DNA of 64,000 bases from Octopus sinensis. Its lineage: Eukaryota. Shown in pieces: positions 1 to 64,000 of this stretch. The stretch spans positions 136,834,001 to 136,898,000 of the forward strand of contig NC_042998.1 in NCBI RefSeq assembly GCF_006345805.1, given 5' to 3'. How positions within the stretch are numbered: the first letter of the stretch is position 1; every line of letters begins with the position of its first letter. The notes beneath the pieces are model-generated. The model was not told where the DNA came from, ran no database searches, and saw only the letters and a list, made by a program, of their open reading frames with translations. A program made the translations under genes and the position numbers.

Positions 1-180
1 TTTGAGGGATGGCCCAAGTATCAACTGGAATTTTATTTTATCGATTCCAAAAAGACAAAAATGAAAGACAAAAAGCGAAATTTGAATTTTAACTTGGAAT
101 GAAAAAAAAATGAAAGTACCGAGTGGTATTTTAACCAATATTGTACTGAGTTTGCAAACTGGCTGCGTTCAGCCGTTATA
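1..180 (-). mobile_element. degenerate SINE fragment (family B)
   Basis: Resembles the reverse complement of the SINE at 12735-12945 (aactgg..ttttatcga..atgaaag..aaatttgaa). Confidence 0.45.
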
Positions 181-1612
181 TTATTAGAAAAGAGTAATGT
201 TTTCTCGCGCAAAGAATATCTGATCATGTGCCTCACTATTCCGAAATTTATGCTTGCAGTCGGTCATATAAATCCTACCTACATATTACTTCGAGATTGT
301 GACTATGTGCAAATCAACCATTAAAATTAGCTTTTCTAAATTTCCGTTTCAGTGATTTTGAGTTATAAAAGAGTTTATAGAGGTATAAAAGAGTTTATAA
401 AAGAGTTTATTTTGAAATGCAATTTTATCTCACTTGTCAGCTAAGTGTCCTAGCTGAAATTTTCTCTGAAAAAATTATTTCTTTACTAATTGATGAAGAA
501 GTTTAAGATAAATAGTCTATGCTTCTAGGAAACAGAAGGTTATGGCGATGTTATTTCCTCATGAAATCGGACTGTTATGAACTGTAAGTAGGATTTTCAA
601 ATTATTTGTGACATACGGCTGACAACTTTATTAACCGGAGGAAATAGCATTAATAAATCCAGTTTATTATCACAATGAAATGTATTCTATAGATTGTATC
701 TGATCAATGTTGTCTCTACTAGAAGACAGTTAAATCTTTTGTTTAACTAGGACAAATGTTGAAGAAATTGATATCATTACTTTCTTGGAAACCAAGCTGT
801 GGCTTTATAGACGTGAGAAATAGAACTCAAAACATGAAGTAAAGTATTTATATTTTCATTAACCGGGAAGCTAGTTTTGTATCAATGTACGTACGTACAT
901 ACATACATATAAACATACATACATAGATACATACATTCACATGCATAACAACACTCAACAAAGAACACGATAAAAAAATTCTATTAGCTTAACGCTGAAT
1001 GTAAAAACGAAAGATATGTTTGACGTTTCGGGATTAAAATGTGCTTCGTCGGAAATAAAAACACACAAAGACGGAGAAAGAGGAGAGAAAGCAGGAGAAA
1101 AAAACGAGAGAAAGCAGAAGAAAAAAAAAGACAGAAAGAAAATGGAAACGAGAATAAAAAAAGATTTGCCCTATTTTTAAAGATATTTTTTATTTTTACT
1201 ATTTTTATTTTTAAAAGTAAAGCCAATATATTAACATGTTGGTGTGTATATATTTCGTACGTGCATTTATGATTATTTTACATAGGCAGGTGCACGTGTG
1301 TATGTTTTGTAAGCATTTGTGTGTATATTTGTACGTATGTGTTTAGTATGTGTGTGCTGATTGCTTGTATGTGGTTGATGTTATATAGAAATCTCAAATG
1401 GGGCACTGCATATTTTTCTATTTCCCTTATCCCTCTTATCCATTTTTCTTCCCTTTCATAAACTTGGATCCTCTTTTGCTTCTTCCTTTGATGCATTTAT
1501 TTTCATTCTAAACTACTTTGCTTGTTTGACTTACGCTTGATTGACTCTGTGTACTATTTACTTGTTTGTCTCCTCTTTACCTAGTTATCTTACTCGTGCT
1601 TTTCTACTAATA

Positions 1613-1700
<88 letters not shown>

Positions 1701-1746
1701 CATGTATGTATGTATATATATATATATACATATACATACATATATA

Positions 1747-1793
<47 letters not shown>

Positions 1794-2000
1794 TTGTAGT
1801 AGATAAATGAATTATCTTATTACGGATAATTCACATGATAACCGATACCTGGGTAGCAAATATCACAACAGAAAAAACACGGTTGAAGTTACGACCATGG
1901 GGCATAAAAACCGTGCCTTAGTGCGGAAATTTGAAGTTTTATATATTAAGTGTAGGAAGAAATGGAGCTGAACGAAGATTTAACAAAATTCCTTTATATT

Positions 2001-2086
2001 ATTTTCTACATATGTTTCGAAGGCTGCAAAGTCCCTAATTCGGATTGAATAAGGAGTCCATTTTGCAGCTTTCTCTTCAGGAAAAT
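2001..2086 (-). ncRNA. type I hammerhead ribozyme
   Basis: Minus strand: AUUUUC-CUGAAGA-[GAAAGCUGCAAA...UUUGCAGCCUUC]-GAAA-CAUAUG-UA-GAAAAU. Stem I, core, long stem II, palindromic stem III and GUA cleavage triplet are all present. Confidence 0.85.
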
Positions 2087-2812
2087 CCAGGAACTTAATT
2101 CTCCAACAAAATGCACAACAAGCTTTTCGACAAACGCTCATGAGGAGCCCATGAAATAAATGACACAAACTGTCTATCTATATGCGTTGACGCCAGACTG
2201 GGTGAAATCAGAAGAGATTGTCCGTTGAGATAGTTCAAGGTCAGAATCCGGTTGGCAGAAGGGGGTACAGGAAAATCAAAGAGTGTGAATGTATTCTGTA
2301 TGACTGGTGTTTATATTTGAATTATTTTAAGAATGAGTGTTAGAGTGTTTGAGTGTGAGAAAATGCTTTAATGTATGTGTGTGTGCGTCTATGTATGTGT
2401 GACAGTGTGTTTCGAAGGCAGAAAGAGAGAGAGATATAGCAGGTATTAATGGTCAAGAAATACCTGCTATATCTCTCTCTCTTTCTGCCTTCGAAACACA
2501 CTGTCACACATACATAGACGCACACACACATACATTAAAGCATTTTCTCACGCTCAAACACTCTAACACTCATTCTTAAAATAATTCAAATATAAACACC
2601 AGTCATACAGAATACATTCACACTCTTTGATTTTCCTGTACCCCCCTTCTGCCAACCGGATTCTGACCTTGAACTATCTCAACGGACAATCTCTTCTGAT
2701 TTCACCCAGTCTGAAATATAGATAGACAGTTTGTGTCATTTATTTCATGGGTTCCTCGTGAGCGTTTGTCGAAAAGCTTGTTGTGCATTTTGTTGGAGAA
2801 TTAAGTTCCTGG

Positions 2813-2898
2813 ATTTTCCTGAAGAGAAAGCTGCAAAATGGACTCCTTATTCAATCCGAATTAGGGACTTTGCAGCCTTCGAAGCATATGTAGAAAAT
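2813..2898 (+). ncRNA. type I hammerhead ribozyme, core variant (GAAG instead of GAAA)
   Basis: Inverted copy of 2001-2086 reading ...ccttc GAAG catatg ta gaaaat; probably impaired. Confidence 0.7.
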
Positions 2899-3269
2899 AA
2901 TATAAAGGAATTTTATTAAATCTTCGTTCAGCTCCATTTCTTCCTACACTATATATATATGACTGTACTGGAGTATGGTGTGCGTTGTTAATAACAGGTG
3001 CCTTCAGTTTATTTTAAATTCTTAGATAAACCTATTTTAAATACCAATGAATCAATTTGGTCCCTAATACGTTTTAGAAAGACAAAATTTTCAAAATAAC
3101 TGCGATTTCATATAATAGTACCTTCCTATCCTTCATTCACTTTCGAGAGTGATCTTTTGTGTCACACTCGAAACTATAGAATGGAATCGAAGATTATGTA
3201 ATTTATGTTCTAATACAATAGAACCTACCTACCTACCTACCTACCTGTCATCATTTGTATCAGGTTTCA

Positions 3270-3672
3270 GTGGCTGTGTGGTAAGTAGCTTGCTAACTAA
3301 CCACATGGTTCCGGGTTCAATCCCACTGCGTGGCATCTTGGGCAAGTGTCTTCTGCTATAGCCCCGGGCCGACCAATGCCTTGTGGGTGGATTTGGTAGA
3401 CGGAAACTGAAAGAAGCCTGTCGTATATATGTATATATATGTATATGTGTATGTGTATGTGTGTGTTGTGTGTGTGTGTGTTTGTCCCTCTAGCATTGCT
3501 TGACAACCGATGCTGGTGTGTTTACGTCCCCATAACTTAGCGGTTCGGCAAAAGAGACCGATAGAATAAGTACTGGGCTTACAAAGGATAAGTCCCGGGG
3601 TCGATTTGATCGACTAAAGGCGGTGCTCCAGCATGGCCGCAGTCAAATGACTGAAACAAATAAGAGAGTAAA
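3270..3672 (+). mobile_element. tRNA-derived SINE family A, near full length
   Basis: A-box-like gtggctgtgtggtaag, B-box-like gggttcaatccc, internal TA/TG tract, 3' tail ggcggtgctccagcatggccgcagtcaaatgactgaaac; many other copies in the window. Confidence 0.85.
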
Positions 3673-3939
3673 GTGGAACAGAACTGAGCACGCAAAATTT
3701 ACAGTATTCGTAAGACAATTGACAGATAAACGATGGAATGAAATTGATAAAATAAGCTATATACATAAGCTATATGCATTTATGTTATTTATATTATTCA
3801 TAAAACTATTTTAAACTGTTATACAAAATCGTACATACAAACGTATATACATACATACACATACACATATATGTGTGTGTGTACATATGTATATATATTT
3901 ACGTATATATACATTTATTTATGTATGTATGCTTGCATG

Positions 3940-3996
<57 letters not shown>

Positions 3997-4069
3997 AACA
4001 AAAGACGAAGACAGATGTAGGAACAACAAGCAGGTGTATTTGTTTAACGCTTGGGAAGAATGGAAAAGT

Positions 4070-4105
4070 CTTTTACGTTTCGAGCCTATATTCTTCGACA
4101 GAAAG
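4070..4105 (-). ncRNA. degenerate minimal hammerhead-like motif in the Penelope pLTR
   Basis: Minus strand: CUUU-CUGUCGAAGA-AUAUAGGCUC-GAAA-CG-UA-AAAG; non-canonical core. Confidence 0.45.
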
Positions 4106-6349
4106 GATTAAGAGGGGGAAAAGGATGAAAAAAAAAGCGGAGAGATAAAGAAAAATGTTTGTAGGGATTAACGGCTCAACATGACGTTACAGCCAGAAGA
4201 AGACTGAATGAAAGAGAGATAATTACGGTCGAACGAATTCTATTCTCACGCATGTGTGTATGTCAGAAAAGTGTGTGTGAGTGTGTGAATATGTATGTGT
4301 AGGCGAGCAGAAACATAGTAGACCTGAGTGTGTGTGTATATATGTATGTGACACAGTTCGTACATTATGTGAAGTGATGTGCGTTCTGTGTATTTGTGTG
4401 TGTGTATGGACATATGTATACGTGTGAGTGTGAATATGGACATGTGTGTGTGTGAAAACGCATGTGTTTAGTAGTTGATATGTACTTATTCAGGTTGTGT
4501 ATGCACGTGTGTTTGCATGTGTGACCATATAGTGTACATGTGTATAGTGTATGCTTGTGGGCGAAAGTATCTGCCTATGCGTGTTGTATTTGTTAATGCG
4601 TGTTGTGTGTGTTTATGCGTGTCGCGTGTGAGTGTGTACATATTGTCTGTGTTCAGGCATTATATGCTTGTGTGTGTGTGAGATTGTACATGATGATGTG
4701 TGGTATGTATACTGAGTTGAACAGTGTGTAGGGATGCTCGTATAGTGGTTTGTGTGGTGACGCTATTGAAGCGTGTGTGTGTGGGTGTGTGGAAGTGTGG
4801 AAAATGGTGTGTAATGTGTATGCTGAGAAGTGTTGGGTGCTTATGTGTGTGGAGTGAAAAGGTGTTTGTGGGTGTGGGTGTAATGGTGTATGACGCGTGT
4901 AATGAGTTGAACAATATGTATGGGTGCTTTTTTAGTGGTATGTGTATGGTGAGGGTACTGAAGTAGGTGATATGCAGGTGTGTAGGTGAGGGGAGGGACA
5001 GGTGCATGTGGGAAGTGTGAGGAATCTATGTGAGGTGTGTCAGATTAAAAGAAGTTTCAAGTTGAGCTCACAAGTCGCAAACGAACGAAAGAAGATTAAT
5101 TACAGTTCACCACGAAGGCGAGGGTCCAGGTGGCTCCTGTGCAGAGATAGTCTGAACACAAATAGATGTTGTAAAGCGGAAATGACGTGAGACCAGGGTG
5201 TCATTGCTGTGTCTGATTTCTCGGAGGTGCTCCGCGAACCGGCCAGCCAAGCGGCATCCCGATTGACCAATGTACAGGGAAGGACAGACAGAGTAGGAGA
5301 TGCAGTAAATAACGTTACTGGAGGTGCAAGTAAAGGAATCGGTGATGTGATTGGGACAGTGGTGAGTGCCAGTGAGGATAGTGGTGATGGAGAGGTATGG
5401 CAGGTGCGACTGCGTGAGCGAGAACAGAGAAAGGAGCCAGGCTGGGAGGCGGGAGTAGGGAAGAAACCGTGGACCAGGTGGCTACGTAGGTTATGGGCTC
5501 GTTTGAAAGAGGGAAGAGGTGGGTTAGGGAAGATGTGCGAGGTGGAGCGTCAGACTGGAGTTACCGGAAAGCTCGGAGAACTGTGCGTTGGAGGGAAAGG
5601 GTGGAGGGGCAGTAGATGAGGAGAAACGGGAAACGGGTAAGGGTGAGACGGGTTCGAGGAAAAAGAGCAGAGGCATGGTCCACAGATCATGGCCGTTCAA
5701 GGGCAGCGTGGATAATGGTGAGGAGATATCCAAGTAAGGTGAAGTGACGAGCCATGAGTTGAGACTGGGTCTCAAAGTCATGGTCGTCACTGCAGAAACT
5801 GCGTAGACGGAGGAATTGGAAGTAGGGGATGGAGGGCTTAGTGTGGATAGGGTGGGAGGATGAGAAATTAAGGTAGGAGTGTGAGGCTATGTGTTTGTAG
5901 TGAATGAAAGTGTTGACAGCGGAGTGGTGTATGTTGAGAAATTCGACGGAAGAGTTAGAGACAGTGCAGGAGAATTCGAGGGCAGGATGAAAGGATTAGA
6001 CAAAGGAGAGGGAGGAATCAAAATGTTTGCGGGAGAGTGAGGTTGCACCGATACAGTCATCGATAAAACGACCGTGTAGTTCAGGAGTGGGACTAGTGAA
6101 CTGTGAGATTATTTGGGTTTCAACATAACCAACAAACAGGTTCGCATTATTGGGGTCCATTCTCGTTCCCATGGCCACTCCCGAGAATGTTGGTAAAATT
6201 CCTCCACAATCGAGAAGCAGTTGAGGGAAAGGACAAGTTCGGCCGAACGAAGAAGGGTGGAGGTGTTAGGCTGCGGGTCGGGTCGAAGGTCAAGGAAGTG
6301 TTTTAGCGCAAGAAGGCCTTTGTTGTGCAGGATCACCGTGTACACATAT

Positions 6350-6586
6350 TTTTTATTTTTTTATTGCTCACAAGGGGCTAAACATAGAGGGGACAAACAA
6401 GGACAGACAAAAGGATTAAGTCGAGTGCATCGACCCCAGTGCGTAACTGGTACTTATTTTATCGACCCCGAACGGATGAAAGGTAAATTCGACCTCAGCG
6501 AAATTTGAACTGAAAAAGTAATAAGAGACGAAATACCGTTAAGCATGTCACTCGGGGTGCTAACGTTTCTGCCAGCTCGCCGCCTT
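6350..6586 (-). mobile_element. tRNA-derived SINE family B
   Basis: Reverse complement reads ggcggcgagctggcagaaacgttagcacc...ttcaaatttcgctgaggtcga...ggggtcgataaaataagtaccagttacgcactgggg; it splits the Penelope RT frame. Confidence 0.85.
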
Positions 6587-6768
6587 CCAATGTCGAAAGG
6601 GAACAGAAGTTGAGAGGAACCAGGGGAGGAGAAAGAGTGAAACAGGCGGAGAGCATGATTAGTGTCGTCGATGTGTGTGTGTAATAAAATTTAGGAGAAG
6701 TAACAGATAAGAAATATTTTTATTCCATATGTTTACAAATGTTTTGTAATGCTTATTCAATACATGTA

Positions 6769-6862
<94 letters not shown>

Positions 6863-6879
6863 ATACATTTACATACATA

Positions 6880-8205
6880 CATTCCTCATATAAAGAGCCT
6901 GCCACCTAATTGCTGCCATGGAGAGACTCGTAAAGACCTGGACAACAATTCTTACACGTAAAACTGAGAGTGTAATGATCTTCTTTAATGTTATAAGTAT
7001 TTCAAAGGAGTATTACAAAGAAATAGTTTTTTTTTCTGTAATTCTTTTCATTTTGACCTTAAATGCATTATCATTCCTGCTATAAAAACCAAATGGCTAC
7101 ACGCTAGAGTCTGCAACTACAAGATATATTAATGTAGCCCATAATTTCTTTGTAAACGACCTCGAGGTTTATTGCTGATAATGCTAGCAATGCCTACCCC
7201 GCCACTAAAAACAAAAACAAACAGCTAGAATTAGTAACAGCATTCTCAGCTGACACAGGAATGGAACTTGGCCAAAATAAATGTTCATACTTTATTCCTG
7301 AGAAATCAGTCTCCTCGATCCCCAAATCATGCATCAATGGTCTTACTATCTCTTCTGTCCCGCACAAAGAATGTTGTAAATACCTAGGCATTGATGAATG
7401 CATATCATACGAAGGTAATGTGAATAAAGATAGTCACCCGAGAATATTTTACCAGATTAAAAAAAATATAGCAACCAGACCTCTCCTCTTACTACAAGAC
7501 ATCTCACAATGCTTTTTCAATACCAGTGCTGATTCTAACATTTGAGATACTTGACTGGTTGGTAGAGTAAATCCACTCCACAGACGTTAAAACCTGCAAG
7601 ATCCTGATACCAGCAGGAAATCTCTTCAGAAATAGTGATATCGACAGTCTCTGGGAAGAGACGAAGGAGGCAGAGGCTTGAGATCAGTGCAGACTGCCTT
7701 CGAAAGTCGCATGGTCTCTTTTAGACAGGATTAGTGCTGAAAGGGAAGAGAACAACATCATATGTATTGACAGTGAGCTCTTCAAGAAGCATTATCTTCC
7801 TGATGACCTCCCATTCAACTCTAAAACAGCCTGACTGACAAATCTCAAAGAAGACCTGGATGTCAAACGCTCAACATTTAAAAAAAAAACTTTAAAAAAG
7901 GAACTATACATAGGTATGTTTCCTGTAGAGTTGAAGAAGACAGTAATGTCGACATAAAGCGTAGCCTTTCTTGGGGCCGTGAAAGTTACATCACATCACA
8001 CTTCAAATGATAGGCATTTACGATTCAAGGAGAGGAGATTGATATAGAATACCTAATACACAAAAGAGAAAGTGAAGCCCTTGGAGCTCCAAGGTACAAC
8101 CGAAAATGTAGATTATATCACACGTGATTAGCAGCTGCCAGAAAAAGATCAACGAGATACTACCTTCCTATGCGACATGACGTTGTCGCAAAAAAAGTAT
8201 ACTTA
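6880..8205 (+). mobile_element. decayed RLE-type (R4/Dong/NeSL-like) non-LTR retrotransposon
   Basis: Fragmented motifs in the expected order: KGVLQRNSF (~7004), HNFFVNDL (~7140), CKYLG (~7375), GGRGL (~7666), KCRL..HVISSC (~8104-8137), YYLPMRHDVVAK (~8158). Confidence 0.7.
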
Positions 8206-8209
8206 GCGC

Positions 8210-8505
8210 CGGCGTGGCTGCTTATCAACCACGTGCTCCTGGTTCAGTTCCATGCGTGGCACTGGGGAAATGTCTCAATTATAGCTTCGGGCAGACCAAA
8301 GCCTTGTGAGTGGAGTTGGTAGACGGAAACTGAAAGAAGCCCATCGTGTAAGTGTGTGTGTGTGTATATGTGTATGTGTGTGTTTGTTCCTACCTCCGTC
8401 TGACAACCGGTTTTGGTGTGTTTATGTCCATATAACTTAGCGTTTCGGCAAAAACACCGATAGAATAAGTACCAGGCTTTAAAAAATAACCTCTGAGGTC
8501 GAGTC
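8210..8505 (+). mobile_element. SINE family A
   Basis: Homologous to 3270-3672 (agaccaaagccttgtgagtgga..ggtagacggaaactgaaagaagccc). Confidence 0.8.
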
Positions 8506-9889
8506 ACTCATAGATACGTACATACATACATACATACATACATGCATGCATACATATATACATACATACATACAAACAGAATATCTTTGAGACTCTTGTG
8601 ATAAGGTTGGGATTGAGGTTCAAGGTACCACAGCTTTTTACGCGCGCGCACGCACACACACAAATACACGCACGTGAGTACGTATGTACGTGCATATATA
8701 TATATAAATACATAAAAATACACGTACACACATATACCCGATGAACATATAATGAATTTCTCACAAGAAATTTATAAACTCGAAGCTATAGCGGAAGACT
8801 TTTATCCATAATGCAATGCCGTAGAACTGAACCCAGGGCCAGCTGATTACGAAGCGAACATTTAAAGATTCCACCAAGCCTTTTTTTTTTTTTCAGCATC
8901 CACATCTCTGTAGGACTCTACCTTATTTCGTTTAATGTGGCTATGGATTTAAAACAAATCATACGAAATTTCTTTGATATGGAAATAAGAATGTAATGCA
9001 TCGTATTATGTTACCAAAACTTTACCAACGAATCCGTACAATATTATGAATAAATTATATCTTCGATTTCGTTCCATAGTCAAGATTATTTACACTTGTG
9101 GTAGAGTGAAAATTAATAGGTAACAGCACACAGGGTAGAAACGTTGACAAGTAAATTGCAAGAAAATATAGCTTTCAGAGATGTTGCCTATATATTTCAT
9201 GGTTCTCTTATAAACTTCCAACCATCATACAGTCTTCAAAAATAACTATAGAATTTCCACAAGTACTACTAGTTCTCAATGTACCTGACTTAACCTATTT
9301 TCTACAACTTTTTCTCTTCATTTATTAACGACCGCATATTTCCTTTCATATTTTCCAAGACAATATCAAAGCATATGCATTGAATATATTACTAATACAG
9401 GTATATTTTTGCTTTAACTGAAATACATTCCAAAACGAATTTATTCCTATGTGTTATTTCGTTTTTGTTTTCCTTTGTATTGATATTTTCCCGTTAAGCA
9501 CAGAATTCTAATCTGATCAAATAATGTGTGAAAATATTGAATTTTCTATTACTGTGCAGAATTGGCATTGTGTGAATAAAGTATAAGGGGGCAGATTTCA
9601 CACAACTTATAATTGAGAAAATTCCGCTCGCATTTCATTGTGTTATATTTGGTTCACCAAACCAAGTGTCATTCTTAGCTATAACTTTTGTAATCTCTCC
9701 CATACACATGCAGACAAAAGCAAGGCATATACTTTTACATCTGTATGCGTGTGTATGTATGGGAGTGGGTATAGATGTCATATACGTGCATACGTACATA
9801 CATATAATGATATTGCTTTTCAGCTATAATAAAATGATATAAACACTCTACGCATTAAGTTCTATTTTTCCCTTTTGTATTAAACGATC

Positions 9890-9959
9890 ACACACCAGCA
9901 CGCACTCACTCACGCACACACACGCACACACACACGCGCGCACTCACACACACACACAA

Positions 9960-9991
<32 letters not shown>

Positions 9992-10040
9992 CACACACAC
10001 ACATACACACACACACACACAACACACACACATACACACA

Positions 10041-10079
<39 letters not shown>

Positions 10080-10203
10080 AAGAAACAGAACTTAATACAT
10101 AAAGTAGAGCGCTCATGTTATTTTATTGCAATTTAAAAGCACTATCAATGACTCAAGGCCCGACACTGTCACTGTCACATGAACGCACTTATCAATCTGA
10201 TAG

Positions 10204-10291
<88 letters not shown>

Positions 10292-10330
10292 GTGTGTGTG
10301 TATGCGTGTGTGTGTGTGCGTGCGTGTATG
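9890..10330. repeat. (CA)n and (ATCT)n microsatellites
   Basis: Directly visible. Confidence 0.95.
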
Positions 10331-10510
10331 TGTATATATTAATCGAAGCGTACAGTATTATATATGCAGGATGTGCGATCCTACCAATTGGCCTCGTACT
10401 AAGGGCTACTCTTCAAGCCAAGGATACCTTGGTTATATGCAGTTTACATTGTCGATAGGAGATGCCGTGTTCATATAACATATATAACTTCATATAATCA
10501 AGGAATCTTT

Positions 10511-10595
10511 GGCCTGAAGTGTAGCTTGCGGTCTACCTCTCGTTTGAATAATTTATTACTTCTATAGTTCCGCTAGCTATGAAGCATATGTAGCT
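10511..10595 (+). ncRNA. fossil hammerhead ribozyme
   Basis: GGC-CUGAAGU-[GUAGC.UGCGG...CCGCUAGCUAU]-GAAG-CAUAUG-UA-GCU; two core substitutions, just upstream of a (TA)n tract. Confidence 0.5.
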
Positions 10596-10628
10596 TGGGT
10601 CTTACCTACCCCATTCCTTAAATTTTGA

Positions 10629-10661
<33 letters not shown>

Positions 10662-10697
10662 ATAAACATATATATATATATGAATGCACGTACACAC

Positions 10698-10752
<55 letters not shown>

Positions 10753-11185
10753 GCACACTCACATATGCATAGGGGCATCTAAGTATCGCTTTCTATACTT
10801 ACACTTGCCCACATAACTCAAGTAAATACACTCTTTACAAAAGTGCATAAACACACGAACTCGCCTACACAGATACAATGCACGCATACAAGCATGAGCA
10901 CACACATACACACACATATAAATATAAAATAGAAGAAAATTAAAACGAATGAAATAAGTACTATTTACTTAAATATATGTATGTGTAAAATATAATCTAC
11001 AACATAGACACAGAACATAATGTACAATACATTAAAACATCTTACATATGATAGAGTAGATAATGTAAAAAATTTGAATATAATGTATTAATATCTTGTA
11101 ATAAATGAAAAAAAGAAACAAGAATGAAATAAAATGAGATAAATGAATGAAAGAAATAATGGAACAAAAGAATAAGTGTAATAAA

Positions 11186-11223
<38 letters not shown>

Positions 11224-11329
11224 GTATGTACAGAAATATACATATACACACACACACACACAAATTTATAGGCATGCTTATATCTACATGTACATGAGTA
11301 CGTATATATCTGTTTGTGCGTGCGTGTGC

Positions 11330-11440
<111 letters not shown>

Positions 11441-12121
11441 ATATATAATGTACTGTTCCGTGATATCAAAGAATATGAATCATAAAACACACACACACAT
11501 GCACACATGCACATATATATATATACATAATGTGTGTGTGTGTGTGTGTGTGTAAATAAGAAAAAAAATATTCAAAATAATAACTTAAAGTGAATTAAAC
11601 ATGAAAATCACAGAAACATTTATGTGAATACGAGTATTATATCAGTTTATGAGAACTTTTGAAGGTTATTTTGCTAAACATTTTTCTCTGACGTTTGATG
11701 TGTATAGATTCAAGTAGTTAACCTTTCGGTAACTGAAAGATTATAAAGATGTCGATTTTCATATAGGTTTGTATCGCAGTTCCAGTTAGGATCCTTTGTT
11801 TAATCATCCTTTTTGATGATGTCAATATTTTCCTACTAGGCAAAGCTGACATGTATTGGATGCATTTTCAATCAAGGCTTGACCAAATGTCTATGTATTT
11901 TTTTTCATTTTCGGTATTATTTATATTTGGTTTATAAAGTAGCTTGTCTTAACTTTAAGTATCGGAAGGAGTATATGTACATCGGTTCTTAAAAGAATTG
12001 GCTGCTAAGGTGGCCACTGCAGTTTTTTTCTATATTATCAGGTGACATAACTATAGTACGTCTTAGATCTCTCTGAGGATGGGAGTGCAAGAAAATTACA
12101 GAATGATTGATTACAGACACT

Positions 12122-12182
<61 letters not shown>

Positions 12183-12211
12183 TGTGTGTGTGTGTGTGTG
12201 GTGTGTATATA

Positions 12212-12995
12212 CTAGCTAAAAAGCCCCCCGATAGGGAGACTTATAAGCTAGTGTATAGCTTTTAAGCAACTGAACCTTATGGGAAGATCTGCAAACAGAT
12301 CTCTGACTTGTTTTGGAGAATTTGTTGCAATTGCTTCCTCCACAGTCATATACCAATGATGATAGTATTCGTCGCAAAAGAAATCACGTAAAAAATTCGC
12401 CACAAACAATTGCAGTAATGAAAACATAGGAAACCAAAAGTTAAGGATTGCAGGTCTGGATTCGGCCCGGAATGTTTTTAATTTACTCACGGAGTTAGCC
12501 TTTAGATTATAAAAATTGTTATCGTACAAGAAATTTGTCGCAAAATGTCACGTAAAAAGGTTGCCGAAAATAATCACAGTAACGAAAACTTGGGAATCCA
12601 AAATTTCAGGATTGGGTGTCCGGATTCGACCCGGTATGTTTTTAATTTACTCATGGAGTCAGCCTGATTCCAAAACGGACTCTAGGAATAAAGTTGAAAA
12701 AGTGTGACACGCTGACATTCATATTTATTATATCAGCTGGCAGAATCGGTGGCATGCGGGGCGAAATGCTTAGCGGTGTTTTGTCTGCCGTTAGGTTTTG
12801 AGTTCGAATTCAGCCGATATCAAGTTTGCCTTCCATCCTTTCGGGGTCGATAAAATTAGTACCAGTTACGTACAGGAGTCGATGTAATCGACTTAATCCC
12901 TTCCCCCAAACGTCGAGGCCTTGTGCTTCCAGTAGAAAGGATTTATTAAAGTTCAAAAAGTGTGACACTGACATACACATTTATTATACTAGATA
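12212..12995 (-). mobile_element. non-autonomous Helitron remnant
   Basis: Minus-strand 3' end ...ggggggctttttagCTAG|T at 12212. ORF 12248-12529 contains WYMTVEEAIATNSPKQVRDLFA, similar to WDATLGEAALSQSPKSLRALFA of the Helitron at ~40560. TCTAGTATAATAAATG 5'-type end at ~12993. Confidence 0.6.
12735..12945 (+). mobile_element. tRNA-derived SINE family B
   Basis: agctggcagaatcgg...gagttcgaattc...ccatcctttcggggtcgataaaattagtaccagttacg. Confidence 0.85.
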
Positions 12996-13032
12996 TGTTT
13001 AATTTCTGGGAAACTTTATTTCAATTAAAGTG

Positions 13033-13140
<108 letters not shown>

Positions 13141-13899
13141 ACTAAAGAAAGCAAAAAATAAAAAATGACAGTGTTCAGTAGGTTCGCGACAGGAATTTCT
13201 GTCAAAGAGACAAAGTTAAACAAAGTTGTAAATTCCCTTCCACTTTCTCTTACATACCCACTTTTTCTTTCTCTTTTATTATTACCCCCACTGCCTCCAT
13301 CAACACGACTAATTTCAATAAAACATTAACTCTCCCTACATTTCATTGTCCCTCTTTCTCTCCCTCTCTTTTTCTTTGTGTCTCTGTTTGTGTTTGCCAC
13401 CGCACTCACCGTCACTATGCCTACTATATCACGCTTACCTCATCATGAGGAATAGTAGGAGTGTCATTGACAATTGAGAGAGGTGGGGGGGTCTAAGTGT
13501 GACACACTGACACGCAAAAATTGGTTTTCGCATTTATTATATTATATATATATTATACACACATATATCAGATTGTACTTGTGCTTGAGTGATTTCTTCT
13601 ACCAATAGTTAAAAATAAGTAGCGAGGTTTTCAGAGTAACAGTGGCTAATTTTTGAACTATTTTTATAAATATGTTTGTAGTATTTCTATGAGCTGGAGA
13701 CATATATCTCTATAGGAATGATAATTATGTGTACCTAGGAATGTGCTTACGCAGTGTGTATGAGCTTATGTTAGAGGACACTTGAAACTGATACAATTGC
13801 TTGTTTGCCATTCTGATACTCCAAGTGCGATGAAAATCATCTCCAAACTCGTCTTCCTGTTAATGTGAAAACGAAAAGAAAAAGCTTAGGTTACATACA

Positions 13900-14875
13900 A
13901 CTGTTTATAATCCTCTGTCAAACGTTATTATAGTGAATGAAAATTCCAAGCATAAGACACTTCAGCTTTTGAGCAGCGCTTCTAGTCATACTTCCAATCA
14001 TCTTTGATTACATTTTGTGCAGCGCTTCTGGTTGTCATGATTTATTCCAAACGTGCATACTTATTGAATTTGTTTACATCCCATCAAACATAGTTTCCCT
14101 TCTGCAGCCAATGGATCAGGGAGTTATTTCCGTTTTCAAAGCGTAACATTTTAAACTCTTAAGTCAGTTGATTACAGTGCATCTAATGATAAAGATCTTT
14201 TCGTCAATGAATTCTGGAAAACAAAAACATTAAAATATCTGAGCAATAAGTATTTAAGATTCTTGGGGAAACAATTAAGCATACATTTCACATCAAGATA
14301 TGGAACAAATGTGTCCATACGTAATTAAAAAAGACTGGGGTGGAGAGTAAAATTATACAAATAACGCTAGCCTTGTAAAATGCTCAGAAAGTGGAATATT
14401 AAGAAGAGGAAGTTATATTCAAAATTTATTGCATGCTGATAAGACCTTTATCGATGTTGACCTTGATGAGTGAACACATCCATTAGTCTTTTGTTCTGAC
14501 AGTGAAGAGGACTTATTGAAATAACTTACGCTTTATGCTTTAGAAACCAATTCAAATATTGACCGTTGTATGAAAATTAAAAGACCTGTAATGATAGCGA
14601 TGGATTGTTATAGAGAAGAATATCAGGTTCTTAAGAAGGCGAAGCAATCAACCGTTGGTACTATTACAGAGAAAAAAATCAATATTCTCAGATATATTTT
14701 ATATTTTGTCGCTTTTACTTGATGCTTAAACCAAAGAAAGTGTATATTTTTCATTGAATTGTATATAATTTCCTTCAAAGAAGATTTTCTATATGAAGAG
14801 TTTATAATTTTAAAATATTTATAACTTTCTTCAAAAGATTTTCCTGTCAATGCAAGGACGTTATAGATGACTGTA
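13900..14875 (+). mobile_element. pogo/Tigger DNA transposon remnant
   Basis: PSNIVSLLQPMDQGVISVFKA at ~14081-14143 (pogo DDD motif), C-terminal NSNIDRCMKIKRPVMIAMDCYREEY, and a ...CTG-TA end at 14871-14875. Confidence 0.65.
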
Positions 14876-15711
14876 TTATATAAGTATACATTTCATTCGA
14901 TAATTAAAAGAACTTATCTTCGTAAAAACTGTTTTATCTTCTTCTGATACAAAGTTTCTTATGGCAAATGAAAACAGTGGAACGTATAAACTTCATTAAT
15001 CGAAGTATGCACACACACAGACACATGCATACGCGCACGCACACACGCACATACACATTCACACATTATACACATACGTGTGTATATATGTGTTGTCTGT
15101 TCCTATTTGAGAGTTTTTGTGCATGTATATATGAAGGTACAGAGTTTAAGTATCATTATGCTTGCTTTTGATCATCCATCAAATCTGATCAGGACAACAA
15201 GGATTTACAGGAGACAGCTCCAGCTTATTCTCATCCTCAACATCTGTGGCCCTTTATCACTAGGTTGTAGTGTTCTGACTGAAACCGTCCAGCATTTTTC
15301 AAACATGTTCACGTTGCCTGACTCCGTTGGTAGACAAAATAGAAAATGAACGTTGCTGACGATGATACCATCCCGATGATAGCAATGGAATGTATACTTT
15401 CCAGCATTACCATCTTCGCTATGAAGGAGCATTGTCTGTTGGAAATCTAGTCTGTCAACAACTATCTCAAAGCTGACCACCACGGCTTGTCTTCTGTCAG
15501 CCTTTGTCTTCTTGAACTCTTTGACAACGCCCGCAAGACATTAAAGTATCAGGACATATGAATCATACCAATTAAGGCGGGCTTGCACTCTGTATTTCTG
15601 AGTATTACTACTGGTCCTCCGTTTCATTTATATAATACATACATACATACATACACACATACATACATGCATACATACATGCATATATACATACATGCAT
15701 ACATACATACA

Positions 15712-15747
<36 letters not shown>

Positions 15748-15749
15748 TT

Positions 15750-15805
<56 letters not shown>

Positions 15806-15807
<2 letters not shown>

Positions 15808-16292
15808 AAAGTTTGTTTGGTAAAGCACGTGGGTGAATATATAAGAAAATAGTAAAGAGTGAAAAAACGACAGAAGGCTTAAATGTTAAAAAATATATAT
15901 ATTTGCGTCAAAATGTCTGGAGAATATTGGAAAAAATTTTTTTCCTTTCCTTAAAATGACATAATTTTATAATTTTTAAATTCACACTAAAGGAAAAAAA
16001 AAATTTTTTAAGCGATTATCTCCCTTACACCGGAAGAAATCACTCACTACTTTCCCTTATTTAGAACTCTCCTTAGCAAAAATACAAGGATTACGTTATT
16101 AAAAATAAACATTAAGTCACAAGAAATTTGAAGAGCTAACTGCGAAACCGGTATTTCTTTAAAAATTATAAAATTATGTCATTTTAAGGAAAGGAAAAAA
16201 ATTTTTTCCAATATTCTCCAGACATTTTGACGCAAATATATATATTTTTTAACATTTAAGCCTTCTGTCGTTTTTTCACTCTTTACTATTTT

Positions 16293-16300
<8 letters not shown>
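15806..16300. mobile_element. foldback element in (TA)n with a degenerate hammerhead (probable family 6)
   Basis: Inverted arms ~15835-15980 and 16158-16300, TA tracts both sides, AAGAAAU-UUGAAGA-GCUAACUGC-GAAA-CCGG-UA-UUUCUU at 16121-16159 (+). Confidence 0.7.
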
Positions 16301-16324
<24 letters not shown>

Positions 16325-16326
<2 letters not shown>

Positions 16327-16640
16327 GTTAGGGATTATAACTCCAAACTTACAGGGAAAAATTCAATTTAGTATTAAATAAAATTTCACAATATAAATAT
16401 ATAAAATATAAATTAGAGATAAAACCACTATTATGAAACTCAAACAGTGATAGACATAAACTAAAACATAAATAACAAATATTATTTATTTTTATAAAAC
16501 ATATAACTCGATCTCAAAAAGTATAAAAATGAATGATCAATATATTATAAGTAATAAAACTACGTACGTTTCATGGCTACAATTAAATTCGAATTACAAT
16601 TAAGTTTAAATTCAATTTAAATAAATTCGATATATATCCT
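16325..16640 (-). mobile_element. truncated (TA)n-inserted element retaining the 3' half of a hammerhead
   Basis: Minus strand GAAA-CGUACG-UA at 16561-16572; no CUGANGA half was found before a SINE tail at ~16655-16697. Confidence 0.4.
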
Positions 16641-16774
16641 TAAATCCTTAAAAATGTTTTAGCCCGAAGGCCGCGGCCATACTGGGGCACCACCGCTGAG
16701 TTTATATATATAAATAAATAAATTATATATATATATACAGAGAGAGAGAGAAAGATAAATAGATAGATAGATAG

Positions 16775-16852
<78 letters not shown>

Positions 16853-17534
16853 ACACACATAAACATATACTGGCTCGATGGGAATCTTTCAAAATGCTTA
16901 TCTAAAATCTGGATGAATTTGTAGTAGAAGCAGTAGTCTCTATTATAGACAAGTTGTTATCTGATATTAATCCCAAGCAAAAATGTAAATGTAAAAGAAT
17001 TCCGTTATGGAAAATGCTGCTTATTAAATTACAGCCGAACGAGATTAATCGAAGATTCCAGTATAGATAACAAAATGAATATATTAGTAAAAGGTATTGA
17101 AATTAGACATGGTGAATAAACTTCAAATTTTAGTGCTTCGTTGAAATGATGTGAAAATATGAAAAAGCATTAACTGAAATATGTTTATATAATTAATGAT
17201 AATTAATAAATGGGAAGCAATTAGCGTTTGGCTTCTACACATAGAAGTAAAAAGAAATAAATACAATAAAAGTTTGTTCAGTGCTTACATAATCAATAAA
17301 TATATGGATGGATGAAATCTGAAATAATAAAAAAAGCTCTTCGTTAAATAAAACGTAACAACACACACACACACTACAAAGGAAAAACATGCACAGTTAC
17401 ACACATATATCCATGCAGAAAACATAGAAAAACTTGCGTGCTGGTTTTGCATATGTGTTTACTATGGGTGTGTACAATTAGATATATATATATATATATA
17501 TATACATATGTGTGCGTGTGTGTGTGTGTGTGTG

Positions 17535-17680
17535 GAGTCACGTGGTTAGTGGTTAGGGTGTCAGCATCATGATCGTAAGATTGTGGTTTCGATTCCTGGA
17601 CCGGGCAACGCGTTGTGTTCTTGAGCAAAACACTTCATTTCACGTTGCTCCAGTCCACTCAGCTGGCAAAAATGAGTAAT
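17535..17680 (+). mobile_element. tRNA-derived SINE (family C, 5' part)
   Basis: gtggttagtggttagggtg...ggtttcgattcctgg head followed by ttgagcaaaacacttcatttcacgttgctccagtccactcagctgg. Confidence 0.7.
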
Positions 17681-17689
17681 ACAAACATG

Positions 17690-17960
17690 GGTATAGGACG
17701 TCATCTACAGTAAACGACATGAAATACAAAAACCAATGAGTTCAATATGCAAACAATGAGAGAAACAAATGGAAAACAGGACAAGTACCATAAAGAACGA
17801 TCCTTCATCAGTCGTCGGCTATCTATCTACTCCTCCTTTCGAGCATTCAACGACAATATGAGTCTTCGAAGATAGTTGCTCCCATAAGTACCAAGATAAA
17901 GTTTGGGATTTATGGAGGGTCAATGTTAGGGAAAAAAAGGCCAATGGAGACATACAAGGA
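17690..17960. repeat. dispersed repeat (possible Penelope pLTR family), copy 1
   Basis: Homologous to 30750-31000 and, inverted, to 51860-52115 (acatgaaatac..aaatggaaaacag..ccttcatcagt..tatctactcc..tttcgagca). Confidence 0.7.
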
Positions 17961-18546
17961 AACCGAACAAAATCAAACATGAAAGGTCGTTAGATCAGAA
18001 TGAGCGTAAAATAGCGAACACTGGGGAAATATTTTCTTTGACAAGAAAAAAGATAGAGCGAGAGATAGCATACGTCCAGTCCTTAGGACAATCTTGAAAG
18101 AAAAGAAAGATGATCACGCGAGGAAAAGAAAGATGGACGATGTTCACGTGTGAGCAATGAAAGAGAGAAAATGAGAAAATGGGAGAGAGAGAGAGATAGA
18201 AAACGGTGAAGGGGAGTCTGTGTAAATCATAAAACTCGAGAACTTCACAACCGATTTCATTTAAATTTTACACATGCCTTACTTAGGGTCCATGCAGTGT
18301 CATGGGCTAAAAACATTTTCAAGCTCTTGCCTAATGCGAGCCCGGAACAATCTCTTATCTCTTACGCTATGTCAGTATTACCTGTCAAAAGTGAAACAAT
18401 AAAATCTCTCTATTGTAATGTGAGATACATTCAGTTTGATAGTTTCACTATTAATACTGAAACTATTAAAGTGAAACTATTATCTCACATATATACAGGC
18501 ATACATACACACATACATACACACATACATACATATATATTTATAT

Positions 18547-18578
<32 letters not shown>

Positions 18579-18607
18579 AGACTATATATATATTATATAT
18601 GTATATA

Positions 18608-18640
<33 letters not shown>

Positions 18641-19162
18641 GATGTATAGTATACATGTACATGTATATATATGTATATATATATTGATGTATATGTAATA
18701 TGTACACGTATATATACATATAAATCTATATACATACATATACATATATAGATGCAACAGTGGGCTTGTGATAAGAAACTTGCTTCCCAACCACATGGTT
18801 CCAGGTTCCAGCTTTCGATTAGTGAAACCTTCAGAGATAGTTGTTTCCAACTCTCTTTTCATTTGAAACACTCTTGATTCCCTCTTTCTTTATATAAAAT
18901 CTTGAGCCACTACCAAAATGTATTCATTATATATAGATTCACACTCAACTACATAAAACATGTCTTATAAAATTGCTGGACATTTAAAACAATTTATGTT
19001 CAGTAATGTTTCAGACAGTAACTTTAGACATTACCATACATATAAATTCTACTTTTCTTTAAAAGCAAACACTTGTAAGAAAATCTGAATCATTATACTT
19101 CAATATGGAAAAAGTGTCTTCTATTATACATACATATATACATATATACATATATATATATA

Positions 19163-20901
19163 TATATTGTATAGAGGGCATTATTACACATAAATGCCTC
19201 ACACTAGGAGGGACAAAGTCATTACTACCAAAATTATAGTAATCATACCCAAATGCAGTTTTTCAAAGCAAGACATTTAAAAAATGAATTTAGTTCTGTA
19301 TCACCGTGATTTCACATTCAACTTACGTCTAATGATCGTCAGCAGAACTGATTCTGAACACATCATAAATAAACTACCAACCTTACGTAGCGAAGACGAA
19401 CAGACAACTGCTCACTCCGGCCAAGCACATGCAATGTTTATAAATCATATATCCGGTAAATGGCGGGCTTTTTACGAACTGCATGTCGGGTAATGAAAAG
19501 TATTTCGGAATAAGTTTAACAATTAAGGATAATCTCTTAATAAGGGATCTTAACAAGAAATTATCGGGTAGCTAGCGTGAAAACCTCATAAAAGAAAAGA
19601 ATTCGAAAATAATTTTTTTCTTTTGAACAAATTAATTATATCTATATTGTATAGAGGGCATTATTACACATAAATGCCTCACACTAGGAGGGACAAAGTC
19701 ATTACTACCAAAATTATACTAATCATACCCAAATGCAGTTTTTCAAAGCAAGACATTTAAAAAATGAATTTAGTTCTGTATCACCGTGATTTCACATTCA
19801 ACTTACGTCTAATGATCGTCAGCAGAACTGATTCTGAACACATCATAAATAAACTACCAACCTTACGTAGCGAAGACGAACAGACAACTGCTCACTCCGG
19901 CCAAGCACATGGAATGTTTATAAATCATATATCCGGTAAATGGCGGGCTTTTTACGAACTGCATGTCGGGTAATGAAAAGTATTTCGGAATAAGTTTAAC
20001 AATAAGGATAATCTCTTAATAAGGGATCTTAACAAGAAATTATCGGGTAGCTAGCGTGAAAACCTCATAAAAGAAAAGAATTCGAAAATAATTTTTTTCT
20101 TTTGAACAAATTAATTATATCTATATTTATAGAGGGCATTATTACACATAAATGCCTCACACTAGGAGGGACAAAGTCATTACTACCAAAATTATACTAA
20201 TCATACCCAAATGCAGTTTTTCAAAGCAAGACATTTAAAAAATGAATTTAGTTCTGTATCACCGTGATTTCACATTCAACTTACGTCTAATGATCGTCAG
20301 CAGAACTGATTCTGAACACATCATAAATAAACTACCAACCTTACGTAGCGAAGACGAACAGACAACTGCTCACTCCGGCCAAGCACATGGAATGTTTATA
20401 AATCATATATCCGGTAAATGGCGGGCTTTTTACGAACTGCATGTCGGGTAATGAAAAGTATTTCGGAATAAGTTTAACAATTAAGGATAATCTCTTAATA
20501 AGGGATCTTAACAAGAAATTATCGGGTAGCTAGCGTGAAAACCTCATAAAAGAAAAGAATTCGAAAATAATTTTTTTCTTTTGAACAAATTAATTATATC
20601 TATATTGTATAGAGGGCATTATTACACATAAATGCCTCACACTAGGAGGGACAAAGTCATTACTACCAAAATTATACTAATCATACCCAAATGCAGTTTT
20701 TCAAAGCAAGACATTTAAAAATGAATTTAGTTCTCTATCACCGTGATTTCACATTCAACTTACGTCTAATATAGATATAATTAATTTGTTCAAAAGAAAA
20801 AAATTATTTTCGAATTCATTTCTTTTATGAGGTTTTCACGCTAGCTACCCGATAATTTCTTGTTAAGATCCCTTATTAAGAGATTATCCTTAATTGTCAA
20901 A

Positions 20902-20906
<5 letters not shown>
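19163..20906. mobile_element. hammerhead-bearing tandem array family 2 (~480-bp unit x3.35 plus inverted ~140-bp tail) in (TA)n
   Basis: Units start at 19163, 19643, 20122 and 20601 (partial to 20770); inverted segment 20768-20906; (TA)n on both flanks. Confidence 0.92.
19292..19349 (-). ncRNA. type I hammerhead ribozyme (copies also at 19772-19829 and 20250-20307)
   Basis: AGUUCUG-CUGACGA-U[CAUUAGAC GUAA GUUGAAUG]U-GAAA-UCACGGUGA-UA-CAGAACU; perfect 7-bp stem I and near-palindromic stem III. Confidence 0.85.
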
Positions 20907-20947
<41 letters not shown>

Positions 20948-20962
20948 ATATATATTATATAT

Positions 20963-20996
<34 letters not shown>

Positions 20997-21177
20997 TAAG
21001 CAATAAGGGTTTAGCAACGAGTTGCCTTACCACATACCGAATTTAGAAATAGCAGTCAAAGGGTTATAGCTATTTCTTCTACTAAAAAGGGAGATCTCAG
21101 TAAAAACAGCATTTGGAAGGCACAAACAGGTAAGAGAGAATGAATTGACTGCAATCTATCATACATTTTTTTAGTTA

Positions 21178-21291
21178 TCCACGGACGTACGTTTCGAAAT
21201 CAAGTTTTAAGGAAAGCATACGAATTAAATATTAAATATTAAATAATAAATAATTCTATCTTACCGAAACTTCTTTTCTCTTCAGCGTAGA
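21178..21291 (-). ncRNA. type I hammerhead ribozyme with 83-nt stem-loop II (copies at 21779-21891, 22378-22490, 22976-23088)
   Basis: UCUACG-CUGAAGA-[GAAA...UUUC]-GAAA-CGUACG-UC-CGUGGA; GUC triplet and palindromic stem III. Confidence 0.85.
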
Positions 21292-23680
21292 ATACTATAA
21301 TCATAAATGATTATATATTGAATTTTGAGATACCAGAAGGCACCAACTCCACTCAGTATCAGAGCGAGCTAGAACCCGCAACTGGTATCACCGAATTCAA
21401 TTTGTGAATGAAACGATTGTGTCAACACCCCTTCCCACCCGCGTGTAGCCAAAACAAGATGCTGTGGTCATCTACTGAGATAAAATATGGTTATCCGTAA
21501 TAATGAAGGGTGAAATTAATTAATTTGGAAAAATTATCAATTACACCAAGTAGTCTTCGGCATGTAAAAGCCTCATTCGAGGAAAATTTAAGTAATACTA
21601 AGCAATAAGGGTTTAGCAACGAGTTGCCTACCACATACCGAATTTAGAAATAGCAGTCAAAGGGTTATAGCTATTTCTTCTACTAAAAAGGGAGATCTCA
21701 GTAAAAACAGCATTTGGAAGGCACAAACAGGTAAGAGAGAATGAATTGACTGCAATCTATCATACATTTTTTTAGTTATCCACGGACGTACGTTTCGAAA
21801 TCAAGTTTTAAGAAAGCATACGAATTAAATATTAAATATTAAATAATAAATAATTCTATCTTACCGAAACTTCTTTTCTCTTCAGCGTAGAATACTATAA
21901 TCATAAATGATTATATATTGATTTTGAGATACCAGAAGGCACCAACTCCACTCAGTATCAGAGCGAGCTAGAACCCGCAACTGGTATCACCGAATTCAAT
22001 TTGTGAATGAAACGATTGTGTCAACAGCCCCTTCCCACCCGCGTGTAGCCAAAACAGATGCTGTGGTCATCTACTGAGATAAAATATGGTTATCCGTAAT
22101 AATGAAGGGTGAAATTAATTAATTTGGAAAAATTATCAATTACACCAAGTAGTCTTCGGCATGTAAAAGCCTCATTCGAGGAAAATTTAAGTAATACTAA
22201 GCAATAAGGGTTTAGCAACGAGTTGCCTTACCACATACCGATTTAGAAATAGCAGTCAAAGGGTTATAGCTATTTCTTCTACTAAAAAGGGAGATCTCAG
22301 TAAAAACAGCATTTGGAAGGCACAAACAGGTAAGAGAGAATGAATTGACTGCAATCTATCATACATTTTTTTAGTTATCCACGGACGTACGTTTCGAAAT
22401 CAAGTTTTAAGGAAAGCATACGAATTAAATATTAAATATAAATAATAAATAATTCTATCTTACCGAAACTTCTTTTCTCTTCAGCGTAGAATACTATAAT
22501 CATAAATGATTATATATTGAATTTTGAGATACCAGAAGGCACCAACTCCACTCAGTATCAGAGCGAGCTAGAACCCGCAACTGGTATCACCGAATTCATT
22601 TGTGAATGAAACGATTGTGTCAACAGCCCCTTCCCACCCGCGTGTAGCCAAAACAAGATGCTGTGGTCATCTACTGAGATAAAATATGGTTATCCGTAAT
22701 AATGAAGGGTGAAATTAATTAATTTGGAAAAATTATCAATTACACCAAGTAGTCTTCGGCATGTAAAAGCCTCATTCGAGGAAAATTTAAGTAATACTAA
22801 GCAATAAGGTTTAGCAACGAGTTGCCTTACCACATACCGAATTTAGAAATAGCAGTCAAAGGTTATAGCTATTTCTTCTATTAAAAGGGAGATCTCAGTA
22901 AAAACAGCATTTGGAAGGCACAAACAGGTAAGAGAGAATGAATTGACTGCAATCTATCATACATTTTTTTAGTTATCCACGGACGTACGTTTCGAAATCA
23001 GTTTTAAGGAAAGCATACGAATTAAATATTAAATATTAAATAATAAATAATTCTATCTTACCGAAACTTCTTTTCTCTTCAGCGTAGAATACTATAATCA
23101 TAAATGATTATATATTGAATTTTGAGATACCAGAAGGCACCAACTCCACTCAGTATCAGAGCGAGCTAGAACCCGCAACTGGTGTCACCGAATTCAATTT
23201 GTGAATGAAACGATTGTGTCAACAGCCCCTTCCCACCCGCTGTTTGTGCCTTCCAAATGCTGTTTTTACTGAGATCTCCCTTTTTAGTAGAAGAAATAGC
23301 TATAACCCTTTGACTGCTATTTCTAAATTCGGTATGTGGTAAGGCAACTCGTTGCTAAACCCTTATTGCTTAGTATTACTTAAATTTTCCTCGAATGAGG
23401 CTTTTACATGCCGAAGACTACTTGGTGTAATTGATAATTTTTCCAAATTAATTAATTTCACCCTTCATTATTACGGATAACCATATTTTATCTCAGTAGA
23501 TGACCACAGCATCTTGTTTTGGCTACACGCGGGTGGGAAGGGGCTGTTGACACAATCGTTTCATTCACAAATTGAATTCGGTGATACCAGTTGCGGGTTC
23601 TAGCTCGCTCTGATACTGAGTGGAGTTGGTGCCTTCTGGTATCTCAAAATTCAATATATAATCATTTATGATTATAGTAT

Positions 23681-23794
23681 TCTACGCTGAAGAGAAAAGA
23701 AGTTTCGGTAAGATAGAATTATTTATTATTTAATATTTAATATTTAATTCGTATGCTTTCCTTAAAACTTGATTTCGAAACGTACGTCCGTGGA
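23681..23794 (+). ncRNA. type I hammerhead ribozyme (inverted arm of family 3)
   Basis: tctacg ctgaaga gaaaagaagttt...aaacttgatttc gaaa cgtacg tc cgtgga read directly on the + strand. Confidence 0.85.
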
Positions 23795-23984
23795 TAACTA
23801 AAAAAATGTATGATAGATTGCAGTCAATTCATTCTCTCTTACCTGTTTGTGCCTTCCAAATGCTGTTTTTACTGAGATCTCCCTTTTTAGTAGAAGAAAT
23901 AGCTATAACCCTTTGACTGCTATTTCTAAATTCGGTATGTGGTAAGGCAACTCGTTGCTAAACCCTTATTGCTTAGTATTACTT

Positions 23985-24030
<46 letters not shown>

Positions 24031-25946
24031 CTCTAGTTTCAGGTCAGAGCTGCGGCCATGCTGATGCACCGCCGTTTTGTGCTACACTGTTATTACGAAG
24101 AACCTTGTCTAATATGTGGCACTTGGTGAAGAATGGAGTTTGATATAGCTACTCTCATTTGCACCTCTTGCCGTGAAGTAGGTTCATCTGGGACTCTCGA
24201 CAGGAAGATGTCCAGCTTTGATTTAAAAACCGCTACATCTACTTTGTGCAAGTTCCTCAGAGTCATTGGGAAAATATTAAAAAGCTGTGGGTCTTTGAAA
24301 CCCAGGCTGTTGCAGAAGCTGGTCCTGAAGCGTGATGGCATTGCTGGGATCTTCGGCACTATGCAGTGTCGTCCCGTTCTAGCATTGGTGTAGCTTACAA
24401 TGTCAAATTTGGCACAATTCCTTCCAGGATCTTCCAGACATATATTACTGCATACCTCTCCCGTCTTCTCTCCAGGGAGTCGAGTCTTAGCTATTTCAAC
24501 CTTTCCCAGTAGCTGAGCTGTTGCAAAGAGACGATCTTCTTTGTGAATCTTCTCTGGATTGCTTCAAAGTCCGCTGTTAATTTTACACTGGTGGGTGACC
24601 ATAGCTATGAGCAGTAATCCAAGCGGCTGAGGACGAATGTCCGCCAGAGGACCATCATGGTTTCCTTATCTCTGGTTCTGAATGTTCTTAGGATCCACCC
24701 AGTCAGTCGTCTGCACTTTGTCGCCATCCTGGTAATGCGCACTTGGAATGAGGTATCATCACTCATGTCGATACCCAGGTCCCTCACAGACTTAGGCTCT
24801 GGGATTGAAATTCCCTGTGGACCGGTGTATCCTGTAAGTTTAATATTCAGTTTTGGATGCTGGTAGCGCAGGGCCTGGAATTTTTCAGCATTAAACTGCA
24901 TATTATTATCCTCCGCCCATCTGTAGATTGAGTCCAACTCCTGCTGCAAGTGTGCAACATCGCTGGGGTTCTGTATTTTCTGCGAGACTTTCGTATCGTC
25001 TGCATAGCTGGCCAGAGTGGCTATCCGGGCAATTGAGGGTATATCTGAGAAGGCCACTATAAAAAGCAGTGGTCCCAAGACAGTGCCCTGTGGAACACCG
25101 CTCACTATTTGTGTGTTCATAGAGGTGGCTCCATTAACCACTACTGCCTGACTCCTATCTTTCAGGAAGTCATGTAGCCACACTCCAAATTTTCCAGCTA
25201 TGCCGAGGTCACGCAGTTTGTGGCATATCATACCATGATCCACCTTGTCAAAAGCTTTTGCAAAATCAAAGTAGATTACGTCCACATTTGATTTGTTGAG
25301 TAACCTCCTCAACACCATGTCATGATGTTGTAAGAGCTGGGTCAGGCAGCTCCTACCTTGTCGAAAACTATGCTGGGTATCACTCAGCAAGTTATTTTCC
25401 TCAAGGAATGCGATTAGTTTCTTTCTGACTATCCGTTCCATGACTTTGCTGATGTGTGAAGTCAGAGAGATAGGCCTATAGTTTTTGGCATCTGCTCTAC
25501 TTCCCCCTTTATGTATTGGGCATATTATTCCCAGCTTGCTTGGTAGTTTGCCATTCGCAAGAAAGCTCTGGAAGAGAATCTTGAGGGGTTTTGCCAGGGC
25601 ATGCTTACACGCTTTGAGGAGGATGGCTGGGAAACCATCTGGACCAACAGCTGAGTTTGTGTCTACTTCATCAATGGCTAGTAGGACATCTTTTTCGCTA
25701 ATGTCAATACATTCTATTGTAACCTCCTCGCTGGTTATAGGTGAGGCGGCAAAGAAGTCCACTGGTTCGTTCACTTATTTGTGTTCCAACGGGGTGGTAA
25801 AGACACTTTTGAACTGGTCATTCAGCATCTCACTGATCTTAGTTGGACTGTCTGTGAGGAAGCCATCCTTTTGAAGGAGGGGTCCTATCTTGTAGTGCAC
25901 TGCGACTGTTTCTTTCGCGTAATGAAAGAAGGCCTTTGGGTTTGAT
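24031..25946 (-). mobile_element. 5'-truncated CR1/L2-group LINE
   Basis: RT ORF 24605-25774; disrupted continuation in ORF 24093-24359 (FKSKLDIFLSRVPDEP); 3' tail at ~24031-24075. Confidence 0.85.
24605..25774 (-). pseudogene. non-LTR reverse transcriptase fragment (389 aa)
   Basis: NYRPISLTS, QHSFRQGRSC, DFAKAFDKV, GVPQGTVLGP, YADD; flanked by stops, start codon not genuine. Confidence 0.9.
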
Positions 25947-25996
25947 TTAATATTTTTTATAACCCTGGCTTATATATATATATATAATATATATAT

Positions 25997-26067
<71 letters not shown>

Positions 26068-26095
26068 CATACATATATATATATATACATCATAC

Positions 26096-26126
<31 letters not shown>

Positions 26127-26144
26127 CATACGTACATACATACA

Positions 26145-26180
<36 letters not shown>

Positions 26181-26198
26181 TATGTATACATATATATA

Positions 26199-26234
<36 letters not shown>

Positions 26235-26279
26235 TGTGTATACATATATATATACATACATACATATATATAGTTGCAG

Positions 26280-26602
26280 GTGTGGCTGGGTGGTAACTTG
26301 GCATGTGTCTTCTGCTATAGCCTCAGACCAACCAAAGCCTTGTGAGTGGATTTGGTAGTTGGAAACCGAAAGAAACCCATGGTATATATATGTATATATG
26401 TCAGTATATGTGTGTATCTTTGTGTTGTGTTTATCCCTCTTCATTTATAGACAACTGCTTGACAAGTGGTGTTGGTTTACTTACATCACCATAACTTAAT
26501 GGTTTGACAAGATACTGATAGAATACGTACCAGGCTTATCAAAATAAAAAAAAACACTGGGGTCGATTCATTCAACAAAAAATTCTTCAAGGCAGTGTCT
26601 CA
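26280..26602 (+). mobile_element. SINE family A (degenerate)
   Basis: Homology to 3270-3672. Confidence 0.75.
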
Positions 26603-26754
26603 TATTTTTGTTTGCCTACTCAATCGTATCTATCAATCTATCTTTCTTTAAATATACAATATATATACATATATACATACACACATACAAATATACATGT
26701 ATATTTTGTGTGAATATATATATACACACATAGATACATACATGTATATATATA

Positions 26755-28675
26755 TATATGTAAAAGTCAATGTCTTTGTGTGTGTTCGTGTGTTACTTAT
26801 AGACTCGACAACTACTGAAATTTGGAACGATCCTAATGAAATTTGGAATGCAAAACCCAAGCCTATGGAGAAGGATAATGCCGTATGTTTCATATAATTA
26901 TGAGGGGGCATAAAGGGGGGGGGCGGAACCCCCCTTGAAAATTTACACGCTTCGAATTTTGATGAAATTTCAACCATAGGTATTAGAAATAAATTAAAAA
27001 ATATACCCAAAATTTCCATTTCTTTGGATGACTCTAAGACCACCTAATGGAGGCTTAACCCTCCCAAATGTTGGTCATTTTTCATGGACCAATATTACCG
27101 AAGGGATCTTTATGATATTTGGAACTTAGATTCAATGCATAAGGGCAGATATAATGCAGTGTTTTGTTTGAATTTGAAGGGGCTTAAAGGTGGCAGAACT
27201 CCCCATGAAAATTCATAAATTTCCGGTTTTGATGGAATTTCAACCATAGGTAAGTGACACAAATCAAGAAGTATTCCCAAAGTTTCCGCATCTCATGAGC
27301 ATTCTAAGACCCCCTAATGAGAGCCTTAACTCCTAAATTTTAGTCATTTTTTATGATCCAGAACAAGGTCAAAAGTACTGAATGGATATTTATGAAATTT
27401 GGAAATTATATTCTATGCATAAGGACAGATGTAATGCAGTATATGTTTTAAAGTGAGGGAGCGCAAAAGAGGCCATAATCCCCATGAAAATTCATATATT
27501 TTTGCTGTTGATGAAATTTTAACCATAAATATTAAACACAAATGAAGTAATATTCCTAAAATTTCAACTTCTTGGGAGTTAGTAAAACCCTCTTAATGGG
27601 GGCTTGACCTCTGCAATTTAGTCATTTTTCCTAAACCAAGACGAATACGCCCGAGTCACCCGAGGATACAAGTTGAGAGTTATTTGTAATTCAATAATAC
27701 AACAGTGTAAGAGTATGCTTTGAGAAATACTTAGATTGTGATTTCTGCAATGTGATTCATAAATTGTCGAGTAAAGGAGAGGCATATTTGCCTCCACTGA
27801 TTCAGTTGCAAAGTGATTTTTGAGTAAAGTTATTTGGTTGTAGACTTCTTCTGAGTCTTTTTATTATCACTGGGTCAGAGATAGTCCCCAGATGGTAACA
27901 TTGATTTTAAGGCCTTTCCAGATAAGTGACTGGTCATTCCAAGACATTTATAGATTGCAAATCTATTCTGTTCAGTTACCTATCGGCATAGTGATCAGTG
28001 GCAAACTCCAGAAGTGACTCTTTCATTTCTCCTTAGCCCTCACGTCACACAGTTTTTAATGTTTATTTGAGTTGGGTCATGCCCTTCCAATTGCTATAGA
28101 TCCGTAATGCATCTTATGGCTGTGCCGGTTACCTGTATGGTTAGGAATCCTACATTAGGAAGTGGTAACGACTAGGTGGAGTAGCTGAATACTTATTGTG
28201 ATCATTCATCTTTTGGTTTCCTCTAGCTTTGCCCTCTTTTACAAACCCAGTGAACATTCATATATTTCCGATTTCAAAGAAATTTGAACAATAAATATGA
28301 CACATGTTAAAAAAGATCCCCAACAATTCACCTTCTCTGCTTTACTTTAAGACCACACCTAATGGTGACCTTAACTCCCACATTCTAGTGCTCCTTGTAC
28401 TCCATGCGCTCCATTTTTCAGGAGCAAAACCTTTGAATACATTTTATTAGATTTGGATTTAGGAATCTGGGCATAAAGACGAGTATTATGGGATAGATAT
28501 GGCATGATTAAAATATTTGTTTGGGTGTGTAAAGAGAGAAAGAACCTTCATTAAAATTCTTAATCTCCAATTTTGCTGAAATTCGAATTATAGGTATTCC
28601 AGTTCATTAGAGATAATGTAAAGGTGTAATTCTTCAATACCATTTGACACTGGCAACGCCGGGTATCTCTGCTCG
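26755..28675 (+). mobile_element. non-autonomous Helitron with three diverged ~270-290-bp internal subrepeats
   Basis: 3' end taattcttcaat..ggcaacgccgggtatctctgCTCG|T matches the Helitron end at 42409-42455. Repeated gaaatttggaa..ttttgatgaaatttcaaccatagg blocks at 26.8-27.64 kb. Confidence 0.65.
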
Positions 28676-29419
28676 TATATATATATATATATATTTGTGT
28701 GTATATGTGTGTGCGTATGCATATATATACATACACATATATATATATGGTAGTGTTTGTGGGGGGGGGGGAGTCTGCATGCGTGTGCTGTTTCTTTGAG
28801 CGTACGTGTGTATGTAGTTTGTATATGTGTAAATACATATTAAATCATTTTATGTATAAAGTAATATATTATTATATGTGTGTATTTTAAAGAGAGATTA
28901 CTATATTTAGCCAATAGTTTCTTCACGCATTCATGTTTATTAACGATTATATAACCACGAAAGTAACTTTTATTGAATATATTTTATTTTACCTCTTTGT
29001 GTACTAACTAAGCGTTAATTACCTCCCATTTATCAATTATCGTTAATTATAACCATATTCCAATTAGTGACAGAATTACTTTGATTTTGCATATTTTCAT
29101 GTTATTTTAAGTCAAGCATATATCTGAAGTTTGTTCACACTGTGCAGTTTCAACACTTTTTCATCAATGTATAATTCCTTCGTAACAGAAGTTTAGAGAC
29201 AACAGCAATTCAGTAACGCGGGCTTGTCATCTATGAGGTCACGAAAGAATTCTGACAAACCAGCTATTTGATTGATGGATTAATCAAACAATTAGTTAAT
29301 TGGCTAATTGGTTGAGTAGTTGTCTAATAATAAACAAGGGAAGCGAAACAGAGACCGTGCTTACGTTTCTTTTGTAGAATACTCTATTCGCAATATGAGG
29401 GTTACATACCACTCTCCTA

Positions 29420-30005
29420 TAAGTTGTGAAACTTGGACTTGTATCGTCGCGACATCAAAATCTCGAACGCTTTCATCAACTGAAACTTCGCTCTCTCTTG
29501 AACATCAAGTGATTTAACTATTTCTCCAGTATCTCCATGACGGAAAGAGCGCCTAGTGAGAGCATCGAATCCCTAATCACCGAGGATCGTCCTCGTTAAG
29601 CTGGCCACGTCACCAGGATGATCGATGAAAGTCATCCTCGTCAAATCTTCAGCGAACTGACAACCGGGAAATGACAAAGAAGTGTCGCTCCTCGACACTA
29701 CAAAGATCAGCTAATGTCAACGTTAAAGCTAACCAGATTCGACCTCTTAGCTGACAAAACATAAACAATAACACAATTTTGTTTCATAGAGAAAGAATAA
29801 AAAATGAGGAAAAGAGATAACGGCAATGGAAGGGTAGAGGGTAGCAGCCATGACCGACTCCGACATTTACATGTGACCATTGCAATCGTGTGTTCTTCAC
29901 GAGAATTAGCCTCGTTAGCCACATTCGCCACCGGCATTAATTGTCCAAATATTCGTCCATGAGGAAAAATCAATCCTCGGATTTGAGGGACTAGCCGACG
30001 ACAAC
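29420..30005 (+). mobile_element. RTE-clade LINE 3' fragment
   Basis: AGHVTRMIDESHPRQIFSELTTGK..HYKDQL and CNRVFFTRISL-like C-terminal remnants. Confidence 0.6.
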
Positions 30006-30499
30006 CCCTAAAAGTCTAGGTAAGTTTTCCATGTAATCACGTCTGCATGTGCATGTATGTATATGTGTGTTTGAATATGTGTACGTGTGTGTATGTGTGT
30101 GTATGTGTGTTTGTTCTTCTCTATTAATATGTCTACGACTGTTCTGGGCATCTGTCCTTCTTTACAAGCTGTCACATCCCCCACACCTTTTCCTCTTGTA
30201 ACGTTTCTCTATTAACAGCGACCTTCACCACTTTGCTCTCATTACACCACCTAACACCAACACTCCCACCTCTATCGTTGCTATCTCCTAACTTAGTGTC
30301 ACCAAATATTCTTCAATGAGCATTCAGAGACTACCACCTATAAATACTTTCCCTACCAAACTGTATACATTCCCACCTTTTCCACCACACCAGCCGTTGG
30401 TGTATCCCTCTAGTCTTTACTCATTATCAATACACATACAAACACACATTCACACACACTCACACACACACTCACACAAGCAAATATACGCATACATAT

Positions 30500-31305
30500 A
30501 TTGGCTGTGTAGTAAGTAGCTTGCTTACCAACCACCTGGTTCCGGGTTCAGTTCCACTGCGTGGTACATTGAGCAAATGTTTTCTGCTATAGCCTCGCGT
30601 CGACCAAAGCCTTGTGAGTAGATTTGGTAGACGAAAACTGAAAGAAGCCCGCCCTTTATATATATAATATGTATATGCATATATATATATATACGTACAT
30701 ATATACACATACTTACATATATATGTATATACATATGCATATATGTGTACAAGACATCATAGAACGTAAACATGAAATACGAAAACGTGGAATACGAACT
30801 TTTTTGCGAACAACGAAATAAATAAATGGAAAACAAGACAAGTAACATTAAGGGCGACCCTTCATCAGTTGTTATCTGTTTATCTACTCCGCATTTCGAG
30901 CAGTTACAAGATGCGCCTTCGTCAAAACAGTTGGTCCCGCATAGCAAATTAAATATAATTTGGGATTTGCGGAGGGTCAAAGTTGGTATTAAAAAGAGGA
31001 GAGTGAAAACAAACAGCAAGGGCTGCTGAGCCATAACGAGGGGAGGTGGCGAATGCTGTGTGTGTGTGTGTGTGTGACTGTCTGTCTGTCTATGTCTATC
31101 TGTGTGTGCATTTGTCCCCCCAGCATGGCTTGGCAACCAATGTTGGTGTGTTTATGTTCTCGTAACTTAGCGGTTCGGCATAAGAGGCCGATAGAATAAG
31201 TACTAGGATTATAAAGAATAAGTCCTGGGGTCGATTTGTTCGACTAAATGTGGTACTCCAGCATGGCCGCAGTCAAATGACTGAAGCAAATAAAAGAATA
31301 AAAGA
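30500..31305 (+). mobile_element. SINE family A interrupted by a dispersed repeat at ~30750-31050
   Basis: Head at 30502-30652; body and tail at 31090-31305. Confidence 0.8.
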
Positions 31306-31929
31306 ATACGCACAAACAAGCAAATATACGCATACACACGAAAATATAGAATTCAGCTTGAAATATGGAAAAACAGTTTTCTTCCAGCGATATTTGTTCT
31401 ATATTGAGTTACACATACTTCCCTACCATACTTAAGTCAGCAATACAGTGAACCAGTAATTACCCACAAGAGTAACCTATAACCTATGACATTTTCTTTT
31501 ATTAAACTGCGGTGAAAAATACCAGCATATCAACAACTTTTCTTGACTAATAAAAAAGTGTTAGATAAATGTCTTCATTATACGTTTTGTAATTTCAGCT
31601 GTTTTGTGACACTAAAACAAGGTAAATATATCGGACAAACTACTTAGCGAAATATCTTCCAGCTCTTCACATTCCAACTTGAAATCTTACCGAGATTCGG
31701 TTTTACTTTTCACCACTTCATCTTTACAGTGTCGATAAAATAAGATACCAACCGAGTACTGGATTCGATGTAATCGACTTGTTCACCTTCAAAGTAGCTG
31801 GCGTTGAACCCTGCAACGGTCCGGCATTCCTCTCAGTGGGGTATGTTGTGATTTCGGTCACTTACACGCACGGAAACCGGATAACCTGCCTTACGAATCC
31901 TAGGTCTCGAAAAATAATAACAATATTTT

Positions 31930-32195
31930 AGAGAGAAGGAAACCAGGAAAGAGAGGAGAGAGAGAGGTGGGTAGAGAGAGGGTGGAAGAGAGAAAGAGAA
32001 AGACAGAGACAGGGAGAGACAGAGAAAGAAAGTGAAAGAGAGAGGGAGAGAGAGGGAAAGAGAGAGTGAGAGAAAGAGAGAGGGAGAGAGGGGGAAATAG
32101 AGAGTGAGAGAAAGAGAGTAAAAGAGAGATAGACAGAGAGAGTGAGTGAAAGAGAGAGAGAGACAGATAGATAGATAGAGAGAGAGAGAGAGTAA
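31930..32195. repeat. degenerate (GA)n tract
   Basis: Directly visible. Confidence 0.9.
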
Positions 32196-32676
32196 GAGGG
32201 ATCAGTTGTGATTGTTTAACCAGAGATGAAACTTGGTTGAGCATATCTCTGGTTGAAGGGGTTTCAATTGCGGTCATACAGGGTTTTTTTACATCATAGG
32301 TTGCATTATTTATTGTGTCCTTCTTTTGTTAGACAGTGGCGTGTGATATGAAGATGTCAGCGTCATTTCTAGGACTTCCAGTGATCACATAAAGGTTACT
32401 TTATTTTCAGGAATATATTTTCGTAAATGAGTGCTGTAAGACAGATATCATTCTGGGGAGAAAACTACTTCACTGCCCTTTTAAAAAATTGTGCTTACTT
32501 GTGTATGGGAACGATTCAATATTTATCTTCTATAATATAATGAGTGAAGAACTGTGAGACTGTGTCCAGTTTATTTTGCCTTACGTTATTAAAAGTCATA
32601 TTACTTTGAAGAAATTGTAAATAAATATTAAAAAATTTTTAAACTGTGAAGTTTATTTGTACATCAAACAAATTAT

Positions 32677-33699
32677 TGTAGAACGACCGTGCGAACGGAG
32701 ATGGTGACGAATGAATGACTCCTTTAAACACTCTACGGTCGCCTTACAATAAAATCTAAAATATGGATAAATGAATAAGTGCCAAAAGGAATAAGAGAAA
32801 AGATTACACAACCGTATAATTTAAGAGAAAGGTTTTATTAGATGTTAGCAGATGGTAGCAAAGTGTTTGTCTGTGTGTTCGTGTCATAAGTACGTATAAG
32901 AGAACAATAAGACAGGCCGTCAATGCATACAATAATGTGTAAGTGCGTACAAACAAGATGTATGCGTGTGAGATAAAATACAGAGCATAGACATGAGTCT
33001 ATCAGGGCTCTAGAAGTAGATCAGACACAAGGTAAAGATAAATACCAGTTAGTAGTAAGATACACAATAGTTAGTTCTGTAACAATGAGGTTGAGGCAAA
33101 AGTGGAGAGCCGGTTACTCTGCGTGTAGAGGCTGTAGCTGCTATCCTGTGCCGGGTTACATGGTACAGAAGGAACTCGCAGGTAGACTGAGCTGTTAACC
33201 TTGGTGAGTATTCACAAACATCGTGAAATTTAACCTGGGCGATGTTGCTGTGTACGTATTGATGAAGACGACGGTGGTGGAGGTAACGGTGGTGAAGGCG
33301 ACGGTGGAGAAAGGTCCTGAAATGCTGCTGGTGCTGATGTCGCGGTCGCTGGAACTGGCTGAGTCGCTGGAACATGGTTGAGTGCTTTGTGATCAGAGGT
33401 TAGTCCTAAGAAGGACTAGAACCAAAGACGAATTACGGTTTGTTGATCTAGCTTTTAAAGAGATTAGTGGACTCCAGAAGAGAACTTAGAAGACTGTCAC
33501 GGGACCTTATCAGAAGGCTGCGATTGGTTGGTTTACACATTGGCGCGAAATTAAGCAAGAGTTAAACTGCACCAAAACCAACCAATCAGAGCAGCGGATA
33601 CAACTGGGCCCAAACAGCCGGTGGCGGGCTGTTATACGCCACGTCCGCATTTGTATTATATCTCTCAAAGAGAGATAATGTATTTCACTAAGCGTTACA
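32677..33699 (-). mobile_element. solo LTR (about 1023 bp)
   Basis: TGTA...TACA termini with a 4-bp TSD TTAT (32673-32676 and 33700-33703). CCAAT boxes at 33523-33527 and 33582-33586; minus-strand TTTAAAA at 33453-33459 and AATAAA at 32834-32839, in U3-R-U5 order. Confidence 0.7.
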
Positions 33700-34330
33700 T
33701 TATAATGCTTAATATTACAACATTCGCTTCTGTTTTAAATGTAAACTTCCGTTTGAATTCAATATGTAAACAAATAGCTTTTTCTTCGCGTTCGTAAAAA
33801 ATGTAATAAAGTGAAAAAAAATACAAAAAAGAATTGAGCAAATTATTTTTAACCATATTACATAATGCAAAAACCAATGATTCCTATCTATAGAATTAAG
33901 TTTTCGAATTGTGTTAGACTGCAGTCATGTTGGGGTACCACCATGAAATTATTTAGTCAATAATATCATCTCCATTACTTATTTTATCGATCTCAGTTGC
34001 AGCACATAAGCGCAAACACACTTACGTAAACAAACGTAAACAGAGGGTAATTTTTTTTTATATTTTGCTGCTCATAGATCATGTTGGGGTACCAAGTTGA
34101 AATTATTTAGTTAATAATATCATCCCCATTAGTTATTCTTCCAGCCTGTTACTTATTTTATCGATGTAAGTTGCAGGACATAAACACAAACACAGATACG
34201 TAAGCAGGATATATTATGTAATTATTAAACTATAAAGGTTATTTCTATATTAGGCATAAATAATATTACTTAATAAAAGATTCGCGTCTGTTTAAAAGTT
34301 TCCATTATTATGACTCTCTCTCTCACTATC

Positions 34331-34401
<71 letters not shown>

Positions 34402-34606
34402 AAGAAGGGTAGTAATATTATTTACTACCAGGTGCCCAGCACAAAAGACGAATTAGTCATAAGACAAAAATATTATTCATATAGAAAAATATTATTCATG
34501 TAGTTATACAATTAAGGGCTCCTAAATTAAGATGCCGAGTGCTGGGAACACAAAAAGGGGATGAATTTATCGAGAGTGAAAATCAAAAACGTTTACCGAT
34601 AACTTT

Positions 34607-34688
34607 AACAACTCGAACCGCGGTTTCTGCTTCTTTCTAGCAAAACACAGAATATGTTTGCTAAGGCTAGCTTCGTCAGCGAGTCGCC
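34607..34688 (-). ncRNA. type I hammerhead ribozyme
   Basis: GGCGACUCG-CUGACGA-[AGCU..UAGCAAACAUA UUC UGUGUUUUGCUA..AGCA]-GAAA-CCGCGG-UU-CGAGUUGUU. Confidence 0.8.
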
Positions 34689-35338
34689 TAAATTGAATCG
34701 AGGTCTGCAGCGATGTGGGACCATGTGTTGATCTCGACTACTAGCAGATCTTAACTTTTCAAATCTCTGCGCAGACGCAAAACTTACACGGCAGTATAGG
34801 GCATGCCGGGAAGAATTTTACGAATAAATCCATCATGTAATATGCGAATATAAACAAGAAGGGTAGTAATATTATTTACTACCAGGTGCCCAGCACAAAA
34901 GACGAATTAGTCATAAGACAAAAATATTATTCATATAGAAAAATATTATTCATGTAGTTATACAATTAAGGGCTCCTAAAACGTTTTTGATTTTCACTCT
35001 CGATAAATTCATCCCCTTTTTGTGTTCCCAGCACTCGGCATCTTAATTTAGGAGCCCTTAATTGTATAACTACATGAATAATATTTTTCTATATGAATAA
35101 TATTTTTGTCTTATGACTAATTCGTCTTTTGTGCTGGGCACCTGGTAGTAAATAATATTACTACCCTTCTTGTTTATATTCGCATATTACATGATGGATT
35201 TATTCGTAAAATTCTTCCCGGCATGCCCTATACTGCCGTGTAAGTTTTGCGTCTGCGCAGAGATTTGAAAAGTTAAGATCTGCTAGTAGTCGAGATCAAC
35301 ACATGGTCCCACATCGCTGCAGACCTCGATTCAATTTA

Positions 35339-35420
35339 GGCGACTCGCTGACGAAGCTAGCCTTAGCAAACATATTCTGTGTTTTGCTAGAAAGAAGCAG
35401 AAACCGCGGTTCGAGTTGTT
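35339..35420 (+). ncRNA. type I hammerhead ribozyme (inverted arm of family 4)
   Basis: Reverse complement of 34607-34688. Confidence 0.8.
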
Positions 35421-35514
35421 AAAGTTATCGGTAAACGTTTTTGATTTTCACTCTCGATAAATTCATCCCCTTTTTGTGTTCCCAGCACTCGGCATCTTAA
35501 TTTAGGAGCCCTTA

Positions 35515-35583
<69 letters not shown>

Positions 35584-35593
35584 TTATAGAAGG

Positions 35594-35644
35594 AGCTTCT
35601 ACAGGACTAGAACTGTTTCATTCAGATGAAATCATCAGGAAGCT
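35594..35644 (-). ncRNA. type I hammerhead ribozyme
   Basis: AGCUUC-CUGAUGA-UUUCAUCUGAAU-GAAA-CAG uucuaguc CUG-UA-GAAGCU. Confidence 0.85.
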
Positions 35645-35681
35645 GGCTGTCAAAAAAAACTTGTTTTTTTTTTTGACAGCC

Positions 35682-35732
35682 AGCTTCCTGAAGATTTCAT
35701 CTGAATGAAACAGTTCTAGTCCTGTAGAAGCT
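35682..35732 (+). ncRNA. type I hammerhead ribozyme
   Basis: agcttc ctgaaga tttcatctgaat gaaa cag ttctagtc ctg ta gaagct. Confidence 0.85.
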
Positions 35733-35814
35733 CCTTCTATAAAATAAATTACTTTACTCTGCTATTTATTGAGTACCTTATTTACTGTGGTTAATCCCGA
35801 CTCAACCCGGGACC

Positions 35815-35898
<84 letters not shown>

Positions 35899-35899
35899 G

Positions 35900-38800
35900 C
35901 GAGACTGTGGCAAAGTCAACATGGCATGCCGAAAACATTTCTCTTCTAAATCTCAACGTTTGGCGGCAGATGCACAACCACGAAAAGAGGGGAGAGTAAT
36001 TCAGTTCAACAATAATCGCTCTAAAACATCTCAGCAAATACCTGCAAATGTAATTTACTTACCACATCAACAACAACTAACAAATATAACAAATATAACA
36101 AATGTTCAGAGAAAAATTAACAGGTCTATTGAAGGTCTGGCAAAGAATCTTACTGATGAACCTTTCCAGGAACATAATGTTCTTCATACAATGCCACAAC
36201 ATAACATAGAAAGTCTTTTTTCATCTGTTTGTCCGTACTGCAAAGCTTCATGAACCCAAAACTCTCTCTGCTGTTTCTAGGGAAAAGTGAAACACTCAAT
36301 TACCTCCTCCTCCATCAAATATGCTGAAATATTTCGGTATCACTCGAGCAGGAAATTCTTTTCTCAGTAATATACGTGCATATAATAATGTGCTTACCTT
36401 AGCTTCCCATGGTTGCAAAGAGATTAGAGCACCAGGATTTAGTGTCACATTTAAGATCCAAGGCATGGTTTATCATATTATCGGATTACTATTTCCAAGC
36501 GATGCTTCACTCAAGTTTGCACAGCTCTACTTCTATGGTACAGATAATGAGCTTCAGAATCGCTTGAGGCGCATTCTAATTTGGATGTTGTCATCTTTCA
36601 GAACCTGCAAGAAGATTTGCACTATTACAGCTCATACATAAGAAGCTTCAAAGCAGTCATTGAATTATCAAACCCCGAAAATGTGAATATTGTTTTACAT
36701 GCTGAAAAGAAGGTAAAACCCATTGATTTTCATGGTCGCACATACAGACTTCCCATGGCATACGAGATTGCTGTTATTGAACCTGATACAACATTAGGTC
36801 TCTTGGATATCATTATTCATAAAAGAGATGGTGGTCTTCAGAGGATTCATCGGTTGCACCGTTCTTATGCATTATGTGTTACTGTTTCATTGGAGGAATG
36901 ATGTTTCAGGTTGACAACAACCACACTCACCCATTTATTTCTACTGTTATCGATTATAGGTGAGACAAGGTGGCTCTAACATTATCATGAAGAGAAGGCG
37001 ACTCATGCAGCAATATGCTGTAGATGTCCAGGCAAAAATAGAACATTGTCGCCTTACTTGGGCTCAAAATAATCAAACCCTGATACAAGCTGAGAAGTAT
37101 AAAGGTTTTTATGATGTTGTGGCTGAAGGAGATTCAGCAAATGCAGGCCGGAAAATTGTTTTTCAACCTTCAATCTATGGTTCCCTTCGCTTCTATGATG
37201 AGTGCTTCCAAAACTCAATGACTGTAGTTTAATATATGGGAAAGCCATCTTATTTCATTACAGTGATAACCAATCCTAAATGGCATGAAATTATAAAAAT
37301 AGTCTGTACCCCGGTAAACTATGGACTGTCCTGATATATGTGCAAGAGTATTCAAGATCAAGTATGACAGCTTCATGGATGATATACTAAAACAAAATAT
37401 CTCATTCTGCCACAGTAGAGTGGCAGAAACGAGGCCTCGTTCATGCTCATATTCTGCTGTTAATGAGTGAAGATAGCAAGCCCAAGACTGCAAATGCTAT
37501 TATTTAGGTAGTTTACTGTGAAATTCCTTTTAAAGTGACTAATTCAATTCTTCATAAGATCATCACATCCTGCAACATTCATGGCCTATGTGGACAAGCT
37601 AGTATAATGTCTTCGTGTATGGAAGGGCTAGGACAACACCATTGCTTTAAAGGTTATCCTAAGGCATTCAGGCAAGCCACATTTGTTGCCAAAATTTCCT
37701 TTCCTGAATATAGGAGGAGGGATAGACAGTATGGGGTCATACCCATACAATCCAACTTGAGGTCAAGAATTCAACGTTGATAATCAGTGGATTGCTCCAT
37801 ACAACCCTTTCCTGTCATTGAGATATTAATGCCACATCAGTTGTCAAGGCTGTTAAGTATTTATAAAAATACACCCGGAAAGGATCAGACAAGATCATTT
37901 TCACTATTAAGGATGATCAAGATAACTGTGTCCATGCCAAAAATGAGATTGAAACATATATTATGCACGGTACATCTCAGCCAGTGAAGCATTCTGGGAA
38001 ACTTATAACTTTCCGTTTCATCATCGCAAATCTCCAGTTGAGAAGCTGCCTTGCCATTTACCTGGCAAACAAATGGTAGCATACCAGCAGGTACAAGAGG
38101 AAAGTGTTGTTTCTAGGGGACAGCCAGTGACTAAGCTGACTGAATATTTTCAGCTGAATATTAGAGGTCCACTGGCAAAAACAAAAACATTGTATATTAA
38201 TATACCAAAATCAACTTGCACTTTCACTTAGACAAACAAAAAGTAGCAAAGACGAAAAAAAGGGCATCTGGATGGTGATGAACAATTTATGGGTGAATCT
38301 CTTGGACGCATTCCAACAATATCTCTCAGTAGACATCAGTGTTTGACTTGTATTACCTAAGAATGATCTTACATCATAAGGCTGGGTCAACTTCATACAA
38401 AGATTTGAGGGCAATTGATGTAATTGATTTTCCAATATTCCAAGAGGCATGCGGGAAGCTTGGTCTGTTGGATGAAGATGGACATAAAGACAAAGCTATG
38501 GAAGAGGCCTCATCTATTACATTTGGACATCAGCTGAGAGAGATCTTCTCCACCATCTTATTGTACTGCATGACAAATGATCCTCTGCAATTATGGGAGA
38601 AATGGAAGAATTGTCTTGCTGAGGATATCATGCATGAACATCATGAGCAAATCATGTCAGAGTAAAGCGTGCAGACTGTTCTACAGAAGATCCACCAAAG
38701 ACTTCAACATGAGGGCTTGGGCATCCGTGTAAAATATGGACTTCCTCGACCAGACCCAACTATCGTTACCACACCAGCACTCAGTATGGTTCTTATGGGA

Positions 38801-40215
38801 GAAACAGATTTCAATACAGAACTGCAAGCAAACATAAATGAAGTTTTGCCAACATTGCATCCTGAGCAACTGGTTGTTTTCCACGAAGTCGTCACCTCAG
38901 TAAATGAAAATTAAGGTAAATTTTTTGTTTGAATGCAAGTGCAGGTACAGGAAAATCTTACATCGTCAACATCATACTGGATTACATTCGATCTCAAAAA
39001 CATATTGCACTTGCAACCGTCATATCTCGAATAGCAGCCACTTCACAGAGGTAGAACTCATAATTCCAAATGCAAGATTCCTATCAATGTAATTGCTGTA
39101 TCAACTTGCACCTTCACAAAGAAGGATGCCACAGGTGAACTAATGCAGCAAGCTGACTTGCAAATTATTGATGAGATAAGTATGGGGCATAAACATATCT
39201 TCGAATACCTTGACAGGAGCTTGCAAGATGTTCGAGATTGCAAAGAGACATTTGGTGGTCTAACAGTATTACTATCTGGTGACTGGAAGCAAATTCTTCC
39301 CGCTGTGCGTCATGGTGCTAGACCACAAATAGTTGAGGCAATTATCAAGACATCTTATCTATGGTACTACGTGGAAACCCTGGAGATGACAACCAACCAA
39401 TGTTTAAATAATGCACGGGAATAGGATGAAAGAGTTCTCAAACTACCTTCTTGATATTGGAAACGGTAACACTCTGACACTACCAACTTTAGGTGCGTTC
39501 ACAATTCCTCTGCCAAATGAACTTTGTCTGGAATATGGTGATATCTGAACTGAGCTTTTTTGTATATACAAATCTTCAAGGAAACTACTCAAACCCACTA
39601 TGGCTTGCAAATAGAACTGTTATCACTCGAACAAATGGTGAATTAATTCATGTCCAACAAGTCCCCTTGTCATGAAAGAGTCTATAATACCTCTGACACA
39701 GTAGATAATGAACTGCAATATCTACTCGAGTTCATCAACAAACTTACACCATCAGGCTTCCCAACACACATTCTTAAACTGAAGAAAGGCATTTGCATCA
39801 TGCTTCTGGGAAATCTGGACCCTTTAAACGGTCATTCCAATGGTACGCGCTATATCATCATCAACTTACATAATCATGTGATTGAAGCTGAAGTAGCTTT
39901 GGGGCCCAATGCTGGAACCGGCTGCTTATCCCACGGTTACCTCAAATATCTCAAAGAGCTTGATTTCTCTTTCGCCTTTATGCGCGAGCAATTTCCTGCC
40001 AAACCTGCCTTTGCCCTTACATGCAACAAAGCACCAGGTCAGACACTTGAAAAGATAAGTGTATATCTACCAACACAATTCTTCGCACATGGTCAGATGT
40101 ATTTTGCATTATCAAGAGCGTAAAGAAAAGAAAATATAAAAATATTAACCCGGATAAATGAAAAGGGTCCATTTGCTGGCGATTGTATCTACAAAGAAAT
40201 TCTACAGTGATGTGA
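35900..40215 (+). mobile_element. decayed autonomous Helitron (Rep-helicase pseudogene)
   Basis: Rep motifs YFITVITNPKW (~37251), VEWQKRGLVHAHIL (~37415), VKYL*KYTRKG (~37852). Helicase motifs IIDEISM, GDWKQILP, NGTR, TCNKAPGQTL, HGQMYFALSR. Many stops and frameshifts. Confidence 0.9.
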
Positions 40216-40509
40216 AACATTCATTACTCTCTTTTAATTGAAATATATTTAAGTTTATTCTTAATTTCTAGGAAAGGGACACTAGAGACACTTAAGGAGT
40301 CTATAAGTGAATATAATAAAACAACATTATAGCAAAACTCAACTCTTCATACTGGTAAATGTAATTCATTAATTTCAACCAGAGCATCTATTTTCAAATT
40401 CACTGAAGTGAATATTCATTATCGTTTTTTTAAAAATGTGTCGTGGATTATTTTACTGATTACAGAATAAACTATTACAGAGTCTTTGTTCAATTCATGT
40501 GCATATTGT

Positions 40510-42455
40510 CAATTTATCTCTCTCTATATAAAATTGAGAACTGTTAGAAGATGGTGCACAATGGGATGCAACTTTAGGAGAGGCTGCTTTATCACAATCA
40601 CCTAAAAGTCTCAGGGCACTATTTGCAGTATTACTACAGGCATGCGAACTGTGTGATCCGGCCACTCTATGGCTCAAATAAAGAGACAACCTGGCTGAAG
40701 ACTTTCAGCGCCAAGCTCAACTGCTCTATCCTGGCATGGAGGGTATCAGCAATGAAATCTATAACTAAACACTCATTGACATTGAAGACAGAATTGCTAA
40801 ACTGGGTGGAAATGAATTGTCGACGTATGGCCTGCCACAAGCATTCAGCTCAGGGTCAAATAGCCTTCCCATTGCTGTCATTCGTGAAACAGCCTACGAC
40901 ACTCAAGCGCTTTCAAAGTACATTGTTGAAAATGAACCTAAATTACTTCCGGACCAGCTGCAGGCCTACAGAACTATTCTTAACAGTATACGCCAACGCG
41001 AGGGACGAATCTTCCCCCTCGATGCTCCTGGAGGGACAGGAAAAACATTTATTACAAAGCTTCTCCTTGCAGAAGTTACGCAGTATCAGGACATTGCAGT
41101 AGCTGTAGCCTACTCTGGCATTGCAGCTACTTTGTTACCCGGTGGCAGGACAGGACACTCAACTTTTAAACTCCCTCTCAATTTAGCAGCATCCGAAATG
41201 CCTTCATGCAACATCAACAAAAGCTCAGATCAAGGACAAGTACTTAAAATGTGTCATCTAATTGTCTGGGATGAGTGCACTATGGCTCACAAGGGAGATT
41301 TGGAAGCATTAGATAGAGCCCTGAAAGACATCCGAGACTGTCAGGCTCCAATGGGAGGTGTAACGCTTCTGTTGTCAGGTGATTTCAGGCAAACTCTTCC
41401 TGTCATTCCGAAAGGCACTAGAACAGATGAAGTCCAAGCATACCTAAAGTCCTCTAGCCTGTGGCATCATGTTACAATCCTCAGTCTCACCACTAACATG
41501 AGAGCTCAGCTACACGGCGACAAAATGTCCACAAAGTTTGCACAGGACATTTTGACACTTGCTGAAGGCAAGATGCCTCTCGATGTTGCAGGACAAATGG
41601 AAGTGTGGTCATTTTCCTCTGTTGTTAATTCTGTAGATGACCTCAAAAACAAAGTCTTTCCCAACTTCACACAAAACTACCAAAATCACAATTGGCTGTG
41701 TGAAAGAGCAATATTAGCTCCAAAAAACGTCGATGTTAACAAAATTAATCAACAGCTAATGCATTCTCTTCCCGGCACTATACACACTTACAAGTCTGTT
41801 GATACAATTCCTGATATAAATGAAGTTGTGAACTATCCTCCTGAATTTTTCAATTCACTGGAGTCTCCTGGACTACCTCCACACATATTAGCACTTAAAG
41901 TTGGAACTCCTGTAATGCTACTCCGCAATCTGGAACCACCAAGACTTTGCAATGGAACACGACTGGTGAAAAAGAAAATGATGTCACACGTTATCGAGGC
42001 GATCATTCTTTCTGGATGTGGAAAAGGTGATGACGTCTTTATTCCAAGATTTCCCCTTACTCCATCAGGAGCAGAAATTCCATTTACATTCAGAAGACTG
42101 CAATTCCCCCTTCGTGTCAGCTTTGCCATGTCCATTAATAAATCTCAGGGTCAAACCCTCTCTGTAGCTGGTCTTCTCTTGGAAGAGCCCTGCTTCTCGC
42201 ATGGGCAACTGTATGTTGGCTGCTCAAGAGTAGGAAAAACAAGAAACATTGTTTACAACGAGGTGTTATAATCTCAACAGCCAGGAGGTATATACATGAT
42301 CCCCTTTTTTTAACAAACATCATGTACTTTCATGTTTTTATATTAATATACATATATATATGTGTGTGTGTGTGTGTGTGTATCCATATATATATAACAG
42401 AAAAGTCTAATTCTTCAATTGAATGTAACCGGGCAACGCCGTGTATCTCTGCTAG
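40510..42455 (+). mobile_element. second Helitron, 3' part with terminus
   Basis: Begins at LLEDGAQWDATLGEAAL; ends with imperfect hairpin ccgggcaacgccgtg and CTAG|T at 42452-42456. Confidence 0.85.
40817..42271 (+). CDS. Helitron Pif1-family (SF1B) helicase domain, open 484 codons, 5'-truncated
   Basis: Walker A DAPGGTGKT, IVWDECTM, GDFRQTLPV, LCNGTRL, FAMSINKSQGQTL, HGQLYVGCSRV; non-ATG start with upstream frame disrupted. Confidence 0.8.
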   Translation: MSTYGLPQAFSSGSNSLPIAVIRETAYDTQALSKYIVENEPKLLPDQLQAYRTILNSIRQREGRIFPLDAPGGTGKTFITKLLLAEVTQYQDIAVAVAYSGIAATLLPGGRTGHSTFKLPLNLAASEMPSCNINKSSDQGQVLKMCHLIVWDECTMAHKGDLEALDRALKDIRDCQAPMGGVTLLLSGDFRQTLPVIPKGTRTDEVQAYLKSSSLWHHVTILSLTTNMRAQLHGDKMSTKFAQDILTLAEGKMPLDVAGQMEVWSFSSVVNSVDDLKNKVFPNFTQNYQNHNWLCERAILAPKNVDVNKINQQLMHSLPGTIHTYKSVDTIPDINEVVNYPPEFFNSLESPGLPPHILALKVGTPVMLLRNLEPPRLCNGTRLVKKKMMSHVIEAIILSGCGKGDDVFIPRFPLTPSGAEIPFTFRRLQFPLRVSFAMSINKSQGQTLSVAGLLLEEPCFSHGQLYVGCSRVGKTRNIVYNEVL

Positions 42456-43649
42456 TAATTTATATGTATCACATTTATATGTATATATAATATCAATATG
42501 CACAATACTTATGCTGGCAGAAAACCGCCCTCCAGTTTAATTGATGAATTTTTCAGCCATAAATGTGTAATTCTAGTTTACCAATTTATGTCTTCTTGCA
42601 ATATATGGCGTGAATAACCTTTATGATTTTCGTTGATATTAAAAAAAAGAAAAATGGTGAAATATCATCGCGGATTTGGAATTGAAACACTGAAACATGA
42701 AAGCAACCCAAGAATTGTTAAGTATAAAATGAAGAAATTTATCTGGTTTGGACAACTTAGAATTCGCCATACTTATATTAATGTCAAAAGCTAAATTCTT
42801 TATAAATTTGCCGCGTGAACGTGACAAAGTTATAGATTATCGAAGTTAATACATTTTATAGCATAACAAAGAAAACAAAATAGAAGTTTAAATCTATTTT
42901 AGTTTATTTTCTATATTTTTAGAAATCAATAGTCGCATCATATTTGCAATTTGATTTTACAAGAATGATAGTTTACAATATTTTCGAGTAAATGTAATTT
43001 TACAGAAATAAATGCAATTTATAGAGATGAAGTGAGCGCACATGATAAAAATATGAGAAAAAATAGCATCGTTTGAAAATTTAAGAGTCAGCAAATAAAG
43101 GCAAAAGTATTTTGGTGTATGTTCAATATAGATAACGTATACTTTATATATTGGGTAGCTTTTAGCCTCTTGTCTATAAAAGTGGAAAAAAAATCAATAA
43201 ATATCGTACTAAACTGTAAAACTAATGTTTTCGGGTGTACCAATTTCCCCAAATCAAAAAAAATGATTATATCGAATAAAATATAGTACATATGCAACTG
43301 TTGGCTTCCGGTTAATATTAAAATGCTAGTTTGGGTTGACTCGAATGATCTGAAATAATCATTTATTCTCAAGATCCACAAAACTGGTATGCTATTAAAG
43401 ATTATGTATATATTCTTTCTAAGATATATAGGGATACAGCTTTCACTCTAATGCAGATCTCTTATTAATAAATAAGGCAAACTTTTTCTGAGGTATGGTG
43501 AAATAAACTGTGGTATTTTAGCTTCTCAATAGACGAACTAAATTACACTGTGTCCCAACAGAATTAAGGGGTCATATAGAAGTGCATTTAAGTGTATACA
43601 CGAATAAGGTAGAACAAACGGTTGAATGCTGAACTAAAATCTTTTTATC

Positions 43650-43990
43650 TTTTATTCTTTTCACTTGTTTCTGTTGTTAGACTGCAGTCATGCTGGGACA
43701 CCACCTTCAAGGATTTGAGATGAATGAATCAACCCTAGTAGTTATTTTTCTAAACCTTCTACTTTTGCTAAATGTCTCTTTTGCTGAACACTAAGTTACG
43801 GGCCATAAACAAACCAACACCAGTTGTCAAGTGGTGTGGAGGACAAAGCTACACACACACACACTTATATATATGTATCCGACGAACTTATTTCAGTTCC
43901 CATCTACCAAATCCACTCATAAGGCTTTGGCTGGCTCAGGGTTATAGGAGAAAATAGTTACCCAAGGTGCCACGCAGCAGGATTAGTCCC
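43650..43990 (-). mobile_element. SINE family A (degenerate)
   Basis: Reverse-complement homology (ctaccaaatccactcataaggctttgg; cccaaggtgccacgcag). Confidence 0.75.
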
Positions 43991-44159
43991 AGAATCGGGA
44001 AAATATTTGACAACATTTAGTTTCGTCTCCCTGAATTCAGATTTTATTAGGACGACTTATCCATTCCATTTTAGGCATACACTGAAATCGAATCCATCCA
44101 AGTATACCCCTCGTTCAAATTTGTAGTCTTACGCCCATGTATGAAATCACTGGATATAT

Positions 44160-44388
44160 GTTTCTTTATTGCCCACAAGGGCTAACACAGAGGGAACAAA
44201 CAAGGACAGACAAACGAATTAAGTCGATTACATCGACCCCAGTGCGTAACTGGTACTTTATTTATCGACCCCGAAAGGATGAAAGGCAAAGTCGACCTCG
44301 GCGGAATTTGAGCTCAGAACGTAACGGCAGACGAAATACGGCTACGCATTTTGCCCGGTGTACTAACGGTTCTGCCAGCTCGCCGCCT
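44160..44388 (-). mobile_element. SINE family B
   Basis: Closely similar to 6350-6586. Confidence 0.85.
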
Positions 44389-44718
44389 AAATCAATGGAT
44401 ATATTAAAGGATTTAATTATTTGCTTCGCCTCATTTTGTCGTTAATTTAAGTCCAACAAAGTTAAAAATAATACTAATGTACTGGGTCAGTCCATTCAAC
44501 TATCACTCCTTAGCCCTAGCTGATTTGAACTTGTCTGATTTGTTTATTAGTTATGCAAAATATTCTAATGAAATTAAACCTACAGGAAATACAGTTGTGC
44601 TGAATGGTTACATTTTTTATTCTCATTTTCAAGAAACAAGTTCGATATTTTCAGATTATTCTTTATTTATTGTCTGCCAACAATACATTGTATAAAACAT
44701 TATTTAAATGGTCAACTT

Positions 44719-45093
44719 ATGCATCTTAAAGGTACGCTGGAAAAACCGTTTGAATGTATCATTTGCGGGATGGAATTTTGGCGGCAATATCATCTGGAAC
44801 GTCATCGTTTAAACCACTATGGAAAGAAACCATTTAAATGTGACTGGTGCGGTCACCATTTTTCCCGGAAGGACCACTTATTAAGACATACCAGGAGTCA
44901 CACAGGTGTTCGACCTTACCAGTGCAATATTTGTATGGCTTTGTTTACCCGGAGTGACCATATGGGAAGACACCGATTAATCCACATAAAGAGCAAATAT
45001 TCTTGTTTTATATGTAAGAAAACATTTTTGAAAAAAGAGCGTTTAATTAAGCATATGTTGAAGCATGTAAAAGCTCATCATTTGACATTTTGA
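44719..45093 (+). CDS. C2H2 (Kruppel-like) zinc-finger protein, 4 fingers; single or terminal exon
   Basis: Four CxxC-x12-HxxxH fingers with HYGKKPF and HTGVRPY linkers; AATAAA at 45188-45193; start codon uncertain. Confidence 0.85.
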   Translation: MHLKGTLEKPFECIICGMEFWRQYHLERHRLNHYGKKPFKCDWCGHHFSRKDHLLRHTRSHTGVRPYQCNICMALFTRSDHMGRHRLIHIKSKYSCFICKKTFLKKERLIKHMLKHVKAHHLTF

Positions 45094-46727
45094 CTACATT
45101 GAATTTGTTTTCTATATACTTATGAATTCAAACATGCACAACTTACTTTTTCCTTAAAGAAAAAAGGCGTTTTTTTTTTTTACGATAAATAAAATTTGAA
45201 CTTGTGTCGTTCGTGCATTTCTTAAAAGTATTATTACTGAAATTACTTCCGCTATATTGAATATACACTGTCTAAAATGTAAAAATCTAACACCATTATT
45301 TACCCTCTATTTTCAAGCATATTATTGTAAACTGGAGGTTGACTGAGAATCTAACTATAATTCGTGTCACCAGATTGTGTCTGTGTGTGTGTTAGATGAC
45401 TTTATGTGATCAAATGCTAGGAAAAATATCAAATTTACGTAATTCAGTATAAGAAAATATGCTTCAATATAATTTTAAGCATAAAGGCAACTAAAAAGAA
45501 CATGCTTGTTGGATAACCGAGTGACTGTGGCTTTTGAATATATTCGAACCCTATTATAATATGCAAAGAAAAAACTCGATGGTACTGGTGCACAAGTATA
45601 TAGACAATTTTTTTGCGAGGTTTTTCTCTTTATCCTCTGATATATAACATCACGCATTTTCTTCACTGTTATTGTTAAACGGCTGAACGTTCGAATCCCA
45701 TATGATCCTTAGTACTATATTCTTTCATATCGAAACACATTTCCAAAGTTTTTGTTCTGTTTGTTTCCATTATTTCATATTTATAAAACTTAGAGCGTCG
45801 TGAAAGATGCTTTGCTCTTTATAGTCTGAGTTCGGATCGCAGAGCTCAGCATTTCCTTTCATCAAGTGCAGCTGTCGTCAGCATCTCTCCTCAAAATTAC
45901 TGGTTTTCTACTAAAATTAGAAACCCATCCCTGATGTATTTTTTCTTGTCTGAAAGTATTCTTGCAACTGTCTATTTAATAATTGACGTAAAATAGACGT
46001 CAAGAACATTTGGTTCCATAATATAAGCCGAATATGATAATGATAAATTATCTCTGTGATATAATCATGAGAGGCATTACTTTCCAGACATCCTTCAGTA
46101 AAGGTGATATAACAATGAAAATTTGGTCATTATATCTCTTGACTTATAATTTTGAAATTTTTTTTTCTATAAATAATCTTGATTTATTTTAACATTAAAT
46201 ATCTAAATTAAATGTTGCTTCCTGACATAAAGAACAAAGCCATACTTAAGAAGGAAAGCCTATTTGATCGAGTCTGTATTTCACCTGTACATATTTTATC
46301 AACCATATAGGATGAAGTGTAAAGCTGACGGCGAAGGAATTGCTACAAACGAATTTAAATCCCGCAAGGAATACTTCACAAATTTCTAACCAATACTGCC
46401 GTCTATTAAATTAAATATTCATATTTTAATTGTTATAAGTAACACCAAACAAATGTCTAGTGCAAAATGTGATCTGAAGTTGGTGTTACCTGCTGCAACA
46501 AAAGGACCGCATACTCTTTACTCGTTGACTTGGATTACGGCCGTGCTGGGTATCACCTTCAGGGATTTAGTCAAAGAAATGCATTTCAGTACTCTTAGGT
46601 TTTGTTATTATTCTATCGATATATTTTGCAGAACTGTTAAGTTACTGCGCTTGTGAAGCACTGTAGGGAAAACTCAAGACACACACACACGCACACACGG
46701 CGGCCGCAGTCAAAGGACGTTTTTTAC

Positions 46728-47086
46728 TTGATTCAGTCATTTGCCTGCGGCCATGCTGGAGCACCAATTTTAGTAAACACATTCACCCCAGGACTTATTC
46801 CTTGTAAGCCTAGTAGTTATTATATCGGTCTGTTTTGCTGAGTCAATAAGTTACAGGGATGTAAACACACTATCATCGGTTGTCAAACACAAAAACACAA
46901 ATACACAAAAACACAAATACTCGCACACATATATACGAAGGGCTTCTTTCAGTTTCCGTCTAACAAATCCAATCACAAGGCTTTGATCGGCTCGAGGCTA
47001 TAGTAGAAGACACCCAAGGTGCCACGCAGTGGAACTGAACCCGGAACCATGTGGTTGGGAAGCATGCTTCTTACCAGACAGCCACA
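46728..47086 (-). mobile_element. SINE family A
   Basis: Reverse complement of head (gtggctgtctggtaagaagc..gggttcagttccactgcgtggcacc) and tail. Confidence 0.85.
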
Positions 47087-47096
47087 CTTGTGCCTG

Positions 47097-47186
<90 letters not shown>

Positions 47187-47514
47187 TGTGTGAATGCATA
47201 TATATATTGTGTGTATATACGTATATGTATGTACATGTATATGTATATATACCAGGACAGTCAAACGATACAAGGAAGGACAGGAAAAAAATGGACGGGT
47301 CATTCGGAGCTTTCCATCGTCAGTCGAGTTCCAGATCATCCCTGCAGTTTCGGTCAGTTACACTTGAAACTGCTCCAATCTCGAAACTAAAATACGAGCA
47401 CTAGTTTCTTTGGAAGAAAGCAAGCGAATGTAAACGAAAACAATGACGGAAAACACGGAAAAGTGTTACACAATTAAAAATACAAGCAAGACAATAACAA
47501 CAGGTGTCTTGCGA

Positions 47515-48126
47515 CCTTAACACACCTGGCTAATATGAGCATAATGAGATACTCCTATCTACATGGCTGAAACAGCTGTAGGATCTAGTTCATATTTATA
47601 TTTATATTTATTTATATTTATTTATACGTATTGTACTTATGGTATCATATTACTCATTGATGTGTACTGTTTTGTTCTGTATTATTGTGTTTGATTTTGA
47701 TGTTTCTATGTAGTTGGTTAATAAATTATGTGAATGGGTATTATCTGGTAGTTGATGATTGATTAAAGTGTATTCCTCCATTTTCTTATTTTGTATATAT
47801 ATATTTTCTGTGCTTATGTTTATCTATGTGTGCATGTGTATGCGCGCATATACATGTGTATGTATGTAAGTGTATCTTAACTAAACAACCGTAACTAAGA
47901 CAATTAAAATTCAAATGTGCCAACCAATCGTATTGAGCTTTAAATCTTTAATTATTTGAAAACCTGCTAATAAATATCAATCACCGTCCCAACTCTGATT
48001 TGTATGTGCGTGTACATATGGATGTGTATTCATATTTTCTTATGGAGTATATTTGTATGTAGGAGGATATATACGTATGTCTATTCTTTTAGGATACATT
48101 TAGGTACGTCAGTGTATGTATACCTG

Positions 48127-48157
<31 letters not shown>

Positions 48158-49114
48158 TTTAGATTTATTGGTGTATATCTGTTACTTATATGTATGTTTA
48201 TGTGTAAGTATTTGGGTATAAAAGTACATATGTATGAGTCTTTGTACAAATGTTATTGTCGGTGTATACTAAAAATAAAAATAAGCATGTATACACCGAG
48301 TGTTTTGGTTTTTTTACGGTATAATCGGTGTAATTTTTAATTATGTATCTTCCGCAAATAACGCACTTTTTGTTTACCCTAGTTATTGTAAATGTGTATG
48401 TTGAGTTTATATCCCTCTTGTAAACTCTATCTGAATATTTTCCGAACTTTGCCTAATATTAATCCTTACGTTTTCTACCCTTTTAGGCCCCTCTTTTTTG
48501 TACATTACGTATTACCCTTCTAACCCTTTTCGATATATTAACAATTAGTATTATCTTAATTTAATGATTCTTAATGTTATTTTAGTTAACAGTATGTATG
48601 TGTATGTATATATATACATATATGTGTGCGTGGTTGCTTTTGGGTATATGTATTTGTTTATATATATGTATATATAGATATATATACGTATCTAGTTAAG
48701 TATGTACGCATGTCTGTGTGTGTGTAAGCTTGTATTTTCTGTGCTTAGGTTTATCTATGCGCGCATATACATGTGTATGTATGTAAGTGTATCTTAACTA
48801 AACAACCGTAACTAAGACAATTGAAATTCAAATGTGCCAGCCAATCGTATTGAACTTTAAATCTTGAATTATTTGAAAACCTGCTAATAAATATCAATCA
48901 CCGTCCCAACTCTGATTTGTATGTATGTATACGCATGTATACTTCTGGTTTTTTCTATGATGTAAAGGAATATTTTTCATTATATATGTGTTTGTTGAGC
49001 TATAATGCATTGTATTGTATTATATTATTATGTTATTATATTATTATATTATGCTGCTGCTGTATTCTATGTGATATTCTCCATCTAATATGTATTGTGG
49101 ATGGCGGAATGCAC

Positions 49115-49184
<70 letters not shown>

Positions 49185-49200
49185 TAATAATAATAATAAC

Positions 49201-49234
<34 letters not shown>

Positions 49235-49420
49235 GCCTTTTATAACTTCATACAATGAACTCTGGACTTTGTATATGTACACTTTCATGTGGATGTGTGG
49301 ATGTATGTATATTATATTGATTTGACTAAATGTAACCTTATATGTATGTATATTATTATGTATATACTTATATATATGTAGGTGCATGTATATATACACT
49401 TATATGTATGTGTATATTAT

Positions 49421-49492
<72 letters not shown>

Positions 49493-49900
49493 ACTTATTC
49501 TTGTATATGTGTACCTTCTCTTATATTCATATTTGAATTGTACTTTATAATCTCCGAAGAGGCCTTGGGATATATATGTAAGTATCTCATTTATGACCAC
49601 ATATTACCTTAACACACCTGGCTAATATGAGCATAATGAGATACTCCTATCTACATGGCTGAAACAGCTGTAAAATCTAGTTTATATTTATATTTGTATT
49701 TATTTATATTTATATTTATTTATACGTATTGTACTTATGGTATCATATTACTCATTGATGTGTACTGCTTTGTTCTGTATTATTGTGTTTGATCTTGATA
49801 TTCCTATGTAGTTGGTTAATAAATTATGTGAATGGGTATTATCTGGTAGTTGATGATTGAGTAAAGTGTGTTCCTCCATTTTCTTATTTTGTATTTTGAA
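47515..49900. repeat. rearranged local duplication with a degenerate hammerhead
   Basis: 47515-47795 matches 49609-49895 and 47805-48005 matches 48735-48925. CCGAAGA-GGCC...GGCU-GAAA-CAGCUG-UA at 49554-49672. Confidence 0.7.
49115..49233. repeat. (AAT)n microsatellite
   Basis: Directly visible. Confidence 0.97.
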
Positions 49901-50059
49901 TTTGAGGTAAAACATTTTACCTTCGCCAATATGATACAATAAATGAATTAATTACATTGCAATTCTTAGCATTTATGTATTAACTTTATTGGGTGCTTTA
50001 CTGGCAGTATATTGGATATATGTTATACCATAGAGGGTTACACTCACAACCCCTATCTC

Positions 50060-50152
<93 letters not shown>

Positions 50153-50224
50153 GTATACGTATATGTGCATATATGTATATGTCTATGAAGATATGTATAT
50201 ATATGTATATATATATAGATGTAC

Positions 50225-50283
<59 letters not shown>

Positions 50284-63560: not shown

Positions 63561-64000
63561 TTACGAATGAACCTATGTATGTTGCGTGAGTGCTATATGT
63601 GGCATTGGCGTATCCTTAACTTCTACGTGTATTTCCTATTTAGTATGGATAATATTTCATTTATGAGGGTGTACTCTTGTATTTGTCTCTTGGGTTTTTG
63701 TACAAAATACGAGTGTCAATTCGGTCCAGCGAGCCACCATGTTGGTCTTTGGTATGTTGATAGAGTATGGACGATTGTTTCTTGTCAGTATACTCGCTCT
63801 AGTACCCGTTTAGCCACTCCATTATACCCTAGAATTCCTCTCAATATATACCGTGTTTCTGTCCTTACAGACTCTTTTCAAGCACCTTATGCTGTAAACT
63901 ACGTTCCTAGTTTTACAGTTAATATTGGGTTTAAATTTACATACTACATAGTTCTCATTAGTGCATATGGTATTTTCGAAGGGGTGTGTTCTATATAATT

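Follow-up and report, generated by a model that had tools for sequence, protein, structure and literature searches.

A dispersed 603-bp non-coding repeat with long-armed type I hammerhead motifs and a Penelope-like insertion signature

The array at positions 20993-23989 of the window (the whole 64,000-nucleotide stretch of DNA that was analysed) is a head-to-head element, with arms that meet at 23240 and (TA)n at both ends (Table 1). The 5' end of the main arm lies at unit position 344, and its 3' end is found 191 nt past the last cut site, where it runs into (TA)n. The inverted arm starts at unit position 55 and also runs into (TA)n, 201 nt past its cut site. The initial annotation described a 600-bp array with five hammerheads. 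The five cores are indeed present, but the array is not a plain tandem, since 3.73 units are on the minus and 1.24 units on the plus strand. The 83-nt stretch given for stem II (23694-23776) belongs to the plus-strand copy, whereas the cut quoted alongside it is on the minus strand.

At cleaner loci the unit is 603 bp long, and the spacing of 598-601 bp in the window is the result of 1-nt indels, which are likely homopolymer sequencing errors. The three full units of the window have 0, 0 and 1 substitutions and the dispersed copies are near-identical, in agreement with the earlier suggestion of a very recent insertion. An assembly artefact can be ruled out as the source of the inverted arms, because at 20 loci their fixed 3' ends differ and the flanking sequences are distinct.

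Table 1. Features of the hammerhead array, in window positions; all cut sites are predicted.
Feature	Position	Strand	Remarks
(TA)n target tract, left flank	20904..20995	.	common to the neighbouring 480-bp hammerhead repeat
Main arm	20993..23240	-	3.73 tandem units, ribozyme sense on minus strand
Type I hammerhead	21178..21291	-	CUGA 21285; stem II 83 nt; predicted cut 21184/21183, C17 = 21184
7-nt AU repeat (4.1 copies), stem II tip	21224..21252	-	source of length variation
Type I hammerhead	21779..21891	-	CUGA 21885; stem II 82 nt; predicted cut 3' of C17 21785
Type I hammerhead	22378..22490	-	CUGA 22484; stem II 82 nt; predicted cut 3' of C17 22384
Type I hammerhead	22976..23088	-	CUGA 23082; stem II 82 nt; predicted cut 3' of C17 22982
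7-nt AU repeat, further stem II tips	21824-21852, 23021-23049, 23720-23748		tip repeat
Inverted arm	23240..23989	+	1.24 units, head to head with main arm
Type I hammerhead	23681..23794	+	CUGAAGA 23687-23693; stem II 23694-23776, 83 nt; predicted cut after 23788
(TA)n target tract, right flank	23989..24027	.	LINE fragment next

A second hammerhead repeat with a 480-bp unit occupies 19157-20906, in 3.4 copies plus a short inverted arm; its hammerheads have a stem II of 22 nt and CUGA at 20300, 19822 and 19342 on the minus strand. A LINE-type reverse transcriptase (RT) fragment (PF00078) at 24028-25774 on the minus strand ends on the right (TA)n flank, so that a single (TA)n hotspot carries three insertions, namely the 480-bp repeat, the 603-bp array and the LINE. 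Further away, a palindromic insertion at 1940-2959 contains a type I hammerhead (CUGA 2080, minus strand) whose stem II has 55 nt, and a 54-nt relative is present in locus L059. Inverted (TA)n insertions are found at 34394-35559 (stem II 45 nt; CUGA 35348 plus, 34679 minus) and at 35579-35747 (12-nt stem II and long stem III; 35688 plus, 35638 minus). The window also contains PIF1 helicase pieces, likely of a Helitron (39647-42268), and a C2H2 zinc-finger frame (44578-45090).

A scan that permits a long stem II identifies five type I cores of the form CUGAAGA...GAAA-CGUACG-UC in the array. In each of them stem I is 6 bp long, the base of stem II is GAAA/UUUC and ACGUACGU-C is present, and the CUGANGA, GAAA and NUH elements of the hammerhead core are present as CUGAAGA, GAAA and GUC in 5/5 copies. 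The motif is not expected by chance: none of 3,000 dinucleotide-shuffled units match the scan, and 30 shuffled windows give 0 matches, compared to 12 in the real window. Stem II was previously taken to span 83 nt in all five hammerheads, which is correct for two of them, while the other three have 82 nt; the stretch at 23694-23776 is 79.5% AU. The predicted cut between 21184 and 21183 on the minus strand was placed correctly, with C17 at 21184, ACGUACGU is self-complementary as stated for stem III, and the GAAA/UUUC, AAGUUU/AAACUU and GAAUUA/UAAUUC helices all recur in the predicted fold.

The energies and probabilities of the folds are equilibrium predictions throughout. Folding of the minus-strand unit had been proposed as a check: for a single motif, stems I and II are predicted with a probability of 0.88-0.99, but stem III reaches only 0.04. 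Helices I, II (G10.1-C11.1) and III have 6, 4 and 2 bp, with helix I open, a fold constrained to a single hammerhead is less stable by 1.1 kcal/mol, and the hairpin region has a z-score of -2.06. All four two-unit stretches have the double hammerhead as their minimum-energy fold, which is 6.6-8.3 kcal/mol more stable than a pair of single hammerheads, and the 8-bp common stem III has a predicted probability of 0.8-1.0. Dimeric cleavage, as put forward in the initial annotation, is thus favoured by the predicted fold, although this applies to the four minus-strand copies only. Invertebrate hammerheads usually have a stem III of 2 bp closed by a tetraloop, and such ribozymes, those of coral and mussel among them, are reported to cut also as monomers (PMC7229834). 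When transcription reads through the entire array of the window, one of the four hammerheads is predicted to be lost to the inverted arm in a long double-stranded RNA. Dimeric PLE (Penelope-like element) hammerheads were reportedly the subject of a 2017 paper. A palindromic stem III is remarked upon in PMC3088659, and in a preprint on Xenopus retrozymes 8/9 dimers are described as failing to cut in vitro (10.64898/2026.07.22.740005). The Anolis PLE hammerhead is described as requiring protein for cutting and as dispensable for insertion (PMC11167929).

Stem I pairing is retained across U-G/U-A/C-G and U-A/C-G changes. In a covariation table of 10 related rows, 97.7% of the cells are paired, which is matched by 5/500 shuffles; the covariation is thin, with one pair changed on both sides, a value that 186/500 shuffles of the same rows reach. 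With regard to a possible tertiary contact between loops 1 and 2, 2x2 internal loops are located at the canonical 6-bp and 4-bp registers in all subfamilies, with variable letters. Taken together, the core, the helices, the chance control and the stem I covariation support the assignment of the window motifs as putative hammerheads.

The element belongs to a large dispersed family. Scoring of 40 out of 1,120 candidates in the 2.72-Gb animal genome gave 41 near-identical matches, and a 27-nt core stretch has 1,169 exact genome copies, a count that takes in the 76- and 83-nt subfamilies, compared to 0 for the reversed control. The core of a sister subfamily has 252 exact copies. On contig C1 there are 91 core copies in 26 clusters, which extrapolates to about 330 loci genome-wide, and arrays comprise up to 13 units. 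The 603-bp unit has a GC content of 34.8%, which agrees with the limit of less than 45-50% for retrozymes, and contains no ORF, with a stop-free run of at most 51 codons. Retrozymes are also expected to have two or more units in a row that carry a type I hammerhead; here there are four consecutive minus-strand units of this kind.

Insertion ends were examined in 38 stretches, 19 chosen by similarity (window included) and 19 taken from the first listed exact matches; the latter are on contigs C1 and C2 and are enriched for single copies. Two arms that run off their stretch were left out of the end counts. The resolved 3' ends (n=58) fall into two fixed classes about 100 nt apart, with 36 located 188-201 nt and 20 located 286-306 nt past the cut, and 2 elsewhere. 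All but one (57/58) abut a TA-rich repeat (score of at least 0.6). The 59 resolved 5' ends are scattered over unit positions 15-582, and 0/59 coincide with the cut. Among the 20 head-to-head insertions, both ends are resolved in 19, and 16 of these have one end of each 3' class. The window array is an exception to this rule, because both of its ends are in the 191-201 class (191, 201). The sister subfamily has the identical pair of 3' end classes.

PLE insertions have been described as truncated at the 5' end and partly in tandem, with an inverted copy, a one-sided tail of 30-40 bp and a bias for (TA)n (Craig et al., PMC8557442). With a purified PLE protein, the tail was tied to two internal RT start sites, and both target strands were cut and extended (Frangieh et al. 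2024, PMC11167929). The 603-bp family exhibits all parts of this signature: its insertions are truncated at the 5' end, include partial tandems and an inverted copy, have a tail of about 100 nt on one side and lie in a microsatellite target. In the fetched stretches, neither the unit nor the sequence contiguous with it upstream contains the ORF for RT and GIY-YIG domains that defines an autonomous PLE. An element with the PLE signature and no ORF is therefore classed as a non-LTR retrozyme, and we regard this assignment as very likely. The class of element is known.

The tandem organisation and the adjacent blocks of common variants could also be accounted for by a DNA-level satellite that spreads by unequal crossing-over and carries a dead, hammerhead-like relic. 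This explanation is largely refuted by the structure of the family, whose arrays number in the hundreds, are short and dispersed, contain inversions, lie in (TA)n and have their 3' ends at fixed sites but their 5' ends at random ones, and by the conservation of the core between subfamilies that are 17-18% apart.

The distribution of variants within arrays bears on the template. Substitutions private to a locus are often present in every unit and in both arms, as in 6/6 (L017), 5/5 (L025), 3/3, 10/10 (L147) and 4/4 (L149). Among the 12 recurrent substitutions in the similarity-chosen stretches, 8 are fixed in the array, 3 occur in some units and 1 is scattered. The partly shared variants (in 5/8 units, in 2/5 units, and in L021) are in adjacent blocks. 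Since they occur in only some units, a single monomer circle is insufficient for them, and mixed templates or later duplication are needed. Together with the length of the arrays (10-13 units), the exactness of the cut junctions and the absence of 5' ends at the cut, the private variants in all units make the repeated copying of one circular monomer the simplest reading.

In the mechanism that we propose, multi-unit transcripts would likely be cut into monomers by the hammerheads. The ACGUACGU palindromes of neighbouring hammerheads are predicted to pair with each other as an 8-bp stem III, with cleavage after GUC, and the monomer would then be ligated into an RNA circle. A borrowed PLE protein with RT and GIY-YIG domains would nick (TA)n, and the RT would start internally, either about 191-201 nt or about 286-306 nt past the cut. 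By travelling around the circle it would produce tandem copies until it stops at random, and priming from both target strands would give rise to head-to-head arms. We consider it probable, at roughly 0.7, that the element is a non-coding 603-bp retrozyme with the PLE signature that is cut, circularised and copied into (TA)n by a borrowed enzyme. For the mechanism as a whole, including the circle and dimeric cutting, the odds appear only slightly better than even.

A non-autonomous element mobilised by PLEs could also dispense with both the circle and dimeric cutting. The hammerhead would then cut as a monomer, only with protein help, or barely, and arrays would arise when the RT jumps from one linear monomer to another or copies uncut multimers. 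Such a course of events would fit the adjacent blocks of partly shared variants, the dispensability of the PLE hammerhead in vitro together with the lack of reads ending at the cut in the data reported for it (PMC11167929), and the monomeric cutting described for invertebrate ribozymes with a 2-bp stem III (PMC7229834). However, the copying of linear multimers should not by itself be able to rebuild arrays of 10-13 units with a private variant throughout, and the 1,169 copies have an exact junction at the cut site, with 0/59 5' ends at the cut. We therefore judge copying without a circle to be rather improbable.

The genome contains potential partners for copying from a circle by a borrowed enzyme. 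Intact ORFs with RT and GIY-YIG domains encode 775-781 aa and have a cysteine linker, which we take to be of the Neptune type. The 3' ends of these PLEs are also on (TA)n, and one family has a 35-nt tail. The search for GIY-YIG proteins scored 150/5,029 candidates, and no sequence common to the unit and the PLEs was found in 50 PLE loci (40, and 10 of a further family; five families in total). In the fetched stretches, no PLE protein match is contiguous upstream of the family arms. Because of the lack of homology in the 50 loci and of a PLE protein upstream, mobilisation is presumed to take place in trans. The only unit matches at PLE loci, in L098 and L124, are separate adjacent insertions, and the PLE fragments beside L088, L098, L111 and L148 were likewise rejected as partners, being separate insertions.

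It is also conceivable that an autonomous PLE yet to be found has the unit as its pseudo-LTR, and that the arrays are truncated copies of this PLE. The ends and targets are of the PLE type, the retrozymes of Xenopus are described as related to pLTRs (10.64898/2026.07.22.740005), and the scored GIY-YIG candidates are a small part of the 5,029. Against this, the sequence upstream of units in the fetched stretches belongs to a further unit, to an inverted arm or to (TA)n, never to a contiguous PLE protein match, and the five PLE families have no sequence in common with the unit. We consider a pseudo-LTR origin very unlikely.

Several observations concern PLEs and related repeats more generally. 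A young intact PLE family (L053-L056, L098) has an upstream ORF of 479 aa that overlaps the 781-aa RT-GIY-YIG ORF, and by eye its 3' end has the look of a minimal hammerhead with a U3-A8 core. A degraded, C-rich PLE fragment is located in the window at 5100-6300 on the minus strand. A third family (L023:1438-1800; L099-L123; 3,330 candidates) carries a different hammerhead with a 33-nt stem II and resembles unit positions 97-287 at about 70% identity, in the region with both 3' end sites. Positions 97-287 are a candidate enzyme-recognition region.

With respect to transcription, a check for a pol III or tRNA-derived promoter detected no tRNA and no strict B box; a T4-free stretch was noted in the course of it. 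For the contigs of four runs, a kind of data that shows neither RNA ends nor circles, no accumulation of starts or ends was listed. Genomic copies have no clear A-to-G bias among them. In contigs of runs X1 and X2, there is a plus-strand A-to-G excess over window positions 20996-21590, with 24 and 20 places, compared to at most 6 for other kinds of change. One run contig has 54 differences, and X3 and X9 are without excess. The excess in X1 and X2 fits, as expected, the editing of double-stranded RNA from inverted arrays, if these runs are RNA, as we guess; alleles could give the same picture.

Helix II consists of the canonical 4-bp base, a 2x2 internal loop and an AU-rich hairpin, and helix I (6 bp) is also followed by a 2x2 internal loop. 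The canonical lengths are 6 bp for helix I and 4 bp for helix II (Cervera and de la Pena, PMC4209133). Stem II spans of 58-61 (in the sister subfamily), 73-76, 80-84 and 90 nt occur, corresponding to variants of 60, 76, 83 and 90 nt, and the differences are confined to the tip, where they come in steps of the 7-nt AU repeat. In the position-chosen sample, 47/60 motifs are of the 76-type and 13/60 of the 83-type. A midpoint-rooted tree of 56 copies, calculated without the tip, has the 83-type nested inside the 76-type; only the change from 76 to 83 nt has a direction, because the tree is without support values or outgroup. Mean differences within classes are 1.9% (83), 4.6% (76) and 5.3% (60), and those to the sister subfamily 17-18%. 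Contigs of runs X1-X3 have the form that is shorter by 7 nt. Long arms are common in this genome: among the hammerhead groups counted by eye in 935 kb, 12/18 have a span of more than 25 nt, in a sample that consists of fetched, not random, sequence and gives 0 matches in three shuffles. The 83-nt arm is therefore the long end of a continuum. It is likely that the tip of stem II grows neutrally by slippage.

Rfam finds no match in the whole window at gathering scores, and there is no hammerhead family among the 111 matches to 18900-36000 with E up to 10. The published minimal descriptor, which according to its supplement permits 3-7 bp in stem II and 3-10 nt in loop 2, would miss the long-arm motif, as would the spacer of 7-17 nt used by Craig et al. 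(PMC8557442). The initial annotation expected that searches limited to a short stem II would overlook the motif, which holds for Rfam and for the minimal descriptor. However, arm length is not the only cause of the Rfam result, because hammerheads of the window with a stem II of 12, 22 and 45 nt were also missed. Library and descriptor searches thus undercount type I hammerheads. In the literature searched, which left out most subscription papers, no description of a type I hammerhead with such an arm in animal repeats was found. The 'long helix II' of PMC13725137 has 6-8 bp, ribozymes are unmentioned in the available part of the octopus repeat annotation (PMC13282606), and 235 Rfam hammerheads are reported for a squid genome (PMC6962438).

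If the predicted motifs are correct, type I hammerheads tolerate a helix II of 60-90 nt in a recently active family, and the natural 60-, 76-, 83- and 90-nt variants are a ready series for cleavage kinetics. The hundreds of young insertions offer a way to test whether circles are the templates of animal retrozymes, and the same loci to test how PLE enzymes build inverted arrays with a tail at one end. A more far-reaching interpretation, which we consider doubtful, is that the genome holds a radiation of retrozymes with long and growing hammerhead arms, invisible to standard screens, so that published counts for such animals would be far too low. The arm would then be a functional platform or brake and not the product of neutral slippage, and the arrays would record a dimeric Penelope enzyme that primes both target strands on one RNA circle, with a different start site per strand.

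Among known systems, the element is most readily compared with the non-LTR retrozymes of metazoans (Cervera and de la Pena 2020, PMC7229834; Li et al. 2026, 10.64898/2026.07.22.740005). As described there, these are non-coding, low-GC tandems with a type I hammerhead per unit, a helix I of 6 bp, a helix II base of 4 bp and a 2-bp helix III with a palindromic tetraloop, and they co-occur with PLEs. The unit of 603 bp exceeds the 150-450 bp of PMC7229834, but is inside the range of 51-972 bp in the preprint. Unlike in these retrozymes, a 60-90-nt helix II hairpin replaces the short loop, the arms are head to head, there are two fixed 3' ends, and no pLTR homologue was found among 50 PLE loci. 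For Xenopus, 24/57 retrozyme families are reported as related to a PLE pLTR, and 21 matches to PLEs are listed (10.64898/2026.07.22.740005).

With Neptune-type endonuclease-bearing PLEs, as reported in PMC8557442 and PMC11167929, the element shares the 5' truncation, the partial tandems, the inverted 5'-truncated copy, the tail, the (TA)n target and a sense hammerhead 100-300 nt from the 3' end. It differs from them in the absence of an RT/GIY-YIG ORF, in a tail of about 100 nt instead of 30-40 nt, and in a full instead of a minimal hammerhead. The double hammerheads of newt and axolotl satellite 2 (PMC7229834, PMC6155905) are similar in that a weak palindromic helix III is predicted to need a second copy. 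However, helix III has 2 bp here and 1 bp there, helix II is long, and the arrays are short, dispersed and in (TA)n. Finally, the discontinuous Clec2 hammerhead (PMC6155905) is likewise hidden from compact searches by a large insertion in one helix. In Clec2 the hammerhead is of type III, the insertion is in helix I and the location is a single-copy 3' UTR, whereas here a type I hammerhead carries the insertion in helix II and belongs to a mobile family.

Follow-up and report, generated by a model that had tools for sequence, protein, structure and literature searches.

The window, by which we mean the whole 64,000-nt stretch of Octopus sinensis DNA that was analysed, carries three unrelated tandem hammerhead families, called here F2, F3 and F4, with units of 480, 603 and 454 nt, respectively. 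Their insertions are built in one order: (TA)n, main arm, inversion point, inverted arm, and (TA)n again. As the second arm is inverted, both outer ends of such an insertion are RNA-sense 3' ends. The features are listed in Table 1, in which positions within a unit are counted around a circle whose position 1 is the first base after the predicted cut.

The F3 array is a head-to-head insertion in (TA)n whose main-arm outer end aligns at 20993-20994, about 190 nt past the predicted cut. The corresponding end of F2 is ambiguous (19157-19163) because the unit is itself TA-like at that place, and that of F4 lies at 34394-34398, about 215 nt past its cut. At the inversion point the arms overlap by 1 nt in F3 and by 3 nt in F2. 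One (TA)n tract (20904-20995) is common to F2 and F3, so that two families have inserted side by side in the same microsatellite. A broken non-LTR retrotransposon RT at 24093-25774 (Pfam RVT_1, E 5e-31) adjoins the right flank of F3.

Table 1. Hammerhead arrays, their targets and the control elements in the window
Feature	Position	Strand	Remarks
F1 control, head-to-head 3' ends, likely Penelope-like element	1790..2950	.	Predicted cut after 2007 (minus)
Broken 5'-truncated PLE control	3990..6340	-	RT remnant, GIY-YIG (Pfam E 0.002), degenerate minimal hammerhead
F2 main arm	19157..20770	-	3.37 units; 3' end at position ~136-142 (site B)
F2 predicted cuts	19299/19298, 19779/19778, 20257/20256	-	
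F2 inverted arm	20768..20906	+	Positions 131-269, ends at site A
F3 left-flank (TA)n target, also F2 right flank	20904..20995	.	
F3 main arm	20993..23240	-	3.75 units; RNA-sense 3' end at position 191 (site A), 5' end at position 344
F3 type I hammerhead, long stem II	21178..21291	-	Predicted cut 21184/21183
F3 main arm, repeated hammerhead copies		-	Predicted cuts after 21785, 22384, 22982
F3 inverted arm	23240..23989	+	1.24 units; 5' end at position 55, 3' end at position 201
F3 inverted-arm hammerhead		+	Predicted cut after 23788
F3 right-flank (TA)n target	23989..24027	.	
F4 main arm	34394..34980	-	1.29 units; 3' end at ~218-222 (site A); predicted cut 34616/34615
F4 inverted arm	34979..35522	+	1.20 units; 3' end at position 111 (site B)

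Assignment of the arrays and their Penelope-like neighbours

Units of F2, F3 and F4 contain a CUGANGA / GAAA / UH core in type I order, with stems I, II and III. A descriptor scan detected the F3 hammerhead and missed those of F2 and F4, in which the base of stem II is mismatched; these two were first read by eye, after which their core and stems I and III were confirmed. There were no Rfam matches at gathering score for the hammerhead families of the window, and MFE folds contained stem I and lacked the full hammerhead core (z -0.25 to -1.1). Substitutions fixed in every unit (lap) of an insertion were absent from 11 core positions (0 vs 2.2 expected, p 0.11), fell four times on the free N7/H17, and left the stem I pairs intact. 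Self-cleavage at the predicted sites would fit this sparing of the core, as indirect evidence.

The GC content of the arrays (0.28-0.36) is below the 45% limit for non-LTR retrozymes. We found no ORF of at least 120 aa in 19157-23989 or 34394-35522 and no LTRs, the arms passing straight into (TA)n, and the arrays enclose neither the RT nor the GIY-YIG ORF by which an autonomous EN+ Penelope-like element (PLE) is recognized. The footprint is nevertheless of the PLE type, with a 5'-truncated arm placed head-to-head, an extension at one end only, and a (TA)n target. A first look at the genome gave 624 candidates for F3, 881 for F2 and 1016 for F4. All sequence features tested place the array among the non-LTR retrozymes, and an autonomous PLE is excluded. 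Both this class of element and the circle model for it have already been published, and the present families are further members.

Two other elements of the window served as controls. At its end, the ORF upstream of F1 has a GIY-YIG-like stretch whose CxxC and CxH motifs resemble the description of Hydra-clade PLEs (PMC8557442), and F1 is likely a Hydra-like Penelope element. Its ORF matched no Pfam family, and an Atlas lead clusters it with GIY-YIG on 11% of members. The F1 hammerhead has a long stem, and F1 has 2601 candidates in the genome. In the window copy, the distances from the predicted cut to the arm ends are 217 and about 60-67 nt; an inverted arm was present in 8 of 30 loci obtained with a genome query selected for the long end, and in all 8 one arm extends 207-217 nt and the other 67 nt beyond the hammerhead. 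The end of the broken PLE at 3990-6340 lies at (TA)n, about 80 nt beyond its degenerate hammerhead. It has relatives in the genome with frames of up to 822 codons, the 822-codon frame giving weak RT and GIY-YIG matches, and GIY-YIG candidates number 10,424 genome-wide. A search by sequence similarity for a partner PLE of F2-F4 gave no match to F1 or, once nested retrozyme copies were set aside, to any of 20 long-ORF PLE loci.

Fixed starting sites, one for each arm

Genomic copies were sampled from the best 40 of 624 candidates for F3 (38 loci, skewed to full-length young copies), the best 40 of 881 for F2 and the best 40 of 1016 for F4 (39 loci each). A second F3 sample took the first 40 unfetched of 514 exact site-A junctions and is length-unbiased but selected for site A. 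The insertions of the window were added. Left out of the counts were L039 and L040, which have the same flanks as L031, L047 and initially L166, which are cut by the edge of the fetch or contig, and, for variants, L142, which has a duplicated segment.

The outer 3' ends of the sampled copies are fixed. They fall in 184-203 or 284-303 in 58 of 59 cases for F3, in 260-272 or 130-146 in 66 of 67 for F2, and in 215-232, 105-140 or 60-66 in 56 of 58 for F4. Taken together, 180/184 lie inside two or three narrow intervals per family, drawn after viewing the data and making up 6.6, 6.2 and 13.4% of the unit (F3, F2, F4), and none of the 184 lies within 10 nt of the predicted cut. Exact F3 junctions with (TA)n number 514 at site A (191) and 307 at site B (294) genome-wide, against 0 for controls. 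Unlike the 3' ends, the 5' ends of the arms are scattered.

An earlier note on this DNA had proposed a circular or multimeric template because array ends miss the cut sites and copy numbers are not integers. Its offsets of ~190, ~135 and ~215 nt past the cut (F3, F2, F4) are present in the sequence, and its copy numbers of 3.75, 3.35 and 1.3 agree with our 3.75, 3.37 and 1.29; it had omitted the inverted arms, whose 3' ends lie at the opposite (TA)n flank. The argument that it drew from these values fails. The ends that it took to be permuted are fixed, which rules out random permutation, and the fractional copy numbers follow from a start that is fixed at the 3' end and a stop that varies at the 5' end. 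Penelope elements ordinarily end beyond the ribozyme, in a "tail" (PMC11167929), and both F1 and the PLE at 3990-6340 do so; offset ends alone therefore cannot separate a circle from an uncleaved linear transcript. Fixed ends had been named there, together with a linear polyadenylated transcript, as evidence against a circle; fixed they are, yet every junction inspected enters (TA)n, and a poly(A)-primed linear transcript is ruled out by internal sites that abut (TA)n. The conclusion itself survives when set against a cut-to-cut monomer copied once.

Each unit contains 41-59 TA dinucleotides, so overlap with TA cannot by itself select sites A and B. The word YCCTY stands a few bases upstream of every recurrent start (9 of its 16 occurrences in four families), although this motif was derived post hoc and F1 is without it. 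A fifth hammerhead family, with a 559-nt unit and tandem and inverted arms, was met at L201 (4633-6507) and L202 (5197-5387). Its ends at +193 and +293 (L201) are homologous to the F3 sites, and its homology with F3 is confined to F3 positions 129-287; since the two families are alike there only and their ends correspond, the region between A and B appears to be a cis element.

Of 77 simple two-armed insertions, 76 have their arms at different sites (F3 38/39, F2 25/25, F4 13/13). The pair is A+B in 20/21 of the unselected F3 sample and 18/18 of the site-A-selected one (19/19 with L166 completed), in 24/25 F2 insertions, where the remaining pair is A+other, and in 10/13 F4 insertions, where three are A+other. 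No B+B pair occurs among the simple two-armed insertions of F2, F3 and F4. Compared with free choice of sites, p is 1e-5 for F3, 6e-8 for F2 and 1e-3 for F4 in the unselected sets. The single exception is the F3 array of the window itself, an A+A pair (191 + 201). Twelve complex insertions were kept out of this table, and their visible outer-end pairs differed as well. Insertions with one arm are mostly at site A (11/12 unselected F3, 10/12 F2, 21/21 F4).

The 77 inversion joins comprise 45 with an overlap of 1-13 nt, 13 that are blunt, and 19 with filler. Matching of the phase at which the two arms stop, even where their lap numbers differ, was tried as a signature of a circle and rejected (permutation p 0.27 for F3, 0.46 for F2, 0.44 for F4). 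Only F3 arm pairs of the same lap stop near each other (p 0.013), which could come from a shared hairpin stop. In L147-L186, short F3 arms frequently stop at 92-113, at the 5' foot of a predicted hairpin (107-140), and the two arms then often end no more than 15 nt apart.

Laps within single insertions

Laps of one insertion resemble one another more than they resemble those of other insertions. Differences within and between insertions were 0.42/2.31, 0.50/9.67, 1.22/2.72 and 1.23/9.5 in four sample sets, and laps are near-identical even in subfamilies 5-7% away from the consensus. We counted 105 distinct substitutions fixed in all laps, 51 of them seen in one sampled insertion only. The earlier note had suggested checking for private variants common to the units of one array, and they are there: 40 of 65 insertions with at least three laps hold an all-lap substitution, often in both arms. 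It had also held that the gradual divergence of unequal crossing-over would speak against its reading. That satellite pattern, with blocks common to neighbouring units, was not found in these arrays; variants are mostly all-lap or single-lap, span the inversion and occur in both arms, and a minority are pairs of neighbouring laps.

Four private variants were searched for genome-wide, and no donor array was found for any of them in the assembly. Those of L056, L095 and L067 occur at their own locus only, two of them in both arms. The variant of L055 has one outside match, in one lap of another haplotype, and the array concerned (C7:116124271) was rejected as its donor on account of that haplotype. 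Donors may be missing from the assembly, which is noisy (many single-lap indels) and represents one haplotype set. The F3 array of the window has no private fixed variants, so the conclusion for it rests on its family. An ADAR origin of the private variants was rejected in the absence of strand bias (A>G 10, T>C 16).

Some arrays are not uniform. A split site, with at least two laps on either side, occurs in 21/65 long insertions and counts against a single circular template. Copying from mosaic donors would predict split sites common to several insertions, and none is common even to two. L090 and L117 appear mosaic. In L067 two variants occupy laps 0, 2 and 4 and lap 0 of the other arm, and in L124 three variants alternate in complementary laps, possibly because the templates were dimeric circles. 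Pooled over the genome, the period-2 pattern was not significant (8/37 partial variants against a permutation mean of 5.6, p 0.16), and these two loci therefore remain anecdotes.

The predicted cut is crossed without an indel within 3 nt in 447 of 459 cases, an indel rate of 2.6% against a background of 2.8-6.2%. The longest arm has 11.1 units, and one insertion has 10.5 + 8.9. Site-A arms of the length-unbiased F3 sample are much shorter, with a median of 165 nt; 18/40 cross the cut and 7/40 do so twice, which makes long donors scarce. Arms end within the 25 nt before the cut, in the direction of the RT, in 24 of 220 cases, and within the 25 nt after it in 3 (p 5e-5). Some of these stops follow 1-4 full laps and a few are at position 1-2. 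F3 and F4 show the excess distinctly; in F2 it belongs to a wider stretch of stops. Linear templates, cleavage of a circle while it was being copied, or pausing at stem I would each account for it, and probably some templates were cut or linear, or stem I makes the RT pause.

One locus is present on three contigs (L031, L039, L040) with 3.41, 2.41 and 2.35 units. The flanks and the two 3' ends are the same, and the inversion junction of L040 differs. The options are an allele, a duplicated segment, alternative repair of one event, or an assembly error, and lap numbers may accordingly vary through assembly error or later change in the DNA.

Templates, rival routes and related systems

We think it probable that the arrays were written by a Penelope-type RT/GIY-YIG enzyme from a single circular RNA, with both target strands as primers and several laps of reading. 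A read-through transcript would cleave itself into monomers, and these would be ligated into circles. A dimeric PLE protein would bind the A-B region and nick both (TA)n strands, whereupon one cDNA would begin at each of sites A and B, aided by 1-4 nt of TA-like pairing. Each RT would travel 3'-to-5' across the junction repeatedly and halt at a variable point, and the two cDNA ends would then be joined head-to-head, or a lone cDNA would be joined to the other target end. We advance more tentatively, as a little less than an even chance, the fuller reading that an RT dimer works on one circle from two YCCUY-marked starts for at most ~19 laps in total, each insertion being the fossil record of a single RNA. 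If so, all-lap variants would be the changes of one RNA molecule, the alternating L067 and L124 would be copies of dimeric circles, and the one-sided tail and head-to-head repeat of PLEs would reflect twin target priming, not antisense self-priming. Two tests specific to a circle, stop-phase matching and period-2 alternation, came out non-significant.

An RT might instead jump precisely and repeatedly from the 5' end to the 3' end of one linear self-cleaved monomer, with no covalent circle. Such precise repeated jumping is known for other RTs, stem I pairs both ends of the monomer, and lap-fixed private variants are explained equally well, as is the excess of stops just before the cut. What makes this route improbable is that indels are not in excess at the clean junctions, that haplotypes do not switch there although several coexist, and that in other animals the circular form predominates (PMC7229834). 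It also seems unlikely that an uncleaved linear multimer was transcribed from a longer uniform donor array and primed internally, as in the route described in vitro for PAc (Poseidon of Anolis). Uncleaved RNA is the dominant PLE substrate in vitro (PMC11167929), which counts against the circle, and a multimer would account for the clean junctions, for arms that stop, several laps on, at a cleaved 5' end, and for the mosaic arrays L090 and L117. It requires, however, an equally long donor with the same variant, and none was found for four variants; nor could it make a new mutation all-lap or lengthen and regenerate long arrays. The lack of shared split sites and the scarcity of long donors also weigh against it.

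We give little credence to a short insertion, of just over one unit per arm, that was later expanded in the DNA by unequal exchange or slippage. The locus with differing unit counts on three contigs and the variants common to neighbouring laps are what this route would leave, and a 2026 preprint prefers local unequal-crossover amplification for the growth of arrays (Li, Clavereau, Pollet 2026, 10.64898/2026.07.22.740005). Against it, variants are common to both inverted arms, laps are near-identical in divergent subfamilies, no block structure is shared, and the strict alternation of L067 extends into the second arm; the insertion must in any case have crossed the cut at least once.

Copying of tandem cDNA from a circle, as we favour it here, is the model of Cervera and de la Pena 2020, made as a proposal (PMC7229834), and the link between retrozymes and PLEs is made in the 2026 preprint. 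As in the metazoan non-LTR retrozymes described there, short low-GC tandem units with a type I hammerhead and no ORF are dispersed through a genome in which PLEs co-occur. Related animal retrozymes are circular in vivo (PMC7229834), and circles and cleavage have been shown for published retrozymes (PMC7229834, 10.64898/2026.07.22.740005), whereas here they are argued from sequence; for frog retrozyme dimers, 8/9 are given as without cleavage (10.64898/2026.07.22.740005), which counts against the circle. In the main texts of the literature consulted, mostly open-access, we found neither these families nor the two-arm rule, and in published retrozyme accounts no end mapping, two-site priming, head-to-head arms or lap-variant test; we thus found no earlier paper for the rule of one site per arm or for the lap-variant test.

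As in EN+ PLEs (PMC3846280, PMC8557442), the arms are 5'-truncated, stand head-to-head and are joined by microhomology, the target is (TA)n, only one of the ends has an extension, and a hammerhead lies near the 3' end. The arrays differ in having no RT or endonuclease ORF, an extension of 100-130 nt instead of 30-40, and arms that are multimers of the whole unit. How PLEs form tandem and inverted copies is described as an open question (PMC8557442). Head-to-head repeats are explained by self-priming on an antisense template in PMC3846280, whereas here both arms begin at the target.

In vitro, the PAc protein starts at two sites inside the RNA, extends both DNA strands, and has been modelled as a dimer (PMC11167929). 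The likeness to our families lies in two starts downstream of the hammerhead, the cutting and extension of both strands, and an AT-rich target. For PAc, however, the strands were not seen to differ in start site, and neither homology nor cleavage was needed, whereas here the arms almost always use different sites, junctions overlap in TA-like sequence, and the ribozyme is passed many times.

Young, numerous and non-coding, these families offer countable genomic evidence on PLE copying and on the circle-template step, in the form of a single start site for each arm, a single template molecule for each insertion, and clean junctions. The A-B region of ~160 nt together with the ribozyme is a small, defined RNA with which PLE proteins could be tested in vitro. 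In LINE-1 twin priming, both target strands prime on one RNA and leave an inversion with a short overlap, the first priming being on poly(A) and the second at variable internal sites. In our families, by contrast, neither start varies, both lie inside the RNA, and the two arms may both be multimers.

Several further observations were made. Contigs of four runs that we guess to be RNA cover the F3 unit, and a joint reaching back 600 nt in them suits a tandem or a circle; for a control stretch, contigs were absent in two of the four, and these data carry no weight in our argument. In two runs (X1 and X2), likewise guessed to be RNA and labelled with a different organism, contigs over 21001-21600 of the window carry A>G differences in clusters, at 24 and 20 places respectively, a pattern that double-stranded RNA editing would leave. 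More inverted repeats lie at 15837-16301, 35579-35747 and 58349-58854, the first two adjoining (TA)n, and are possibly other insertions of the PLE type. PIF1-like helicase fragments at 39035-42271 (Pfam E 1e-58) are presumably the remnant of a Helitron. An ORF at 44578-45093, read by eye, contains several repeats that resemble C2H2 zinc fingers.
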